A stretch of DNA of 53,033 nucleotides, counting the filler, from Sphacelaria rigidula (taxonomy: Eukaryota): NCBI GenBank assembly GCA_964200075.2. It is 4 parts of 4 records of this genome, joined end to end, with 100 filler letters (N's around TTAATTAATTAA, not from the genome) between each part and the next. Parts side by side here need not be neighbours in the genome. Positions count along the whole stretch, not along the records: positions 26,571 to 39,754 come from CAXNAA020003086.1; 3 more parts are not named here. The stretch is one strand, 5' to 3'. Under the pieces are notes generated by a model. That model ran no database searches, had not been told where the DNA came from, and saw only the letters and a list, made by a program, of their open reading frames with translations. Positions 1-53,033 of this stretch are shown in pieces. Made by a program: the position numbers and the translations under genes. How positions within the stretch are numbered: position 1 is the first letter of the stretch; each line of letters opens with the position of its first letter.

Positions 1-1071
1 ACTCATCATACTAAAACCAAGTAATTTTCAGACGAATTATTATTTGTCCGACCCTTGAAATCGTGGGATATCAAAGTATGCTGTACAGAGGAGGCATAGC
101 ACTACGGGTGGACGCGACATCTGTACGGATTGAACGGAGTTTCTCAGAAAGTGTTGGTTTCAGCCGAAAAGGTTTGTTTGCAGCAGCTCTGTGCCATGAT
201 TCAGGGGGAGCGTCGCATGGCTCGCACGAGCACGATGGTTATTTCTCCTGCCTTGGTTGATATCGCGACACGTGGTTGTCGAGAGTACGTCACTCTATAT
301 TCGCTCGGACAGAAAGCAGTGTCGCTCCACCGTATCGCACTGAGAATCACCCGACACCCGTCCAGGTGTCGCTCCAAGCAGCAAATCTCGGTGCGTGCCA
401 GATCTTTTCATATAGTATACCCGTATAGTTTTGGTATCTCACCGACCAGACCGCCGAATTCCTCGAATGGAGTACTGTACGGTAGCTGCATGCACAGGAC
501 GTGTGCTCTAGCAAAAAAATAAAAGTTTCCTGTTAGGAACGCTAGAGCATCCACTCTGAATCTGAAACTACGTTCTGAATCTCACGACTATAGTGTTTTG
601 TCTGATTTTTTCTCGAACAGTGATCTATCTTTCTTTTTACTCGAAAATCCTAGCGTCGATTGATATTGGGAAAAGAACCAGGTCGTGCCCAGGTCACAAT
701 CCCTAATAATTGATTGATGCTATCGACCGTCCCTGATTGAACAGATACAGTTTTTCAGCTCTATAGCGCAATGAACACGAAAGAGAATCTCCCCCCATTT
801 ATATGGTGCTTTTGTAACAAAAAAGGGTAATTCATTTGTCGGTTTGGGTCACGGCTCTGCACGCGGGCTGAACGCTCAAGGTGTCTGGGCAGCATACCCA
901 ACTGACTTTTTTATACGTAGACCCCTCGAAAAAGTAGCGGGTTTGGGGTGGCAAAATCTACAAGTCAATCGGAAAAGAAGCCGAGCACAATGAGCAGCTG
1001 CGACTTCCAATACTACAATGTCTTGGGCGTAAATCTTCTGTTGACAGCACGACCAAGTAATCGAAGTTAGG

Positions 1072-1383
1072 GTGAATAAAATTATGGAAAACTCATGGTT
1101 TGGGGGCAGGTGAGAAGTGGAACCAGCATGTCCGGAATGTGTGTTTCATCGAAATTGGCGCCTTGTTGTCGTTGTCTCCACATTAAAAAACCGTTCCGAT
1201 ATATGCGCGGTACATTCGTTTTGGGCATTCGATGCGGATGCCTTCCGTGGTCACAGGCTAGCATGCAGCGCCAATTTCGGGTTTATCAAGGTACACTCAA
1301 GACTCCACCCGTAGAGGAACCTGAACAGTTTCCATGCCCGAGGGGCTCGTACGCATTGGGTCGGGGTTAAAATTAGGGTGAGG
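1072..1383 (+). repeat. Dispersed repeat ending in degenerate TTAGGG tail (copy A)
   Basis: Shares GAATAAA...ATGGTTTGGGG(G)CAGGTGAG...CCAGC..GTCC.GAA.GTGT and a terminal TCGGGG..TTA..TTAGGG with 15114-15320 on another contig. Confidence 0.6.
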
Positions 1384-2824
1384 CTTCCTGTTCATTCATT
1401 CGGAAAAATTATGGATCCTCGTGTTATTCCTCCTTGTCTTTAGCGATGGTTTCAGTTTTACCGTCATCGGGGACGTCCATCCATCACATCGAAGATTTAC
1501 GGTCATAGACCCAGGTGGCCTCGAGAATCATGACGCTCGAGGTCCGTATGCGCTGATGTTGCCCACGTGAGGCGCTTCGGGTAGACTGGAATCGGACATC
1601 AGGCGCTATCTAACCATTAATCTCATTTTCTCGTTGGTTTCGTCTTCTATTCGTCCATGCTGCCCGCCGCCGCCGGAACGGGCCTGGCTGTCTTCGCGTC
1701 TGTTGTACCTCCTTCATGTTCCATAATTACATCCTCACTTCTTTCTTGCTACTGATCACCACCTACCGCGTTGCAGTCAGCTACGCGATGCCCGGTCATA
1801 ATTCGTCTTGTTCATGCTCGTGTTAGTCAGTGTTGGTGGTGCTGCTTCTTGTAATAGCTATCCTCTTCCTTTCCTTCCTCTCTCTTAGGTCGTTGCTTGC
1901 GTCGTTTCTCTGTTTCCTTTTACCTTCATCCTCCATTATTCTGTCCTGTTTTTGATGCTCCTGGCGGACTACGTTGCTGCAATCAACTTGAAAGTCGAGA
2001 ATCAATTTGCAGATCTTCGAGGTGATGTCAATCACCACTATTGCGGGGTTGTACCTTCTCATCAATCATTTCCGACTTACGACGTACGGTAGTTCGAAGT
2101 TTCTCGTACCTGTCACGTCTAGGGCATACATGCTTTCAACCGCCCGAGAAAATAAATTGCGTGGATGCCTCTATGACGAGTCTCCGAGGCACGCAATCAT
2201 GTCAAGTCTTGAGCGTGGCGACGGATGCGAAGATGGCTGTTCAGATCATCCTCATTTTTTTCGTCGGGCTTCCCACATGTTGATATAATTCTCGTGGCCT
2301 CAGCTGTGACTTCATTCCCACGTTAAATGAACTACATGGCATGTGCCCCGTAACGTCTGAAGGACGGTGACACCTTGTGCGCTACGAAGCGTGACTGGGC
2401 GTATCAAGTCATAGTTCCGCACTCACAGAACACGATCAATGTTGCCGGAAAATGATGGAAAATTTGATGTTTCTGTTTTTTTGTTTTCCTGCTGAAAAGC
2501 CACATATCAGAAGGGGGAGAAGACACGTCGAAGCTCGCGAAGAACCGAACCAAAGCAAACGTCACACATCCATGTACGAGATTCAAAGGACGGCGCTAAA
2601 TCGCGAGGCGATGAAACCGTGGTGTAGCTCTCCGTTGTCCCACCACACAGTCGTTTCTCCTACAAACACGATTACAAGCTACTGGGCCGTCACTTTCGCA
2701 TCGTTCGGTTTGCATTGAGTCGGTCAACTCCGATAACGTTGAAGCTGACTGGATGTGGTGGCAAAGTATGCTCGCGAGGTCTTGACCAGGCCCGCTTCAG
2801 TTCAAGCTTGTTCCCGACGTCTTC

Positions 2825-4592
2825 CTAGTCCACGCCAGCCATGTTCACATCCGCGTCGGCCACGCCAGCGGATGCGGAGCCGGCCGGCTTCCCTCCGCTG
2901 CGGGTACGGTCCTTACGTTCCAGAAGCTGCTTCCGGCATTTGTCCATCTTCAGCTTGGTGATCACCACCTTGGAGGGGTGGATTCCAACATGGACCGTGT
3001 TGCCTGGTTGAATTGGCCACGCGATCAGTCCGGACAAACAGGGAAAAAAAAACGTTGACGCACAAAATTGTGGATGAACGATATCCCCATGCCCATGTTG
3101 AGGGTATATGGGCAGTCAACAGTCGGTACCGACATGACCGCTGTGGGAGCAAGTTCAAGACTCGGCAAAGGCACCCAAACACGAACGAGGTAAACAATCA
3201 TCTACATCCGCTGGCAACATGAAACCGCCACTCTAGCTCATAATACCGCCGAACCGTTTCCAAGTCCGAACCACATACACGGTATCGATCGTCTCTTCTG
3301 TCTCACGCAGAAAAACACAGATCCTCACCGTTAGCTTTCTCCCTGGTGATGCGCTCGATGTGGATGACGAACTTTCTGCGGTAACAGGTCTCGACCTTGC
3401 CCTCGCGGTTCTTGAACGCCCCCCGCACCACCATCACTTCATCCCCCTTCCTCACAGGCAATGATCTAACCTGCCCACACAACACCATGGGTCACAGGGT
3501 GGAGGAAAACGACTCGTTCACACACGGACTTGACATGAAGCAGCGCCCATGAGGGGAATTCAACACACGGGGTGTTTCCGGGTGGTGCCATGATACCCAA
3601 CCCAAGATGGGTCTTGAATCGTAAAATGAATGTATGTCAGTGGCTTTTGGCGAGGGGTCTCAGTCCATCGTAGTCTTGGATGCTCATCAGTGTCAATTCA
3701 GCATCAAAGTCTTTTTGTGTAGTATGATCATCACAGACCCATCGCCGGCATGTCAGTTATATCTCGTTCATACGTCGACGGATGTTATCCGAAAAAATCT
3801 ACACAAGGCGGAAATGATTCCCCCCGCGGATTGATTTGTTCTTTGTTCTAGACTCGAAGGGAGAAGATATCAGGGTGATGACATGGACTTCCAGAGCACG
3901 GCAACACGGAAAACTCATCACGTGAAGACACCGGAACTCGCCCGCAACACTTCATTATCGAGCCAAAAGTCGCAACAAAAGATGCTCGAGGTTGAGAAAA
4001 AAAACGAAATACGCTCAGCGCGAAAAAACTCGAGGATGGGAATTCATGAGAAAACATTAGGCACATCGCGGACTGAAAAGATGAAGCAAATGGCAGAAAA
4101 CACCTGGTACCCCCGAAAACATGCCGGTGAAAATTGGACTTGGTGACTCACGTTGTGCTTCTCAAACAAATCCTTGCTGAGGCCCGCCGACATCAGTTTG
4201 CGCCGCTCATCGGAATGGGCGCTGAAGTGCGCCTTTCGGCTCTTGCGCCGAGAAGACGGCTTGGTCGGGTTGAGCTTCACTGCAAACACATCAAAAGTAT
4301 CCGTGTTCGCGGAGAAAAAAGGGCGGGGGGATCAGGGAACGACATAGGTGGGCGTATTGCATTCAACCCTGGCCAACTCAGGAGAATGGTACGGTGAGCG
4401 TCGGGTTTCTAAAAATAACTTGATGGGATGTGAAAAAAACACTCATGTGCCATCTATTTCGAGTCCAGTTCGATTTGAGTTCCACGCGTCGGTCCACATT
4501 ACTCATCCACCGTTCATCCAATATGTCTAGGTGAATGCCCTGCTGGTCAGCCCGTGACAAAATTGCACGTCACCTCCACGTACGTGAGGCAT
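2825..4592 (-). CDS. RPL26: 60S ribosomal protein L26 (uL24), spliced gene
   Basis: Exons with GT-AG boundaries and consistent phases: 4279-4152 ([42 protein letters not shown]), 3470-3329 ([48 protein letters not shown]), 3003-2825 ([30 protein letters not shown]...stop). These are classic eukaryotic L26 motifs. The short first coding exon is uncertain; the candidate is gccATG at 4592, and exon 2 needs a phase-1 partner. Confidence 0.95.
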
Positions 4593-7500
4593 GGCTGGTA
4601 TCTGCTCCAAACAGCCGTCGTACGGTGTAGCGGGTAGCAGGAAGGTAATGGATCCGGGCTTCCAGACACACAATAGAAGGCAGGATCTGCCCGTGTAACA
4701 CGGCAACGAGTCTTGGCGTTGACGCACCCCATGATTTAGGTCATGCCTGAAGTTGCGTGTCGGAAATGAAACCCCACCTACCTGCAACCCATTATCCCGT
4801 CGGCGACTGGGTGAAACCAACACCGGAACCCCACACGCTGGAAAGGGCATTTACTTTCGTCAATCAGTCAGTGTGTTTGCATGTAGCGCACGTACAGATT
4901 TGCCAGTAGACCTAATATTGCGCCCCATGAAACGGTGGAACATCGATGATACTGGGAGCTGGTCGCATCGATCATATCAGGTATGATCAACAGATCTTTG
5001 AGGGGCGATATGGTCAAACTGCCGTGCGTCGTGAGTCCAATCGTGATGATTCAATTCATGTCCACCAGGCAGTACTGACGCTGCAAACCGCACATTCATG
5101 CCTTTCAAAAGCTGCTGTTCGAACGATCCGCCAGATGGCAGGGACATGAACCACAACGGAGATCATATTGTTACGCCTCTCATTACAGACACCCGCAACA
5201 CACGCCACGGGGCGTTATGAGCTAAGCTGAACACCTACACTTCTGCACATCCACCTCGTGCAATCGGGTCTGGCGTTCCCTGCACGATAAAGGCCCGAAG
5301 TAGCTTTACCCTCATACACCTGACGACTACACTTGTTGGGAGCTGTGGAACACGAGAACGGTCCACGACGTGCTGAAGGCGAAATTGATGAGTATCAAGG
5401 GACATCCAGGACCAGAGGGGCGAGCCATTGCTTCACTTGCGAGTCCCATTTTGGTTTCAATGCTCGATACTCTTTGGCCAACGGCATGACGACTACACTG
5501 TCTCAATGGACCGGGACGCTGAAACGCTCCAAGACGGCTAGGATGAATACGAGGGGAAGCTCGTACACGAAGCTAGTTCTGCGCCACACACGCCAGGAAA
5601 AACAAAGCGGACGTCGAGGACATTGAACCCGACGACGATTCTCGTCACCGCACCCCTTGTTCCCGAAGTCGGCAATGTTTTTCGTGGAGTGTGCGGAGTA
5701 GAGTTCCTCATGTGGGAGCTCCTATGCAATCCGTGTGACTGTGTCCAGCACAGAAGTCACCGAAGCAAGCTGGTGACGGCGGTTCACATATGTAGCAAGA
5801 AACTCTCTTAGATCGTAGTTTGCCCCTCTGCATGCCAGGGCGGAAATGGTGTATGTCAGGCGCATGAACCGCAGCGACGGATCTCGTTGCTGTGGGCCCT
5901 ACTCCTGAAATTCCCCATTTCAGCCCTGGCATGCTGTGCGCAGACCCGTTGTCTGGATTTGCTTCCGGTTACAAGGTGTAATCGGGTCAGGCTCGTGACA
6001 GTGATCACATGCATAGTACACACCAGTCGATGACAGGAAAAGCTGTGTTTAAATCAATTCGGTTCGAGATGGTACATGGAAAATTGAAATAACCGATGAT
6101 GGTTGTTCACGACTGACAAGGGACTGGAACTACCATTGTCTACGCACGCCATGGACTCATCCCAAATATCATGTCCTCGCTTCCAGTGGTGTGAGACGCA
6201 CCAACTATGCACCAGAGCACTTCAGGCACCCTTCACTGGAGTGAAAGAGGGCGGTATAGTCGACCCACGTCACCACACCTAAAAGGCGGGGATGGTGGAT
6301 GTGAGGCACATAAACCGCGGCAGCGAATTTCGTTAACGCACTTCTGTTCCTGACACCCAGCATCCTCGTTCTAGTGTACGAAACGCGACGTGTTTCATGC
6401 CCACATCTCACGTACTACGCGCAACCGTCCCTGGTGCTGGGGTCGTGTTGAGGATTCTCGATTCTGGAGCTAACGGTATAGCTGGATGAGACAGGCTGGG
6501 GTTCTCTTATGTACCACCCGTTGGCCGAGGCGAGACGTCGTTCACCTGATGCGGTGCGGTGAAAGATCGGGGTCGAGTGGGTGCAGAACCTTTGCACTGG
6601 TCGGAAAACTGAGGCCATTTACGAGCCAATACGAAAACGGAAAAAGTGGATATCCGAGGGATTTGGAACCCAGAGATGACTTTTCCCGCCCGAGTCCGCC
6701 ACCGCTTTTGTGACGGATCATACACCTGCCAGGATTTTGTTACCGTGTCCCCTTCGCTCGATTCCGAGGAGAAACTTCGAGACAGTGTACTTTTTGATGC
6801 GAGACCTACAATTCATCCAAGATTCCGGAAGTTGAGCTCCTTCTTCAACCTGAGCCATCCTGTAGGGGCCGGCGAAACTGCTGGTTACATGTAGATCCAT
6901 ATTTACGATCTCACTTTCCGCAGCTTTTTCAGGCGAGCCAACTTCGATACGGGAACCACCTTCGTTAAGCATGAGTCATTTCAGGCCTGAATGAAATAGC
7001 GCACATCGAGTCCTGGAAATGCCCTGCTATACTCATCGTGCAGTACTAGCTCACATGTGTGTTTTTTCGATAGTCGAGATTCTTTTCCTCGCCCAAGGTT
7101 GCGTTTCATTGGAATTACTCAACGCTGCTCATTCCTCTCAGAAAAATGAGCGTTAGGGCAAAGGACCTGCGGCTAGCTGAGAGACACACGGGTATGCTGG
7201 ACTGATCTCGAGTAAAAAAAGGCATTACCTCCCTAGCTCTCGTTCGGGGCATCAAGCGACGCAGAAGCTTCGAAAAAAAAACTTTCCTTTTTTTTTTCTC
7301 GCAATAAGAAACGGCGTCACTAGGTACTCATTATCCTGCATGGTCTCTCTGATTTCATCCTCAACTCGTATCCGGTTTCATCATATTGGTTCTCCGCCTC
7401 TTCTCGGCAAATGTTCGGGGTGGTCGCTGAATTCCAGTACGTCCCAAGTTCGCATCACGCATAAGTTCGTACCCTGAGGATCAGTTAGTATGCAGCAACC

Positions 7501-9237
7501 AATGTCAGACATCAGTGGTGTACACTTCCTCATATCTTCATTATGGTATCGCGTCCATGTAAAGTTGTTGTGGGCTTGATGTTGTTCGGTCTCGCTGTAC
7601 ATTTGTTGGGGTGGTCGGTCAAGCTCCCACAACGGAAGGTGTCCGCATCAGATGCGAAGTAGCAGTATGAAATACTAAGCACATATCAGAACTGTTTTAA
7701 ATGTCGATACTACGACAAAGCATACGCGGAAAGCCCACACGGATAGCTTGTGATGCTCGACGCAGAGAGCATGCTGCGCAAAACCTGACAGCGCGTGGTG
7801 ACTTGGACAGAACGCCACGAGTGGACACGTTTAATGGCTATCTCAATGCTACAGCTGCAGTTTGTACTCTAGGATGCGATTGTCGATGGTGTCGATAGGT
7901 CCAGAGGGCACACGATTATCTGATGAACAAGGCATAGCACGATGCCCGAGATTGTGTGGCATTGATGCAGCCGGCACGAGCGTAACGATGTGTCGGTATG
8001 GTCGATTTTTGAAAGAACTCAACACCCGCTCCAACATACATTGACCAAGGGTCAGGGTGCTAAAAGGCCAACACTGTGGCAGAACTGGAACGGACCAGGT
8101 TGTCCTGACCAACTCATGTCGTGTTATACCTTGTACCAGCGTTACTCGGCAATTTTCAGATCAAGACGCAGCGTGTTGTATCAAGGGCAGTTATAGTTTT
8201 GTGCTGGGTATTAGGCCAGGTGAAAGTCACCGAAGTGTGAAACTGACCGACTCTACGGTTTTGCACGTTGGACCTCTTCAATCCCACCAACAGGTGAGGG
8301 GTGCAAGGCACAAACACCAGCGACCGTCGATCGTATCACTAGCGAATCCTCAACAACAGACCACCAGTATTTGATTCAGCGTCGGCTGGATTTTGCACTA
8401 CGCACTACCCAAGACAGCACCTCGTGACCGCAGGACCCTACTATGCTGCAGTCGCGAGACATATAATCAGATGGTGCTCACGAAACTGGGTTTGATATCA
8501 TTGAGAACAGCACGTGATATTACAGATATCAAGATACAGAGATAAATGCAACATCGCCTCACCCTGATCCCCACCCCCCGGTGATTACTCACTTTTGTCT
8601 TGGCCGCGCACTAGGACCCTCCCCCTGTCCTGTGTGATCAAGCAGGCTGGTGATGGAGGCCCTACGCACCATCAAATCTGGCTGGGAAACGATTTTAGGC
8701 CATTATTTACAGATGATCTCATAACCTTTTATCGTGGTTTTATCCGTGAGTACTATCAGATGTGTTATTTTCCATGACATCTTCGTCGAAGCACGGGTAT
8801 GAGAAGTTTTGAATGGCGGAGATAATATACTAAAACGTGAATATATTAAAAGGCTCACGGCAAGCCGTACGTTCGGCCTACGCTTGAGTCCTCTGCATCT
8901 CCTGGTGCGTTTGGTGCGTCGCTTTCATCCCGCCCGCTGCCGTGGTGAACACCAGGAAAGGATTCGTACATCAGTTATACGGACATCTTTCTCATTCCTT
9001 CACCCAGGTTAGTTCCTCTTTTGATGCATGGTGCTGTCAGAGATCTCCGCCGACTCTGTTTGCCCTCATGTCCTGTGGCCGTCATGGGTGTCTTGTCGGC
9101 AGCACATTATGATGATGCTTCGACATCGGACGGCCACCTTCTGCCACATGGTTGAGTGAGGCAAATGCCGTCGAAAAATGCGAAGGTGGTCGTATGCAGC
9201 GACTATTTCTTTCCAACGCATCGGATTCCGGTGCAAT

Positions 9238-10870
9238 TCAATCGACGCTCGGTAAATGCCCTGAAGATGTACTCAAGTCCTCATCGGTTAGTCTGGAGCT
9301 CTCTTGTCTCTGCTTGAGCCTTGCATACTTCGCAGGTTTTTGAAAGACATCTCCTTCACAAAAAAACTTGAGATGACCGATTGCGCCCCGATTTACTTCA
9401 GTACATTCTGTCTCTATTGGCTGTCTGGCGAGTACGGCTTGTACTGCACAGCACACCACAACGTTTTGCCACAGAAGCAGTCGCAAATACAGGCAATGCT
9501 GTACAGTTTCGAGCTTCACGTTTCTTACATTTTTCTCCTGCACTCGACTGCACAGTCGCAAAAGAGCAAAATGACCGCACGATAGATTGAATGCGTGCTG
9601 TCGACAACTGCAGTACATTACGGTTGTGTGCACAGTAACTGAGTATGTCTCGCACGACTGTACAGCATGTGAACCTCGAATCTGAAGTACTACACACTGC
9701 ACCTCGATGACACTGGACGAGTGCTTCTCCACGAGGCGCGGAGATGAGCAAGCTTCGGTACCCTGGCCAGAACAGTCGCCGGGTTTGCCGCGCAGTGTCT
9801 CATCAACCGCATGGCATAAGACCGCGATCCCGATCGGTATATGACTGATTTTTCGTCTGAAGCAAGCAGGAAGTTCGGCTCCTTGACCGGAAGGACGACA
9901 CTGCTTTGCACCTTTATTCTGTGGCACGCGCAATAGCGCGGGGAAGGAATCGCCGCATAACCAGCCTCGCCGCAACTCAGCAGCACTGTGTACAGGACAG
10001 TGGTGGCACTGGGGCCGCATCATGAAGATTCGAAATTACTTGTACGGCGCGTATCTTCGACGTGCCATGATCCTCTCTTCGAATGGAGCTTGGCCGCCAC
10101 CGACGTCACCCTGGAAGCGAGGTCGCGATATAAATATGACGGATGATTTGGGCGTTTTTACCAGTATCCTTGCGAAAGCCTACGAGTACGTATCTGCGGT
10201 GGAGGTCGCCAATGCGATGTAGCAAAGTAGGGCCTTCACTTCCTTGACTTCGAGTGAACTCCCGCGAACAAACACGTGATTCTGACGGTCATTTTCCAGG
10301 AAAACATGATGCTGGTTCAACAGCTGAGGACTCCGAGAGTTCGAGAGTTCGCTGCTTGACCGCCTAGATGGGTTCATCTCTTGGATTGGCGTCATTTGCT
10401 CTTCGAAAAGTAGTCGTCCAAACTGTTTATTCACGCGCGGTCGAACGGCTGATGAACCGTACGAGCAATTGGCCATGAGTTCACAACACGCGCTGTTGTA
10501 CAACACTGCTGTGATCTCCAGGATACGTGGGGTCAATTACAGGTTTCACGTGAAGGAGTTCGTTGCCTCTTGAAGATCTGTTCCGACAACCGGTAAAATC
10601 AAAGGCCTCATCCATTTATCACACATGAAAAAAAAACGGTATCGCACCGCGTTGCGAGTGTCGACGTGTTTCCCCCGAGGTTATCGCTGTCAGGCAACAG
10701 CCGACTCACTGTGGTGGACTGCGCTGCGAACACGTTGCACGAGGTGGCCAAATAACGGCTGAGTGCGAACGTATACTGCGTGCCGGTTTTAGCGAGAGTA
10801 ACCAGTCTAAAGAACAATTGGGAGTGCAGGCTGGTCCGACCAAGATACATCAGACCGAAAGCGTTCAATC
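9238..10870 (-). mobile_element. Degenerate Mutator-like (MULE) transposase relic with SWIM zinc finger
   Basis: The minus-strand ORF 10023-9238 contains YSVTVHTTVMYCSCRQHAFNLSCGH (9645-9571), a Y-x-V...CxC-x8-CxH SWIM finger. Upstream, across stops and frameshifts, are MULE-like fragments (ALATSTADTYS*AF; VIFIS/D...SWHV near 10060-10140). No TIRs were identified and the boundaries are approximate. Confidence 0.55.
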
Positions 10871-11482
10871 GGTTCGTTTGCTGTCACTTTTTGCGAGAGG
10901 GCATGCGGTTGGACCAATTGACGGTTTGTGTCTTTCGTTGGTTGGTCGAGCTTGTTGGGTACGAAAACGTCATGTTATACACGCCTATCCGGTTCAATTT
11001 CAGCATCACTAAGTCGTCACAGATCACGTCCACGAGAACCACCTGAACTTTCCCTCGAAAGTGCCAATTCTTGCAATCCAACTAGAGTGGTGTTTTCCCG
11101 CTCAAGAGATGGTCAGACGAGAGTGTGCTACTTTTTGACGACTTGCGATATCTGACACAGGTTTCCCCTGTCTTGAAACATTTTTTCCATGCTTGCGGTT
11201 CAGCTTTAGGCCGAAAGAACAAACCAGAGTGCAACTAATTAAATCCTCACTGTTGTAGAGTTTACCAGACTCTTTCTCAGGTTTGATCGAGTTGCGTGCA
11301 ATTTTGTTGAGGACGTGCAGCTAACACATGAAGAATTATTTTCTTCGTAACTACCCGCGCACGGTGAGAGTCATGTCAGTGGGTTGCTCGTCCAGCATCG
11401 CCGCATAGTGTCATTATTTAATACCGTCGGTTAAACTCAATCCGCTCATTTTTTCTCCTTCTGTCGTATGCTACACGCTAGT

Positions 11483-11668
11483 ATGTCTGCCGAGGAAAGC
11501 GCCGCGCCCAGCGGTGGGTCAAGCAAGTACGACCTCACGCGCACCATCAGCAAGTATCTGGACCTTCACATGATGTTCCCTCTCTTGGACTTTGTGGTGG
11601 AGGCGGGCATGTATCCTTCCGACCAGGTGGCTCAGGCCCGTCTCGATCTCGTGGATGCTACCAACATG
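11483..11668 (+). CDS. EIF3E: Eukaryotic translation initiation factor 3 subunit E (INT6), first coding exon only
   Basis: MSAEESAAPSGGSSKYDLTRTISKYLDLHMMFPLLDFVVEAGMYPSDQVAQARLDLVDATNM matches the eIF3e N-terminus (YDLT..I..YLDxH..FPLL.F...TNMVD). It ends at donor GTGAGT (11669). The remaining exons were not found before the contig break at 13186. A pyrimidine tract plus TAG just before the ATG suggests a 5'UTR intron. Confidence 0.9.
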
Positions 11669-12364
11669 GTGAGTCAGCGGTGTACGTTTGTCTACTGCAC
11701 CGGGAGATGCGTGCTATCATCGCCCATACGCTACATACACGTCACTTCCCTGTTGAAAATCATTCACTAGCAATAGTAATCGGTTTTTGCCCCTTTTTTT
11801 TGCATAATGCGGGGACCTGCAGCGCTTTACGAAGATGCGTTGGACATCGCACCCCCTGAAAGCCATGTCCGTATAATGTCTTTTAGAGCCTCGGAAGGTC
11901 AGTAGACGACGGTAAGGAAGGAAGAAGCTAAGTCAATGGATGTCAACGAACCGTAACGCTCACGGTGTCATGTACTTCCTCTATCTTATAAGTCTGTGCC
12001 GAATTGCGCGTGAATTCGTCTGGGTACTTGCACGTTGACGTTTTACCTTTGGTTCGGTGCGTTAAAAAGGCAAAACACACACGAAGTCGACTAAAAAAAA
12101 AAAATCGAAGACCATGTTACACACTAAAATTAGGTCGAAATATGCCCATTTTGGCCCTTTTTTTGAGTTTTTCTTGAGATTTCTTGAGATATTTTGTGAT
12201 AACCACCCCAAACCTACCCCACACACACTACAAACGATGGTTACGCCCCCAAGTACCCCCCCACCTCGCCCCAAGGGCGGCGAGCTTTCAGTTGGTTGCC
12301 GCAGGGCAATTGTAGTGCAGGTTGCGCTGGCTACTCCCCGACACCAACAGACACTTTTTTTGCC

Positions 12365-12610
12365 CCGTAAGTGTCTTGGTTTAAGGGTAGGCCCCCCAAG
12401 TGTCTTCGTTTTAATGTGGGAACCCAAGTGTCTTGGTTTTAGTGTGGGTTCACTATTATACTGGTTTGAGTATGGGGGACCCGACATGGATCGTTGAGTA
12501 GAGGGGGGTTGGGTTCGGGCCCTACTGTTGTTGTTTTTGCCCCGCAAGTGTCTTGGTTTTAGTGTGGGTTCACTATTATACTGGTTTTAGTACGGGGACA
12601 CGTCATGGAT
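12365..12610. repeat. Local direct repeats (AAGTGTCTTGGTTTTAGTGTGGGTTCACTATTATACTGGTT) inside a probable non-autonomous element
   Basis: Near-identical 41-nt copies at ~12427 and ~12546, with shorter AAGTGTCTT variants at ~12369 and ~12398. Confidence 0.8.
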
Positions 12611-13186
12611 GGTTGAGTACAGGGGGGGTTAGCTCAAGGGTTGGGATATTTCTTGTGTTTTTTGGGGAGGTCAAGGTTAATTGCCCCACCCACCGCCCCC
12701 CTGGTGAGGGACAAAATATGGCCGTTTTTGGGCCGACTCAATGCTTTCCGGCCCTTCGGCCGCATTGTCGAAGCACAAGCTGAAAAAAAGAAGATGGATT
12801 TCAACCCAAAAACGCTCAAGATTTCGAAAAAAATTAGCGCCGAAGACATCGGACACCGTGAAGAGGCCGTAAAATCAATTCGGCACAGATTTATGAGACA
12901 GAGGAAGTATGAAACTAGCCGGAATGCGTTTTTTGTTTTTGCTCATAGAGATACATCCTCCCGACAAGTTGGGTGCTTCTAAAGCCTTCACATGAGCGGG
13001 TGCATGAGATGGTGTACGGATCGTGGTGAAGAGCGCGACGACTGATAATAAAATCGTGCTCAGAAACGCGTCTGAACGGAGTTCCAGTCGTTTGGGCAGG
13101 AAGATGTTCGAGGTTTTGACTGCAAACAAGGAAAGTTTCACGGTTAGGACAAATCATCACGACTCAAAATCACCAAATTCACGATT

Positions 13187-13286
13187 NNNNNNNNNNNNNN
13201 NNNNNNNNNNNNNNNNNNNNNNNNNNNNNNTTAATTAATTAANNNNNNNNNNNNNNNNNNNNNNNNNNNNNNNNNNNNNNNNNNNN
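13187..13286. other. Artificial contig linker (N44-TTAATTAATTAA-N44)
   Basis: Exactly 100 nt, with a palindromic six-frame stop linker in the centre; identical to the other two gaps. Confidence 0.98.
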
Positions 13287-13409
13287 ATGGTCATGAGTAC
13301 ACCCCCCCCCCTACCTATCTGTCGTTGTTCGTCACGCAGAGGCCTGAAATTGTCTGAAGCATATCGCAGTGGTACGTGCAACTTGTTCATGTTATGGCTA
13401 TCTATCTTC

Positions 13410-13960
13410 AACTATGGTTGTACTCTGTTACCCCTCCGTCTCCCTTTTTCAGGGTTGGCGTCGGTCGGGCAACGACGCTGTAAATTATGCCACTCGCTGC
13501 ATAAGCTAGGCAACCAGGTCACCGTTTTTTGTCTTGCTCGCGTTTTCATGCGGTAACCATGATGGTGTTCGAGCTGGATTATTTTGTGCGGGGTGGAGAA
13601 CCTCAAATCCGCGCGAAGAATAAGATCGTACTACGTAGTGTTTGAATGGTGAGACACCCATGACGCAGTGTGTCAGCCGTGGCTTGTCGCTGGGCATGGG
13701 CGATACCCGAAATTGAAGCAACTCATTCGAGGTTTGTCAACCACATGCAAGAAAGTTAGTACGCATCGGGCCGAACAATCTTAGCAGGATGCAGGTCACC
13801 TCCCATGCGACTCGCCGAACACATCACAGCGCTTCGCGCTTGGTAATTGCGAACCTGGTCCTTCGAAAATCCGGCGCACTCCATCCCGACTTTGTGGGGA
13901 TGCGAGTTCAATGGTCTTACGGCTATGGCATGCAGAATCGTGAGTACCCCTTCCCCCCCC
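13410..13960 (-). repeat. Interspersed ~570-bp repeat family with G-rich GTACTCA(T/C)GA end
   Basis: Its reverse complement aligns with 49870-50440. Partial copies lie at 45310-45575, 49555-49750, 52925-53033 and ~39605-39640. Confidence 0.8.
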
Positions 13961-14773
13961 CGCCCGCCCGCCCTCCACCCGGCCCCTATCCCCTCCCGCT
14001 TTTGTGGTTCGTACTCTGCGGTTCGTCAGGGGTTTCCAAGATCGGTTTCCTTGCGTGCCGTGTCGCCTGCAAGCGTACTGCTGCTGCCCGTGCACGTTGG
14101 GTTTATCCTTGCTCACGATCCACGGCCAAGCGAAGGATATCGAGAAAGGCAAGCGGCGTTGCTCATTGTGGCTTCCTTGTCCTCAATGAATCTCTTTTGT
14201 TTTTGTCTTTATTTTTGTCTTTATTTTTGTTCTTGCCTAAGCGTCGCTGCGTCCGTGATTATTAAAGTGCGTGTCTCTCGCTCCTCTTTTCTTCGTTTCC
14301 TTGGATACGCTTGATTTTAGACTACATCCTTGAAATGGAAAAATCGTGTGTTAGCCCTTCGACTGCGAACCCCTCTCGGATGGAATCAGATGGACTATGC
14401 CACATTTGGGGATCTGAACAGCTCTTTTCTCGCTACACAAAACGCATTTGTTTATCAACATGTTGGGCCTCTGCATAGAAAAGAGTCTCGAAAAAATCCT
14501 GACTGACCGGTTTTGACCTTGAAGTCAATTGCACGCAGAATCAGCGTGTGTGCGGTGTGTCTTCGCTGGATGAAACGGCGAGAAACCGTGAGCGTGAAAT
14601 CGCTCTCCAGTGGACACAATCTGCTGCATGCTGCTGATGTCTCTGCTTAGTGTTCCACAACGACACTAAAGGCAGCACGAAGCTGTGCTGGTAATACAAG
14701 AGGCGTCAGACAGGCGGCACAGATCACGAAAAGAGTAAAAATAACGTAATTTGTACTTATAAATTAACGTGCG

Positions 14774-14804
<31 letters not shown>

Positions 14805-15113
14805 GAAATGTAATATATTATTGAATTATCATTATCATCATGAGGAATACAACTAGAGAGCGAAGTTGTCAACCTGTGGGGAAATAAAGTGACCATTTTG
14901 ATAGCCGTGATTGGTCAGAATGGTCACTCAGCTCCTCTAGGGACTCGTTCCTGGCTTAGACTCGACAAAACAAAAATCCGTGGTGAACTTCGAAACACAC
15001 ATAGTTGACTTGGTGAGCTCTTCGGCTGTACGGCGAACAGGCCCCCACCCCCAATAGACCTGAAGATGTGTTCGCGAACAATGGTTAGTACTTGGTTTCA
15101 CTTGATATTAGAG

Positions 15114-15320
15114 TTGAATAAAGTTTGGAGAAAAAAATTATGGTTTGGGGCAGGTGAGCAGTAGACCCAGCTCGTCCAGAACGTGTTCCCGTCCAAAATC
15201 GGTGCGGCAGGTGCTGATCTGAGGGCTCGCAAAGCAAACTTTACCTGGGGAACACTCTGCACTTGCCCTTGCCTGAGGGTTCTGGGTATGCCTCGGTCGG
15301 GGGGTTAGGGTTAGGGTTAG
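15114..15320 (+). repeat. Dispersed repeat ending in GGGGTTAGGGTTAGGGTTAG (copy B)
   Basis: Homologous by eye to 1072-1383; ends in telomere-type TTAGGG units at 15301-15320. Confidence 0.65.
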
Positions 15321-15379
15321 CGGCACTTCATTAGTACCAACCATTTCTTTCAACACATCCACACGTCGGACAGATTAGC

Positions 15380-15958
15380 TCCCTGTAGCTCGAGCTGGCT
15401 CTTTTTTAGCGTAGCTCCCTAGTGAGCTATGAGAGCCACATGAGCTACGCATGTTTGCCCTAGGTGAGCTGCCAACCCGTAGCTCATCAACTCATATTCG
15501 CCCTGGGTGAGCTATGAGAGCTGCATGAGCTACGCATGTTTGCCCTAGGTGATCTACCAACCCGTAGCTCATCAGCGCACGTTTACCTTGGGTGAGCTCT
15601 GAGAGCTGTATGAGCTACGCATGTTTGCCCGAGGTGAGCTACCGACCCGCAGCTCATCAGCTCATGCTTGCTCTGGGTGAGCTATGAGAGCGGCATGAGC
15701 TACGCATGTTTGTCCTGGATGAGCTTTGAGAGCGGCATGAGCTACACATGTTTGCCCTAGATGAGCTGTGACAGCTAGGTGAGCTACGCATATTTACCCT
15801 GGGTGAGCTACCGGACGTGGCTCATCCGCGCATGTTTGCTCTGGGTAAGCTATGAGAGCTACATCAGCTATGCATGTTTACCTTATGGTTGAGCTGTGAG
15901 AGCCACATGAGCTACGCATGTTTGCCCCTGGTTGAGCTGAAGAGCGACGGGAGCTCCG
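15380..15958. repeat. Degenerate ~42-43-bp minisatellite array rich in GAGCT (block 1)
   Basis: Units such as GAGCTATGAGAGCTGCATGAGCTACGCATGTTTGCCCTAGGT alternate with GAGCTACCAACCCGTAGCTCATCAGCGCACGTTTACCTTGGGT variants. Confidence 0.9.
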
Positions 15959-16285
15959 CCGATTTTGGAGTTGTTTCTGTTCCGATGCTCATGCACGTTG
16001 ATACGTGAAACCGGTTACATGTGTACACACCTGTGTTTGGTTTCATGCAGCGATGGATTTTCTTTTTGTAAATATCAACATGGCCGCATCAGAAGCCATC
16101 CGCACGGTAGCCACCACACCCACACACAACCACAGACACATACAACCCGCCCTACATGGCAACCGCCGGGGGCAGCAGCTCTAGCGGCGCTTCAGTCGGG
16201 AATGATGCCGTGAATCTGCATCCTCACCAACAGGCGGTCGATATGGAGAGAGAAATGAGCACACGTACAATATTTGACTGCTTGA

Positions 16286-16394
16286 CCCTTCAACTGCGAG
16301 GGTAGGCGATTTGTTGAATCGGCATCTTTCGCACCCGAGAAATGATGCAAAAATATACTAATTTAGCAGATCGCCAACCCTCGCTGTCGAAGGG
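16286..16394. mobile_element. 109-bp piggyBac-like MITE
   Basis: Termini CCCTTCAACTGCGAGGGTAGGCGATTTGTTGAA and TTAGCAGATCGCCAACCCTCGCTGTCGAAGGG form imperfect TIRs. TTGA flanks both sides. CCCTT ends with a TTAA-like TSD are piggyBac hallmarks. Confidence 0.65.
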
Positions 16395-16704
16395 TTGACC
16401 GTTTGACAGCGTGCATAAGTCATCTGTTGAATCGGCTTCAATTTCACTTTCAAAAAGCATGCATAACCAGATGGGCTCGTACCCTCGTGGCCAAGCGGTT
16501 AAAACAAATGGATTGGTTGATTTTTAAAGACAACGAACATAAATAATGTTGTGAACCATCCGACCATGCGAATGAGGATTTGTGTTGACTTCTTTCTTTT
16601 CGACCTCGAAGAGCAAGGCAGAACACCACAACCTAGTGATATGTTACGCCATCCCTTCAAACAAAACTGTAATATCATGGGCGACAATAGGTTTGCCAGC
16701 GGCG

Positions 16705-17030
16705 AGCTAGGCACATGACTTGAGTGAGCTACGAGCATGTGTTCCCGGGGTGAGCTACCGGGCCTAGCTCATCCACTCATGTGTCCCCCGGGTGAGCTAT
16801 GAGAGCTGCGTGAGCTACACGTGTTTGCCTTGGGTGAGCTATCGAGTGTAGGCCATCCACATATGCTTCGTTGGGTGAGCTGCAAGAGCTGCGTGAGCTA
16901 CACATGTTTTTCCTGGGTGAGCTACCGGATGTGGCTCAATCGCGCATGCTCTCCCTCGGTGAGCTATGAGACCTACATGAGCTACGCATGTTTACCTCGG
17001 GTGAGCCAGGAGGGCTACATGAGTTACGTA
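16705..17030. repeat. Same GAGCT minisatellite (block 2)
   Basis: Same unit family and orientation as 15380-15958, separated from it by ~750 bp that includes the small MITE. Confidence 0.88.
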
Positions 17031-20000
17031 TTAGCAGTAGCCCTTGCTTGAATGTATACACAGCAGCCTTCGTTTGACGAAAATTCGTTTGGAGGCAGGT
17101 CTGGAGATCTCAATAGGCGTGACTGAAACATGTGTTTCAACTACGTTACACCTTGAGAACCCAACCCGAGCAAACGCGCACAGACATCCAAAACATGAGT
17201 GCAGCACGCCTGGCACCAGCTCTTGCTAGTCTATACACGGTGCTCTTTGTTTCACGGCAATCCGTGTGGTGTTGGATGAGGCCCAGCCGTGTTTGCGCAA
17301 CAAAATTTGCTCAAGATGGAGTCGTGGACCGTCTTACTTACATAGGCACATATTTTTGTTTCGGAGGTGGTGAGTATTACATGAAGTGCACAGCGTCACA
17401 GATCCACAAGAGAGTATGGAGCTCAGCATTCCACCGTACTGGTACACAGTGCAGTTGGATAAATAGGTGAGGGCGCAGAGCGCATATCACACTGCGTTCT
17501 ACAGTGCACGTACGTCGGACCCCCCCTTATTGGCCAATGGGTGTGTAGGGTAGCTGGCGGTGGTTTGTGAAGTTGAAAAAAAACACTGAATCCCTGTGCA
17601 TGGATGCAGTGAGTAAATGAGGAGTATCGGTAGACCCCAGACTACGGGGTTTTCAGATTCTGTGCCTGAACATACAATTTGACCGTTCGTCACGGGTCAT
17701 CCGTCGACCTTCTTCTGCGTGACGGTAGAAAAGAGTGACAGCTTTCTCCTCTTCATTCCGAACGTCTAGTGTAGAAAAGTTTCGAAAAATATCATTTTTT
17801 TGACTCGGGGAAAGTATAGAATACCGGACATGAATGTACTGATCTATGTATGGAGCGGAGAGACATTTACGCTGTTAGTAAATAGGAATAAACTTTACTT
17901 TTTGTTTTTCGTCACATTTTCCACTCCTCCTCCTTCTTCGATCGAGTCGGTGGTCTCGAGGGATCAAGTCATCTCTCCCCCGGCACATGCGTCACCAATA
18001 GGAATAATCCCGGATTGGATCATGACCATCAGCACCTCCCGCTCCGCATCGACCCTCGCCCCCGTACTCTATCCCAAGAACCTTTGGTCAAGTCGACCGC
18101 AGTATCGCATAGTACGAGCTAGTTCGAACTAGAAAGTCGGAAAACTCGCCAGTGTGCGGGTAGGTTCCTTTTCAACCACGTGTCGAAAAGTCAGACCCCA
18201 ACTATGAGAAATGAGCAGTGCGTGGACAGATTTCGAAACTGCCCCGATCATTGTTCTCGGAGATATTTCCGTCGTGTAAGTGATACAACTGAAGCAACCC
18301 TTGAGAAATGAGGGTGGAGGTTTCGATTCACGGCGGACACCACATTTTGTTTTTTCCGACATGTGTCTGATTTTCGTCTCTTTCAAGACATGAGGACGTG
18401 GCCAAGCTTCCATGCGCCTGCTGGATCACAAAACAAATGCATTGATGCCTTGACTTCAAAAGGTCGAGTTATGACCCATCTGAACAGGACATGAGGTCCT
18501 TTAGGCGGACCAGCTTGTACTCTGTTTCTGGACCAGCCGTTCTTATCACCATGCGTATCGTTTCCCTTCGTCTAACTGCCCGTCTCTCTGCCTGTTCTGT
18601 CTCTTTCGTCTCTTCGCCCCTCATTAACACAAATCCCCACCAAAACCGAACACTTGAACTAAAACACACACAGGCGGGAGAGAGGTAATCTCGTACGTGA
18701 ATCAAAATCTCAAGGCCCGAAAACGCGAGCTCCGTTTCGATCTCAAGCGAAAGTGGTGCAGGTCCTGGATAGAGGTCCAGTACGAGTCTGCAGCTACCTC
18801 GTTTGGCCGCACCATCGTCAAAACAGACGACGAATCGGACCCTCGGTATGTCGTGATCCGGGAACAACCACTGCTGCAGGCGGGCAAAGAAGATTCCGAC
18901 AATTTTGTTGACAGCGTTGGTAGTACTCGAGGGCGGCGGCCAGGAAACAAAGAAAAAATGCCCGAATCCGCAACTGTGCGGGGGGGGAGTGGTCGTACCT
19001 TGGTACGTGGTAGTGGTAGTTATGGGGAAGCACTCATTTAGGGCATACGAAAACGGTTTGTTTTTTACCGGTAGGTTAGGTCAGGGGTGCTGTAATTGAT
19101 TCGGATCGAACGGTCTCATTAAGTTGGTAGGCGTTTCGGTGTAGGAATTCAGCTGTTGTGCAACAATGTGTACGTTTCTCTGTACAGTTAATTGAAGAGT
19201 TTGTTTGACATGAAGCAAGCGAAGCAAGCCGTTTGTTGTGGTGGTTGTGTGCGGGAACGATGACGTGTGTGATTTCAAGGGTGGTGGTAATGGAAGTCGA
19301 GGTGTGCATGCAGTGAACGACACTCTGGACGATACGTGGTCGATATAGTAGTTGCAATAGAGAAGAATTTTACTGCGTGAAGTACAAGCCTATGGTAACT
19401 ATTGCCGTGACAATATGTGGCGGTGGTAATGGAAGTCGAGGTGCCCATGCATGCAGTGACCTACACCCTGAACAAGACGTGGACAAGTTGAACGGTTGGA
19501 ATAGAAGAATGTATTGCGTAGAGTATAGGCCTATTCCAACTATTGCCGGCCAACCATAGTTGCAATAGGCCCACACTTCACGCAGCATTATTTTCTATTG
19601 CAACTATTGACCACGTCTTGTTCAGGGTGCGTGCAGTTATCGCACAAGCATGGGTCGTCACCGCTTTTCAGTGATGTCCAAGCTTCGGAGCGGCAGTCGG
19701 GAACATGATACGGCCCTTCCACCAACGATGGCAACATTTCAAGAGGAACATGGGTGTGTATTCGAACCCAGCTATCCCTCTCCTGCTCGACATCCGAGAG
19801 ACGCACCGAAGAAGTGGAACTCAGTGTCGACCTTCAAGCGTGTAGATTTTTTCAGCTGTGTGGGCGTGTGTCCCAATCACGATCTCTGGTTGCTCATACC
19901 CCGTTTAAATTTGTTCTTCAGATCCTTAAAACCGTAGTCTACTGCACATTCCCCCTACAAAAATGCATCCACCATCATCGTAGCAGTAATCAATACCGCC

Positions 20001-21814
20001 GAGTACTACGTATGCCGCTACCAGCTCTCTTGACAATCGCAGCACCTCGTCACACGCAGACATCCGTTCGCTCTCAATCACAAAGCAAGACAAAGTTGCT
20101 GCGACCCGTCGTGCCAACAATGGAAACAAACCATCCATCCCATGTGCCGCCACTTTTCGCCACCGCTTGACCTATTTTCCCCTTTCGAAAACATGACAAT
20201 ATCCGACTTTCCTCAAAAGGCAGCTCGAGCCTCAATTCTAGACTCGGACCCTGAGGGGTTTCGCTCGTCTTGGAATATTTTCCCTAGTATCCCGGGACCT
20301 CCCATCGCCAACAGAAATATTTTAGTGTTCCAGATGGATCCTGCCCAGCTCTCTTCACCTGCACGACCGACACATGTCGAAGCGCCCGGTCCGAAAACTA
20401 CATTCCCCTGCATGCACACGCGTTCAGATAATAAATCCGTACTCATGACCCTCCATCGACACAAGCGACGACGCACCCTACTACCTGGAAGAAAACAAAC
20501 ACAACCCTGCTGATTAAACCGAGCCAAACCGAATGCTACAGACACCACCTCCACAGGGGCTTCACACCAACTACTACAGTACTGCTGCGACCAGCCGGAC
20601 AATATCGTGTATGTGATGTATATATTCGAACGCGGGAGAAAAAGGTCGATTGAGTACTCCCTATCGAGATCACGCATGATGACAGCGCACTGTAAATGTT
20701 CCGATGGGGCAGCACTGGCGGGTGGCTACGGCTTCCCCTCTGAACCATCCACACAAACGTACACAAGGGCAATTATTCGTGTAGGCCTGACTGCTATGAA
20801 TGAATCAACACGCAAAACACATGATCAATTTTTGAGCACCTCGTCCCGCAGCGGGTAATGCTACATAACTCACGAATGGGTTTCACAGGCGTGGGGCAGA
20901 GGAGGGGGAGGGGAAGGTTTTCCGATGTAGTTGTGATTCTGGCCAAGAGGAGATCGATTTGCGCAAATCGGGGAATACGATCCGTTAACCGCGTTTGTTA
21001 TGCGTTAAAACTCACCATGTGTTACAGTGTCAATCTACCTTATGACATCTCGTGATATCCATGCCGTGCTCTGCAGCGGTAGATATGGATCCCTCAAGCA
21101 TTATAGGGGAAAAAAAAATGCCGCATGAGAAAAACCACGTCTCCCTGAACGAAAGCTCCGAATAGTGAACAACAGAGTCGATATCTCAAGCTGAATCGAT
21201 CGCTCTTCTCCTCTTTGGGGCGATCCACGGTCTCTACCCAACTCTAGCGCCAAAGCACAGACAGGTCAGTGGCGAGTTGTGCTCAAAGGGACCCGGCCAA
21301 AGGTGGGTTAACTCGTCGGGTTCGACTGTACATACTGCAGGCCTGTCTACGCATCCTACCTTCCAGGACCACTCTTCTGATAATAACTCACTTCACTCCG
21401 CATACACAGTTTACGACACAGCTTACAAGATACAACACACAAAAAGAGACAGGCCGGCAATATATATTTGTTTATCATTTGTCCTCGACCCTACAATACC
21501 TGCCGAGTTATTTCGCATTTGCTCTCGTCTACAGATTACACACCTCTCTCTCTTCGCCCCCCAGAAGTCTATAGAGATACGACACATGCTAACCAGGGGG
21601 GTGCTTGTGTTTCACTCTAACGAAGATGCGGGCCACTGCCCCCCTCCCCACGTGAATTTTACACCCTTCAAACGCCCCACCTCCGAATCAGCCCCCATCC
21701 TCCCCGACACCTCCCTTTCCCTCAAACACACCACTGTACGCTAATTACATAAACACGCAACAAAAATGTCCATAAATCAGCTACCACTGACTAGCCCCCT
21801 TCAATCAGCGAGGG

Positions 21815-24800
21815 CTACCACATCGTAGCGGCTTCGGAGGCGGGGGTGAAGGCCGCCGCCACGCCTGAGCTTTTCGAAATCGCCGCGACCTCAGCCGGTG
21901 GGGCCAAGGACGAGGAATGGGACGGGCTTCTACGACCTTTCTTGATTAATGGCGTGGATTCCAACGTCCGCGATGACTCGGTTGTCACAACAGAAATATC
22001 TGTCACCCGATCTCTAGTCCGTTTTGAACCCAACGGAGCGCCGGCGCTGGAGCAGGGTGCATCACTCTGGACGGCAGCAAGATCGGGCTGCACCTGGCCC
22101 TGGAACGAGAACAAAGAAGCGACCGCCGCAGCTGCCACCTGTCGATCCTGTGCGGCCTGTCTATCGGCATCCTCCTGCGCCGCAGTAGCGGGCACCACCC
22201 GTCGTCCCCATTCATCCGTCCCTGCGCCCAGCGGTGACGATATTGCACCCTCCGTCGTCCACGGCTGTGCCACGGCATCCGCAGCGGCGGCGGCGATGAC
22301 GGGTGTAGAGAGGAGTGGATTACTCCTGGACACCGGACCTACTATTACCCCCCAGGGATTGCCCGCCACAGCAGACGCTACGGGGGGGGAAGGTTGGGTG
22401 TCGTTCTCGGAATGCTCGTCCAGAGGCGGAGTTGCTGTGCGCGGCGTTGCCACTTCCGTAGAAGCCTGCGATAATCGACTCGCTTTTTCGGCAACCGCGA
22501 CGGCAGCGGTGGCGACCAAGGGCGAGTCCTCGATGGACGTGACGACAGAGCGGGCAGGAGGCGGATGGCTTGTTGGTTTCAACACCGCCGTTGTCGGCGA
22601 CGCTAGCAGGTCTTCTGGCGGCAGGACAGCCCGCGGCGGCGACGGCGACGGCGACGGAGAGGAAAGCGTATCGCTTCTGCCTCCCGTCGCTGGGTCGCTC
22701 ATTTTTAACCTTTTGCTCGGTCGCGGTGAAGCCCTCTGCTTATCGCAGCGCGTGTCCCACGGATCAGACCTCGAAGTGGCGGCAGGCGTTTCTTCACTGA
22801 CCACGGAATCGGATATAACACGATGGCCGTGAACCGGGGAATTGTGACCGTACGATTCGCTCCCAGGCGACGGGCTCCGTTGCGGGAATACCTCGTGGGG
22901 TGCAGCATCGGCGGATGCAGTTTCGGCGGGCGCAGTATCGGCGGTCATCACAGTCGCATCATCCTCTGCAGTTTCCTGCAGATTGTCCATAGCCTCCACA
23001 TCGCGCAGCGCGGCGCACAGTCTATGGAGCCTCTCACCCTTCACGTCACCAGCCCCCTTGCCGGCGGAATGAGCCGACGACGATGCAGACGGTATTGGCG
23101 CATGCTCCGCGAGTTCTTTTGCTTTGGCCGGTGGTGGTTCGGAGGCGGGGGTGGCCTCCACAAACCGACCAGCCGCTGGTTTCTTGCCCATTGCAGCGTT
23201 AGCCGCCGCGGCCGCTAACGCCGCCGCACGAGCTGCTTCAGTGACAGGTGCTTGCCATCGGCACGAGTTCGACGCCGTTCGATCATCGCTACAATCAGAT
23301 TCTTGGGACGACGACTCTCCGCCCGTCGAAGCGGTCGCCAAGCTCGCATTTCGTCGCTTCGCACTTTTCGAAGACAAGCGCGCGACGGCGGCGGAGGTGG
23401 CGGTCGCCCGCCCCCCCGCTTGAGCGGTGGCGCGCGATCCATCCTTGGCATCTGTCCGCTGCGTCTTGAGCGATGTTGACTTGGCGTCGCCGCTGCTTGG
23501 AGAGCCCACGCCACCTGCGTCGCTGGCGCGAGCTGTCGCCGCCATCGCGGCTAGTTTGGTTCTCGCGTCACGTTGACGGCGATTCAAGGCTTTCCATCGG
23601 ATCTTGACCGCGTTTTCTGTGCGCCCCGTAAGGCGCTTTGCGATATCCGCCCATCGGTTACCAACTTCGCCCTATTATGAGAGCGCAAGCGGGATGACGT
23701 TGGCGGCAGCAGCGGTAGCAGCAGTAGCAGCAGCAGAGGTGAAACTTGGGCATACATCGAACATTGCGATAGTGACAAAACTAGTCCAAAAACGTGAGAA
23801 AAAGCCAGTCGCATCGGGAAATGATGGAAGGACGCCACAAGAACGAACGACGACGCGTGAAAAAAAATCGAACCCGCCAAACCGCTTGGGGGTGGGATGT
23901 TACGACAAAATCAACGGCGAACAGTGGACATTCCAAAAGTAGGCTATACTGGCGCGTACCTTGTACCAGAACTACTCAAGAGTGTTTTGCAAACCGTTGA
24001 GATATTTACGGTTAAACTACAATCACACCACCCTGTTCGTGTGATCTACACAGAAATGTCCCCCTAACAGGACAAGGAACGAGGAACGACAGTAGTGGAA
24101 TAGTGCAGGGTTTGAGGCACAGTCCCGCATAGGAGGGATCAGTAAAGTCGCGGTATAGTTTGTGCGAGAAGATGACACATCTGCGTGTAGGGATGATTGC
24201 CCTCCCCCCGCCCCCCTTTCCCGACCTCCGTCCCCCAACTGAAAGAACGGGAACAGCACACTAGGACTTGCGGGCCACCTGGTTTCCGTGTTACCTGGAG
24301 ACAGATGATGAGCTCGTCTTCTTCCGTGGTGTAACCGCCCTTCCGGACTGCTGGGTCAAGGTGATGGCACCAGCGCTCGCGGCATTGCTTGGACGTTCTT
24401 CCCTCCATGAACGACGCCACCTGTCAAACCAATAAAATTTCGGACGGGTGGGTGCAACATACCCAAGCGAGACAAGCGGACGTTGAGATGGGTCAATTGA
24501 CTTGAAAAAATCGCGACAAGATCGCAAACTCCAACTGGACATTTGACCTCGAGCGACCACATTCATAGCTGATGCCCATCGCATTCTCCTCTCCCCCGCT
24601 CGTCGCTTGTCAATGGTCAAACGACCAAGGCAAGCAACAAATGAGTACGCCTCCTCCCCCCCGTGCTCCGTCTCGAAAGGGATGCGTGGTCACTGGTCAA
24701 ATGACTAAGGCAAGCAACAAATGAGTACGCCCCCCCTCCCCCCCCCGTCGCTTGTTCTGTGTAGTTAGACATGATGCAGCTATTCCCAGCGGCGGTACAT

Positions 24801-25751
24801 ACTCTGGCGAGCTAGAGGCACACAGTACGTCGGTTTTAGCAAGGTACAATTTCGGACGACCATGTTCGGTGGCGTTTTTTTGCGGTCAGCTATCGTACGT
24901 CCGATGCCAACTTCAATGGCGGTGAATCCGCAAGATATGTCCGAATGCCCTCGGGTGGATCACTCCGCTCTCGAGGTTGATCAGCAAACAAGGCCAGTGT
25001 TTCTCAGCGAAGACATGCCGAGCTTCTGAGCAACCGACTCCATCGACAATTCTTGCACGTAGTGGCCATTTCTTACGTTGGAAGTATCGTGGCTTTGTCA
25101 TGAAGCTGTCACCCGTATGCGGAGACACAATCCAACAAATAAGTGACTTTTGTTCTTCTACAGCGTAATAGAAAACATCCCTCTGAAAAATGGAATCTCC
25201 ACCCAACACGGGATCTTACAAATTGGGGATGAGAAACCCGGAGGATTAAAATCTTCGTATCCACACCAAATCTTCGAAATATGGCTCCATTGCTTCACCT
25301 ACTGATAACTATTGACAACTGCTACACGCCATAGAAATTTGGATTTCGATTACCGAAATGTTGGGGCCCTAGGTGAAAAACGATTTCGGAACAGTTTTGG
25401 CGTCCGTTCGGACACCCGGACTTCCCCAAAATTGTGTTTTCACCTAGGACCCCAACATTTCGGTAATCGAAATCCAAATTTCTATGGCGTGTAGCAGTTG
25501 TCAATAGTTATCAGTAGGTGAAGAAATGGAACCATATTTCGAATATTTGGTGCGGATACGAAGATTTTAATCCTCCGGGTTTCTCATCCTCAATAAAAGA
25601 TCCATCCCCAATTTGTAAGATCCCGTGTTACCCGCTTTGTTAATCACGTACGCACCTGTCCCCAATTGCGAAAGCCTCGTTCTACCACACGTACTAGACG
25701 ATCATCCTCCTCTTGACTCCACTGCCCCTTCACCAGACCAGGTTTCAACAC
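21815..25751 (-). CDS. 3R-type (R1R2R3) MYB transcription factor, 5'-incomplete
   Basis: Phase-0 exons with GT-AG ends: 25751-25656 (VLKPGLVKGQWSQEEDDRLVRVVERGFRNWGQ; end of R1 and start of R2; not in the ORF track), 24420-24295 (VASFMEGRTSKQCRERWCHHLDPAVRKGGYTTEEDELIICLQ), 23671-21815 (GEVGNRWADIAKRLTGRTENAVKIRWKAL followed by a long Ala/Ser/Pro-rich tail to the stop). VLxPxLVKGxW before R2 parallels c-Myb VLNPELIKGPW, implying an R1 exon beyond the contig end. Confidence 0.9.
25205..25629. mobile_element. Foldback/MITE-type element with ~175-bp terminal inverted repeats in a MYB intron
   Basis: AACACGGGATCTTACAAATTGGGGATG... is mirrored by ...CATCCCCAATTTGTAAGATCCCGTGTT. The arms are near-perfectly complementary apart from a ~19-nt insertion in the right arm. 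ACCC flanks both ends (25201-25204 and 25630-25633), a candidate 4-bp TSD. Confidence 0.88.
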
Positions 25752-26470
25752 CTGCACATAGGTCGTAACACAAAACAAAAATATTAAGGAGAGAATGATG
25801 CTGACGTCCCCCAAGGTTCAGTTATTCCCGATCCCCTGGACAATCCCCAAGATCAGTCATTCCCGGCGACCAACACCTTGCTCGCTGCCTATATTAGCCC
25901 CCAATAAGAATGAATCAGTCTCTCTGGAACTAGCAACCAGTGTGTGCTACGCTCAGCATCCACGGCAGCTAGTCCTCCATCGGAGCTCAAGTGATCTCAA
26001 GATCAGCCTTGACGGATGCCGCGGTAGCCTTCCCCCTGCCCCCCCCTCTCCCAGAATCAGTAATAAGGAATGGGATAAGATATGTAAACGTTTCCTTGTG
26101 ATGTACGGGAGAAATATTATGAACGACAAAATGTTGGAGGTGACTCCATTAGGAGTAGAAACGGTGCTCCGTCTCGCAAGGGATGCGTGGTCAACGGTCA
26201 AACCACCAAAGCAAGCAACAAATGAGTATCCCTGCCCCCATCTCCCAAGGAAAGTGGCTCGTTTGAGGAAGCAAAATCTACGTGCCGAAGAAAATGACAG
26301 AAGTCATGCACAGCGAGCAATTGGGAACTCCCACACTTGGGATCGTGTTTGCCAATGTCGCCCATATGTGGCGCTATATGGTACTTTTCTTGGTGACAGT
26401 TTGGGGGCGGGGGGGGGGGGGGGGTACTCATGATCATGCTTTCCATAGTCTTAAGACCCTTTACCTCGCA

Positions 26471-26570
26471 NNNNNNNNNNNNNNNNNNNNNNNNNNNNNN
26501 NNNNNNNNNNNNNNTTAATTAATTAANNNNNNNNNNNNNNNNNNNNNNNNNNNNNNNNNNNNNNNNNNNN
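26471..26570. other. Artificial contig linker (N44-TTAATTAATTAA-N44)
   Basis: Same 100-nt linker. Confidence 0.98.
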
Positions 26571-27266
26571 AAACTGCCGTATGTTGGCAAGCACAGATTA
26601 TTGCACACGAATTATTGTTCAGCGGCCAATCTCGAAACCTCGAAGCCAAGCGAATCTGAAAAGTAGGCCAGGCTCCTCTCTGTGGGGTGACGCAAAATGT
26701 CCGAGACGTGTGTTGGCGGTTTTCCCTGTTTGGGGGTCAAAAAGTGGGTCAAACGTCCCCAAAGTGAAGAACCCGTGGGCCAAAAATCTGTTTCGCCATA
26801 CCATCCGGCCTAAATATTGAAATTGAAGGAAGGAATAGAGTGGACCAAATTTTCGGAGTCTCCATGGAGTCTGGTCTGGAACCATATCCCGAACAGTTTC
26901 ACGTTCGCTCCATTTCTCACGCCGATGTCTAACGTTTGCCTAGGTAACTGGCGAGCGGCCTCTATACGTTAGTGATGACCTAGGGCTGTCCTTCAGGGAC
27001 ATCAACGTGAAAATTTTGTCTCCAAGCTCTTGGTGCACGTCGGAAGAAATGGCTGCCGACGAAATTCGGGGTTTTCTTCCGCGGACCAGCTCGTCCTGCC
27101 GTCGCGGTAGTAGACCTTTCGACCAATCTGTCTCTCGTCGAATAGGAGCCATGATAAGCACGCTTTATGCAACCACGCTGTCCTTTCCCGCTCGTTCCAA
27201 ACAAAATCTTCCGCCCCACAGACAAACGGAGCGGCCACAGCTGTAGCTGGCTCAACACCGTGGCGG

Positions 27267-30200
27267 ATGCGGGGGGTGTCTCCACTCTCGTGCTTGTGCT
27301 GCTGGGGGGCATCGGGCTACACAGATGTCCCAAAAGATGCACCGGACGGTATTTACAAGCCTCCCGGTAACAAAAAAAACAGCTCCAACAGGAAAACACT
27401 TGACAGCTCGACCAAAACGGCGGTCGCTACTCCTTTGCCCTCTTCCAACGATGCATGCTGGGATTCCGACACCGGTAATCCGCTGGTGGACAACACACGA
27501 GTGCTGAGGCTTGTATGGTCATTTTCCAGTGCGGAGGCTTTTCTGTTCATTGCCGGAGTGTCACGACATTGGCGTCACGCATGGGGTGGTACGAATAACG
27601 GTAGTTTCCACGAGGATAACGGCAGTAATAGTGGTCGACCGCGGGCCACGGTTACAAGCCTCTACAGCGCTGTGCAATCCACGTCGTGTCTGGCGTGGTC
27701 CAAAGACAGCGGGTTACCATGGAATGAGAAAACAGCGGCCTATGCTGCTGCCCTCGGTGGGTTAGAACAGATCAAGTATGCAAGAAGCCAGGGTTGTCCT
27801 TGGGACGAAATGACGTGCAGCATGGTGGCCTCCACAGGACAACTGGAGCTGCTGAGGTGAAGAGTAATTATTGGCAAAAAGTACTCGTGAGTTGTTCGAT
27901 GAATCGTGTGCGTTTGATTCGATCTCTAGCCAACGTAAGTCGTACAGCGTATATATACACACTCCACACGGGATACCGTCTCGCGAAACATTGTCGATTG
28001 TGAAAGTTCATGTTGGTGGCTTCGCGCTTCTTTTCGCGCTTCTTCTCCGCTACTTCATGTGCTTCGGGTATCTCACTACCGATGTCCAATCCTGTGATCC
28101 AGTTCTGGTGAACTTATGTTGAGTTCGCGTGCGTGCTGTGGAGGATTGAACTGGATCAATTTCGCAAAAATATCCTTCTGTGGGAGTCAATCAACGCTAG
28201 TCTATGAAGTAGCACCATGTAGATTGTGGTCTCTGGGACATACGGAGGGTGAAGACTCGCTGTCACTTCTTTGTTTTTTTCCAGCCCTGTGTGTTTGCCT
28301 TAATGGTGCCGGCATCACTGGTGGCACATGTACACTCCCTTGAAAGGCTTTTAAAAGTAATAGGTAGGCAAAAGTCGTCATGGCGTGGTTATCAGTAGAT
28401 GAGGTATATATGGAACATTTTCGAGCCACTTTTGTCGGACAGTAAGAAGGCATGATTGATCGTGCCCGCTTGCTGTGTAGGAAATAATGCTCCGACCGCG
28501 CGAGTATGGGCGGCCAATGCTGTGGCAGCAAGGCCGTCCCAAAGACAAAATACATGGCAATACGCCACCCTTGGTTTGCATGGACCTTGAACGCACAGAT
28601 GGCTGAGAGACAACGGCTGTCCGTGGGATAAATACACATGTGCAGCGGCAGCGGGGGCAGGATACTTGAAGCTGGTGAAGTGGTGCAGGGCCAACGACTG
28701 TCCCTGGAGCAGATCGACATGTGAATGGGCTGCCGGGGGAGGACCGATCGAGAAGCCTGTGAGGTTAGTTTATCACACAATGGATCAAAACGCTCATGAG
28801 CGGCGTTCACATTGTAACCCGATGGATTCGCTCGCTGGGGGTACCCTTCGGTGTCCCTTGTATCTAACTAGAAAAGGTACAGAGTAGACGGCCTGGATGA
28901 TGATGCCCGATCAAAAGCGTGAGAAACTGCAGGATGGAAAATTGACCCTCTCTGGCAACATGGTGCTACTATGGAGGAAGATAACAAATAGGAATAAAAT
29001 TCACCTATCTTTTGTTTCCTCAGTTGTTATTTTCGTGGGAACACGCGATTAGCACGCGCGAACAACGTGATTCATTGACTGTGAGGTGCCTATGAATGCA
29101 TGGGAGGGACCCATATCGCTGTGATTGTGGACACCTATCCTCCACAAATATGCTCCGCTTTCGTTGCCACGCGCGTGACGTCGTCAGCGCTAGAAGGCTC
29201 AAACTGAGCAACAGTTTTGCAGTTGGTTGTGGTTGAGTGGGAGATGACAGCTCTATTGTACAAGCAAAGTACGTAAGCAATACAATCTTCCATCTCTTGA
29301 TTAACCCTTTTGGGACTGAAGCTCAGTAACAAGGGGTTCACCATGTATTAGTAAAATAATGATAGACAAGTCTGGGAGCGACCAGCCCAATCACGACGAG
29401 ACGAAATGTATCGACCACATCCGAACGCCCAGTGGAGGGGGGCTGTCGCCGGGAGTGATGTCACTGCAAAGTTGGTGTACCCTGTCTCTGGCCCACGAAA
29501 GAAGCCTTCGAAGCAGAAGAAAATTTCAATTGGTCGGGGCTCGGATTCCCGTTTTTTATTTACTTGCATTTCATGTAGGTCCAACCTCCCACCGCCCGGA
29601 TTGTTTTACTCACCATACTAGAGTAAAACCTAGTTGATAACACTAACACGCAGTGCTCGGGGGAAATTCGGGAATATATGTACCCTACTATATATGTGGT
29701 CACGTTCACAAGGCGGTTGAATATGGCAACGCTATGGGACGAGAGACGGAGCTAGAGACATGAGTTCTGCGTATCCCTCTGGTGAAGCAGTACAAGCGCT
29801 GGTGAGGTCGTATGTAATCGATGGTGACGAACAGGCTGTGTATAGGCAGCTGATCTCCGTCGCGGAGAACTGCCAAGAACATGTGAGGAAGTATGCAGCG
29901 GCAGCTGCTGCTGCATTCAGAAAGGCGTGCTGCACTGTTGTACTGTATCTGTGGCGCAACGCCCATGCCGTTCGAAGACAATTTGCCGCTTGCAACAAAG
30001 AGGGAAATCGCGGCCCAACCCGACCACAAAGGGCTGTGTGGCAAGGTGATGGGGATAATATCCAAGGCCGCACGTCGCGGGCGGCGGTTGTCACATCCTG
30101 TGGAAAGCTCTCCACGGCGACTCATACTGCTCGATACATTTGTACATTACCTGATGCGCACATCACCCGAATGCTAGTACAGACAGTTTGCACCTGCACC

Positions 30201-32934
30201 TGAAAATAGATTGGATGAAACTTTCGGTCTTCATCCAACCCTGCGGTTACATACATACGTGGATATTCAGCAACATGAAGCCACTGTTTCATGCATATTC
30301 AGGACACGTCATTCCTAACCAGCATCATCGGTCGTTCTGGAGGCCCAGTTCCAAAAGGGTCAACCCAAGTGTATCATACGGTATACGGTGTGACAGCCAG
30401 TGGAGTTAGGTACCGCTGAGTTATACCCTATTACTCGGCCATTAAAAATAGATTCGGCTGAATTATACGAGAATGAGTTAACTCGAGTTATGGTGAGTTG
30501 AGTTGTCCGACGTGTGTGATCATGCCTCATGATTACCGAACATAACACCCGCAAGAAACATACTGTAAACGTATGCTGTACGTAGTCGGTCATAATGATT
30601 CGGCTGCTCTTTGTCTAAGGGCTGTCGCGCAATGCATGAAAGGTACGCCGAGGGTAAGTGGCTAACGGTCCTCTATAGACCCCATCGACGGGTTTGTTTG
30701 CCACCTCGACGTCGACTCATCACGTCCTGGACCTGGAAGAATGTTATTTCAATATCATTCGTTTATTATTTTGCAGGACGAACATATGTCATACTGTATG
30801 CTGAATGTTTATTCTGATAATTTATATGTTGATCATCAGCACCGCAACTTCAATCGAGACGTGATCAAAGTGATCCTTCATTAGTACGCATACTTTTTCA
30901 TTGAGTCGGAAGTTTGTCAATAGCTAGTTATCTAGGTTTCAAGTATTAGAATATTTGATGCAAAAATATTGATGCGACAAAAGTAGACGATGATCTTGTA
31001 CATGAAAATTCTGATATAGAGGCTCTAACATGTGTAGGTCCACCTGCTGTAGTTGGCATCAAATTGCAACAGCCCTTCACACCCGTGAACATATCTCGCC
31101 CTTTGCTGGACAACCGTTTTGTATGTGTTTTTGGGAGTCGATTTCCATTTCAATGTCGCTTATTCTTCAACGTGTTGAATGATCCTCAAAATTGAGCGAA
31201 ATATCGTCAGGTGTTGATTGCTAGTGACCACCGTCGCAGTTGGATCGACACGACACTTGATCGTGCCCAGTCTCAACACACTATGTACGGGTCACCACAC
31301 TTTACTCAGTTATTCTCTTTACTCGTGTGTCATGGTGACCAAACCTGACATCCGCAAAAAACATACTGTACATGGGCTCCATAGTTGTGTTCATGTGTAT
31401 GTTTCGTGTATGTTTCATGGATCCACCTGTTGTAGGTGGCTTCGAGCACTGACAACCCCTCACACCTGCCGAGCATTTGACTGAACGTTGCAACTATTGC
31501 GTTGCGTGCGCTACATGAACGCGCTGCTGCACTGAAAATAGCTATTGGGGCGTCGGTTGAGCGCGGTGAAGCGAGGTTCACCGGAAATACCAGGGGGTTG
31601 AGTTGGGTTGGATAATACGGAAGTGCGAGTAAGTACGAGGACGTCACTATTATTTCTTTTCAATGTACTTTTATCAATTCGGGCAACGTGACTATAATTG
31701 CTTTTAAATGTACTTTTGTCAATTCGGGCAACGTGACTATGATTGCTTTTCAATGTACTTTTATCAATTCGGGCAACGTGACTATAATTGCTTTTAAATG
31801 CACTTTTGTCAATTCGGGCAATCATCAATCTACTACTGCAGCAGCTGATATCGTGCCCGAGGACGTGATGGCTTCCGCTTGGCTGGCGGCGTGTGCCGTG
31901 TGTATGGCGTCAGACAGCACGCCGGTTCCACGTTGCCGGCTCACTTCACTTGCACCCTACACGTGAAATGTTTGTTCGCAGGCATGTCGTGGCCGCTCGA
32001 CCGCCTGCTGACCCTGCCCCACTTGCCATCGGACCTTGGACATTGTGGATAGTAATATAGAAACATGTTGAAAATATATATTTGCGACCTTTCCTCTTCC
32101 GGCTCTCTGGTTCTGTAAATTTCGAACCAAGGTGCCAAACATACCATACACGAGCCCGCTTGGCTGCACTTGCATGCTCCAATTCTGGATTGGTGGACAC
32201 AACCCGAGACCATGTTTTGTCATTTCGAATTGTACAGTTGACGTTCCAACAACCTCATCGATGTGGTTGTGTGTATTTCCATCGTTCGCCCACAACGTAG
32301 TAAAGGCAGCGAGAGGAGTCATTTTGCGACGTCAATCGTTCAAAATGGGTAAGCAGTACCCCGTTGGCCATTATTTTCATAATCTCGTACAGACAGCAAA
32401 AGTGGGCAAAATTTGGGCATATTTGGATACTCACAAGGCTCTTCTTTTCGCTCATCTCGATGAACGTGTTGGACTCATCCTCAACCTTGATTTTCCTAGC
32501 AGCTTGTTTGATGGGCTTGCTTTTATTGGACAAGATGCCGCCAGCTACTTCACACGTGTACCAGCAACGGAATGGACGAGGGAAAGTGATAAGACAGCAC
32601 CAAAACGCGAGAAAATCCCCGACTGTAGATATGATACCCCGCCCTATCGCTCAACTCTGCAGGTGGTGGACGATCAATCATGATATCGGCAAGGGCGGTG
32701 CTGACAATAGTACTGGCGGCGAGATGGAGTCTAGCAGGAGTGGCGCTGGGTGGGAAAGGGGAGTTGAAGATAAAGCGGTGGCTAAATTTGATTGGTTTGC
32801 CGTCGTAGCTAAGACGCATCAACAGCGTGTGCGTAATCAGATGAGGAACCTGATGGTGCTCAAGTGGTGCCGAAGGAATGCGTGCCCGTGGGATAAGAAG
32901 ACTTGTGTTAGCGCTGCGCAGAAGGGGCACCTCA

Positions 32935-33001
<67 letters not shown>

Positions 33002-36000
33002 TGTGTCTGTGTCTGTGTGTGCACGGGTGGTGCTGTAGGGTGTCAGGAATGAAATACGCACCGTATCGAAACCTACATGTCTCCACTGCCGCTAAAAAAA
33101 AGGCCTATTACAAGACGGACTTTGATCGTTCAAGGAGAAGTTGAGATAAGTACAATAGCTTTGCCTCAAGAGCGTGTTGGCTTTCATTTTCGTCCATATT
33201 CATCGAAATTGATCAAATTGGTCAATTTTTCTCCGCGTTGCTCGCAGAGTGAAAGTGAGGGACGTCTCTTCTATCTCTTAGCTCATTCTTAGCGCACTTT
33301 CTGCTACTGCATAGACAGTCTCCAGGCCATCCTTGGACAATGAAATGATTATCGTCCTTGTGGGCCCCAGTTGGGTCTTTCCAATGAGTCAATGGGCTAA
33401 AATCGAGGCACAGGGCCCACAGATGGGGTGACAATTTTGGCTGGCACGATTTTTGGACCAACCGGAGCCTCCCAATATACCAAAATTCGGCGTCATTTCT
33501 TGAGTCAGATGAGATGATCGAGTGAGAATTGAGTGGTCAAATAGCCGTGATTGGCCCACACATTGCGCCGCTGCCAGTCAGACAGCTACAGTCATCAATC
33601 GCTTGGGATACAGCAGCACCGTTCTGGCTCAGTTTGTTTGCCCCAACCTGCAAGCGTCCGCCTTGCGTGTCTTCTCCGATCACGGCACTCGACTACAACT
33701 GAAGTACCAAAGAAGACGCAACACACAGCTGCATAGTCGTCACGCAATCGTTTCAACTCTGTGTACAGCACTTTGATCCCACCCCAATTCTGTGCAGACC
33801 GAAACACGTCATGCAGCAGTACAACTGTTCAGGCACTCTCCAGCGCACATCACACCATGTTCGTCGTAGAGTGTATAGATGCACAACACCACAGCGACAA
33901 CTACAGCATAGAAATGATGGGTGAGTGTGGGAAGTGCCTTGTTCGTTTGACGGAAGACGAAATAGCCAACACACAACAACAGTGTGTAGACAGCACTAGG
34001 TGCCAACAAACACAATTTTCCTCATATTCTGTAAAGACAAAGGCAGCGACAGTAAGGCAACTGCCGCAATCCCAGCTGAGACCAAACCGTCTTCGCAAAG
34101 ATTCAAACACACCACAGCGCAGTGACAGCTACAGCACATGAGAGGGCGTGAGTGTGTTTGTGCTGCAGCACGGCGAAACAGCACATGTCCCATGTGACAG
34201 TTCTTCCCCTCATTCCACACCATCCTCAATTTTTGCCGAGTGCCGATTTTTAAATGCTCGGGGATGATCGCGCTTCGCGCGAAAATCTTTTAATTCACGT
34301 CGAGTTACCCCTTTGAGTCACCCCCATCTTAGGGTTAGAATGAAAATAGTACGTGGGTACTTTCAGCAATGCAGGGACTTCTTCTTCTTCGTCTTCTTCT
34401 TCTTCGTCTTACCTCCAACCTCTCGCCTTCCTCGGAACAAGTTCATGGTCCAAGGTATCAACCCATCTCTCTCTTCTCTGTCTCTCCCCCGGTACACGCC
34501 TTGCATTTTCGCATAACGGATTAGATCAGCACTCCCGCACCGCGCCGGCTGCAGTCCAAGACACTCAGCGAAGCAGCGAAGCAGCCTCTTTTTGCCACAC
34601 CCATTCTCGCGCTCAACCATGGGACCACGGAAATCAGAGAATTTTGCAGAGACCGCCACTCCTCACGCATCTGGCGGTAACCGAACCTGCCTCTTTTCTG
34701 CGCTAGTGGTGCTTGTTGTACCTCTGCACCACCCGGTGAACGCGGCTTGAATAATTCCACAGATTGAAGGCGCCTGACACGCCGTGCGCCATCTCTCAAA
34801 TCCTGTTGCAGGTATTCGCTCATGGATTCTGATCTGTTGAGCTGTTCCTGACAATTTTGTACACTGCTTCGAGCTGCTTAGATGAAATCTCCGGCCTACG
34901 CATAGACGTTGCAGGTTGAAAAATATGAATGTTTGATTCATGTAATATCCAGGTGTTGCAGTGGTGCAGGGGCCACGGCTGCCCATGGAACAAAGACGTG
35001 TGTGACGCAGCGGCTATGGGAGGTCACCTGGACGTCTTGTGGTGGTGCAGGGCTAACGGGTGTGAGTGGAGCGATGCAACCTGTGTGGCGGCCGCCTACG
35101 GTGGAAACCTTCGCCTCCTCAAGTGGTGCAAGGATAATGGATGTCCGTGGCAGGCGGAGGCTATTTGCCAATATGCTGCATGGAAAGGTCACCTGGAAAT
35201 TCTACAGTGGTGTGTGATGAAAGGCTGCAAGTGGAGCAAGGTCATGTGTGAGGGAGCGGCTCGAGGTGGGCACCTTGAGGTGAGGGCGGTGTGTGCATCT
35301 TGAGGGAAGGTGTATGTGTGCCGGTGGAAGTGTGCATTGGAATGATATGCCATGTACTGAAGCTTAAGAAGAGGGGACAACCAAGTGAACGTCTACGCAT
35401 TCGCCGAAGTTCTTCGTCTAAACAGCTCGAAGCGATGTAAAATTGTCTACAATAGCTCGGCGGATGAGGAATGGCCCAGTGTCTACATGAGCGAATATTT
35501 GCAGCAGGATTTGAGAGATCGCGCACGGTGTTCCAGCCATGTGAATTCTGTGGAATTCAACAAGCCGTGTTCACCTCAAGGGGTCATGTCCACTGCGATT
35601 CCCAGCACCTTTTTTTCATATTGTTCCGAAAACCCACGCCACGTGTCACCACAGGGGCATTTTCATCAGTACAAGAGTAACAATGTATAGCAGGACAAGT
35701 ATCGTACCATGTTAGCACCGTCCGCCTGACTCTATACCACTTAGTGCACGTGTCTCATGTGGAACGTTTTTGCGCATGGATCGTATCGTACTTCTTCAGG
35801 GCTAGGTTGGTCGTCCTTTGACCGCCGGGTTGGATTGTCTGTTGAATCGGCACCAATTTCACCTGAAAAATGAACGAGGCAAGACCGTTATGATCAACCC
35901 TGTCAGCCGAAGGGATGCAGGCAGTGCAGACTGTAGCAGCCACGCGGGGAATGTCTTATGTAAGATGATGCTCGGGCGTCGCCGCTTGTGCTGTCGCGGC

Positions 36001-37852
36001 GCTCGGCACACGTGAACAGAACCTTGCGTGTACATAGCCTGCACATATATGCTCCGCCCGCCTGGGCTACAAGCGAGTTGGGCGGCACATGACATAATCT
36101 GCCTGGCGTTGCAATTGCAGCTCGTTGCGTCAGACAGTTCACTGTTACAGCACAGCATAGTACGTCGTTGTATAGTAGAGTAAGTCTACATGTAGCGGCA
36201 CGCTCGGGGACCAAAGAAGCCGTACACGATGACTTTGCATGACGCTTTCCCTCGGCTGGTCCTTGAAATCACCCATCGGTCCGCCGTCACTAGCAGCTGA
36301 GCAAACTTATCGGTGTCTTGTGCAACAAAGCACGCATAAGGAGGTTCGACGGCGATTGCTTGCATGTTACCAACACTCTGCTCTCTAGTGTACACCCGTG
36401 TGGTTGCTCCAATATTTGTTCACCTTCAGCGAATAGAGCGGCTCCTGATCCTGGTTCATCCACTGGCTTCCAGGGCAAGGAAGCAAGGTTCGGACGAATA
36501 ATCGTCGGTCCAAATCACCAAATCCACGGTTTTTTAGGTCTGATTACTCTGAAGAGATGAAAACGCTGCTCGCTGGTCAAACATGTATCCACGCCTTTTC
36601 TGCGCCATTCCACGTGCGTGGAGTGCGCGTACGCGATTGCAACGCTGAAAACAAGGGCCGAGGGTTGATTCGTATGGTACGAATCAGTTACACGAAAATC
36701 AAGAAAATCCCACACGAATTATTAATTCGTCCGACCCTTGAAAGGAGGCACTGTACGCTTCGTGTATTTTCCACACCCTGGACAAGGAACTACACTGTCA
36801 AAATATGTACTGTGTAAAGCATCAACTATTGTGTCTTTTGCAATAGACAATATATCTCATACGGTACGAAGTAAACTTTTCGACGGTGTAATCTATTGTC
36901 CGGGGTTTGGTGTTTTCGCGGGAGCTTGATAGACTTGTTTCGATTTCACTCTTATGGCCCGTGTCTAGGGTCCAAGCAATAGTAGAGAACAATAATGTTT
37001 TACCGGAGGGTGTGTGCATATTTGAACGCATTTGTGTGGGTGCACGAGCTACCCTACTGCGTCGTGCTGCAGTACACCACAGGATAGTGTAGCGCTGACT
37101 GACAGGGAGTACAATTACGGTCGAGGCAATATATCGCAGTTAAGAGAGGGTGGAATGAGTGGCGGCCTTGAACGATCAACCCCTTTATTGCGAGGGTGGG
37201 TCATGCGGGTCTTGTGCACTCATTTTTCAAGCGAAAATGATGCCAGTTCCACAGATAACACAAGAGGACGATCAAAGGATTCATTATTCATAGATGCTGC
37301 ATCCGATGTAGCAGGCCAAGCCAGCAGCACAACACCCCGAATATAGCGGTACGCCCCCCGATGAACTTTCCCTTTCCGAACTCTCGGGGCGACTTGTTGT
37401 CTCTTGAGCAGCAGGCTATGGTGGATGTTGGTATCATCCTGAGCTATCATCAGTTCTATGTTCTCGAAAATTGCTCATATTTGCGTGCATTCGCATTTTG
37501 CGCCATCGAAAGGCGTTCCCATGATTCAGCCCTCCTTTCTCTCCAAATGCACAAAATACTTTGCTGACCGCCACGAGCATGAATGTCATCGTATCATCAG
37601 GTGCTCAAGTGGTGCAGGGCAAATGGGTGCCCGTGGGACGAAATGACCATTGCATGGGCAGCATATGCACGACAAGCAGAGATACTGGAGTACTGCAAGG
37701 CCAACGGCTGCCCTACGGGAGAATTCGCCAAGGAATGCATTTTGGCCATAGAGCAGGGTACGCTATCGGACGCTTCAATTATGACGATAATGTTTTCGGG
37801 GAACGCCACGTGGTTCAGGGAAAAGGCCTCACGCAGTGGGGCTGATGATTAA
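27267..37852 (+). CDS. Ankyrin-like repeat protein (WCRxNGCPW..TC..AA..GHL repeats) with F-box-like N-terminal motif
   Basis: Five exons with compatible phases: 27267-27856 (start codon tentative; LRLVWSFSSAEAFLFIAGVSRHWRHAW, GCPWDEMTC), 28599-28763 (WLRDNGCPWDKYTCAAAA; phase 2-2), 32663-32936 (..VLKWCRRNACPWDKKTCVSAAQKGHLK; phase 2-0), 34953-35279 (VLQWCRGHGCPWNKDVCDAAAMGGHL..; phase 0-0), 37601-37852 (VLKWCRANGCPWDEMT..stop). All boundaries are GT-AG. Confidence 0.88.
31643..31821. repeat. 45-bp tandem repeat, ~4 copies, in ankyrin intron 2
   Basis: Unit GTGACTATAATTGCTTTTAAATGTACTTTTGTCAATTCGGGCAAC, with units starting at 31688, 31733 and 31778 plus a diverged first unit. Confidence 0.95.
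32937..33020. repeat. (GT)n microsatellite starting at the splice donor of ankyrin exon 3
   Basis: CTCAAG|GTGTGTGT... about 32 units, then GTCT variants. Confidence 0.98.
34735..35575. repeat. Inverted repeat pair (arms 34735-34910 and 35388-35575) flanking ankyrin exon 4
   Basis: For example, 34782-34824 versus the reverse complement of 35486-35528 matches at 39/43 nt, and the complementarity continues collinearly over ~180 nt. Confidence 0.92.
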
Positions 37853-38599
37853 GGAAAATATGTCGCTTCTTTTGCATGTTTGTGGAATATACAATACCTT
37901 TGGTTAAAAACAGCAGTATCTCTCAGCGTGTGTCCTCGCTTTGCAGACGTTTTTTCGGAGAGATTGGTTTCTGGGGGCTATTCGTGCGATGTTGGTCGAT
38001 GCCGTTCTCCATATCCATCGAAGCGTATTAAGGCTGTCAAGTGGTATGAGAAGAAGTTTGGAGAAACTGGAGCGATTGAAAAAATATAAGATGAGAGAGT
38101 CATCATTTCCCCCTCTTTTTTTGGCGTGTTCAAACTTGATTATCAAGAGTATCTCTGCTGTATAATGTGTGTTTGCTGCGTTCAATCGTTGTATGAAGAT
38201 GTGTGCTTAACGGTAGGGTTGCCATATAGTCAAGAAATAGGCTGTAGTTACCATGTAGTTGGGGCGAAGCAAGAGGTAAGAATGTAGGTTATATATAGAT
38301 GACAAGGCGGGGAACACGGATGTCGTTTGAGGGGCTGGTTGTCCTCGTTGTCCTGGTTGAATAGTTGCGCTCCCTTTAGTTGTGTATTTCGTGACCGGCG
38401 GGCACTTCCTGAATGCAATTTGATGACGTGCGCACGTATCGAGGCTGCCGGGTGCTCATTGTCATCAAGGGAGGAGGGAAGATCCATGGCGTTGGTGCCC
38501 GTACGTTTGTTTGGTCAAACCTGGCAACGTTTCCACACTAAAGTAGTCAGCGTCAGAAGTTTTCAGAATTCGTAGTTGTTGTTGAATTTTTCTTCAGTA

Positions 38600-39250
38600 A
38601 TATTCTTCATTACTACTTGAATGTGCCAGCGCGGGTAGATTTAGGTGAAAGCGTAGGCCGCGCTCAAGCTGCAGTGCCCAAGTTGGTGTTTTTGGGGCGA
38701 TACGGACTAGATACTCCGCTCATCAGGAGGGTGTCATTGACCGTTTTTGGTCCAATAAAAACAGTTTCCCGGCTCTTCCGCAACGAAACGATAAATATTC
38801 CGATAAATGAATTCGTAAACAATTCTTCACAACGATCGAAATTGTGTTTTCCTCCTATACTGCACAGACGTCAGTCTAGCATTTTCTGCGGATGGCCTCT
38901 TTTCGGGGTTTCCCGCATAAGATTTTCCATGAGCACTCGAAAGTGCTAGCGTCGACAGTTTCGGCAAAATAAGCAGACCGTACTCAAATCACAATGCCTA
39001 AGTTGGTGTTGTGGGGGCCATACGGCATAAAGACCCCGTTCATCACAAGGGTGTTATTGACCGCGAATGGTCCGAGGAACATCGTTTTCAGGCTTAAGCG
39101 CAGTGATCACGTGGAATTTCAAAAAAATAATCCTCTTTGCGTTTTCACTTATATGATCGGGATCGAATCGGTCCACCGAAAATGCCGCAAACCTAAAACT
39201 TAGGGTTGCACTTTCGCAGGGCCCCCGAAGATCGATCAAGCCCGTAAGTC
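38600..39250 (+). repeat. Interspersed repeat with internal duplication; homologous to 47635-47960
   Basis: AGCACTCGAAAG.GC.AG.GTCGA...GGGGCCATACGG.AT.AAGACCC.GT.CATCA..GGGTGTTA.TGACC occurs at 38930-39065 and 47646-47780. A diverged copy lies at 38670-38750. Confidence 0.7.
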
Positions 39251-39754
39251 ACTTGATGTTGATCGATATTTTTTCTTTGAAAATATTTGTCAAGAGGATA
39301 AAAATATCTCCAGATGCCCATTTTTGGCCCCCGAAACAAATTTGGGAAATCTTTGAGGGACTAAGAAATCACGAATTCTGCATACTTGTAACGCTGACTA
39401 CTGTAGTGCGAAGTTTTGAAGTATTGTCCGACGAGAGATGCCCCATGCCCGTCATTCCAGTGGACCCCCGTACAATACCACAGAGATCGGACGGTAGTAG
39501 AGGCGTAGCAACACAAAAGCAACTTTTTGCGTAACCGACGTACAAGCACGGCCCGTCTTTTCGAAATCGTATTTAATCTCCGCCCGTTGAAGCTGTCCCC
39601 CGCGCCCATGGTGAGACACCCGTGAGGCAGTGTAACCATTGAACAACAAATTGTGCGAATTGAGGTTTAACTTTGAGATAAGGTTCATGCCTAAAACAGT
39701 GCTTTCCCCACACTTTCAACGATGGTGCCCAATGACGTTTTTGTCGGCCTATTG

Positions 39755-39854
39755 NNNNNNNNNNNNNNNNNNNNNNNNNNNNNNNNNNNNNNNNNNNNTT
39801 AATTAATTAANNNNNNNNNNNNNNNNNNNNNNNNNNNNNNNNNNNNNNNNNNNN
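39755..39854. other. Artificial contig linker (N44-TTAATTAATTAA-N44)
   Basis: Same 100-nt linker. Confidence 0.98.
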
Positions 39855-40141
39855 CCGAAAACTGAACCCTGAGAAGAGACATCCGCAGCAACTCAGGATT
39901 AATTTTCAAATTTTCAAATAAATCCTGAGTTGCTGAACACCCCAAAGGGTTGATTCCACACTCAGGGGTATGAAACGGCACTAGACACCCTGCCCCATAA
40001 CGACCAAGCTTACAGAAAACAGCCGTACCGTGCGTGGGACAAATATCGTAAGTGAGGCGATGGTGAACGCCGTAAACGCCCGCGACAGCGCTGGTGATGT
40101 CAGCTCCTTCACGAGGGTGAACCAAGACTACGAGGAGCATT

Positions 40142-40407
40142 TGGAGGCGGACGGAGGAGCCGAGACACCAGTCGACCTGGCTTATGATGATGCGAAAGGG
40201 CGGGAGTCGGCCGCTCAAGCAGCTGCTACGAGAACTTGACAAAATGGCCACCCAACGTGAAGCTTGCGTTCGCTCGCGCAGGTACACCACCGTTGTGTGG
40301 CCATTATGTCGAGACCCTCGTAGCGTCTGCATGAGTGGCCCACTTCAGCCCTTCCACGCCATCTTTAGCCAGGTCGACAGGGGTCTCTGTTCCCCTGTTC
40401 GCCTCCA
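40142..40407. other. Long imperfect hairpin (inverted duplication), candidate hairpin-RNA/miRNA precursor
   Basis: 40142-40258 is complementary to 40290-40407 with an ~30-nt loop. The outer ~90 bp is ungapped, for example GTCGACCTGGCT / AGCCAGGTCGAC and TGACAAAATGGCCACCCAACG / CGTTGTGTGGCCATTATGTCG. Confidence 0.75.
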
Positions 40408-42419
40408 CGCATCTAGGATTACTGCGTATAGTTCACATTCATCGGGAACTACTGTACTTTCTCACAGTATGCAAACGTACACACACGGGCATGCTCACAC
40501 TTTTGCTACAGACAGTAGTACCGTACACAACACTCACTACAGGAAGTATACAAAACTGTCTACGGACAGCACAGTCAGTGCAACAACAGCACTACAACAG
40601 TACAAATCTCAGCTGTCTCAACTCAATAGTGCTGTACGGCACACCGACATGTGCAGGACTTGTGAAGGACTTTCGGGCGCCGAGGTGCACTGCCCTTGTA
40701 CCCAACGCTGTGAACTGTGCCGGGTTCGTACCCGGAGGCTGTGTTGACGACACTGTGTGTGAGTTGTCGTCCCATCTATTCTGGACGCCGGTCTACACCT
40801 CGCCGTATACGTCGGCGCACCAGCCGGGGTCACACAGGAGGAGGGTCAACACAGGAGTTTTTTTCTTCATTTTTTGTTTGTTTTCAGTACTCCACCTTTC
40901 TTCTGCAGTGCTTGCCTTTATATTTTATCGCGAGAGGGGTTCAGCAGTCCTTTTCCCTCGTCGACCGTTAAGTCGAATATACTGCTGTCGCGTATTCAAC
41001 GGGACGGGGACAGCATAAACAACTCAAGTCATGCTAGGATAGGACGGGGGGTATTGTGGGCCGTTGCTTCCACTAAATTCAACTTCGAATCGATTTTAGC
41101 AGCAACGATCTTTAGAACGGGCGTGTTGCCGATAAACAACGCTTATTCATACTGCTTGACGCCATTTCACCCAAATACACGCGCACGGCGAGTGTGTCGG
41201 ATTGTCCGAAACATCCATGAGTCTGTTTCCCCTGGAATTAAACACCCAACTTATGGTAGCACGGCTCTGTATGTACTCTCCTACGGTAACACCGCATGGG
41301 TGGGCGCAGAGTACAAGCGCAGTGAAGCACGACGCGACCTGTACCTTTTGAACTCATGACACCGACCACGTGGCATTCGGAACAGAAAATACAAAACCCT
41401 GAAAAGTTTGCCCCCGTCCACACCTACGTGGTGAAAAAAATAAAAACAAACCTGGCGTTTAACCGTAAACAATCCAGTCGTTTCTCGCTGTTATCCCTGA
41501 GTTTAGATTTTTTTTCCGAAACTCTCTATTATATCTCAAGTATGGTGTACGCTTTGAAAAAGATCCAGACGCGATGGATGCCGGAGCCCGTGCAGATTGG
41601 GAAAAGCTTCAAAAGGAGCCGCAGAAGTTTGCGTGCATTGCTATGGACAGTTGTCGAATGCGTTTGATATACAAATATATTTTGGTCACAAAATATAGTG
41701 ACAGAAGAGGCGACACGGTATATATGCTTTCTTACACTTATCTGGCCACCGGTGCGGGACCTCCCATCCCCTTCACAGCATGTGATATATCTTGACTTAA
41801 TATCACGACGACAGAAAAAAGCGGGTCGATATGCGCCGTATGGTACCCCTGTGATCACCGGTGCTGTGCTACCTGTACCCTGAACAATACGATATGTTCC
41901 AATATGATAATACGTCGTATTGGAGGCAGCGCAAATACTGTCCCTTTTTATCCTCGGAGGCATTGAAGCAACAGCATATATTTTCCGGGTCATGATCGCG
42001 AAGGACTGCAGAACAACATATATTGGACACGCATTTGCTCCGGGAACACAACATCTAATACACATTGTGCACACCGATTGTGTATGTACTGAAGTGTCAA
42101 TATATATATATATATATATATATATATTGAGTCGAAGCGAAGCGTAGCATATTGTTAACATGATATGCATTCAACGCAAACCATGCAAAAGTAATTGCTT
42201 TTCTAATATAGATATTGCGCACGCCCATCGCATAGCTATTGTGCAGCCAATATATATTGAACACACTCGCGGAAGAACATATTGAGCGTTTTCGGCATGT
42301 GGTGATACATCTTTGAATGGCGCCCGCGAACATACAAATGCCCATTATACTTATTCCAATACACTTTCCAATTTACATGTTGGAAATCAATATATATATA
42401 TATATACAAGCCGCACGGA

Positions 42420-42906
42420 ACCCGGGGCTTCGCCCCGCTCCCGTCCGTCTTTTTCGAGGGTCTCGGTGTTTCTACCTTGCCAAGCCCTCGTAAGAATGGA
42501 TCCTCTCTCGAAATGTCCATCTTGCATATAAAACAAAAACACACGTGAACTCCTCCAGGATTGCGGGTATGAACGACGAGCAAAAGTGGGTATCTAAGAC
42601 AGTAGAGCGCCCCAGTCCCGCCCGTCTTCTTGGAGAGTCGCGGTATTCTTGCCTTGCCAAGCTCTCGTGAGAAATGATTCTCGGTTACAATTTCATATTG
42701 CAAAGCTTGTTGATCATGTGCTTAGTCGGTGACTCTGCGGTGCCCACTGCTGTGTGTCTGTATCTACTCTACTGCCCCAAATCCCTTCGGTTCTTGCCTT
42801 TTTACTACGAGTAAAATTATGTGATTCCCTTTTTTTCCCTGCTCCCTTTGTTTTTTAAAGGTCGGGAATCTCTTTCTGTGCTTTGCTTTTGTTTTTTGTT
42901 TCTTCT

Positions 42907-42983
<77 letters not shown>

Positions 42984-43160
42984 TTTATATTTTATTCACG
43001 TCTTCGTCTACTATGTCGTCATGTTCGACTTTTCTCTGCTCCTTCGTTTTTTTTAACGAATGTTTCAGTTTTGCTTTTCTTGCGTACGTACGTCTATCAT
43101 GCGACCACGGCTGGACCCATGGGTGGTCAGTCAAAGAGCGACAATCAATCAATCAATCGA
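42420..43160 (+). mobile_element. Probable 3' end of a non-LTR retrotransposon/SINE-like element with (CAAT)n tail
   Basis: Ends ...GACCACGGCTGGACCCATGGGTGGTCAGTCAAAGAGCGACAATCAATCAATCAATC. 43000-43160 is homologous to 51920-52067. The same GCGACAATCAATC terminus occurs at 14770-14803 and 44688-44700. Short tandem-repeat tails are typical of some LINE clades such as RTE. No RT ORF is visible. Confidence 0.55.
42908..42979. repeat. (TAT)n microsatellite
   Basis: Perfect ATT/TAT run of ~24 units. Confidence 0.98.
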
Positions 43161-45309
43161 TGAATCATACGGAAGAAATGGGATGAGAAAGACTAGAGTA
43201 CTGGATTGCGGGTGGAACGATGAGGAAAAGTGCATAGGAGAAAGATTGCAGCGCGACTGAGACAGAGGTCGACGGTCGATATGTCGTAGCATTCCCTCTG
43301 CTCGCACTGATGCCTTCGAGGTTACTGTGTCTGTTGACAGAGAAGACGATGTTGGTTGATGAAAGCGGGAAGGGATATTATGACGATGGGAACAAAATTC
43401 GCGAGACGATGAGGGATAGGACCGCGGGTATGAATGATGAGAGAAAGTGCGAAGATTGCAATGGAAGACATAATCGACTCCCGGTGTAGAAAAGCTGTGA
43501 TCTTACATAGCACCACCAGCTGGAGAAAAATACCCGACCCAGGACTCGAACTCGAATCCCGGTGTGAAGAAACAGGGTTCTACTCACGCACTACGAGCAA
43601 CACACATGTAGCCGACACAGGGTTCGAACCCATACCGACGTCTTGCACATCCATGATGTCATATTTCACCTACAGAATACTTAACAAACGGAGGACTCTT
43701 GTTGTGAAGGAACAGTGGTTTTTTACTCGTGCCCTACACGAGCAAAAGGAAGGAGCCGACACGGGATTCGAACCCATGCCGACCCCCTTAACATGGATAA
43801 ATTTACCTTCTAGCTACAGTGTAGACGCACATCTTGTAATCGGACCGCCAGATTCCACCTTCGGAAGATGCTAAGCTTTAGATATGCTACAATTATAATT
43901 CCGATATATAGACATTATGGGAAGCTCGCATGCGGGCGGGTGTGGACATTACACACTCATTCCAGTATAAATCGCCGGAAACATTGCAGGACCACCGCGA
44001 TCATACGTTCATTCGAACGGTCGCGAACGCTTGTGTACCCCCGAACAAACTGTAGCACGAATCCACGGATCGGACCCCTAGCATTGGCATTGGCCCGAAC
44101 AGTCATCTCCAGGGGCGGGGTGCGGAGGAACTTGCACACTAATATCAGCATTACATCTCGTGGACGCCTCGTTACAAACTATGATTTCATGCTCGTGAGT
44201 TCGAAATATCCTATAGATATACTATATATTGCTTCACCAATATGTGTTGTGACCGTCTGTTCCCTCGTGTATTGTCTGCCCAGTATGTATTGGACGCATT
44301 GACGCACAGTATATTGGGGCAGCAATCTATATTGACGCTTCGGGTCTCGAGTATGTTGAATCATCAATATATGTATCGATCTCGTGTGGCAGGCAATATA
44401 TTTCTCGACAAATATATATTGGTGCCTTACCGCACCACGATGTAAGTCGGCCAAAATATATTGAGGTGGCGCGTGTCGTGATATGTTGTTCGGTCGATAT
44501 ATATTGCGTGCCGCTAGCCTTGTCGACATGTTGAGCGGGCAATATATATATAACATATTGTATTGTCCAGGGTGTGGAAAACTCCGCCGCCTCTGCTCTT
44601 GAGAGGTGGCTCGACGACCACGGTGGTTGGGTATATCCACCTTGCGGATGATGACTATCGCTGGGTGAATTGGAGATCAATTCATGTGCGACAATCAATC
44701 AGTCAAACGTCTTTCACTGGGCCGCTTACACGGGGTACATGCTTTTATGCTTTGTAACTGACCCTGTAGGATATGGCGAACGATTTGCCTATCCTATAAC
44801 ACCTCAAAAGGGGAACGTTCACCAAAACACCAGAACGCATTCTGTTTCGACCATCCTACAACACCGGACCCTGAAGTGGTGTCTCAAAATACTCTGCGCT
44901 TCACCCAAGGTTTCAAACTTGCTTACAATTACACGCATTTTGGGACACATACCAAAATAGGGCACCCGGAAGTTTCAAACATTTGCTCGAAACCACTTCC
45001 CGGTCCATGTATTCCACGATGAGGATCACCTGTGGAGGTTTCAAAACACCGCATGCTTCACCCAATTTTGAATACTGTGTTTTTGTGGAGGTATTTTGGG
45101 ATAGCTTTCAACATTGACAACACTTCAATTTTCAAAATAACTCGAACCATGGGCAGGTTTCTCGAAATGAGGGCGCTGAGACACCCCCTCGTGCGTGGTG
45201 TTTTCAGAATCGCGCGCGTCACCAAATTTAGATTCTGGGCTGTAGATTTTGGATTGCCACGCGTCACCGGCTGTCGCAGTACCTAGATAAGAACAGGGTG
45301 CAAGTGCAG

Positions 45310-45575
45310 GGGGCAGGGGATGTACTGATGCTCTTGCATGTCGTAGTCGTGTAACCATTGACCTCGCGTCTCTACAAAGCGGGACGGAGCACGCTGGGCT
45401 TTCGCCGGACAAGGCTCACCATTAATCATCAAGCGCGGAGCGCTGTGATGTGTCTGGCGAGTGGCACGAAGGGTGTGCTTCATCCCGCTAAGATCGTTCG
45501 GCCCGACCGGTACTGATTATTCTGCATTCGGATCACAGCCTCCAATGAGCTGCTTCACTTTCTGGTATCGTCACT
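45310..45575 (+). repeat. Partial copy of the same interspersed repeat
   Basis: ACCATTGACCTCGC..CTACAAAGC.GGACGGAGCACGC and CATCCCGCTAA..TCGGCCCGA..GTACTGATTAT are shared with 49880-50125. Confidence 0.8.
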
Positions 45576-48500
45576 TGAGTGATGCGACAGTAGGGGTGCA
45601 AAAATATTTCCCGAGGTTAGAATTGTCAGAAGTTCTTTCAAACCACGACTTATGAAATAAGTGAGAGTACGCCAGAATTACTATTCCAATGTGCTAGGGA
45701 TATCCCAAATGAATTCGCAGACGGGGATGCCCTGACCCATATTCTTGTGCATCTAGAAATCGTCCGGAGCCCCTGAGCCAGGCAAGGGCTTGCGCAAAAA
45801 ATGTACCCCTACCGTAGCATCGCTCCCTTCCAGAGACGGTCATGGCTTACACACTTCCTAACGGGTGTCTCACCCTTGTGCAGGTGGAGGGGTACGTGAC
45901 ACAATCAACACGGGGCGGCAGAAAGTGCTACCCCATAAGCTCAGTAGCCACGGCTACGTAAACCTGCCGCTCGTCGGACCCTGCAAAAGCTCTCGTCTAC
46001 GAATCTCACACGATAGGAGTTGGGACGGTCCAGCAAGAAGGCAGCAACGCTATGCGGCAGTTGAGCCGTCGGCGGGGGGATTAATCACCCGCGAGATCCC
46101 CAGCACAACGCTAAGGTCGACGACGAGGAGGTGACTAATTCAGTAGCTTGAAACACGCAGAAGGAACTACTACCGCGACGTGGGGGCACGTACGAGTTGC
46201 CCCACGATTCTTGTGCGTTACAGGGTGTAGATGGTGTTATCACGCGTGTCTTGCGTGGTTCGGTGTTCCGCCCGACATGTCGTGATGTAAAAGCATGAGA
46301 AAGGCTGTAGTGAAAGACGGCGAATCGAAGGGCGGGGAAAACAATTCCAGCAGCAGGGGGCAGCCCGGTGGAAAATAACAAGGGGATAAAGGCAGTCAAT
46401 GCTAACCATTTTCCCCGCACAAGGTGAGAAGGGAGAACTATGACTTCTCGGGTACAGAGAACAGGGCACAGGGCACCAAGGCGTTTCTTTATCGCCTGAG
46501 CGGATCAGTATTCGAATGGTGGACACTTCAAACACGTCAAAGGACGCACGATACAACCGACCGACGCTGACGATCGGACGGCCGGCCGGCCACCCGGCGG
46601 AACCGCTGAAGTAGCGGAGGCGCCCTGCTTGTGTTGTTCATACATTTCGGGTCCGGTAACAGCGACGTAGGATTACAGCTTCCAGGAGGTACAACACCAC
46701 TCGAATATTTGCTCAAGGCGTCCCCGTGCCTATCGGTGTAAACGTGACGGGGAAAGTAGCAAATGGAGTGTGACGGATTAGCAGCGGTGTGGGTTTGTTG
46801 GACTGCAGCATATTGACTTATCTCTCTGGGGAATCCTCCCGCGGTACACCGATAGACGCACCCAAGGGAAAGGAGACGGGTGTACTTGTCGAAGGAACAT
46901 GGAGATGGGGAGAAGGCGGAGGAAGGTACGCTTAGAGGCACAAACTGACCAAGGCGAAGGGCAACACGCGGGGAAGATCATCACATTTAGATAGATGAAG
47001 GAATCCACGCATTGGCGGATGTACGGCAACGAGCAGAGACTCGTGCACCACGAGTTGAGCCACTAGCAATACACTTGGCAGTATCGTCGGGATAGGATGA
47101 AGAGGGCGGCAAGATGGACGAGCTAGAATGTGGTGTGGTACTCCCGCCGGGGCGACGACAAACCGTCGACACATTACTACGGCAGTCACCGTCTTAGATG
47201 GGCGACTTTCTTAGTATTTTCGAGGTTGGAGTTTTACGTCTGACCCCAAATTGTGGGGATCGAAATATATTAGTATCCACTCTACATTTCGGAAAGCAGA
47301 TCATTTGTGCAGCCGATGTCGATTTACGGGCTGAGCAGTTCTCGGGGGTGCTGCGACTACGCCGCCCCAGGTTCTGACTATCCGGACTTTTCCCCCGATT
47401 GAACCAATCCCGACCGTACTCGTGATCAAATTTGTAACACTTGGTTTTATTTTTACTTTTACAGCTCACGCGCTAGAGCCGAAAGGTTATGTGTTTTCGG
47501 CCAGCCACGACCAACAACACCATCCCTGACGAACGGGGCTTTGCTCCGCATCACCCCGACAGCACAAAGTTGGGGTCTGCTCTGTGAGCTCTCCGTTTGC
47601 CCAATATCTACCGGTTTACGAGTTGTCCTCAAATGTTCTTCATTAGCACTCGAAAGCGCAAGAGTCGATATATATCGGGAAAAGACGCAGGTCGTGCTGA
47701 GGACACACTTTCGGAGTTTGTCTTATCGGGGCCATACGGGATGAAGACCCAGTCCATCAGGGGGGTGTTACTGACCTTGGTCCGGAAAAAAACACAATAA
47801 TTCGGCCTTAGCGCACTGAGTAGACGAATATGAAGATATACACAGTTTTGTACATATCCTAACGAGAAGAGCCGAGATTGGTTCGAGCGGGCAAAAATAT
47901 CGAAGGGTCAATACCTGGGACCTGGTAGTCCCAGTACCACCGAAGACTGATCAGTCCGTTACTCGTTCATCATTGCTTGCAGAAATGATCTGCCTTTCAA
48001 ACGTCCATATCAAAAGTTTACCAAGTTTACCGCAGTACTGCAGAAGCGATGGTACAGCACACGCTGGATTCGAAATTTCATGCCCAAGACAGACGTTTCA
48101 TTCTCCGAGTTTGCTGAGATTACACGTCCGACCGGACGAGCCCTGTTGCCTGATACATTTGTCGATAATCAATTCCAGCAACGATAATATGCAGAAATGT
48201 TTTTTCAGAACGACGGATGGGCCGGTACAAATACCTCATCCGTATCAGCATTGCCGTCCGCTCCGCGTTTGTCGAATCCGAGCCCCATGTATCAACCGTG
48301 TTCAGATGCGCCGCGCGCATCCGCGTTCGTGGACTGGTCCGAACGAGCAGGCGCCATCAGCAGCCGCATCGTCCCATGTGGGTACTCAGGCATCGGCAAC
48401 GCCGGCCGATGCTTCCCTGGGTGGAGATACTACACGCAACTCAGAGGAGGCGCTGCCTCCGCTGCCTCCGCTGCCCTCGCAGGCGGCGAATGATCCGTTC

Positions 48501-49869
48501 AACGCCGTACTTTGATAGGCGGGGGTGAATCGGGTGCGCAAGAGGGCTAGCCTTAAGCCAAAGCCCTACACGTCGTCGCATCTATCGTTGGAAAATTCAA
48601 AGTTGCCAATCCCGCTATACGAGATGAAGGATATCGGTGCAAGGTTTTTTATTCCTCTCTGGCACAGGAAGCACGTCGCTGATAGGGTGTAATAGTGAAG
48701 CGTAGGTCGGGCGGCGCCGGTTGGATGGCGAGCATCTATGTCACGAATGTCAAACCTGCGGTGTTTTTGGCGTGCTATATTATACTTCGTACATAACACG
48801 CTTCGACGTACGACGCGTTGTGACTTCAAGTGTGTCAATCGCACGTTCCGAATTCGCCAAAGTCAGATGCGGCTACAAAAAGAAGGCATGCTAGTATGTT
48901 CTTGCCGGTGGTCGGTGAGCCTGTTTGTTTACGAGATGGTACAACAGCGCCCTCCGACACGATGATGCACGCGATCGTGGCGGCAAATTCTTGTTCGGGT
49001 AATACAGAACGAATTACGCAGATGGCATAACCCAATGCCGTCACAACCATGGAGTATGATCGAGCACACATCGCGGGAGTACGGAGAGGAACAAATAAAA
49101 AGTTGTGTCTCAGTGCACAATTGTGCCGCCCATCCCAACAGGAAAATGACGCAACAAATAAATTATGAATATGTCATTATTTTCATTTGTCGTCGCCTGG
49201 TGCTGACGGGAGACACAGTGTTTGCGGTTTTTTACACTACTTTTGCTCGGTAATCGTCGCAGTTACTCGATGTACTGTAATACAAAACGACTTGGTTGTA
49301 GCGAATCAGTCATCGCTTATTGGGACGGCGTGGGCAGACGGGCAGTCCCCATGAATATAAAAGTACCAGCCACCGCTTTTTGAGATCGAATACCAGTGAA
49401 CGAACCGCATACGTTTTTTCGTCCTTTCTGGGTTTTTTTTTCCCGGGAATGACAGGCAACACCTATTATCGGTGAATACGGCATACTTGTCCCATGGTGG
49501 TTTCTGCTCCGATCATTTTGAATGTCTTTAATGAGTTAATTCGTTTTCAAGTGTCGCCACTTCCGGATACAAGCCACGGCTTACACACTGCCTCATGGGT
49601 GTCTCGATATCCAAGCACTACTTCATATGATCATCCCCTTTGCGCGGAATCGAGGTTTTCCCACGCTGCACAATATGATTTAGCTCGACCACCATCATGG
49701 TGACCGCAAAAAAGACCGCAACCTGGTGGCCTAGCTTACACTGAGTGGCGTGTTTTACAGCATCGCTTCCAACCGAAGCCAATCCTTCAAAGACAGAAGA
49801 TGGATGGGGGCGCACTCATTTGTTTTTGCCTCAGACAATTGACCACACATCCCTTTCGAGACGATGAGG

Positions 49870-50440
49870 GGGGGAGGGATGTACTCATGATTTTGCATGC
49901 CACAGCCATATGACCATTGACCTCGCATCCCTACAAAGCCAGGACGGAGCACGCCGGAGTTTCGCCGAGCCAGTCTCGCAATCAATCGCCAAGTGCGAAG
50001 CGCCCTGATGTGTTCGGTGAGTCGCATGAAGTGTGATCTGCATCCCGCTAACATTGTTCGGCCCGAAGCGTACTGATTATCTTGGATTAGAATGACAGCC
50101 TCCAATGAGTTGCTTCATTTTCTGGTAGTGTCACTTCCTGAGACAGCCACGGCTTACACGCTGCCTCATGGGTGTTTTACTATTGAAACACTAGGTAGTA
50201 TGACCATCCCCTTTGCGCGGAATTGAGGTTCTCCCAGCACCGCACAACATGATCTAGCTCGGCCACCATCATGATTACCTAAAAACAAACGCAAGCGCGC
50301 AAAACAAATCGGTAACCCGGTTGCCTATCTTACGCAGAGCGTGGAGTGTTTTAACAGCCCCATTGCCAACCGGCGCCAACCCCATAGGGATGAAGGGGGA
50401 GGGAACGGGGAGGAGGAGGGGGGTAGAGGAAGTAATCAGG
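49870..50440 (+). repeat. Copy of the same ~570-bp interspersed repeat
   Basis: GGGGGGAGGGATGTACTCATGATTTTGCATGCC...CATCCCGCTAACATTGTTCGGCCCGA..GTACTGATTATC...CAGCCACGGCTTACAC.CTGCCTCATGGGTGT; homologous to 13410-13960(-) and 45310-45575(+). Confidence 0.8.
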
Positions 50441-51919
50441 TCATATCTATCACCGCAATCTTGCCCAAAGGGGATGCGGGTGGAATAGGCTTTGTACTTA
50501 GTCGGAGTGAATGCGGGAAAACAGCGAACAGCACATCGACTTCGCCTCTTTTTTATTGGCATAACGAATATCGCGGAAGCATGTGAGGGGTCGTGGCTGT
50601 CGGCGTCGTGAGTATGCAGTATGGCTGTACAGCAGGCACTTTACCGTTTGCGCGGGCTGTACTGGATGTCCGTCAACTCCATAGTGCCGAATAGCGTTGC
50701 ATTGATCACTGATTGGACGTGTGTCTTGAGACACCTACGATTAGGTGCTATTCTAGAACAGTTGAGTGGTAGAGGTTGGTTGAGGGCGAATGCCCCAAAC
50801 GTATTCTCCACTAAAAACAGAACGCAAAACTGACCCGATAGGAACAACTTTGGTACGATAGTGCCCCCCGCGAGCAAGCGAACGCTGTGAACTAGCCGGC
50901 TTGTTTCTTGCGTGCTTGGCTGTGGCGATATTTTATAAAATGTTTCTCGGCCAACCAGGGCCCCCTCAAAATGCTCAAAAATTCAAAATTTGAACTCCTG
51001 ACGAAACTTCTACTTGATCTCGCCATGAATCAAATCTTCGAAGTAACTGTCATCACCTAGAGTCTAAGGCAAAAATATATCTGAAACGGTTTGCATGGAT
51101 CCCATTATACCCAAAATTATGTTATTTCGGTGGCGCGGGGTGTTGGCGTCATCGGAGTCTCACTGAAAGCAGCATCGAAGACCCAGAAAGCCACGTGAAG
51201 ATTTCTCTTGAACCTGTCGTACAAACCATTCGGTCATCCTCGAATATATTTATTAGATAGGGCCATATTCCATATCGAAAAAAAAAAATAGTTGAGGAGC
51301 TTTCAAAGTTTACCCGCTTTCTACCGGCTCCCGGGCGTCTCAGCGTGAAGCCCCGCAGAAGCCGGAACAGAATGCCTCCAAATTGCGCAATACAATTTTT
51401 ACTCGTCCCAAGGTAGTGCAAGGAACGTTTGTACCAAGTTTCATTGCATAACTAAAAACCTGACACCAGAAGATCGATGCAAGCTCGAATATATAAGAAA
51501 TCGTTCGTCGGTTTGACATTAAAAACTTGTTTTTAGAGGTTTCAGCAGATTATTTTACGCTTGACTCCACATAAGGGCGATTTCTCACGCAGGGTTTTGG
51601 AGTTTGATCCATAACTATTGCACACGTGTACCATCGGATATTGCAAAAATTGCATGAATGGGGGCTCTCATTTTCCTTTTATTTCGTCAGCCATCCGGGG
51701 TCTCACGATACGAGACGAGACGAGACGAGACGAGACCCCCCAAACCTCGGATATCTGGCGTAAGATATTGTAGAAGAAAAAACACTCGGACAGAAAGTTT
51801 CGTAATATCCCATGGAACGCGTGTGCAGACGTTTGTGGTCCAACGTGTACAAACTCCGCGTGAGACATCGAGAGCTAATACATTTTGGGTGTTTACCCTA
51901 AACCAGCCTTATTTTTTGA

Positions 51920-52067
51920 CGTCCCAGTCTACTTCGTCGTTCTGTTCGACTTTTTTTCTATTCCTTCTTTTCTTCAGCAAGTGTTTCAGTCTTGCTTTTT
52001 CTCGGGTACGCGATCACGGCTGGACTCCTGGGGGGTCACTTAAAGTGCGATAATCAATCGATCGATC
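51920..52067 (+). mobile_element. Second copy of the (CAAT)n-tailed element 3' end
   Basis: GTCTAC..TCGT..TGTTCGACTTTT...TGTTTCAGT.TTGCTTTT...GATCACGGCTGGAC...GTGCGATAATCAATCGATCGATC aligns with 43000-43160. Confidence 0.6.
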
Positions 52068-52070
52068 AAA

Positions 52071-52276
52071 ATCAAATCGACCGGTCTGTATTAATCCCAG
52101 AATACGTCCATGTCGGTGCTCTCCTGGGAAACCACGGCGGTAAATGTTTCAGGATACGTCCCGATGGGCGCTAATCAAATCGACCGGTCTGTAGTAATCC
52201 CAGAAAACGTCCATGTCGGTGCTCTCCTGGGAAACCACGACGGTAAATGTTTCAGGGCACGTCCCGATGGGCGCTA
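52071..52276. repeat. 103-bp tandem duplication
   Basis: ATCAAATCGACCGGTCTGTA...CCCGATGGGCGCTA at 52071-52173 and 52174-52276, with few substitutions. Confidence 0.95.
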
Positions 52277-53033
52277 TTCCACAATGGGTAGCCTAGACGT
52301 ATCCCAGGATACGCGAAAAACAGGGTTGTCCTATATTTTGACGACAAGTGTCCTGAACACCTCGGAAACGACGCTATCCCCGAACACCGTAATATACTCT
52401 GTCCCGGGACGCCTCCAAACTCATGCTGTCCAACAACGCTTTGGCACCACCTATTCTAGGACACCTCGAAAACGATGCTATCCCTAAACACGTCGAGAAG
52501 AGCTATCCCGGAACACCTCCAAAAGAGCGCTGCTCCACAGCACTTGCACACGATCGATCATAGGACACCTGGAAATCGATGTTGCCCACGTCACCTACAA
52601 ACCGGATGCGCCGGGATATCTCCAACATCAAGCCACGTTCCCACTGTTTTGAGGTGTCCTGGGAAACCCATCGGTTTGGGTATCCTAGGATAGTGGCGAA
52701 AATGCGCAATACTGTGCATAGGCTGTTTGTATTGGCCTCAGGTGTCCTAGGACAATTCTCAAACCGGGGGGTACTTCCGGCTGTGTCGATTTGGGCTTCT
52801 ATCCTTGCCTAAACGTTTCCTCCAGGAAGTTCCAAATACTCGAAATTGACTTTGTAAGCTCCTCGGGTTATCCGGGAACACGTGCACAATTCTCTCGAGA
52901 ACCCCCCCCCTCCCCGCCCGCTGGTGACGCACCCATGAGGCAGTGTATAAGCCGCGGCTATCTCTGGAAGTGGCGATACCAGAAAATGAAGCAACTCATT
53001 GTAGGCTGTTATCCAAATGCAAGATAATCAGTA

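Follow-up and report, generated by a model that had tools for sequence, protein, structure and literature searches.

We found that exon 4 of the ankyrin-like gene is bracketed by a diverged inverted repeat, with one arm in intron 3 and the other in intron 4, and that the six other internal exons tested in the window have no flanking complementarity above that of shuffled sequence. The window is the whole stretch of Sphacelaria rigidula DNA that was analysed, 53,033 nt in four joined parts, filler included. The exon 4 repeat is most likely a decaying scar, left by an inverted duplication at the DNA level or by a repeat derived from a transposable element (TE), and we consider it probable that the arms are an old, drifting relic of DNA-level origin that brackets an exon by coincidence.

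The gene model was taken from the spliced contigs of two RNA runs, X6 and X7, one contig covering all five exons. The two runs had been presumed to be RNA, and the spliced contigs present in both bore that out. On the + strand, exon 1 ends at 27856 and exons 2 through 5 lie at 28599–28763, 32663–32936, 34953–35279 and 37601–38570; every intron is GT..AG. The reading frame is open across the joined exons until a stop codon at 37850, and the remainder of exon 5 is 3′ UTR to the end of the RNA contig. The ankyrin homology of exon 3 lies 178 nt downstream of the acceptor, and Pfam returned no family for this exon at the curated cut-off. Exon 4 is 327 nt long (109 codons, phase 0–0) and encodes ~3.3 ankyrin-like repeats of the GCPW type (Ank_4, E = 2.9e-07); a near-length protein search with exon 4 gave no match. 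Another strain was ~1% diverged, with 39 differences in 4088 nt.

The left arm (34735–34918, + strand) lies in intron 3 and ends 34 nt before the exon 4 acceptor, and the right arm (35378–35575, + strand) lies in intron 4 and starts 98 nt after the donor. Two unpaired spacers on the same strand separate the arms from the exon: 34919–34952, the 3′ end of intron 3 with its ..TCCAG acceptor (a splice joint in the RNA contigs), and 35280–35377, the 5′ end of intron 4 with its GTGAGG donor. In the best local alignment the arms were identical in 144 of 201 columns; 37 of 181 aligned sites differed (~20%), with indels of 2, 11, 2, 1, 1 and 3 nt. A blastn comparison of 27000–36500 with its own minus strand yielded a single strong pair, 34735–34910 with 35388–35575 (72.1% over 190 columns, E = 5e-23), and the next-best inverted matches were 13–18 nt long (E = 3.2). 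A repeat search likewise recovered the cores of the arms, one of 90 nt (80% identity) and one of 30 nt (83%).

Flanks were compared using RNA-supported exon boundaries, 700 nt on each side and 200 dinucleotide shuffles, with exon 3 also examined at 400 nt. The exon 4 flanks had an inverted local-alignment score of 85 (13.5 ± 1.7 in shuffles), which 0 of 200 shuffles reached, versus a score of 14 in the direct orientation. Their collinear chain of inverted 8-mers numbered 10, compared with 2.9 ± 1.3 in shuffles (0/100). Exon 4 is therefore confirmed to have reverse-complementary sequence in the introns on either side of it, as the first-pass annotation described.

That annotation had gone further, proposing that every internal exon of the gene is bracketed by its own intronic repeat, that weaker versions of the same geometry surround MYB and RPL26 exons, and that an exon-looping system with one stem per internal exon is at work. 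With the RNA-supported boundaries, the collinear arms attributed to exons 2 and 3 scored like shuffles. Exon 2 had an inverted score of 13.0 (13.5 ± 1.7 in shuffles; reached by 125 of 200). The score for exon 3 was 17.5 at 700 nt (13.8 ± 1.7; 9 of 200), with 16.5 in the direct orientation, and 11.5 at 400 nt (12.1 in shuffles; reached by 126 of 200). Their collinear inverted 8-mer chains were 4 in each case, compared with 3.0 ± 1.1 for exon 2 (31/100 shuffles) and 3.2 ± 1.1 for exon 3 (34/100), and RNAduplex energies were equally good in 83/100 and 71/100 shuffles, respectively. Flank scores also fell inside the shuffle range for both MYB exons (25656–25751 and 24295–24420, − strand) and for both exons of RPL26 (4152–4279 and 3329–3470, − strand), a gene we located by scanning for a K/R-rich ORF. 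Because complementarity exceeded shuffles at one of three exons in this gene and at one of seven internal exons in the window, the proposed system of one stem per exon fails. As a caution, short collinear blocks spotted by eye around exons may be at chance level.

How readily might one exon be bracketed by chance? The window contains seven local inverted-repeat pairs with gaps of 154–1292 nt (E ≤ 1e-3), and under a rough model of random placement 0.42 exon-in-loop cases were expected, with a probability of about 0.35 for at least one. The genome is rich in short-range inverted repeats, and coincidental bracketing, taken jointly with an old DNA-level relic that is drifting, is the account we judge likely. 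We note that the arms begin 34 nt and 98 nt away from the splice sites of a single exon, an arrangement similar to the one driving circularisation in animals and nematodes, which counts against coincidence.

The first-pass annotation had pictured each exon in the loop of an intron-intron stem. This held for exon 4 as a prediction from folding and duplex energies, and did not hold for the flanks of exons 2 and 3. The minimum free energy (MFE) fold of 34700–35620 paired the arms around exon 4 (z = −8.3), and on this modelling the stem should be present in the pre-mRNA. The sense duplex of the arms had an energy of −237.1 kcal/mol (−145 ± 8 in shuffles), 92 below the shuffle mean, and the antisense duplex had −219.5 kcal/mol, 96.5 below its shuffle mean; the antisense strand gains equally over shuffles, and the arms show no stability bias towards the sense strand. 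Mismatches between the arms comprised 13 G.U and 8 A.C, so the asymmetry suggested as a check on the sense strand left no signature. Given the equal stabilisation of the antisense, the counts of 13 G.U and 8 A.C mismatches, and a divergence of ~20% between the arms, we concluded that the stem is without a mark of selection. An Rfam search of 26571–39754 at E ≤ 0.1 returned 0 matches.

Exon 4 was present in the main mRNA contigs of both RNA runs. The spliced contig joining exons 3, 4 and 5 had a depth of 267–352, and unspliced pieces had a depth of 5–7. Neither a joint of exon 3 to exon 5 nor a back-splice of exon 4 occurred among the 15 joints listed, beyond which lie 181 further ones; all came from contigs, which drop rare forms. 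Unspliced RNA contigs covered both arm regions (34523–34980 and 35302–35718) at the depth of 5–7, above the 0–1.4 of other unique intron bins; this raised coverage could mean that a structure there is stabilised or that exon 4 is spliced more slowly. Because the exon is in phase 0–0, its skipping would preserve the frame, and a circle of exon 4 would be an open frame with three Met codons and no stop.

These data bear on the idea that the stem between introns 3 and 4 is kept as an RNA switch, giving a 327-nt circular RNA, a tuned in-frame skipping of exon 4, or both. The predicted pairing around the exon, the duplex ~92 kcal/mol better than shuffles, the symmetric phase with a stop-free circle, and the slight excess of unspliced RNA near the arms would all suit such a switch. 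However, neither stability nor G.U/A.C mismatches are biased to the sense strand, the arms are diverged and carry indels, exon 4 is constitutive in the main contigs with no back-splice or skip joint among those listed, such stems are absent from the other exons of the gene, and no such repeat was detected around the homologous exon in a relative, in a test of limited power described below. Moreover, in plants flanking complementarity is needed by only a few circRNAs, according to PMC9860190. We regard a maintained switch as unlikely, and still less likely is the more specific version in which non-TE arms from a local duplication form a working, lineage-specific switch in a stramenopile-like alga, either for back-splicing of exon 4 into a circular RNA whose ankyrin-repeat frame would be endless or for tuned skipping.

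The claim that the arms are unrelated to the dispersed repeats of the window stood up for exon 4, whose arms have no second copy within the 53 kb. The bin with the right arm was single copy at a likeness of at least 90% (depths of 32 and 27 in two DNA runs, baseline ~30). The bin with the left arm (34491–34930) had a mean DNA depth of ~5000, a value that does not resolve which part of the bin is its source. This depth was 16% of that of the preceding bin, and the excess would fit a repeat that ends near 34520–34560, where both DNA and RNA contigs break. The introns do contain high-copy repeats, at 29211–30530, 33611–~34500 and 35811–37130, with depths up to 10^4–10^5 against about 30. Two separate insertions, one in intron 3 and one facing the other way in intron 4, both from a single abundant transposon family, would accord with this setting, with the high mean depth of the left bin, and with an arm identity typical of old families in the window: direct-repeat pairs were 67–96% identical, most of them 70–80%, and the exon 4 arms (72–80%) fall within that range. 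Nonetheless, the single-copy right arm, the lack of a further copy in the window, the probable end of the neighbouring repeat ahead of the left arm, and the need for a very abundant family if collinear copies are to land 460 nt apart make this explanation very doubtful. Protein-library searches with the arm ORFs found as relatives only the same locus in another record, Pfam assigned neither arm ORF to a family at the curated cut-off, and the four introns of the gene share no sequence with one another.

Another possibility is that the exon itself was mobile, with a Pack-type or foldback element with long terminal inverted repeats (TIRs) bringing an ankyrin exon and its splice sites into the intron of a paralogue. 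Exon shuffling of this kind would have added 3.3 repeats in frame, and the symmetric exon 4 is suited to it, as omitting exon 4 leaves exons 3 and 5 in frame and meeting at an unchanged position within the repeat unit. The 841-bp unit, with arms of ~190 nt and an interior of ~460 nt, also resembles other arm-loop-arm units that the inverted-pair search found in the window (47293–47996, 35814–37279, 38536–39408 and 25205–25629). Such units are frequent in the window, and in form the exon 4 repeat is like MITE, foldback and Pack-type TIR elements, with two inverted arms around a short interior. It is unlike them in that no target-site duplication was found (no direct repeat of at least 6 nt within 45 nt of the arm ends), searches of the window and of protein libraries found no second copy, and the interior is a constitutive host coding exon that is probably older than the arms.

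The relative age of exon and arms came from P0007, an ORF encoded on a 5.7-kb contig of another Logan assembly, which runs through a homologous exon that is 69% identical and has the same ends. P0007 may be an orthologue or a paralogue, and its flanks (282 and 246 nt) were tested by degenerate back-translation, which has limited power: the inverted score was 51.8 (50.6 ± 8.1 in shuffles), and 20 of 60 shuffles reached it. As a control, the back-translated flanks of exon 4 in the window scored 95.5 (57.2 ± 8.1; 0/30 shuffles). Because the homologous exon has identical boundaries and the repeat was undetected there in this limited-power test, the exon appears to predate the arms, and we consider it improbable that a mobile element delivered it. 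A metagenome scan with exon 4 returned 10 loci, 32–54% identical, from organisms with a GC content of 0.32–0.65. These loci are members of the family rather than orthologues and are uninformative for the exon 4 locus; the match was tightly enclosed by an inverted repeat in none of the 10, and in L004, L005 and L009 inverted pairs lay elsewhere or kilobases away from it.

Among the origins that had been put forward, a scar left by a DNA-level process is the best match. The idea that gene conversion is still maintaining the complementarity of the arms is unsupported because so many of their aligned sites differ (37/181). A piece of intron of ~190 nt may have given rise to an inverted copy in the intron next to it, for instance through fold-back or template-switch repair; alternatively, two opposed copies of an old low-copy repeat may flank the exon. 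In either case the arms would have drifted neutrally afterwards. They would still pair in the pre-mRNA, forming a long imperfect stem with exon 4 and both splice sites in a loop of ~460 nt. Such a stem would be compatible with normal inclusion of exon 4, and back-splicing or skipping, if either occurs, would be incidental.

Introner elements are repeats with inverted ends that are associated with introns of algal genomes. Their ends coincide with intron ends and their copies are alike between introns; in contrast, the exon 4 arms belong to two different introns and are set in from the intron ends by 34 and 98 nt, and the introns of this gene are dissimilar. In C. elegans, short non-TE reverse-complementary matches (RCMs) flank circularised or skipped exons, zip-2 being an example. 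The exon 4 arms resemble these and the inverted Alus of mammals in lying near splice sites and in being predicted to loop the exon, and like the C. elegans RCMs (PMC8330042) they have no TE copy that we found in the window. Unlike repeats that flank circRNAs, they have no back-splice or skip product among the contig joints listed, no conservation detected in the limited-power comparison with P0007, and no sense bias, and exon 4 is a single case (1/7 exons) rather than a gene-wide or genome-wide pattern. A literature search for circRNA in brown algae found no relevant paper among the 10 listed.

If stems had been present at each exon, they would have pointed to a new, RNA-structure-based exon definition in long, repeat-filled introns, and our tests did not support this. 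What is left is a single exon between diverged inverted arms. This arrangement is familiar from circRNA biology, and here a neutral side effect of DNA repair or repeat dynamics explains it best. The exon 4 locus is of small practical value as an easily assayed candidate for intronic complementarity that may trigger back-splicing in this algal lineage.

The four pieces that make up the window, each of ~13.2 kb and separated by N spacers (1–13186, 13287–26470, 26571–39754 and 39855–53033), were unrelated to one another, and both the ankyrin-like gene and the inverted repeat around its exon E4 lay on the third (26571–39754). Gene RPL26 (2828–4279, minus strand, three exons seen) was on a separate piece. 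The window also held the N-terminal exon of eIF3 subunit E (11435–11767, plus strand; eIF3_N, E 3.8e-14) and, on the minus strand, a MYB gene whose last exon was long and rich in Ala/Ser (21818–25751).

Five coding blocks of the ankyrin-like gene were found by homology of GCPW-type ankyrin-like repeats, and Logan contigs from two DNA runs (X1, X4) and two RNA runs (X6, X7) were placed over the whole third piece. A 2307-nt contig of X7 joined 27286–27854, 28597–28761, 32661–32928, 34951–35277 and 37599–38570; identical joints were present in X6, spread over two contigs. The exon cuts fit equally well 2 nt rightward, and the cuts so moved were used for exon ends; all introns were then GT..AG. 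The RNA contigs thus placed the exons on the plus strand as E1 (to 27856), E2 (28599–28763), E3 (32663–32936), E4 (34953–35279) and E5 (from 37601, contig to 38570), with an open frame through the joined exons and a stop at 37850. Exon E4 was 327 nt long, phase 0-0, and matched Pfam Ank_4 (E 2.9e-07); among named relatives, the closest to the ankyrin-like exon came from Phaeothamnion confervicola (55%) and Chloropicon primus (45%). Protein matches and the labels of the runs indicated an algal source.

The RNA-supported start of E3 (32663), which served as the acceptor in our flank tests, lay 178 nt before the ankyrin homology; the segment 32663–32840 coded for a non-repeat linker that a homology-only gene model would overlook. 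A long (GT)n microsatellite with GTCT-like units behind it (32937–33028) supplied the E3 donor in its first GT, such that the 5' splice site sat at a simple-repeat edge; 32929–33028 was left out of contig placement as repeat. A further joint, 28641 to 34951, had 21 letters only on one side and single-copy depth in all four runs, the DNA runs included. It is probably not a splice and reflects a paralogous ankyrin-repeat locus sharing a short identical stretch.

The first-pass annotation had proposed that E2, E3 and E4 are each bracketed by their own intronic inverted repeat, as a candidate exon-looping system. This held strongly for E4, but E2 and E3 showed nothing above chance. The repeat search found cores of 90 nt (80%) and 30 nt (83%) around E4, blastn paired 34735–34910 with 35388–35575 (E 5e-23), and the best local alignment paired 34735–34918 with 35378–35575 (144/201 columns matched). 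The flank score was 85, compared with 13.5 ± 1.7 in shuffles (0/200 near) and 14 in direct orientation. For E2 and E3, stringent, EDNAFULL-like and lenient local alignments of 300–700-nt flanks gave no complementarity above chance, and chains of collinear inverted 7-mers, 8-mers and RNAduplex energies were likewise at chance. The nominal best was E3 at 700 nt (17.5, reached by 9/200 shuffles), but direct orientation was equally high (16.5) and at 400 nt the signal was gone (126/200 shuffles reached the score). The strongest inverted match across the E2 flanks was a 13-mer (E = 3.2, blastn). Weaker versions had been claimed for RPL26 and MYB, yet all four internal exons tested there, two per gene, fell within shuffle range. 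Bracketing was therefore found for one of seven internal exons (three ankyrin-like, two MYB, two RPL26).

The E4 acceptor was 34 nt past the left-arm end and the right arm started 98 nt past the E4 donor; thus, pairing would enclose a loop of ~460 nt with E4 and both splice sites. The minimum free energy fold of 34700–35620 paired the arms around E4 (−407.5 kcal/mol, z −8.3, 20 shuffles). Such a stem in the pre-mRNA would be a physical consequence of the inverted repeat, and we consider it unlikely that it is functional, driving circularisation or skipping of E4. On the sense strand the 181 aligned arm positions comprised 144 Watson-Crick pairs, 13 G.U, 8 A.C and 16 transversions, with indels of 2, 11, 2, 1, 1 and 3 nt. 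The arm duplex reached −237.1 (sense) and −219.5 kcal/mol (antisense), which were 92 and 96.5 below the respective shuffle means, indicating no advantage for the transcribed strand. In both RNA runs, E4 was part of the dominant spliced contigs (depth 267–352), and no E3-E5 joint or backward joint at E4 was among the 15 joints listed (181 more exist, and contigs drop rare forms). Unspliced contigs covered both arm regions (34523–34980, 35302–35718) at depth 5–7 in both RNA runs, against 0–1.4 in the remaining unique intron bins; that is, the arm regions were slightly over-represented in unspliced RNA. In these contig-based data the excess could be due to slower splicing around E4 or to stem protection.

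In animals and nematodes, flanking reverse-complementary sequences favour both back-splicing and the skipping of exons (PMC8330042). According to the review PMC9860190, repeats of 30–40 nt are enough in animals, and in plants such flanks accompany only a small minority of circRNAs. The 10 papers that our literature search listed for brown algae included none on flanking complementarity or circRNA. E4 thus adds an example of a configuration already known and is not a new system.

The annotation's observation that the E4 arms lack any other match inside the window was upheld. Right-arm bin depth was 32 and 27 in the two DNA runs (single-copy baseline ~30). The left-arm bin (34491–34930) had a mean depth of ~5000, 16% of that in the fully repetitive bin before it, and DNA and RNA contigs stopped at 34482–34523; from these binned depths and contig ends we infer that a high-copy element ends at 34482–34523 and that the left arm itself is probably single copy. 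Two insertions of an abundant TE are very improbable as the source of the arms. We regard a TIR element that carried in E4 as quite unlikely. No target-site-like direct repeat of at least 6 nt flanked the arm ends, and neither Pfam on ORFs running through the arms nor Rfam on the whole third piece gave a match. Among 5.8 billion proteins and 1.84 billion representatives, the arm ORFs matched only the same locus in another record (P0024, 97%; P0025, 99%). Three residues differed outside the left arm, and a single change at 35571 would convert an A-U pair to A.C; this agrees with neutral divergence of about 1% (39 differences in 4088 nt).

P0007, a 285-aa ORF from another Logan assembly, ran straight through an E4-homologous exon (69% identity). 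This exon was closest to E4 specifically among the gene's exons; it began and ended with the same codons as E4, and GTGAGG-like sequence came next. Its translated flanks showed no similarity to the translated window flanks. When the P0007 flanks were back-translated to base-probability profiles and one was aligned to the other's reverse complement, no inverted complementarity was detected (51.8, shuffles 50.6 ± 8.1, 20/60 reaching it). Applied to the translated flanks of the window itself, this procedure detected the known repeat (95.5, shuffles 57.2 ± 8.1, 0/30), though direct orientation was also high (76.6). This comparison, indirect and made with a homologue that may be a paralogue, suggests that the exon and its introns predate the arms. 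Overall, the E4 repeat is probably an inverted duplication made at the DNA level, or an old pair of repeats, that is decaying neutrally and brackets E4 by coincidence.

Minus-strand self-comparison gave seven local inverted pairs in the window (gaps 154–1292 nt, E ≤ 1e-3). Under random placement, the expected number of cases in which one of the seven exons falls entirely inside a loop was 0.42 (P(≥1) = 0.35); this model, although crude, shows that a single bracketed exon is unsurprising. One of the seven, the pair 47293–47423/47862–47996 (135 nt, 70%, 439-nt loop), was alike in geometry to the E4 pair but had a TE-like interior, its loop containing a dispersed repeat also found at 38928–39062 (74%) and 639–706. 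Another of the seven, a foldback-like element in the intron between the two tested exons of the minus-strand MYB gene (25205–25629), bracketed no exon; it had a 27-nt perfect inverted repeat (25205–25231/25603–25629) and a near-palindromic interior with nearly the same ORF on either strand. In intron 2 of the ankyrin-like gene, a tandem repeat (31641–31821) comprised 91-nt blocks of 95.6% identity, reading 'IDKST.KSN.SHVAR' units on the minus strand. Intron 4 contained the pair 35814–35901/37193–37279 (88 nt, 72%), with interior DNA depth of 2000–11000 against ~30, and the 35814–37279 unit is probably a TIR transposon.

Follow-up and report, generated by a model that had tools for sequence, protein, structure and literature searches.

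The window analysed here is a stretch of 53,033 nt from the alga Sphacelaria rigidula. An ankyrin-like gene of five exons spans 10.7 kb of its + strand, as judged by splice signals and phases (Table 1). Ankyrin-like units of the GCPW type are found in + strand open frames at 27114-27860, 28591-28887, 32304-33038, 34929-35303 and 37583-37852, and the nearest protein-atlas clusters to the gene are Ank_4 families, with Chlorophyta as the commonest known phylum, which gives no more than a hint of lineage. One codon is split between exons 2 and 3, with AG at the end of exon 2 and the opening G of exon 3. Exon 3 ends in phase 0 in ...GHLK, at a donor whose GT begins a (GT)n tract, and the 3' UTR of exon 5 continues past 38100. 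Exon 4 is enclosed by the two arms of an inverted repeat, one arm in each flanking intron, and this arrangement is the subject of the analysis.

Table 1. Features of the ankyrin-like gene and of the inverted repeat around exon 4, in window positions
Feature	Position	Strand	Description and basis
Exon 1	...-27857	+	Splice signals and phase
Exon 2	28599-28763	+	From reading frame and splice signals only
Exon 3	32663-32936	+	274 nt; RNA contigs on 32661-32928
Intron 3	32937-34952	+	2016 nt, GT..AG; contains left arm
Left arm	34735-34918	+	In intron 3; repeat search, blastn, alignment, shuffles
Exon 4	34953-35279	+	327 nt, AG/../GT, phase 0-0; Pfam, RNA contigs
Intron 4	35280-37600	+	2321 nt, GT..AG; contains right arm; RNA contig joint
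Right arm	35378-35575	+	In intron 4; repeat search, blastn, alignment, shuffles
Exon 5, coding part	37601-37852	+	Begins VLKWCRANGCPW; stop TAA at 37850-37852

Exon 4 matches the Pfam family Ank_4 (PF13637) with 31.1 bits, where the gathering cut-off is 22.7, and with an E value of 2.9e-7. The initial annotation had described this exon as 327 nt long, of phase 0-0, with about three repeats. Its length and phase were right, while the repeat count was too low: the product has four units of 27-28 aa in the translation, with an 81-nt period in the repeat search. No repeat unit is interrupted at the borders of exons 3, 4 and 5 (GHLK/, /VLQW...GHLE/ and /VLKW, with the slash marking the border). Since exon 4 is of phase 0-0 and bordered in this way, skipping it would be in frame and in register, joining GHLK to VLKW. 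The annotation's expectation that skipping would change the repeat number in frame therefore agrees with the phases.

The repeat search found the inverted repeat as three collinear blocks: 34735-34824 against 35486-35575 (90 nt, 80% complementary), 34829-34858 against 35439-35468 (30 nt, 73%), and 34857-34886 against 35413-35442 (30 nt, 83%). Blastn merges these blocks into 34735-34910 and 35388-35575, with 71.6% identity over 190 columns and an E value of 6e-24, which are the coordinates that had been claimed for it. Gapped local alignment extends the reverse-complementary arms slightly, to the limits given in Table 1, over 201 columns. Of these columns, 144 are Watson-Crick pairs, 13 are G·U pairs on the sense strand and 8 are A·C on the sense strand, equivalent to G·U on the antisense strand; the rest are 16 other mismatches and 20 gap columns. 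The alignment score of 170 was reached by none of 300 shuffles (mean 19.8, maximum 34). The longest perfect run between the arms is about 20 nt, and 14 of the 15 terminal bases match. A blastn comparison of intron 3 with intron 4 at word size 7 gave the inverted repeat as the sole match with E below 0.01.

The ends of the repeat are sharp. An extension into the flanks was considered and rejected, with flank scores no better than chance: for the outer flanks the score is 16 and the shuffle mean 20.7, with all 300 shuffles reaching 16, and for the inner flanks the score is 14, which 71 of 300 reach and which is so within chance. The inner end of the left arm lies 34 nt upstream of the 3' splice site of exon 4 (42 nt from the blastn end at 34910), and the right arm starts 99 nt downstream of the 5' splice site (109 nt from the blastn start at 35388). 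The blastn arms are 478 nt apart, and this spacer exceeds the length of the enclosed exon by only about 150 nt.

This placement is striking, and two comparisons help to judge it. If a repeat of the same geometry were placed randomly in the 10.7-kb gene, it would enclose a whole exon with a chance of about 6%, a rough figure taken from exon sizes. Within the 53 kb there are five close inverted pairs (spacer below 1 kb, E<=1e-5), and one of the five encloses an exon. One further pair has a like geometry: 47293-47423 against 47862-47996, with 135 columns, 70% identity and a spacer of 439 nt. No exon is recognisable inside 47293-47996, nor inside any of the four close pairs other than the one around exon 4, by a weak test that uses open frames only. 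With five close pairs in the window, one of them of like geometry, such foldbacks appear to be part of the genome background.

The arms are predicted to pair with each other in RNA. The initial annotation had proposed folding 34700-35600, and in that fold the two arms form one long stem, with -406.2 kcal/mol, a z score of -14.1 and none of 20 shuffles as stable. When the context is widened to 2.5 kb (33900-36400), the minimum-energy fold in silico still pairs 130 of the 184 left-arm bases with the right arm. No inverted pair within intron 3 or within intron 4 was found at E<=1e-5. Folded singly, the arms behave like their shuffles (z -0.06 for the left and -0.87 for the right), and the repeat search found no internal inverted repeat of at least 14 nt within either arm. 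The predicted duplex is -225.5 kcal/mol on the sense strand and -213.0 kcal/mol on the antisense strand, so that the sense strand is only 12.5 kcal/mol better.

A similar small difference between strands is seen in the wobble pairs. The core at 34782-34824 has 4 mismatches in 43 positions, 3 of which are sense-strand G·U, just as the initial annotation had counted. The G·U preference that it drew from this holds in the core and disappears over the whole arms, where sense and antisense G·U pairs stand at 13:8 (binomial p 0.38). On the 181 ungapped columns the arms have 79.6% identity, a K2P distance of 0.24 and a Ts/Tv ratio of 1.31. Three differences between the reference and DNA run X4, a second strain, fall in the arms: 34902 A>G creates a pair (A·C to G·C), 35555 A>G retains pairing as a wobble (A·U to G·U), and with 35571 T>C a U·A pair is lost. 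This amounts to at least 3 differences in 382 nt, and the contig as a whole, with 36 in 3619 nt, has a similar density. On sequence comparison, the divergence of the arms looks neutral, and there is no sign of selection maintaining their pairing.

Public sequencing runs were used to examine copy number and transcripts. Nine runs from 3 studies contain the stretch, and 4 of them were aligned on 32300-38100 at a likeness of at least 80%, all as contigs. In both DNA runs, X1 and X4, one contig spans both arms and exon 4, oriented as in the reference; it is record 8 in X1, without differences, and record 16 in X4, with 36 differences and 7 gaps in 3619 nt. Two strains, from two studies, thus carry the inverted repeat. 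In the arm bins, contig depths sum to 30.2, 52, 30.2 and 43.8 in X1, where single-copy depth is 30.2, and to 35.4, 47.3, 27.3 and 34.9 in X4, where it is 27.3; the left arm accounts for 30.2-52 in X1, and the right arm for 30.2-43.8 in X1 and 27.3-34.9 in X4. The high-copy dispersed repeats of intron 3 (33464-34627) and the high-copy repeats of intron 4 (35792-35985 and 36374-36955) have DNA depths of up to 3,500-85,000, with peaks of 13,000-85,000 in the repeats that neighbour the arms. This depth contrast means that the introns are full of high-copy repeats and that the arms are not among these. In the two DNA runs the arms are near single-copy at a likeness of at least 80%, with at most one extra copy of the right arm, a partial one. 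Within the 53-kb window blastn gave no further copy of the left or the right arm, and two conserved arm-core patterns matched 0 stretches in JGI metagenome contigs; as a control, the second pattern matches both arms within the window.

None of the nine runs is registered as RNA; X6 and X7 were judged to be RNA by their spliced contigs. Record 24 of X7 (2307 nt, depth 267) covers 32661-32928, 34951-35277 and 37599-38100, that is exons 3, 4 and 5 in order, and record 22 of X6 (depth 314) joins exon 4 to exon 5. The joint 35277>37599, with its true cut 2 nt rightward at GT..AG, is carried by one contig in each RNA run and confirms the donor of exon 4. In the dominant RNA contigs exon 4 has the same depth as exons 3 and 5. 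These spliced contigs show that exon 4 is part of the dominant mRNA. The 15 of 217 joints listed for the two RNA runs, where contigs drop rare forms, include neither a joint of exon 3 to exon 5 nor a back-splice of exon 4, and also no strand-changing joint at exon 4 or the arms. A search with the exon 3 protein among longer proteins, which could represent an isoform without exon 4, gave 42 candidates and 0 at E<=1e-5. One RNA contig joint, 34997>37599, has 34 foreign letters between its sides; it was set aside because its shorter side is only 21 letters long. It is probably from a paralogous ankyrin transcript, and the 34 letters are absent from the window at up to 3 mismatches.

The arms themselves are found in RNA contigs of low depth. 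The left arm is in 34523-34980 (X6) and 34523-34755 (X7), and the right arm is in 35324-35718 (X7, depth 5.2). The X6 contigs break precisely at the junction of exons 3 and 4, and they do so because an unspliced contig is present there (record 21, 34523-34980, depth 5.7). The arms have about 1-2% of the exon depth, so this RNA may be pre-mRNA or a DNA trace. The intron parts adjoining exon 4 have a depth of 3.5-5.7 in the RNA runs, and some distal unique intron bins have 0. The raised depth beside exon 4 could hint at a stabilised structure, and could equally be pre-mRNA or a DNA trace.

Taken together, we are led to suspect, with a probability of roughly 0.6, that the arms are an old local inverted duplication or the relic pair of a short repeat that is nearly extinct. 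One old event at the DNA level would have produced two arms that later diverged. In this event about 185 nt of intron may have been duplicated locally in inverted orientation, or the event may have been two insertions, in opposite orientation, of a short repeat which would now be almost extinct in the genome. The arms would then happen to flank exon 4 of an ankyrin-like gene. In the pre-mRNA they would be expected to form an imperfect stem of about 180 bp, with a predicted duplex energy of about -225 kcal/mol. Such a stem would enclose exon 4, together with its two splice sites, in a loop of 459 nt, and would do so without preventing the normal inclusion of exon 4. Circular exon 4 and in-frame exon 3-exon 5 mRNA would arise, if at all, as minor by-products; these seem plausible in small amounts because known reverse complementary matches (RCMs) favour back-splicing as well as skipping. 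Four observations were counted against an old duplication or relic pair: the striking position, the 14 of 15 terminal bases that match as in transposon ends, the slightly better pairing on the sense strand, and the RNA depth of the intron parts adjoining exon 4.

An unlikely alternative is that the arms are a functional RCM, a stem that is kept in order to bring the splice sites of exon 4 together, giving a regulated 327-nt circRNA, an in-frame loss of four units, or both. The arms do pair across the exon in the minimum-energy fold, at the z score and over the 130 left-arm bases given above, there is no competing complement inside either intron, the exon is of phase 0-0 with borders between repeat units, and the repeat is found in two strains from two studies. 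Known cases also make such a stem easy to imagine. Repeats of 30-40 nt are enough for circularisation in human minigenes (Liang and Wilusz 2014, as cited in PMC9860190), and in C. elegans, according to PMC8330042, RCMs favour back-splicing as well as skipping, and deletion of a single arm removes both products. Against this, the dominant RNA contigs keep exon 4 at the depth of exons 3 and 5, and the 15 of 217 joints listed, from contigs that drop rare forms, contain neither a back-splice nor a joint of exon 3 to exon 5. The bias toward sense wobbles is not significant, the strain differences taken together do not preserve pairing and are as dense as in the rest of the contig, and circRNAs of land plants rarely have flanking complements, as PMC9860190 reports. 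The available evidence does not favour a function in splicing, and the inverted repeat is not a proven splicing switch.

The remaining explanations concern DNA-level mobility and small RNAs. It is very unlikely that 34735-35575 is one mobile element of about 840 bp, with terminal inverted repeats (TIRs) of about 180 bp around a Pack-type ankyrin fragment, which landed in an intron and became a new in-frame exon. The outer ends are sharp and their terminal bases match like those of TIRs, exon 4 is of phase 0-0 and made up of complete units, and, since neither arm forms a hairpin by itself, the two arms behave like the ends of a single unit. A target-site duplication (TSD) of 2-11 bp flanking 34735 and 35575 is absent, however; the best case has 3 of 10 matching bases, and it was judged absent rather than decayed because at 28% arm divergence a decayed copy should match better. 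Nor are there further copies at a likeness of at least 80% in the two DNA runs, where arm depth is 30-52 and single-copy depth about 30, or in the window or the JGI metagenome contigs. Both arm reading frames share the peptide SEYLQQDLRD, only because their DNA is alike, and Pfam finds no family and no transposase in either frame. It also finds no family in six frames from the neighbouring high-copy intron repeats and the adjacent intron. The initial annotation had named one finding that would speak against its own reading, namely that both arms belong to an abundant MITE family with its own TIRs and TSDs. What was found is different: depth is 30-52, there is no TSD, and neither arm folds alone, so the arms are not two MITEs. 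A hairpin-RNA locus, in which the intron-exon-intron hairpin, excised or unspliced, is diced into small RNAs, is highly improbable. The long imperfect stem and the presence of both arms in low-depth RNA-run contigs would suit it, but Rfam gives 0 matches at gathering score across the window, 34500-35800 has 0 even at E<=1, and, with the two arms in separate introns, the hairpin is confined to the unspliced transcript. Hardest to credit is a DNA inversion switch, in which recombination between the arms would flip exon 4 in some molecules. The inverted-repeat geometry alone speaks for it, whereas the arms are just 72% alike with short perfect runs, each DNA run has its one contig in the reference orientation, and no strand change is among the joints listed.

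A more far-reaching picture, which we consider quite unlikely, would be a working RCM in an alga of a lineage in which pairing between introns is not known to act on splicing, where a stem of about 180 bp loops out exactly four ankyrin units and yields a 327-nt circRNA and a shorter, in-register protein. A bolder version would have the whole cassette delivered by a long-TIR transposon. If the stem does act on splicing, it would extend to an alga the RCM mechanism, for which animals provide thorough tests and land plants few cases, and would vary the ankyrin repeat number at the RNA level with the DNA unchanged. If the cassette was carried by a transposon, this would be exon shuffling caught in the act. 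As the evidence stands, this is a functional-looking structure that behaves like neutral intron sequence: it is low-copy and freely diverging, and exon 4 is kept. The locus can help to calibrate scans that pick out inverted repeats flanking exons.

Pack-type TIR transposons (Pack-MULEs and Pack-MITEs) carry TIRs of 100-200 bp around a short gene fragment. The locus resembles them in having long inverted ends that enclose a gene fragment, and differs from them in being without a TSD, other copies or any relation to a known transposon end. The LLERCPs of maize, LINE1-like reverse complementary pairs that flank circRNAs (PMC9860190), are a plant-lineage case of transposon-derived inverted pairs beside circRNA exons and are alike in that respect. 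Those are identifiable retroelement copies, whereas the arms here have no family, coding relic or extra copies. In green algae, a literature search of titles and abstracts found no paper on the RCM mechanism. Compared with RCMs such as human inverted Alu pairs, C. elegans zip-2 and mouse Sry, the arms are near single-copy and 28% diverged rather than members of an abundant family like Alu, and no back-splice or skip is among the 15 of 217 joints listed. In their layout, however, they are much alike: the complements lie in both flanking introns near the splice sites, predicted pairing across the exon is preferred over pairing within an intron, and the arms are far longer than the 30-40 nt reported to be sufficient in PMC9860190 and PMC8330042.

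One contig in each of the two RNA runs joins window position 34997, in the ankyrin-like gene, to position 37599, at depths of 312.8 and 242. Between these two positions the joining contigs carry 34 foreign letters, which are absent from the window, and the shorter side of the joint is only 21 letters long. The joint probably comes from a paralogous ankyrin transcript.

Introns 3 and 4 contain dispersed repeats, whose positions are collected in the table below together with those of the other repeats in the window. In the DNA runs the summed contig depth of these intronic repeats was 3,500-85,000, compared with about 30 for single-copy sequence, and they are well represented in the RNA runs too. 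Reading frames taken from the repeats and the adjoining intron sequence had no match to a Pfam domain, and no complementarity was found between the repeats of intron 3 and those of intron 4. Exon 3 is followed directly by about 90 nt of (GT)n/(GTCT)n sequence (32937-33028), and intron 3 has its 5' splice site at the first GT of this tract (AAG|GTGTGT...). The tract was passed over as a repeat when reads were placed.

A second foldback in the window resembles in its geometry the arms that flank exon 4. It holds no recognisable exon, and it has no sequence kinship to the exon 4 arms. Within the span of the perfect 27-nt inverted repeat, reading frames at 25309-25491 (+) and 25325-25507 (-) encode near-identical peptides, so its inner part is also a palindrome. 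G+C is 0.61 at 22001-24000, versus 0.43-0.53 elsewhere in the window.

Repeats and foldbacks in the window
Feature	Position	Extent	Identity	Spacer	E
Dispersed repeat, intron 3	33464-34627
Dispersed repeat, intron 4	35792-35985 (core ~35838-35870)
Dispersed repeat, intron 4	36374-36955
Second foldback	47293-47423 / 47862-47996	135 columns	70%	439 nt	4e-10
Inverted repeat	25205-25629	27 nt	perfect	372 nt
Members of at least one dispersed repeat family, long-range inverted orientation	13451-13958; 45309-45570; 49530-50382; 52930-53033		72-88%		down to 5e-104

The exon borders in exons 3, 4 and 5 of the ankyrin-like gene sit exactly between repeat units, which suggests that the gene grew by exon or unit duplication. 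The units in exon 4 (34953-35279) and in exons 3 and 5 follow a consensus of approximately VLxWCRxNGCPWxxxxCxxAAxxGHLx, and are 27-28 aa long, versus 33 aa for the canonical ankyrin unit.
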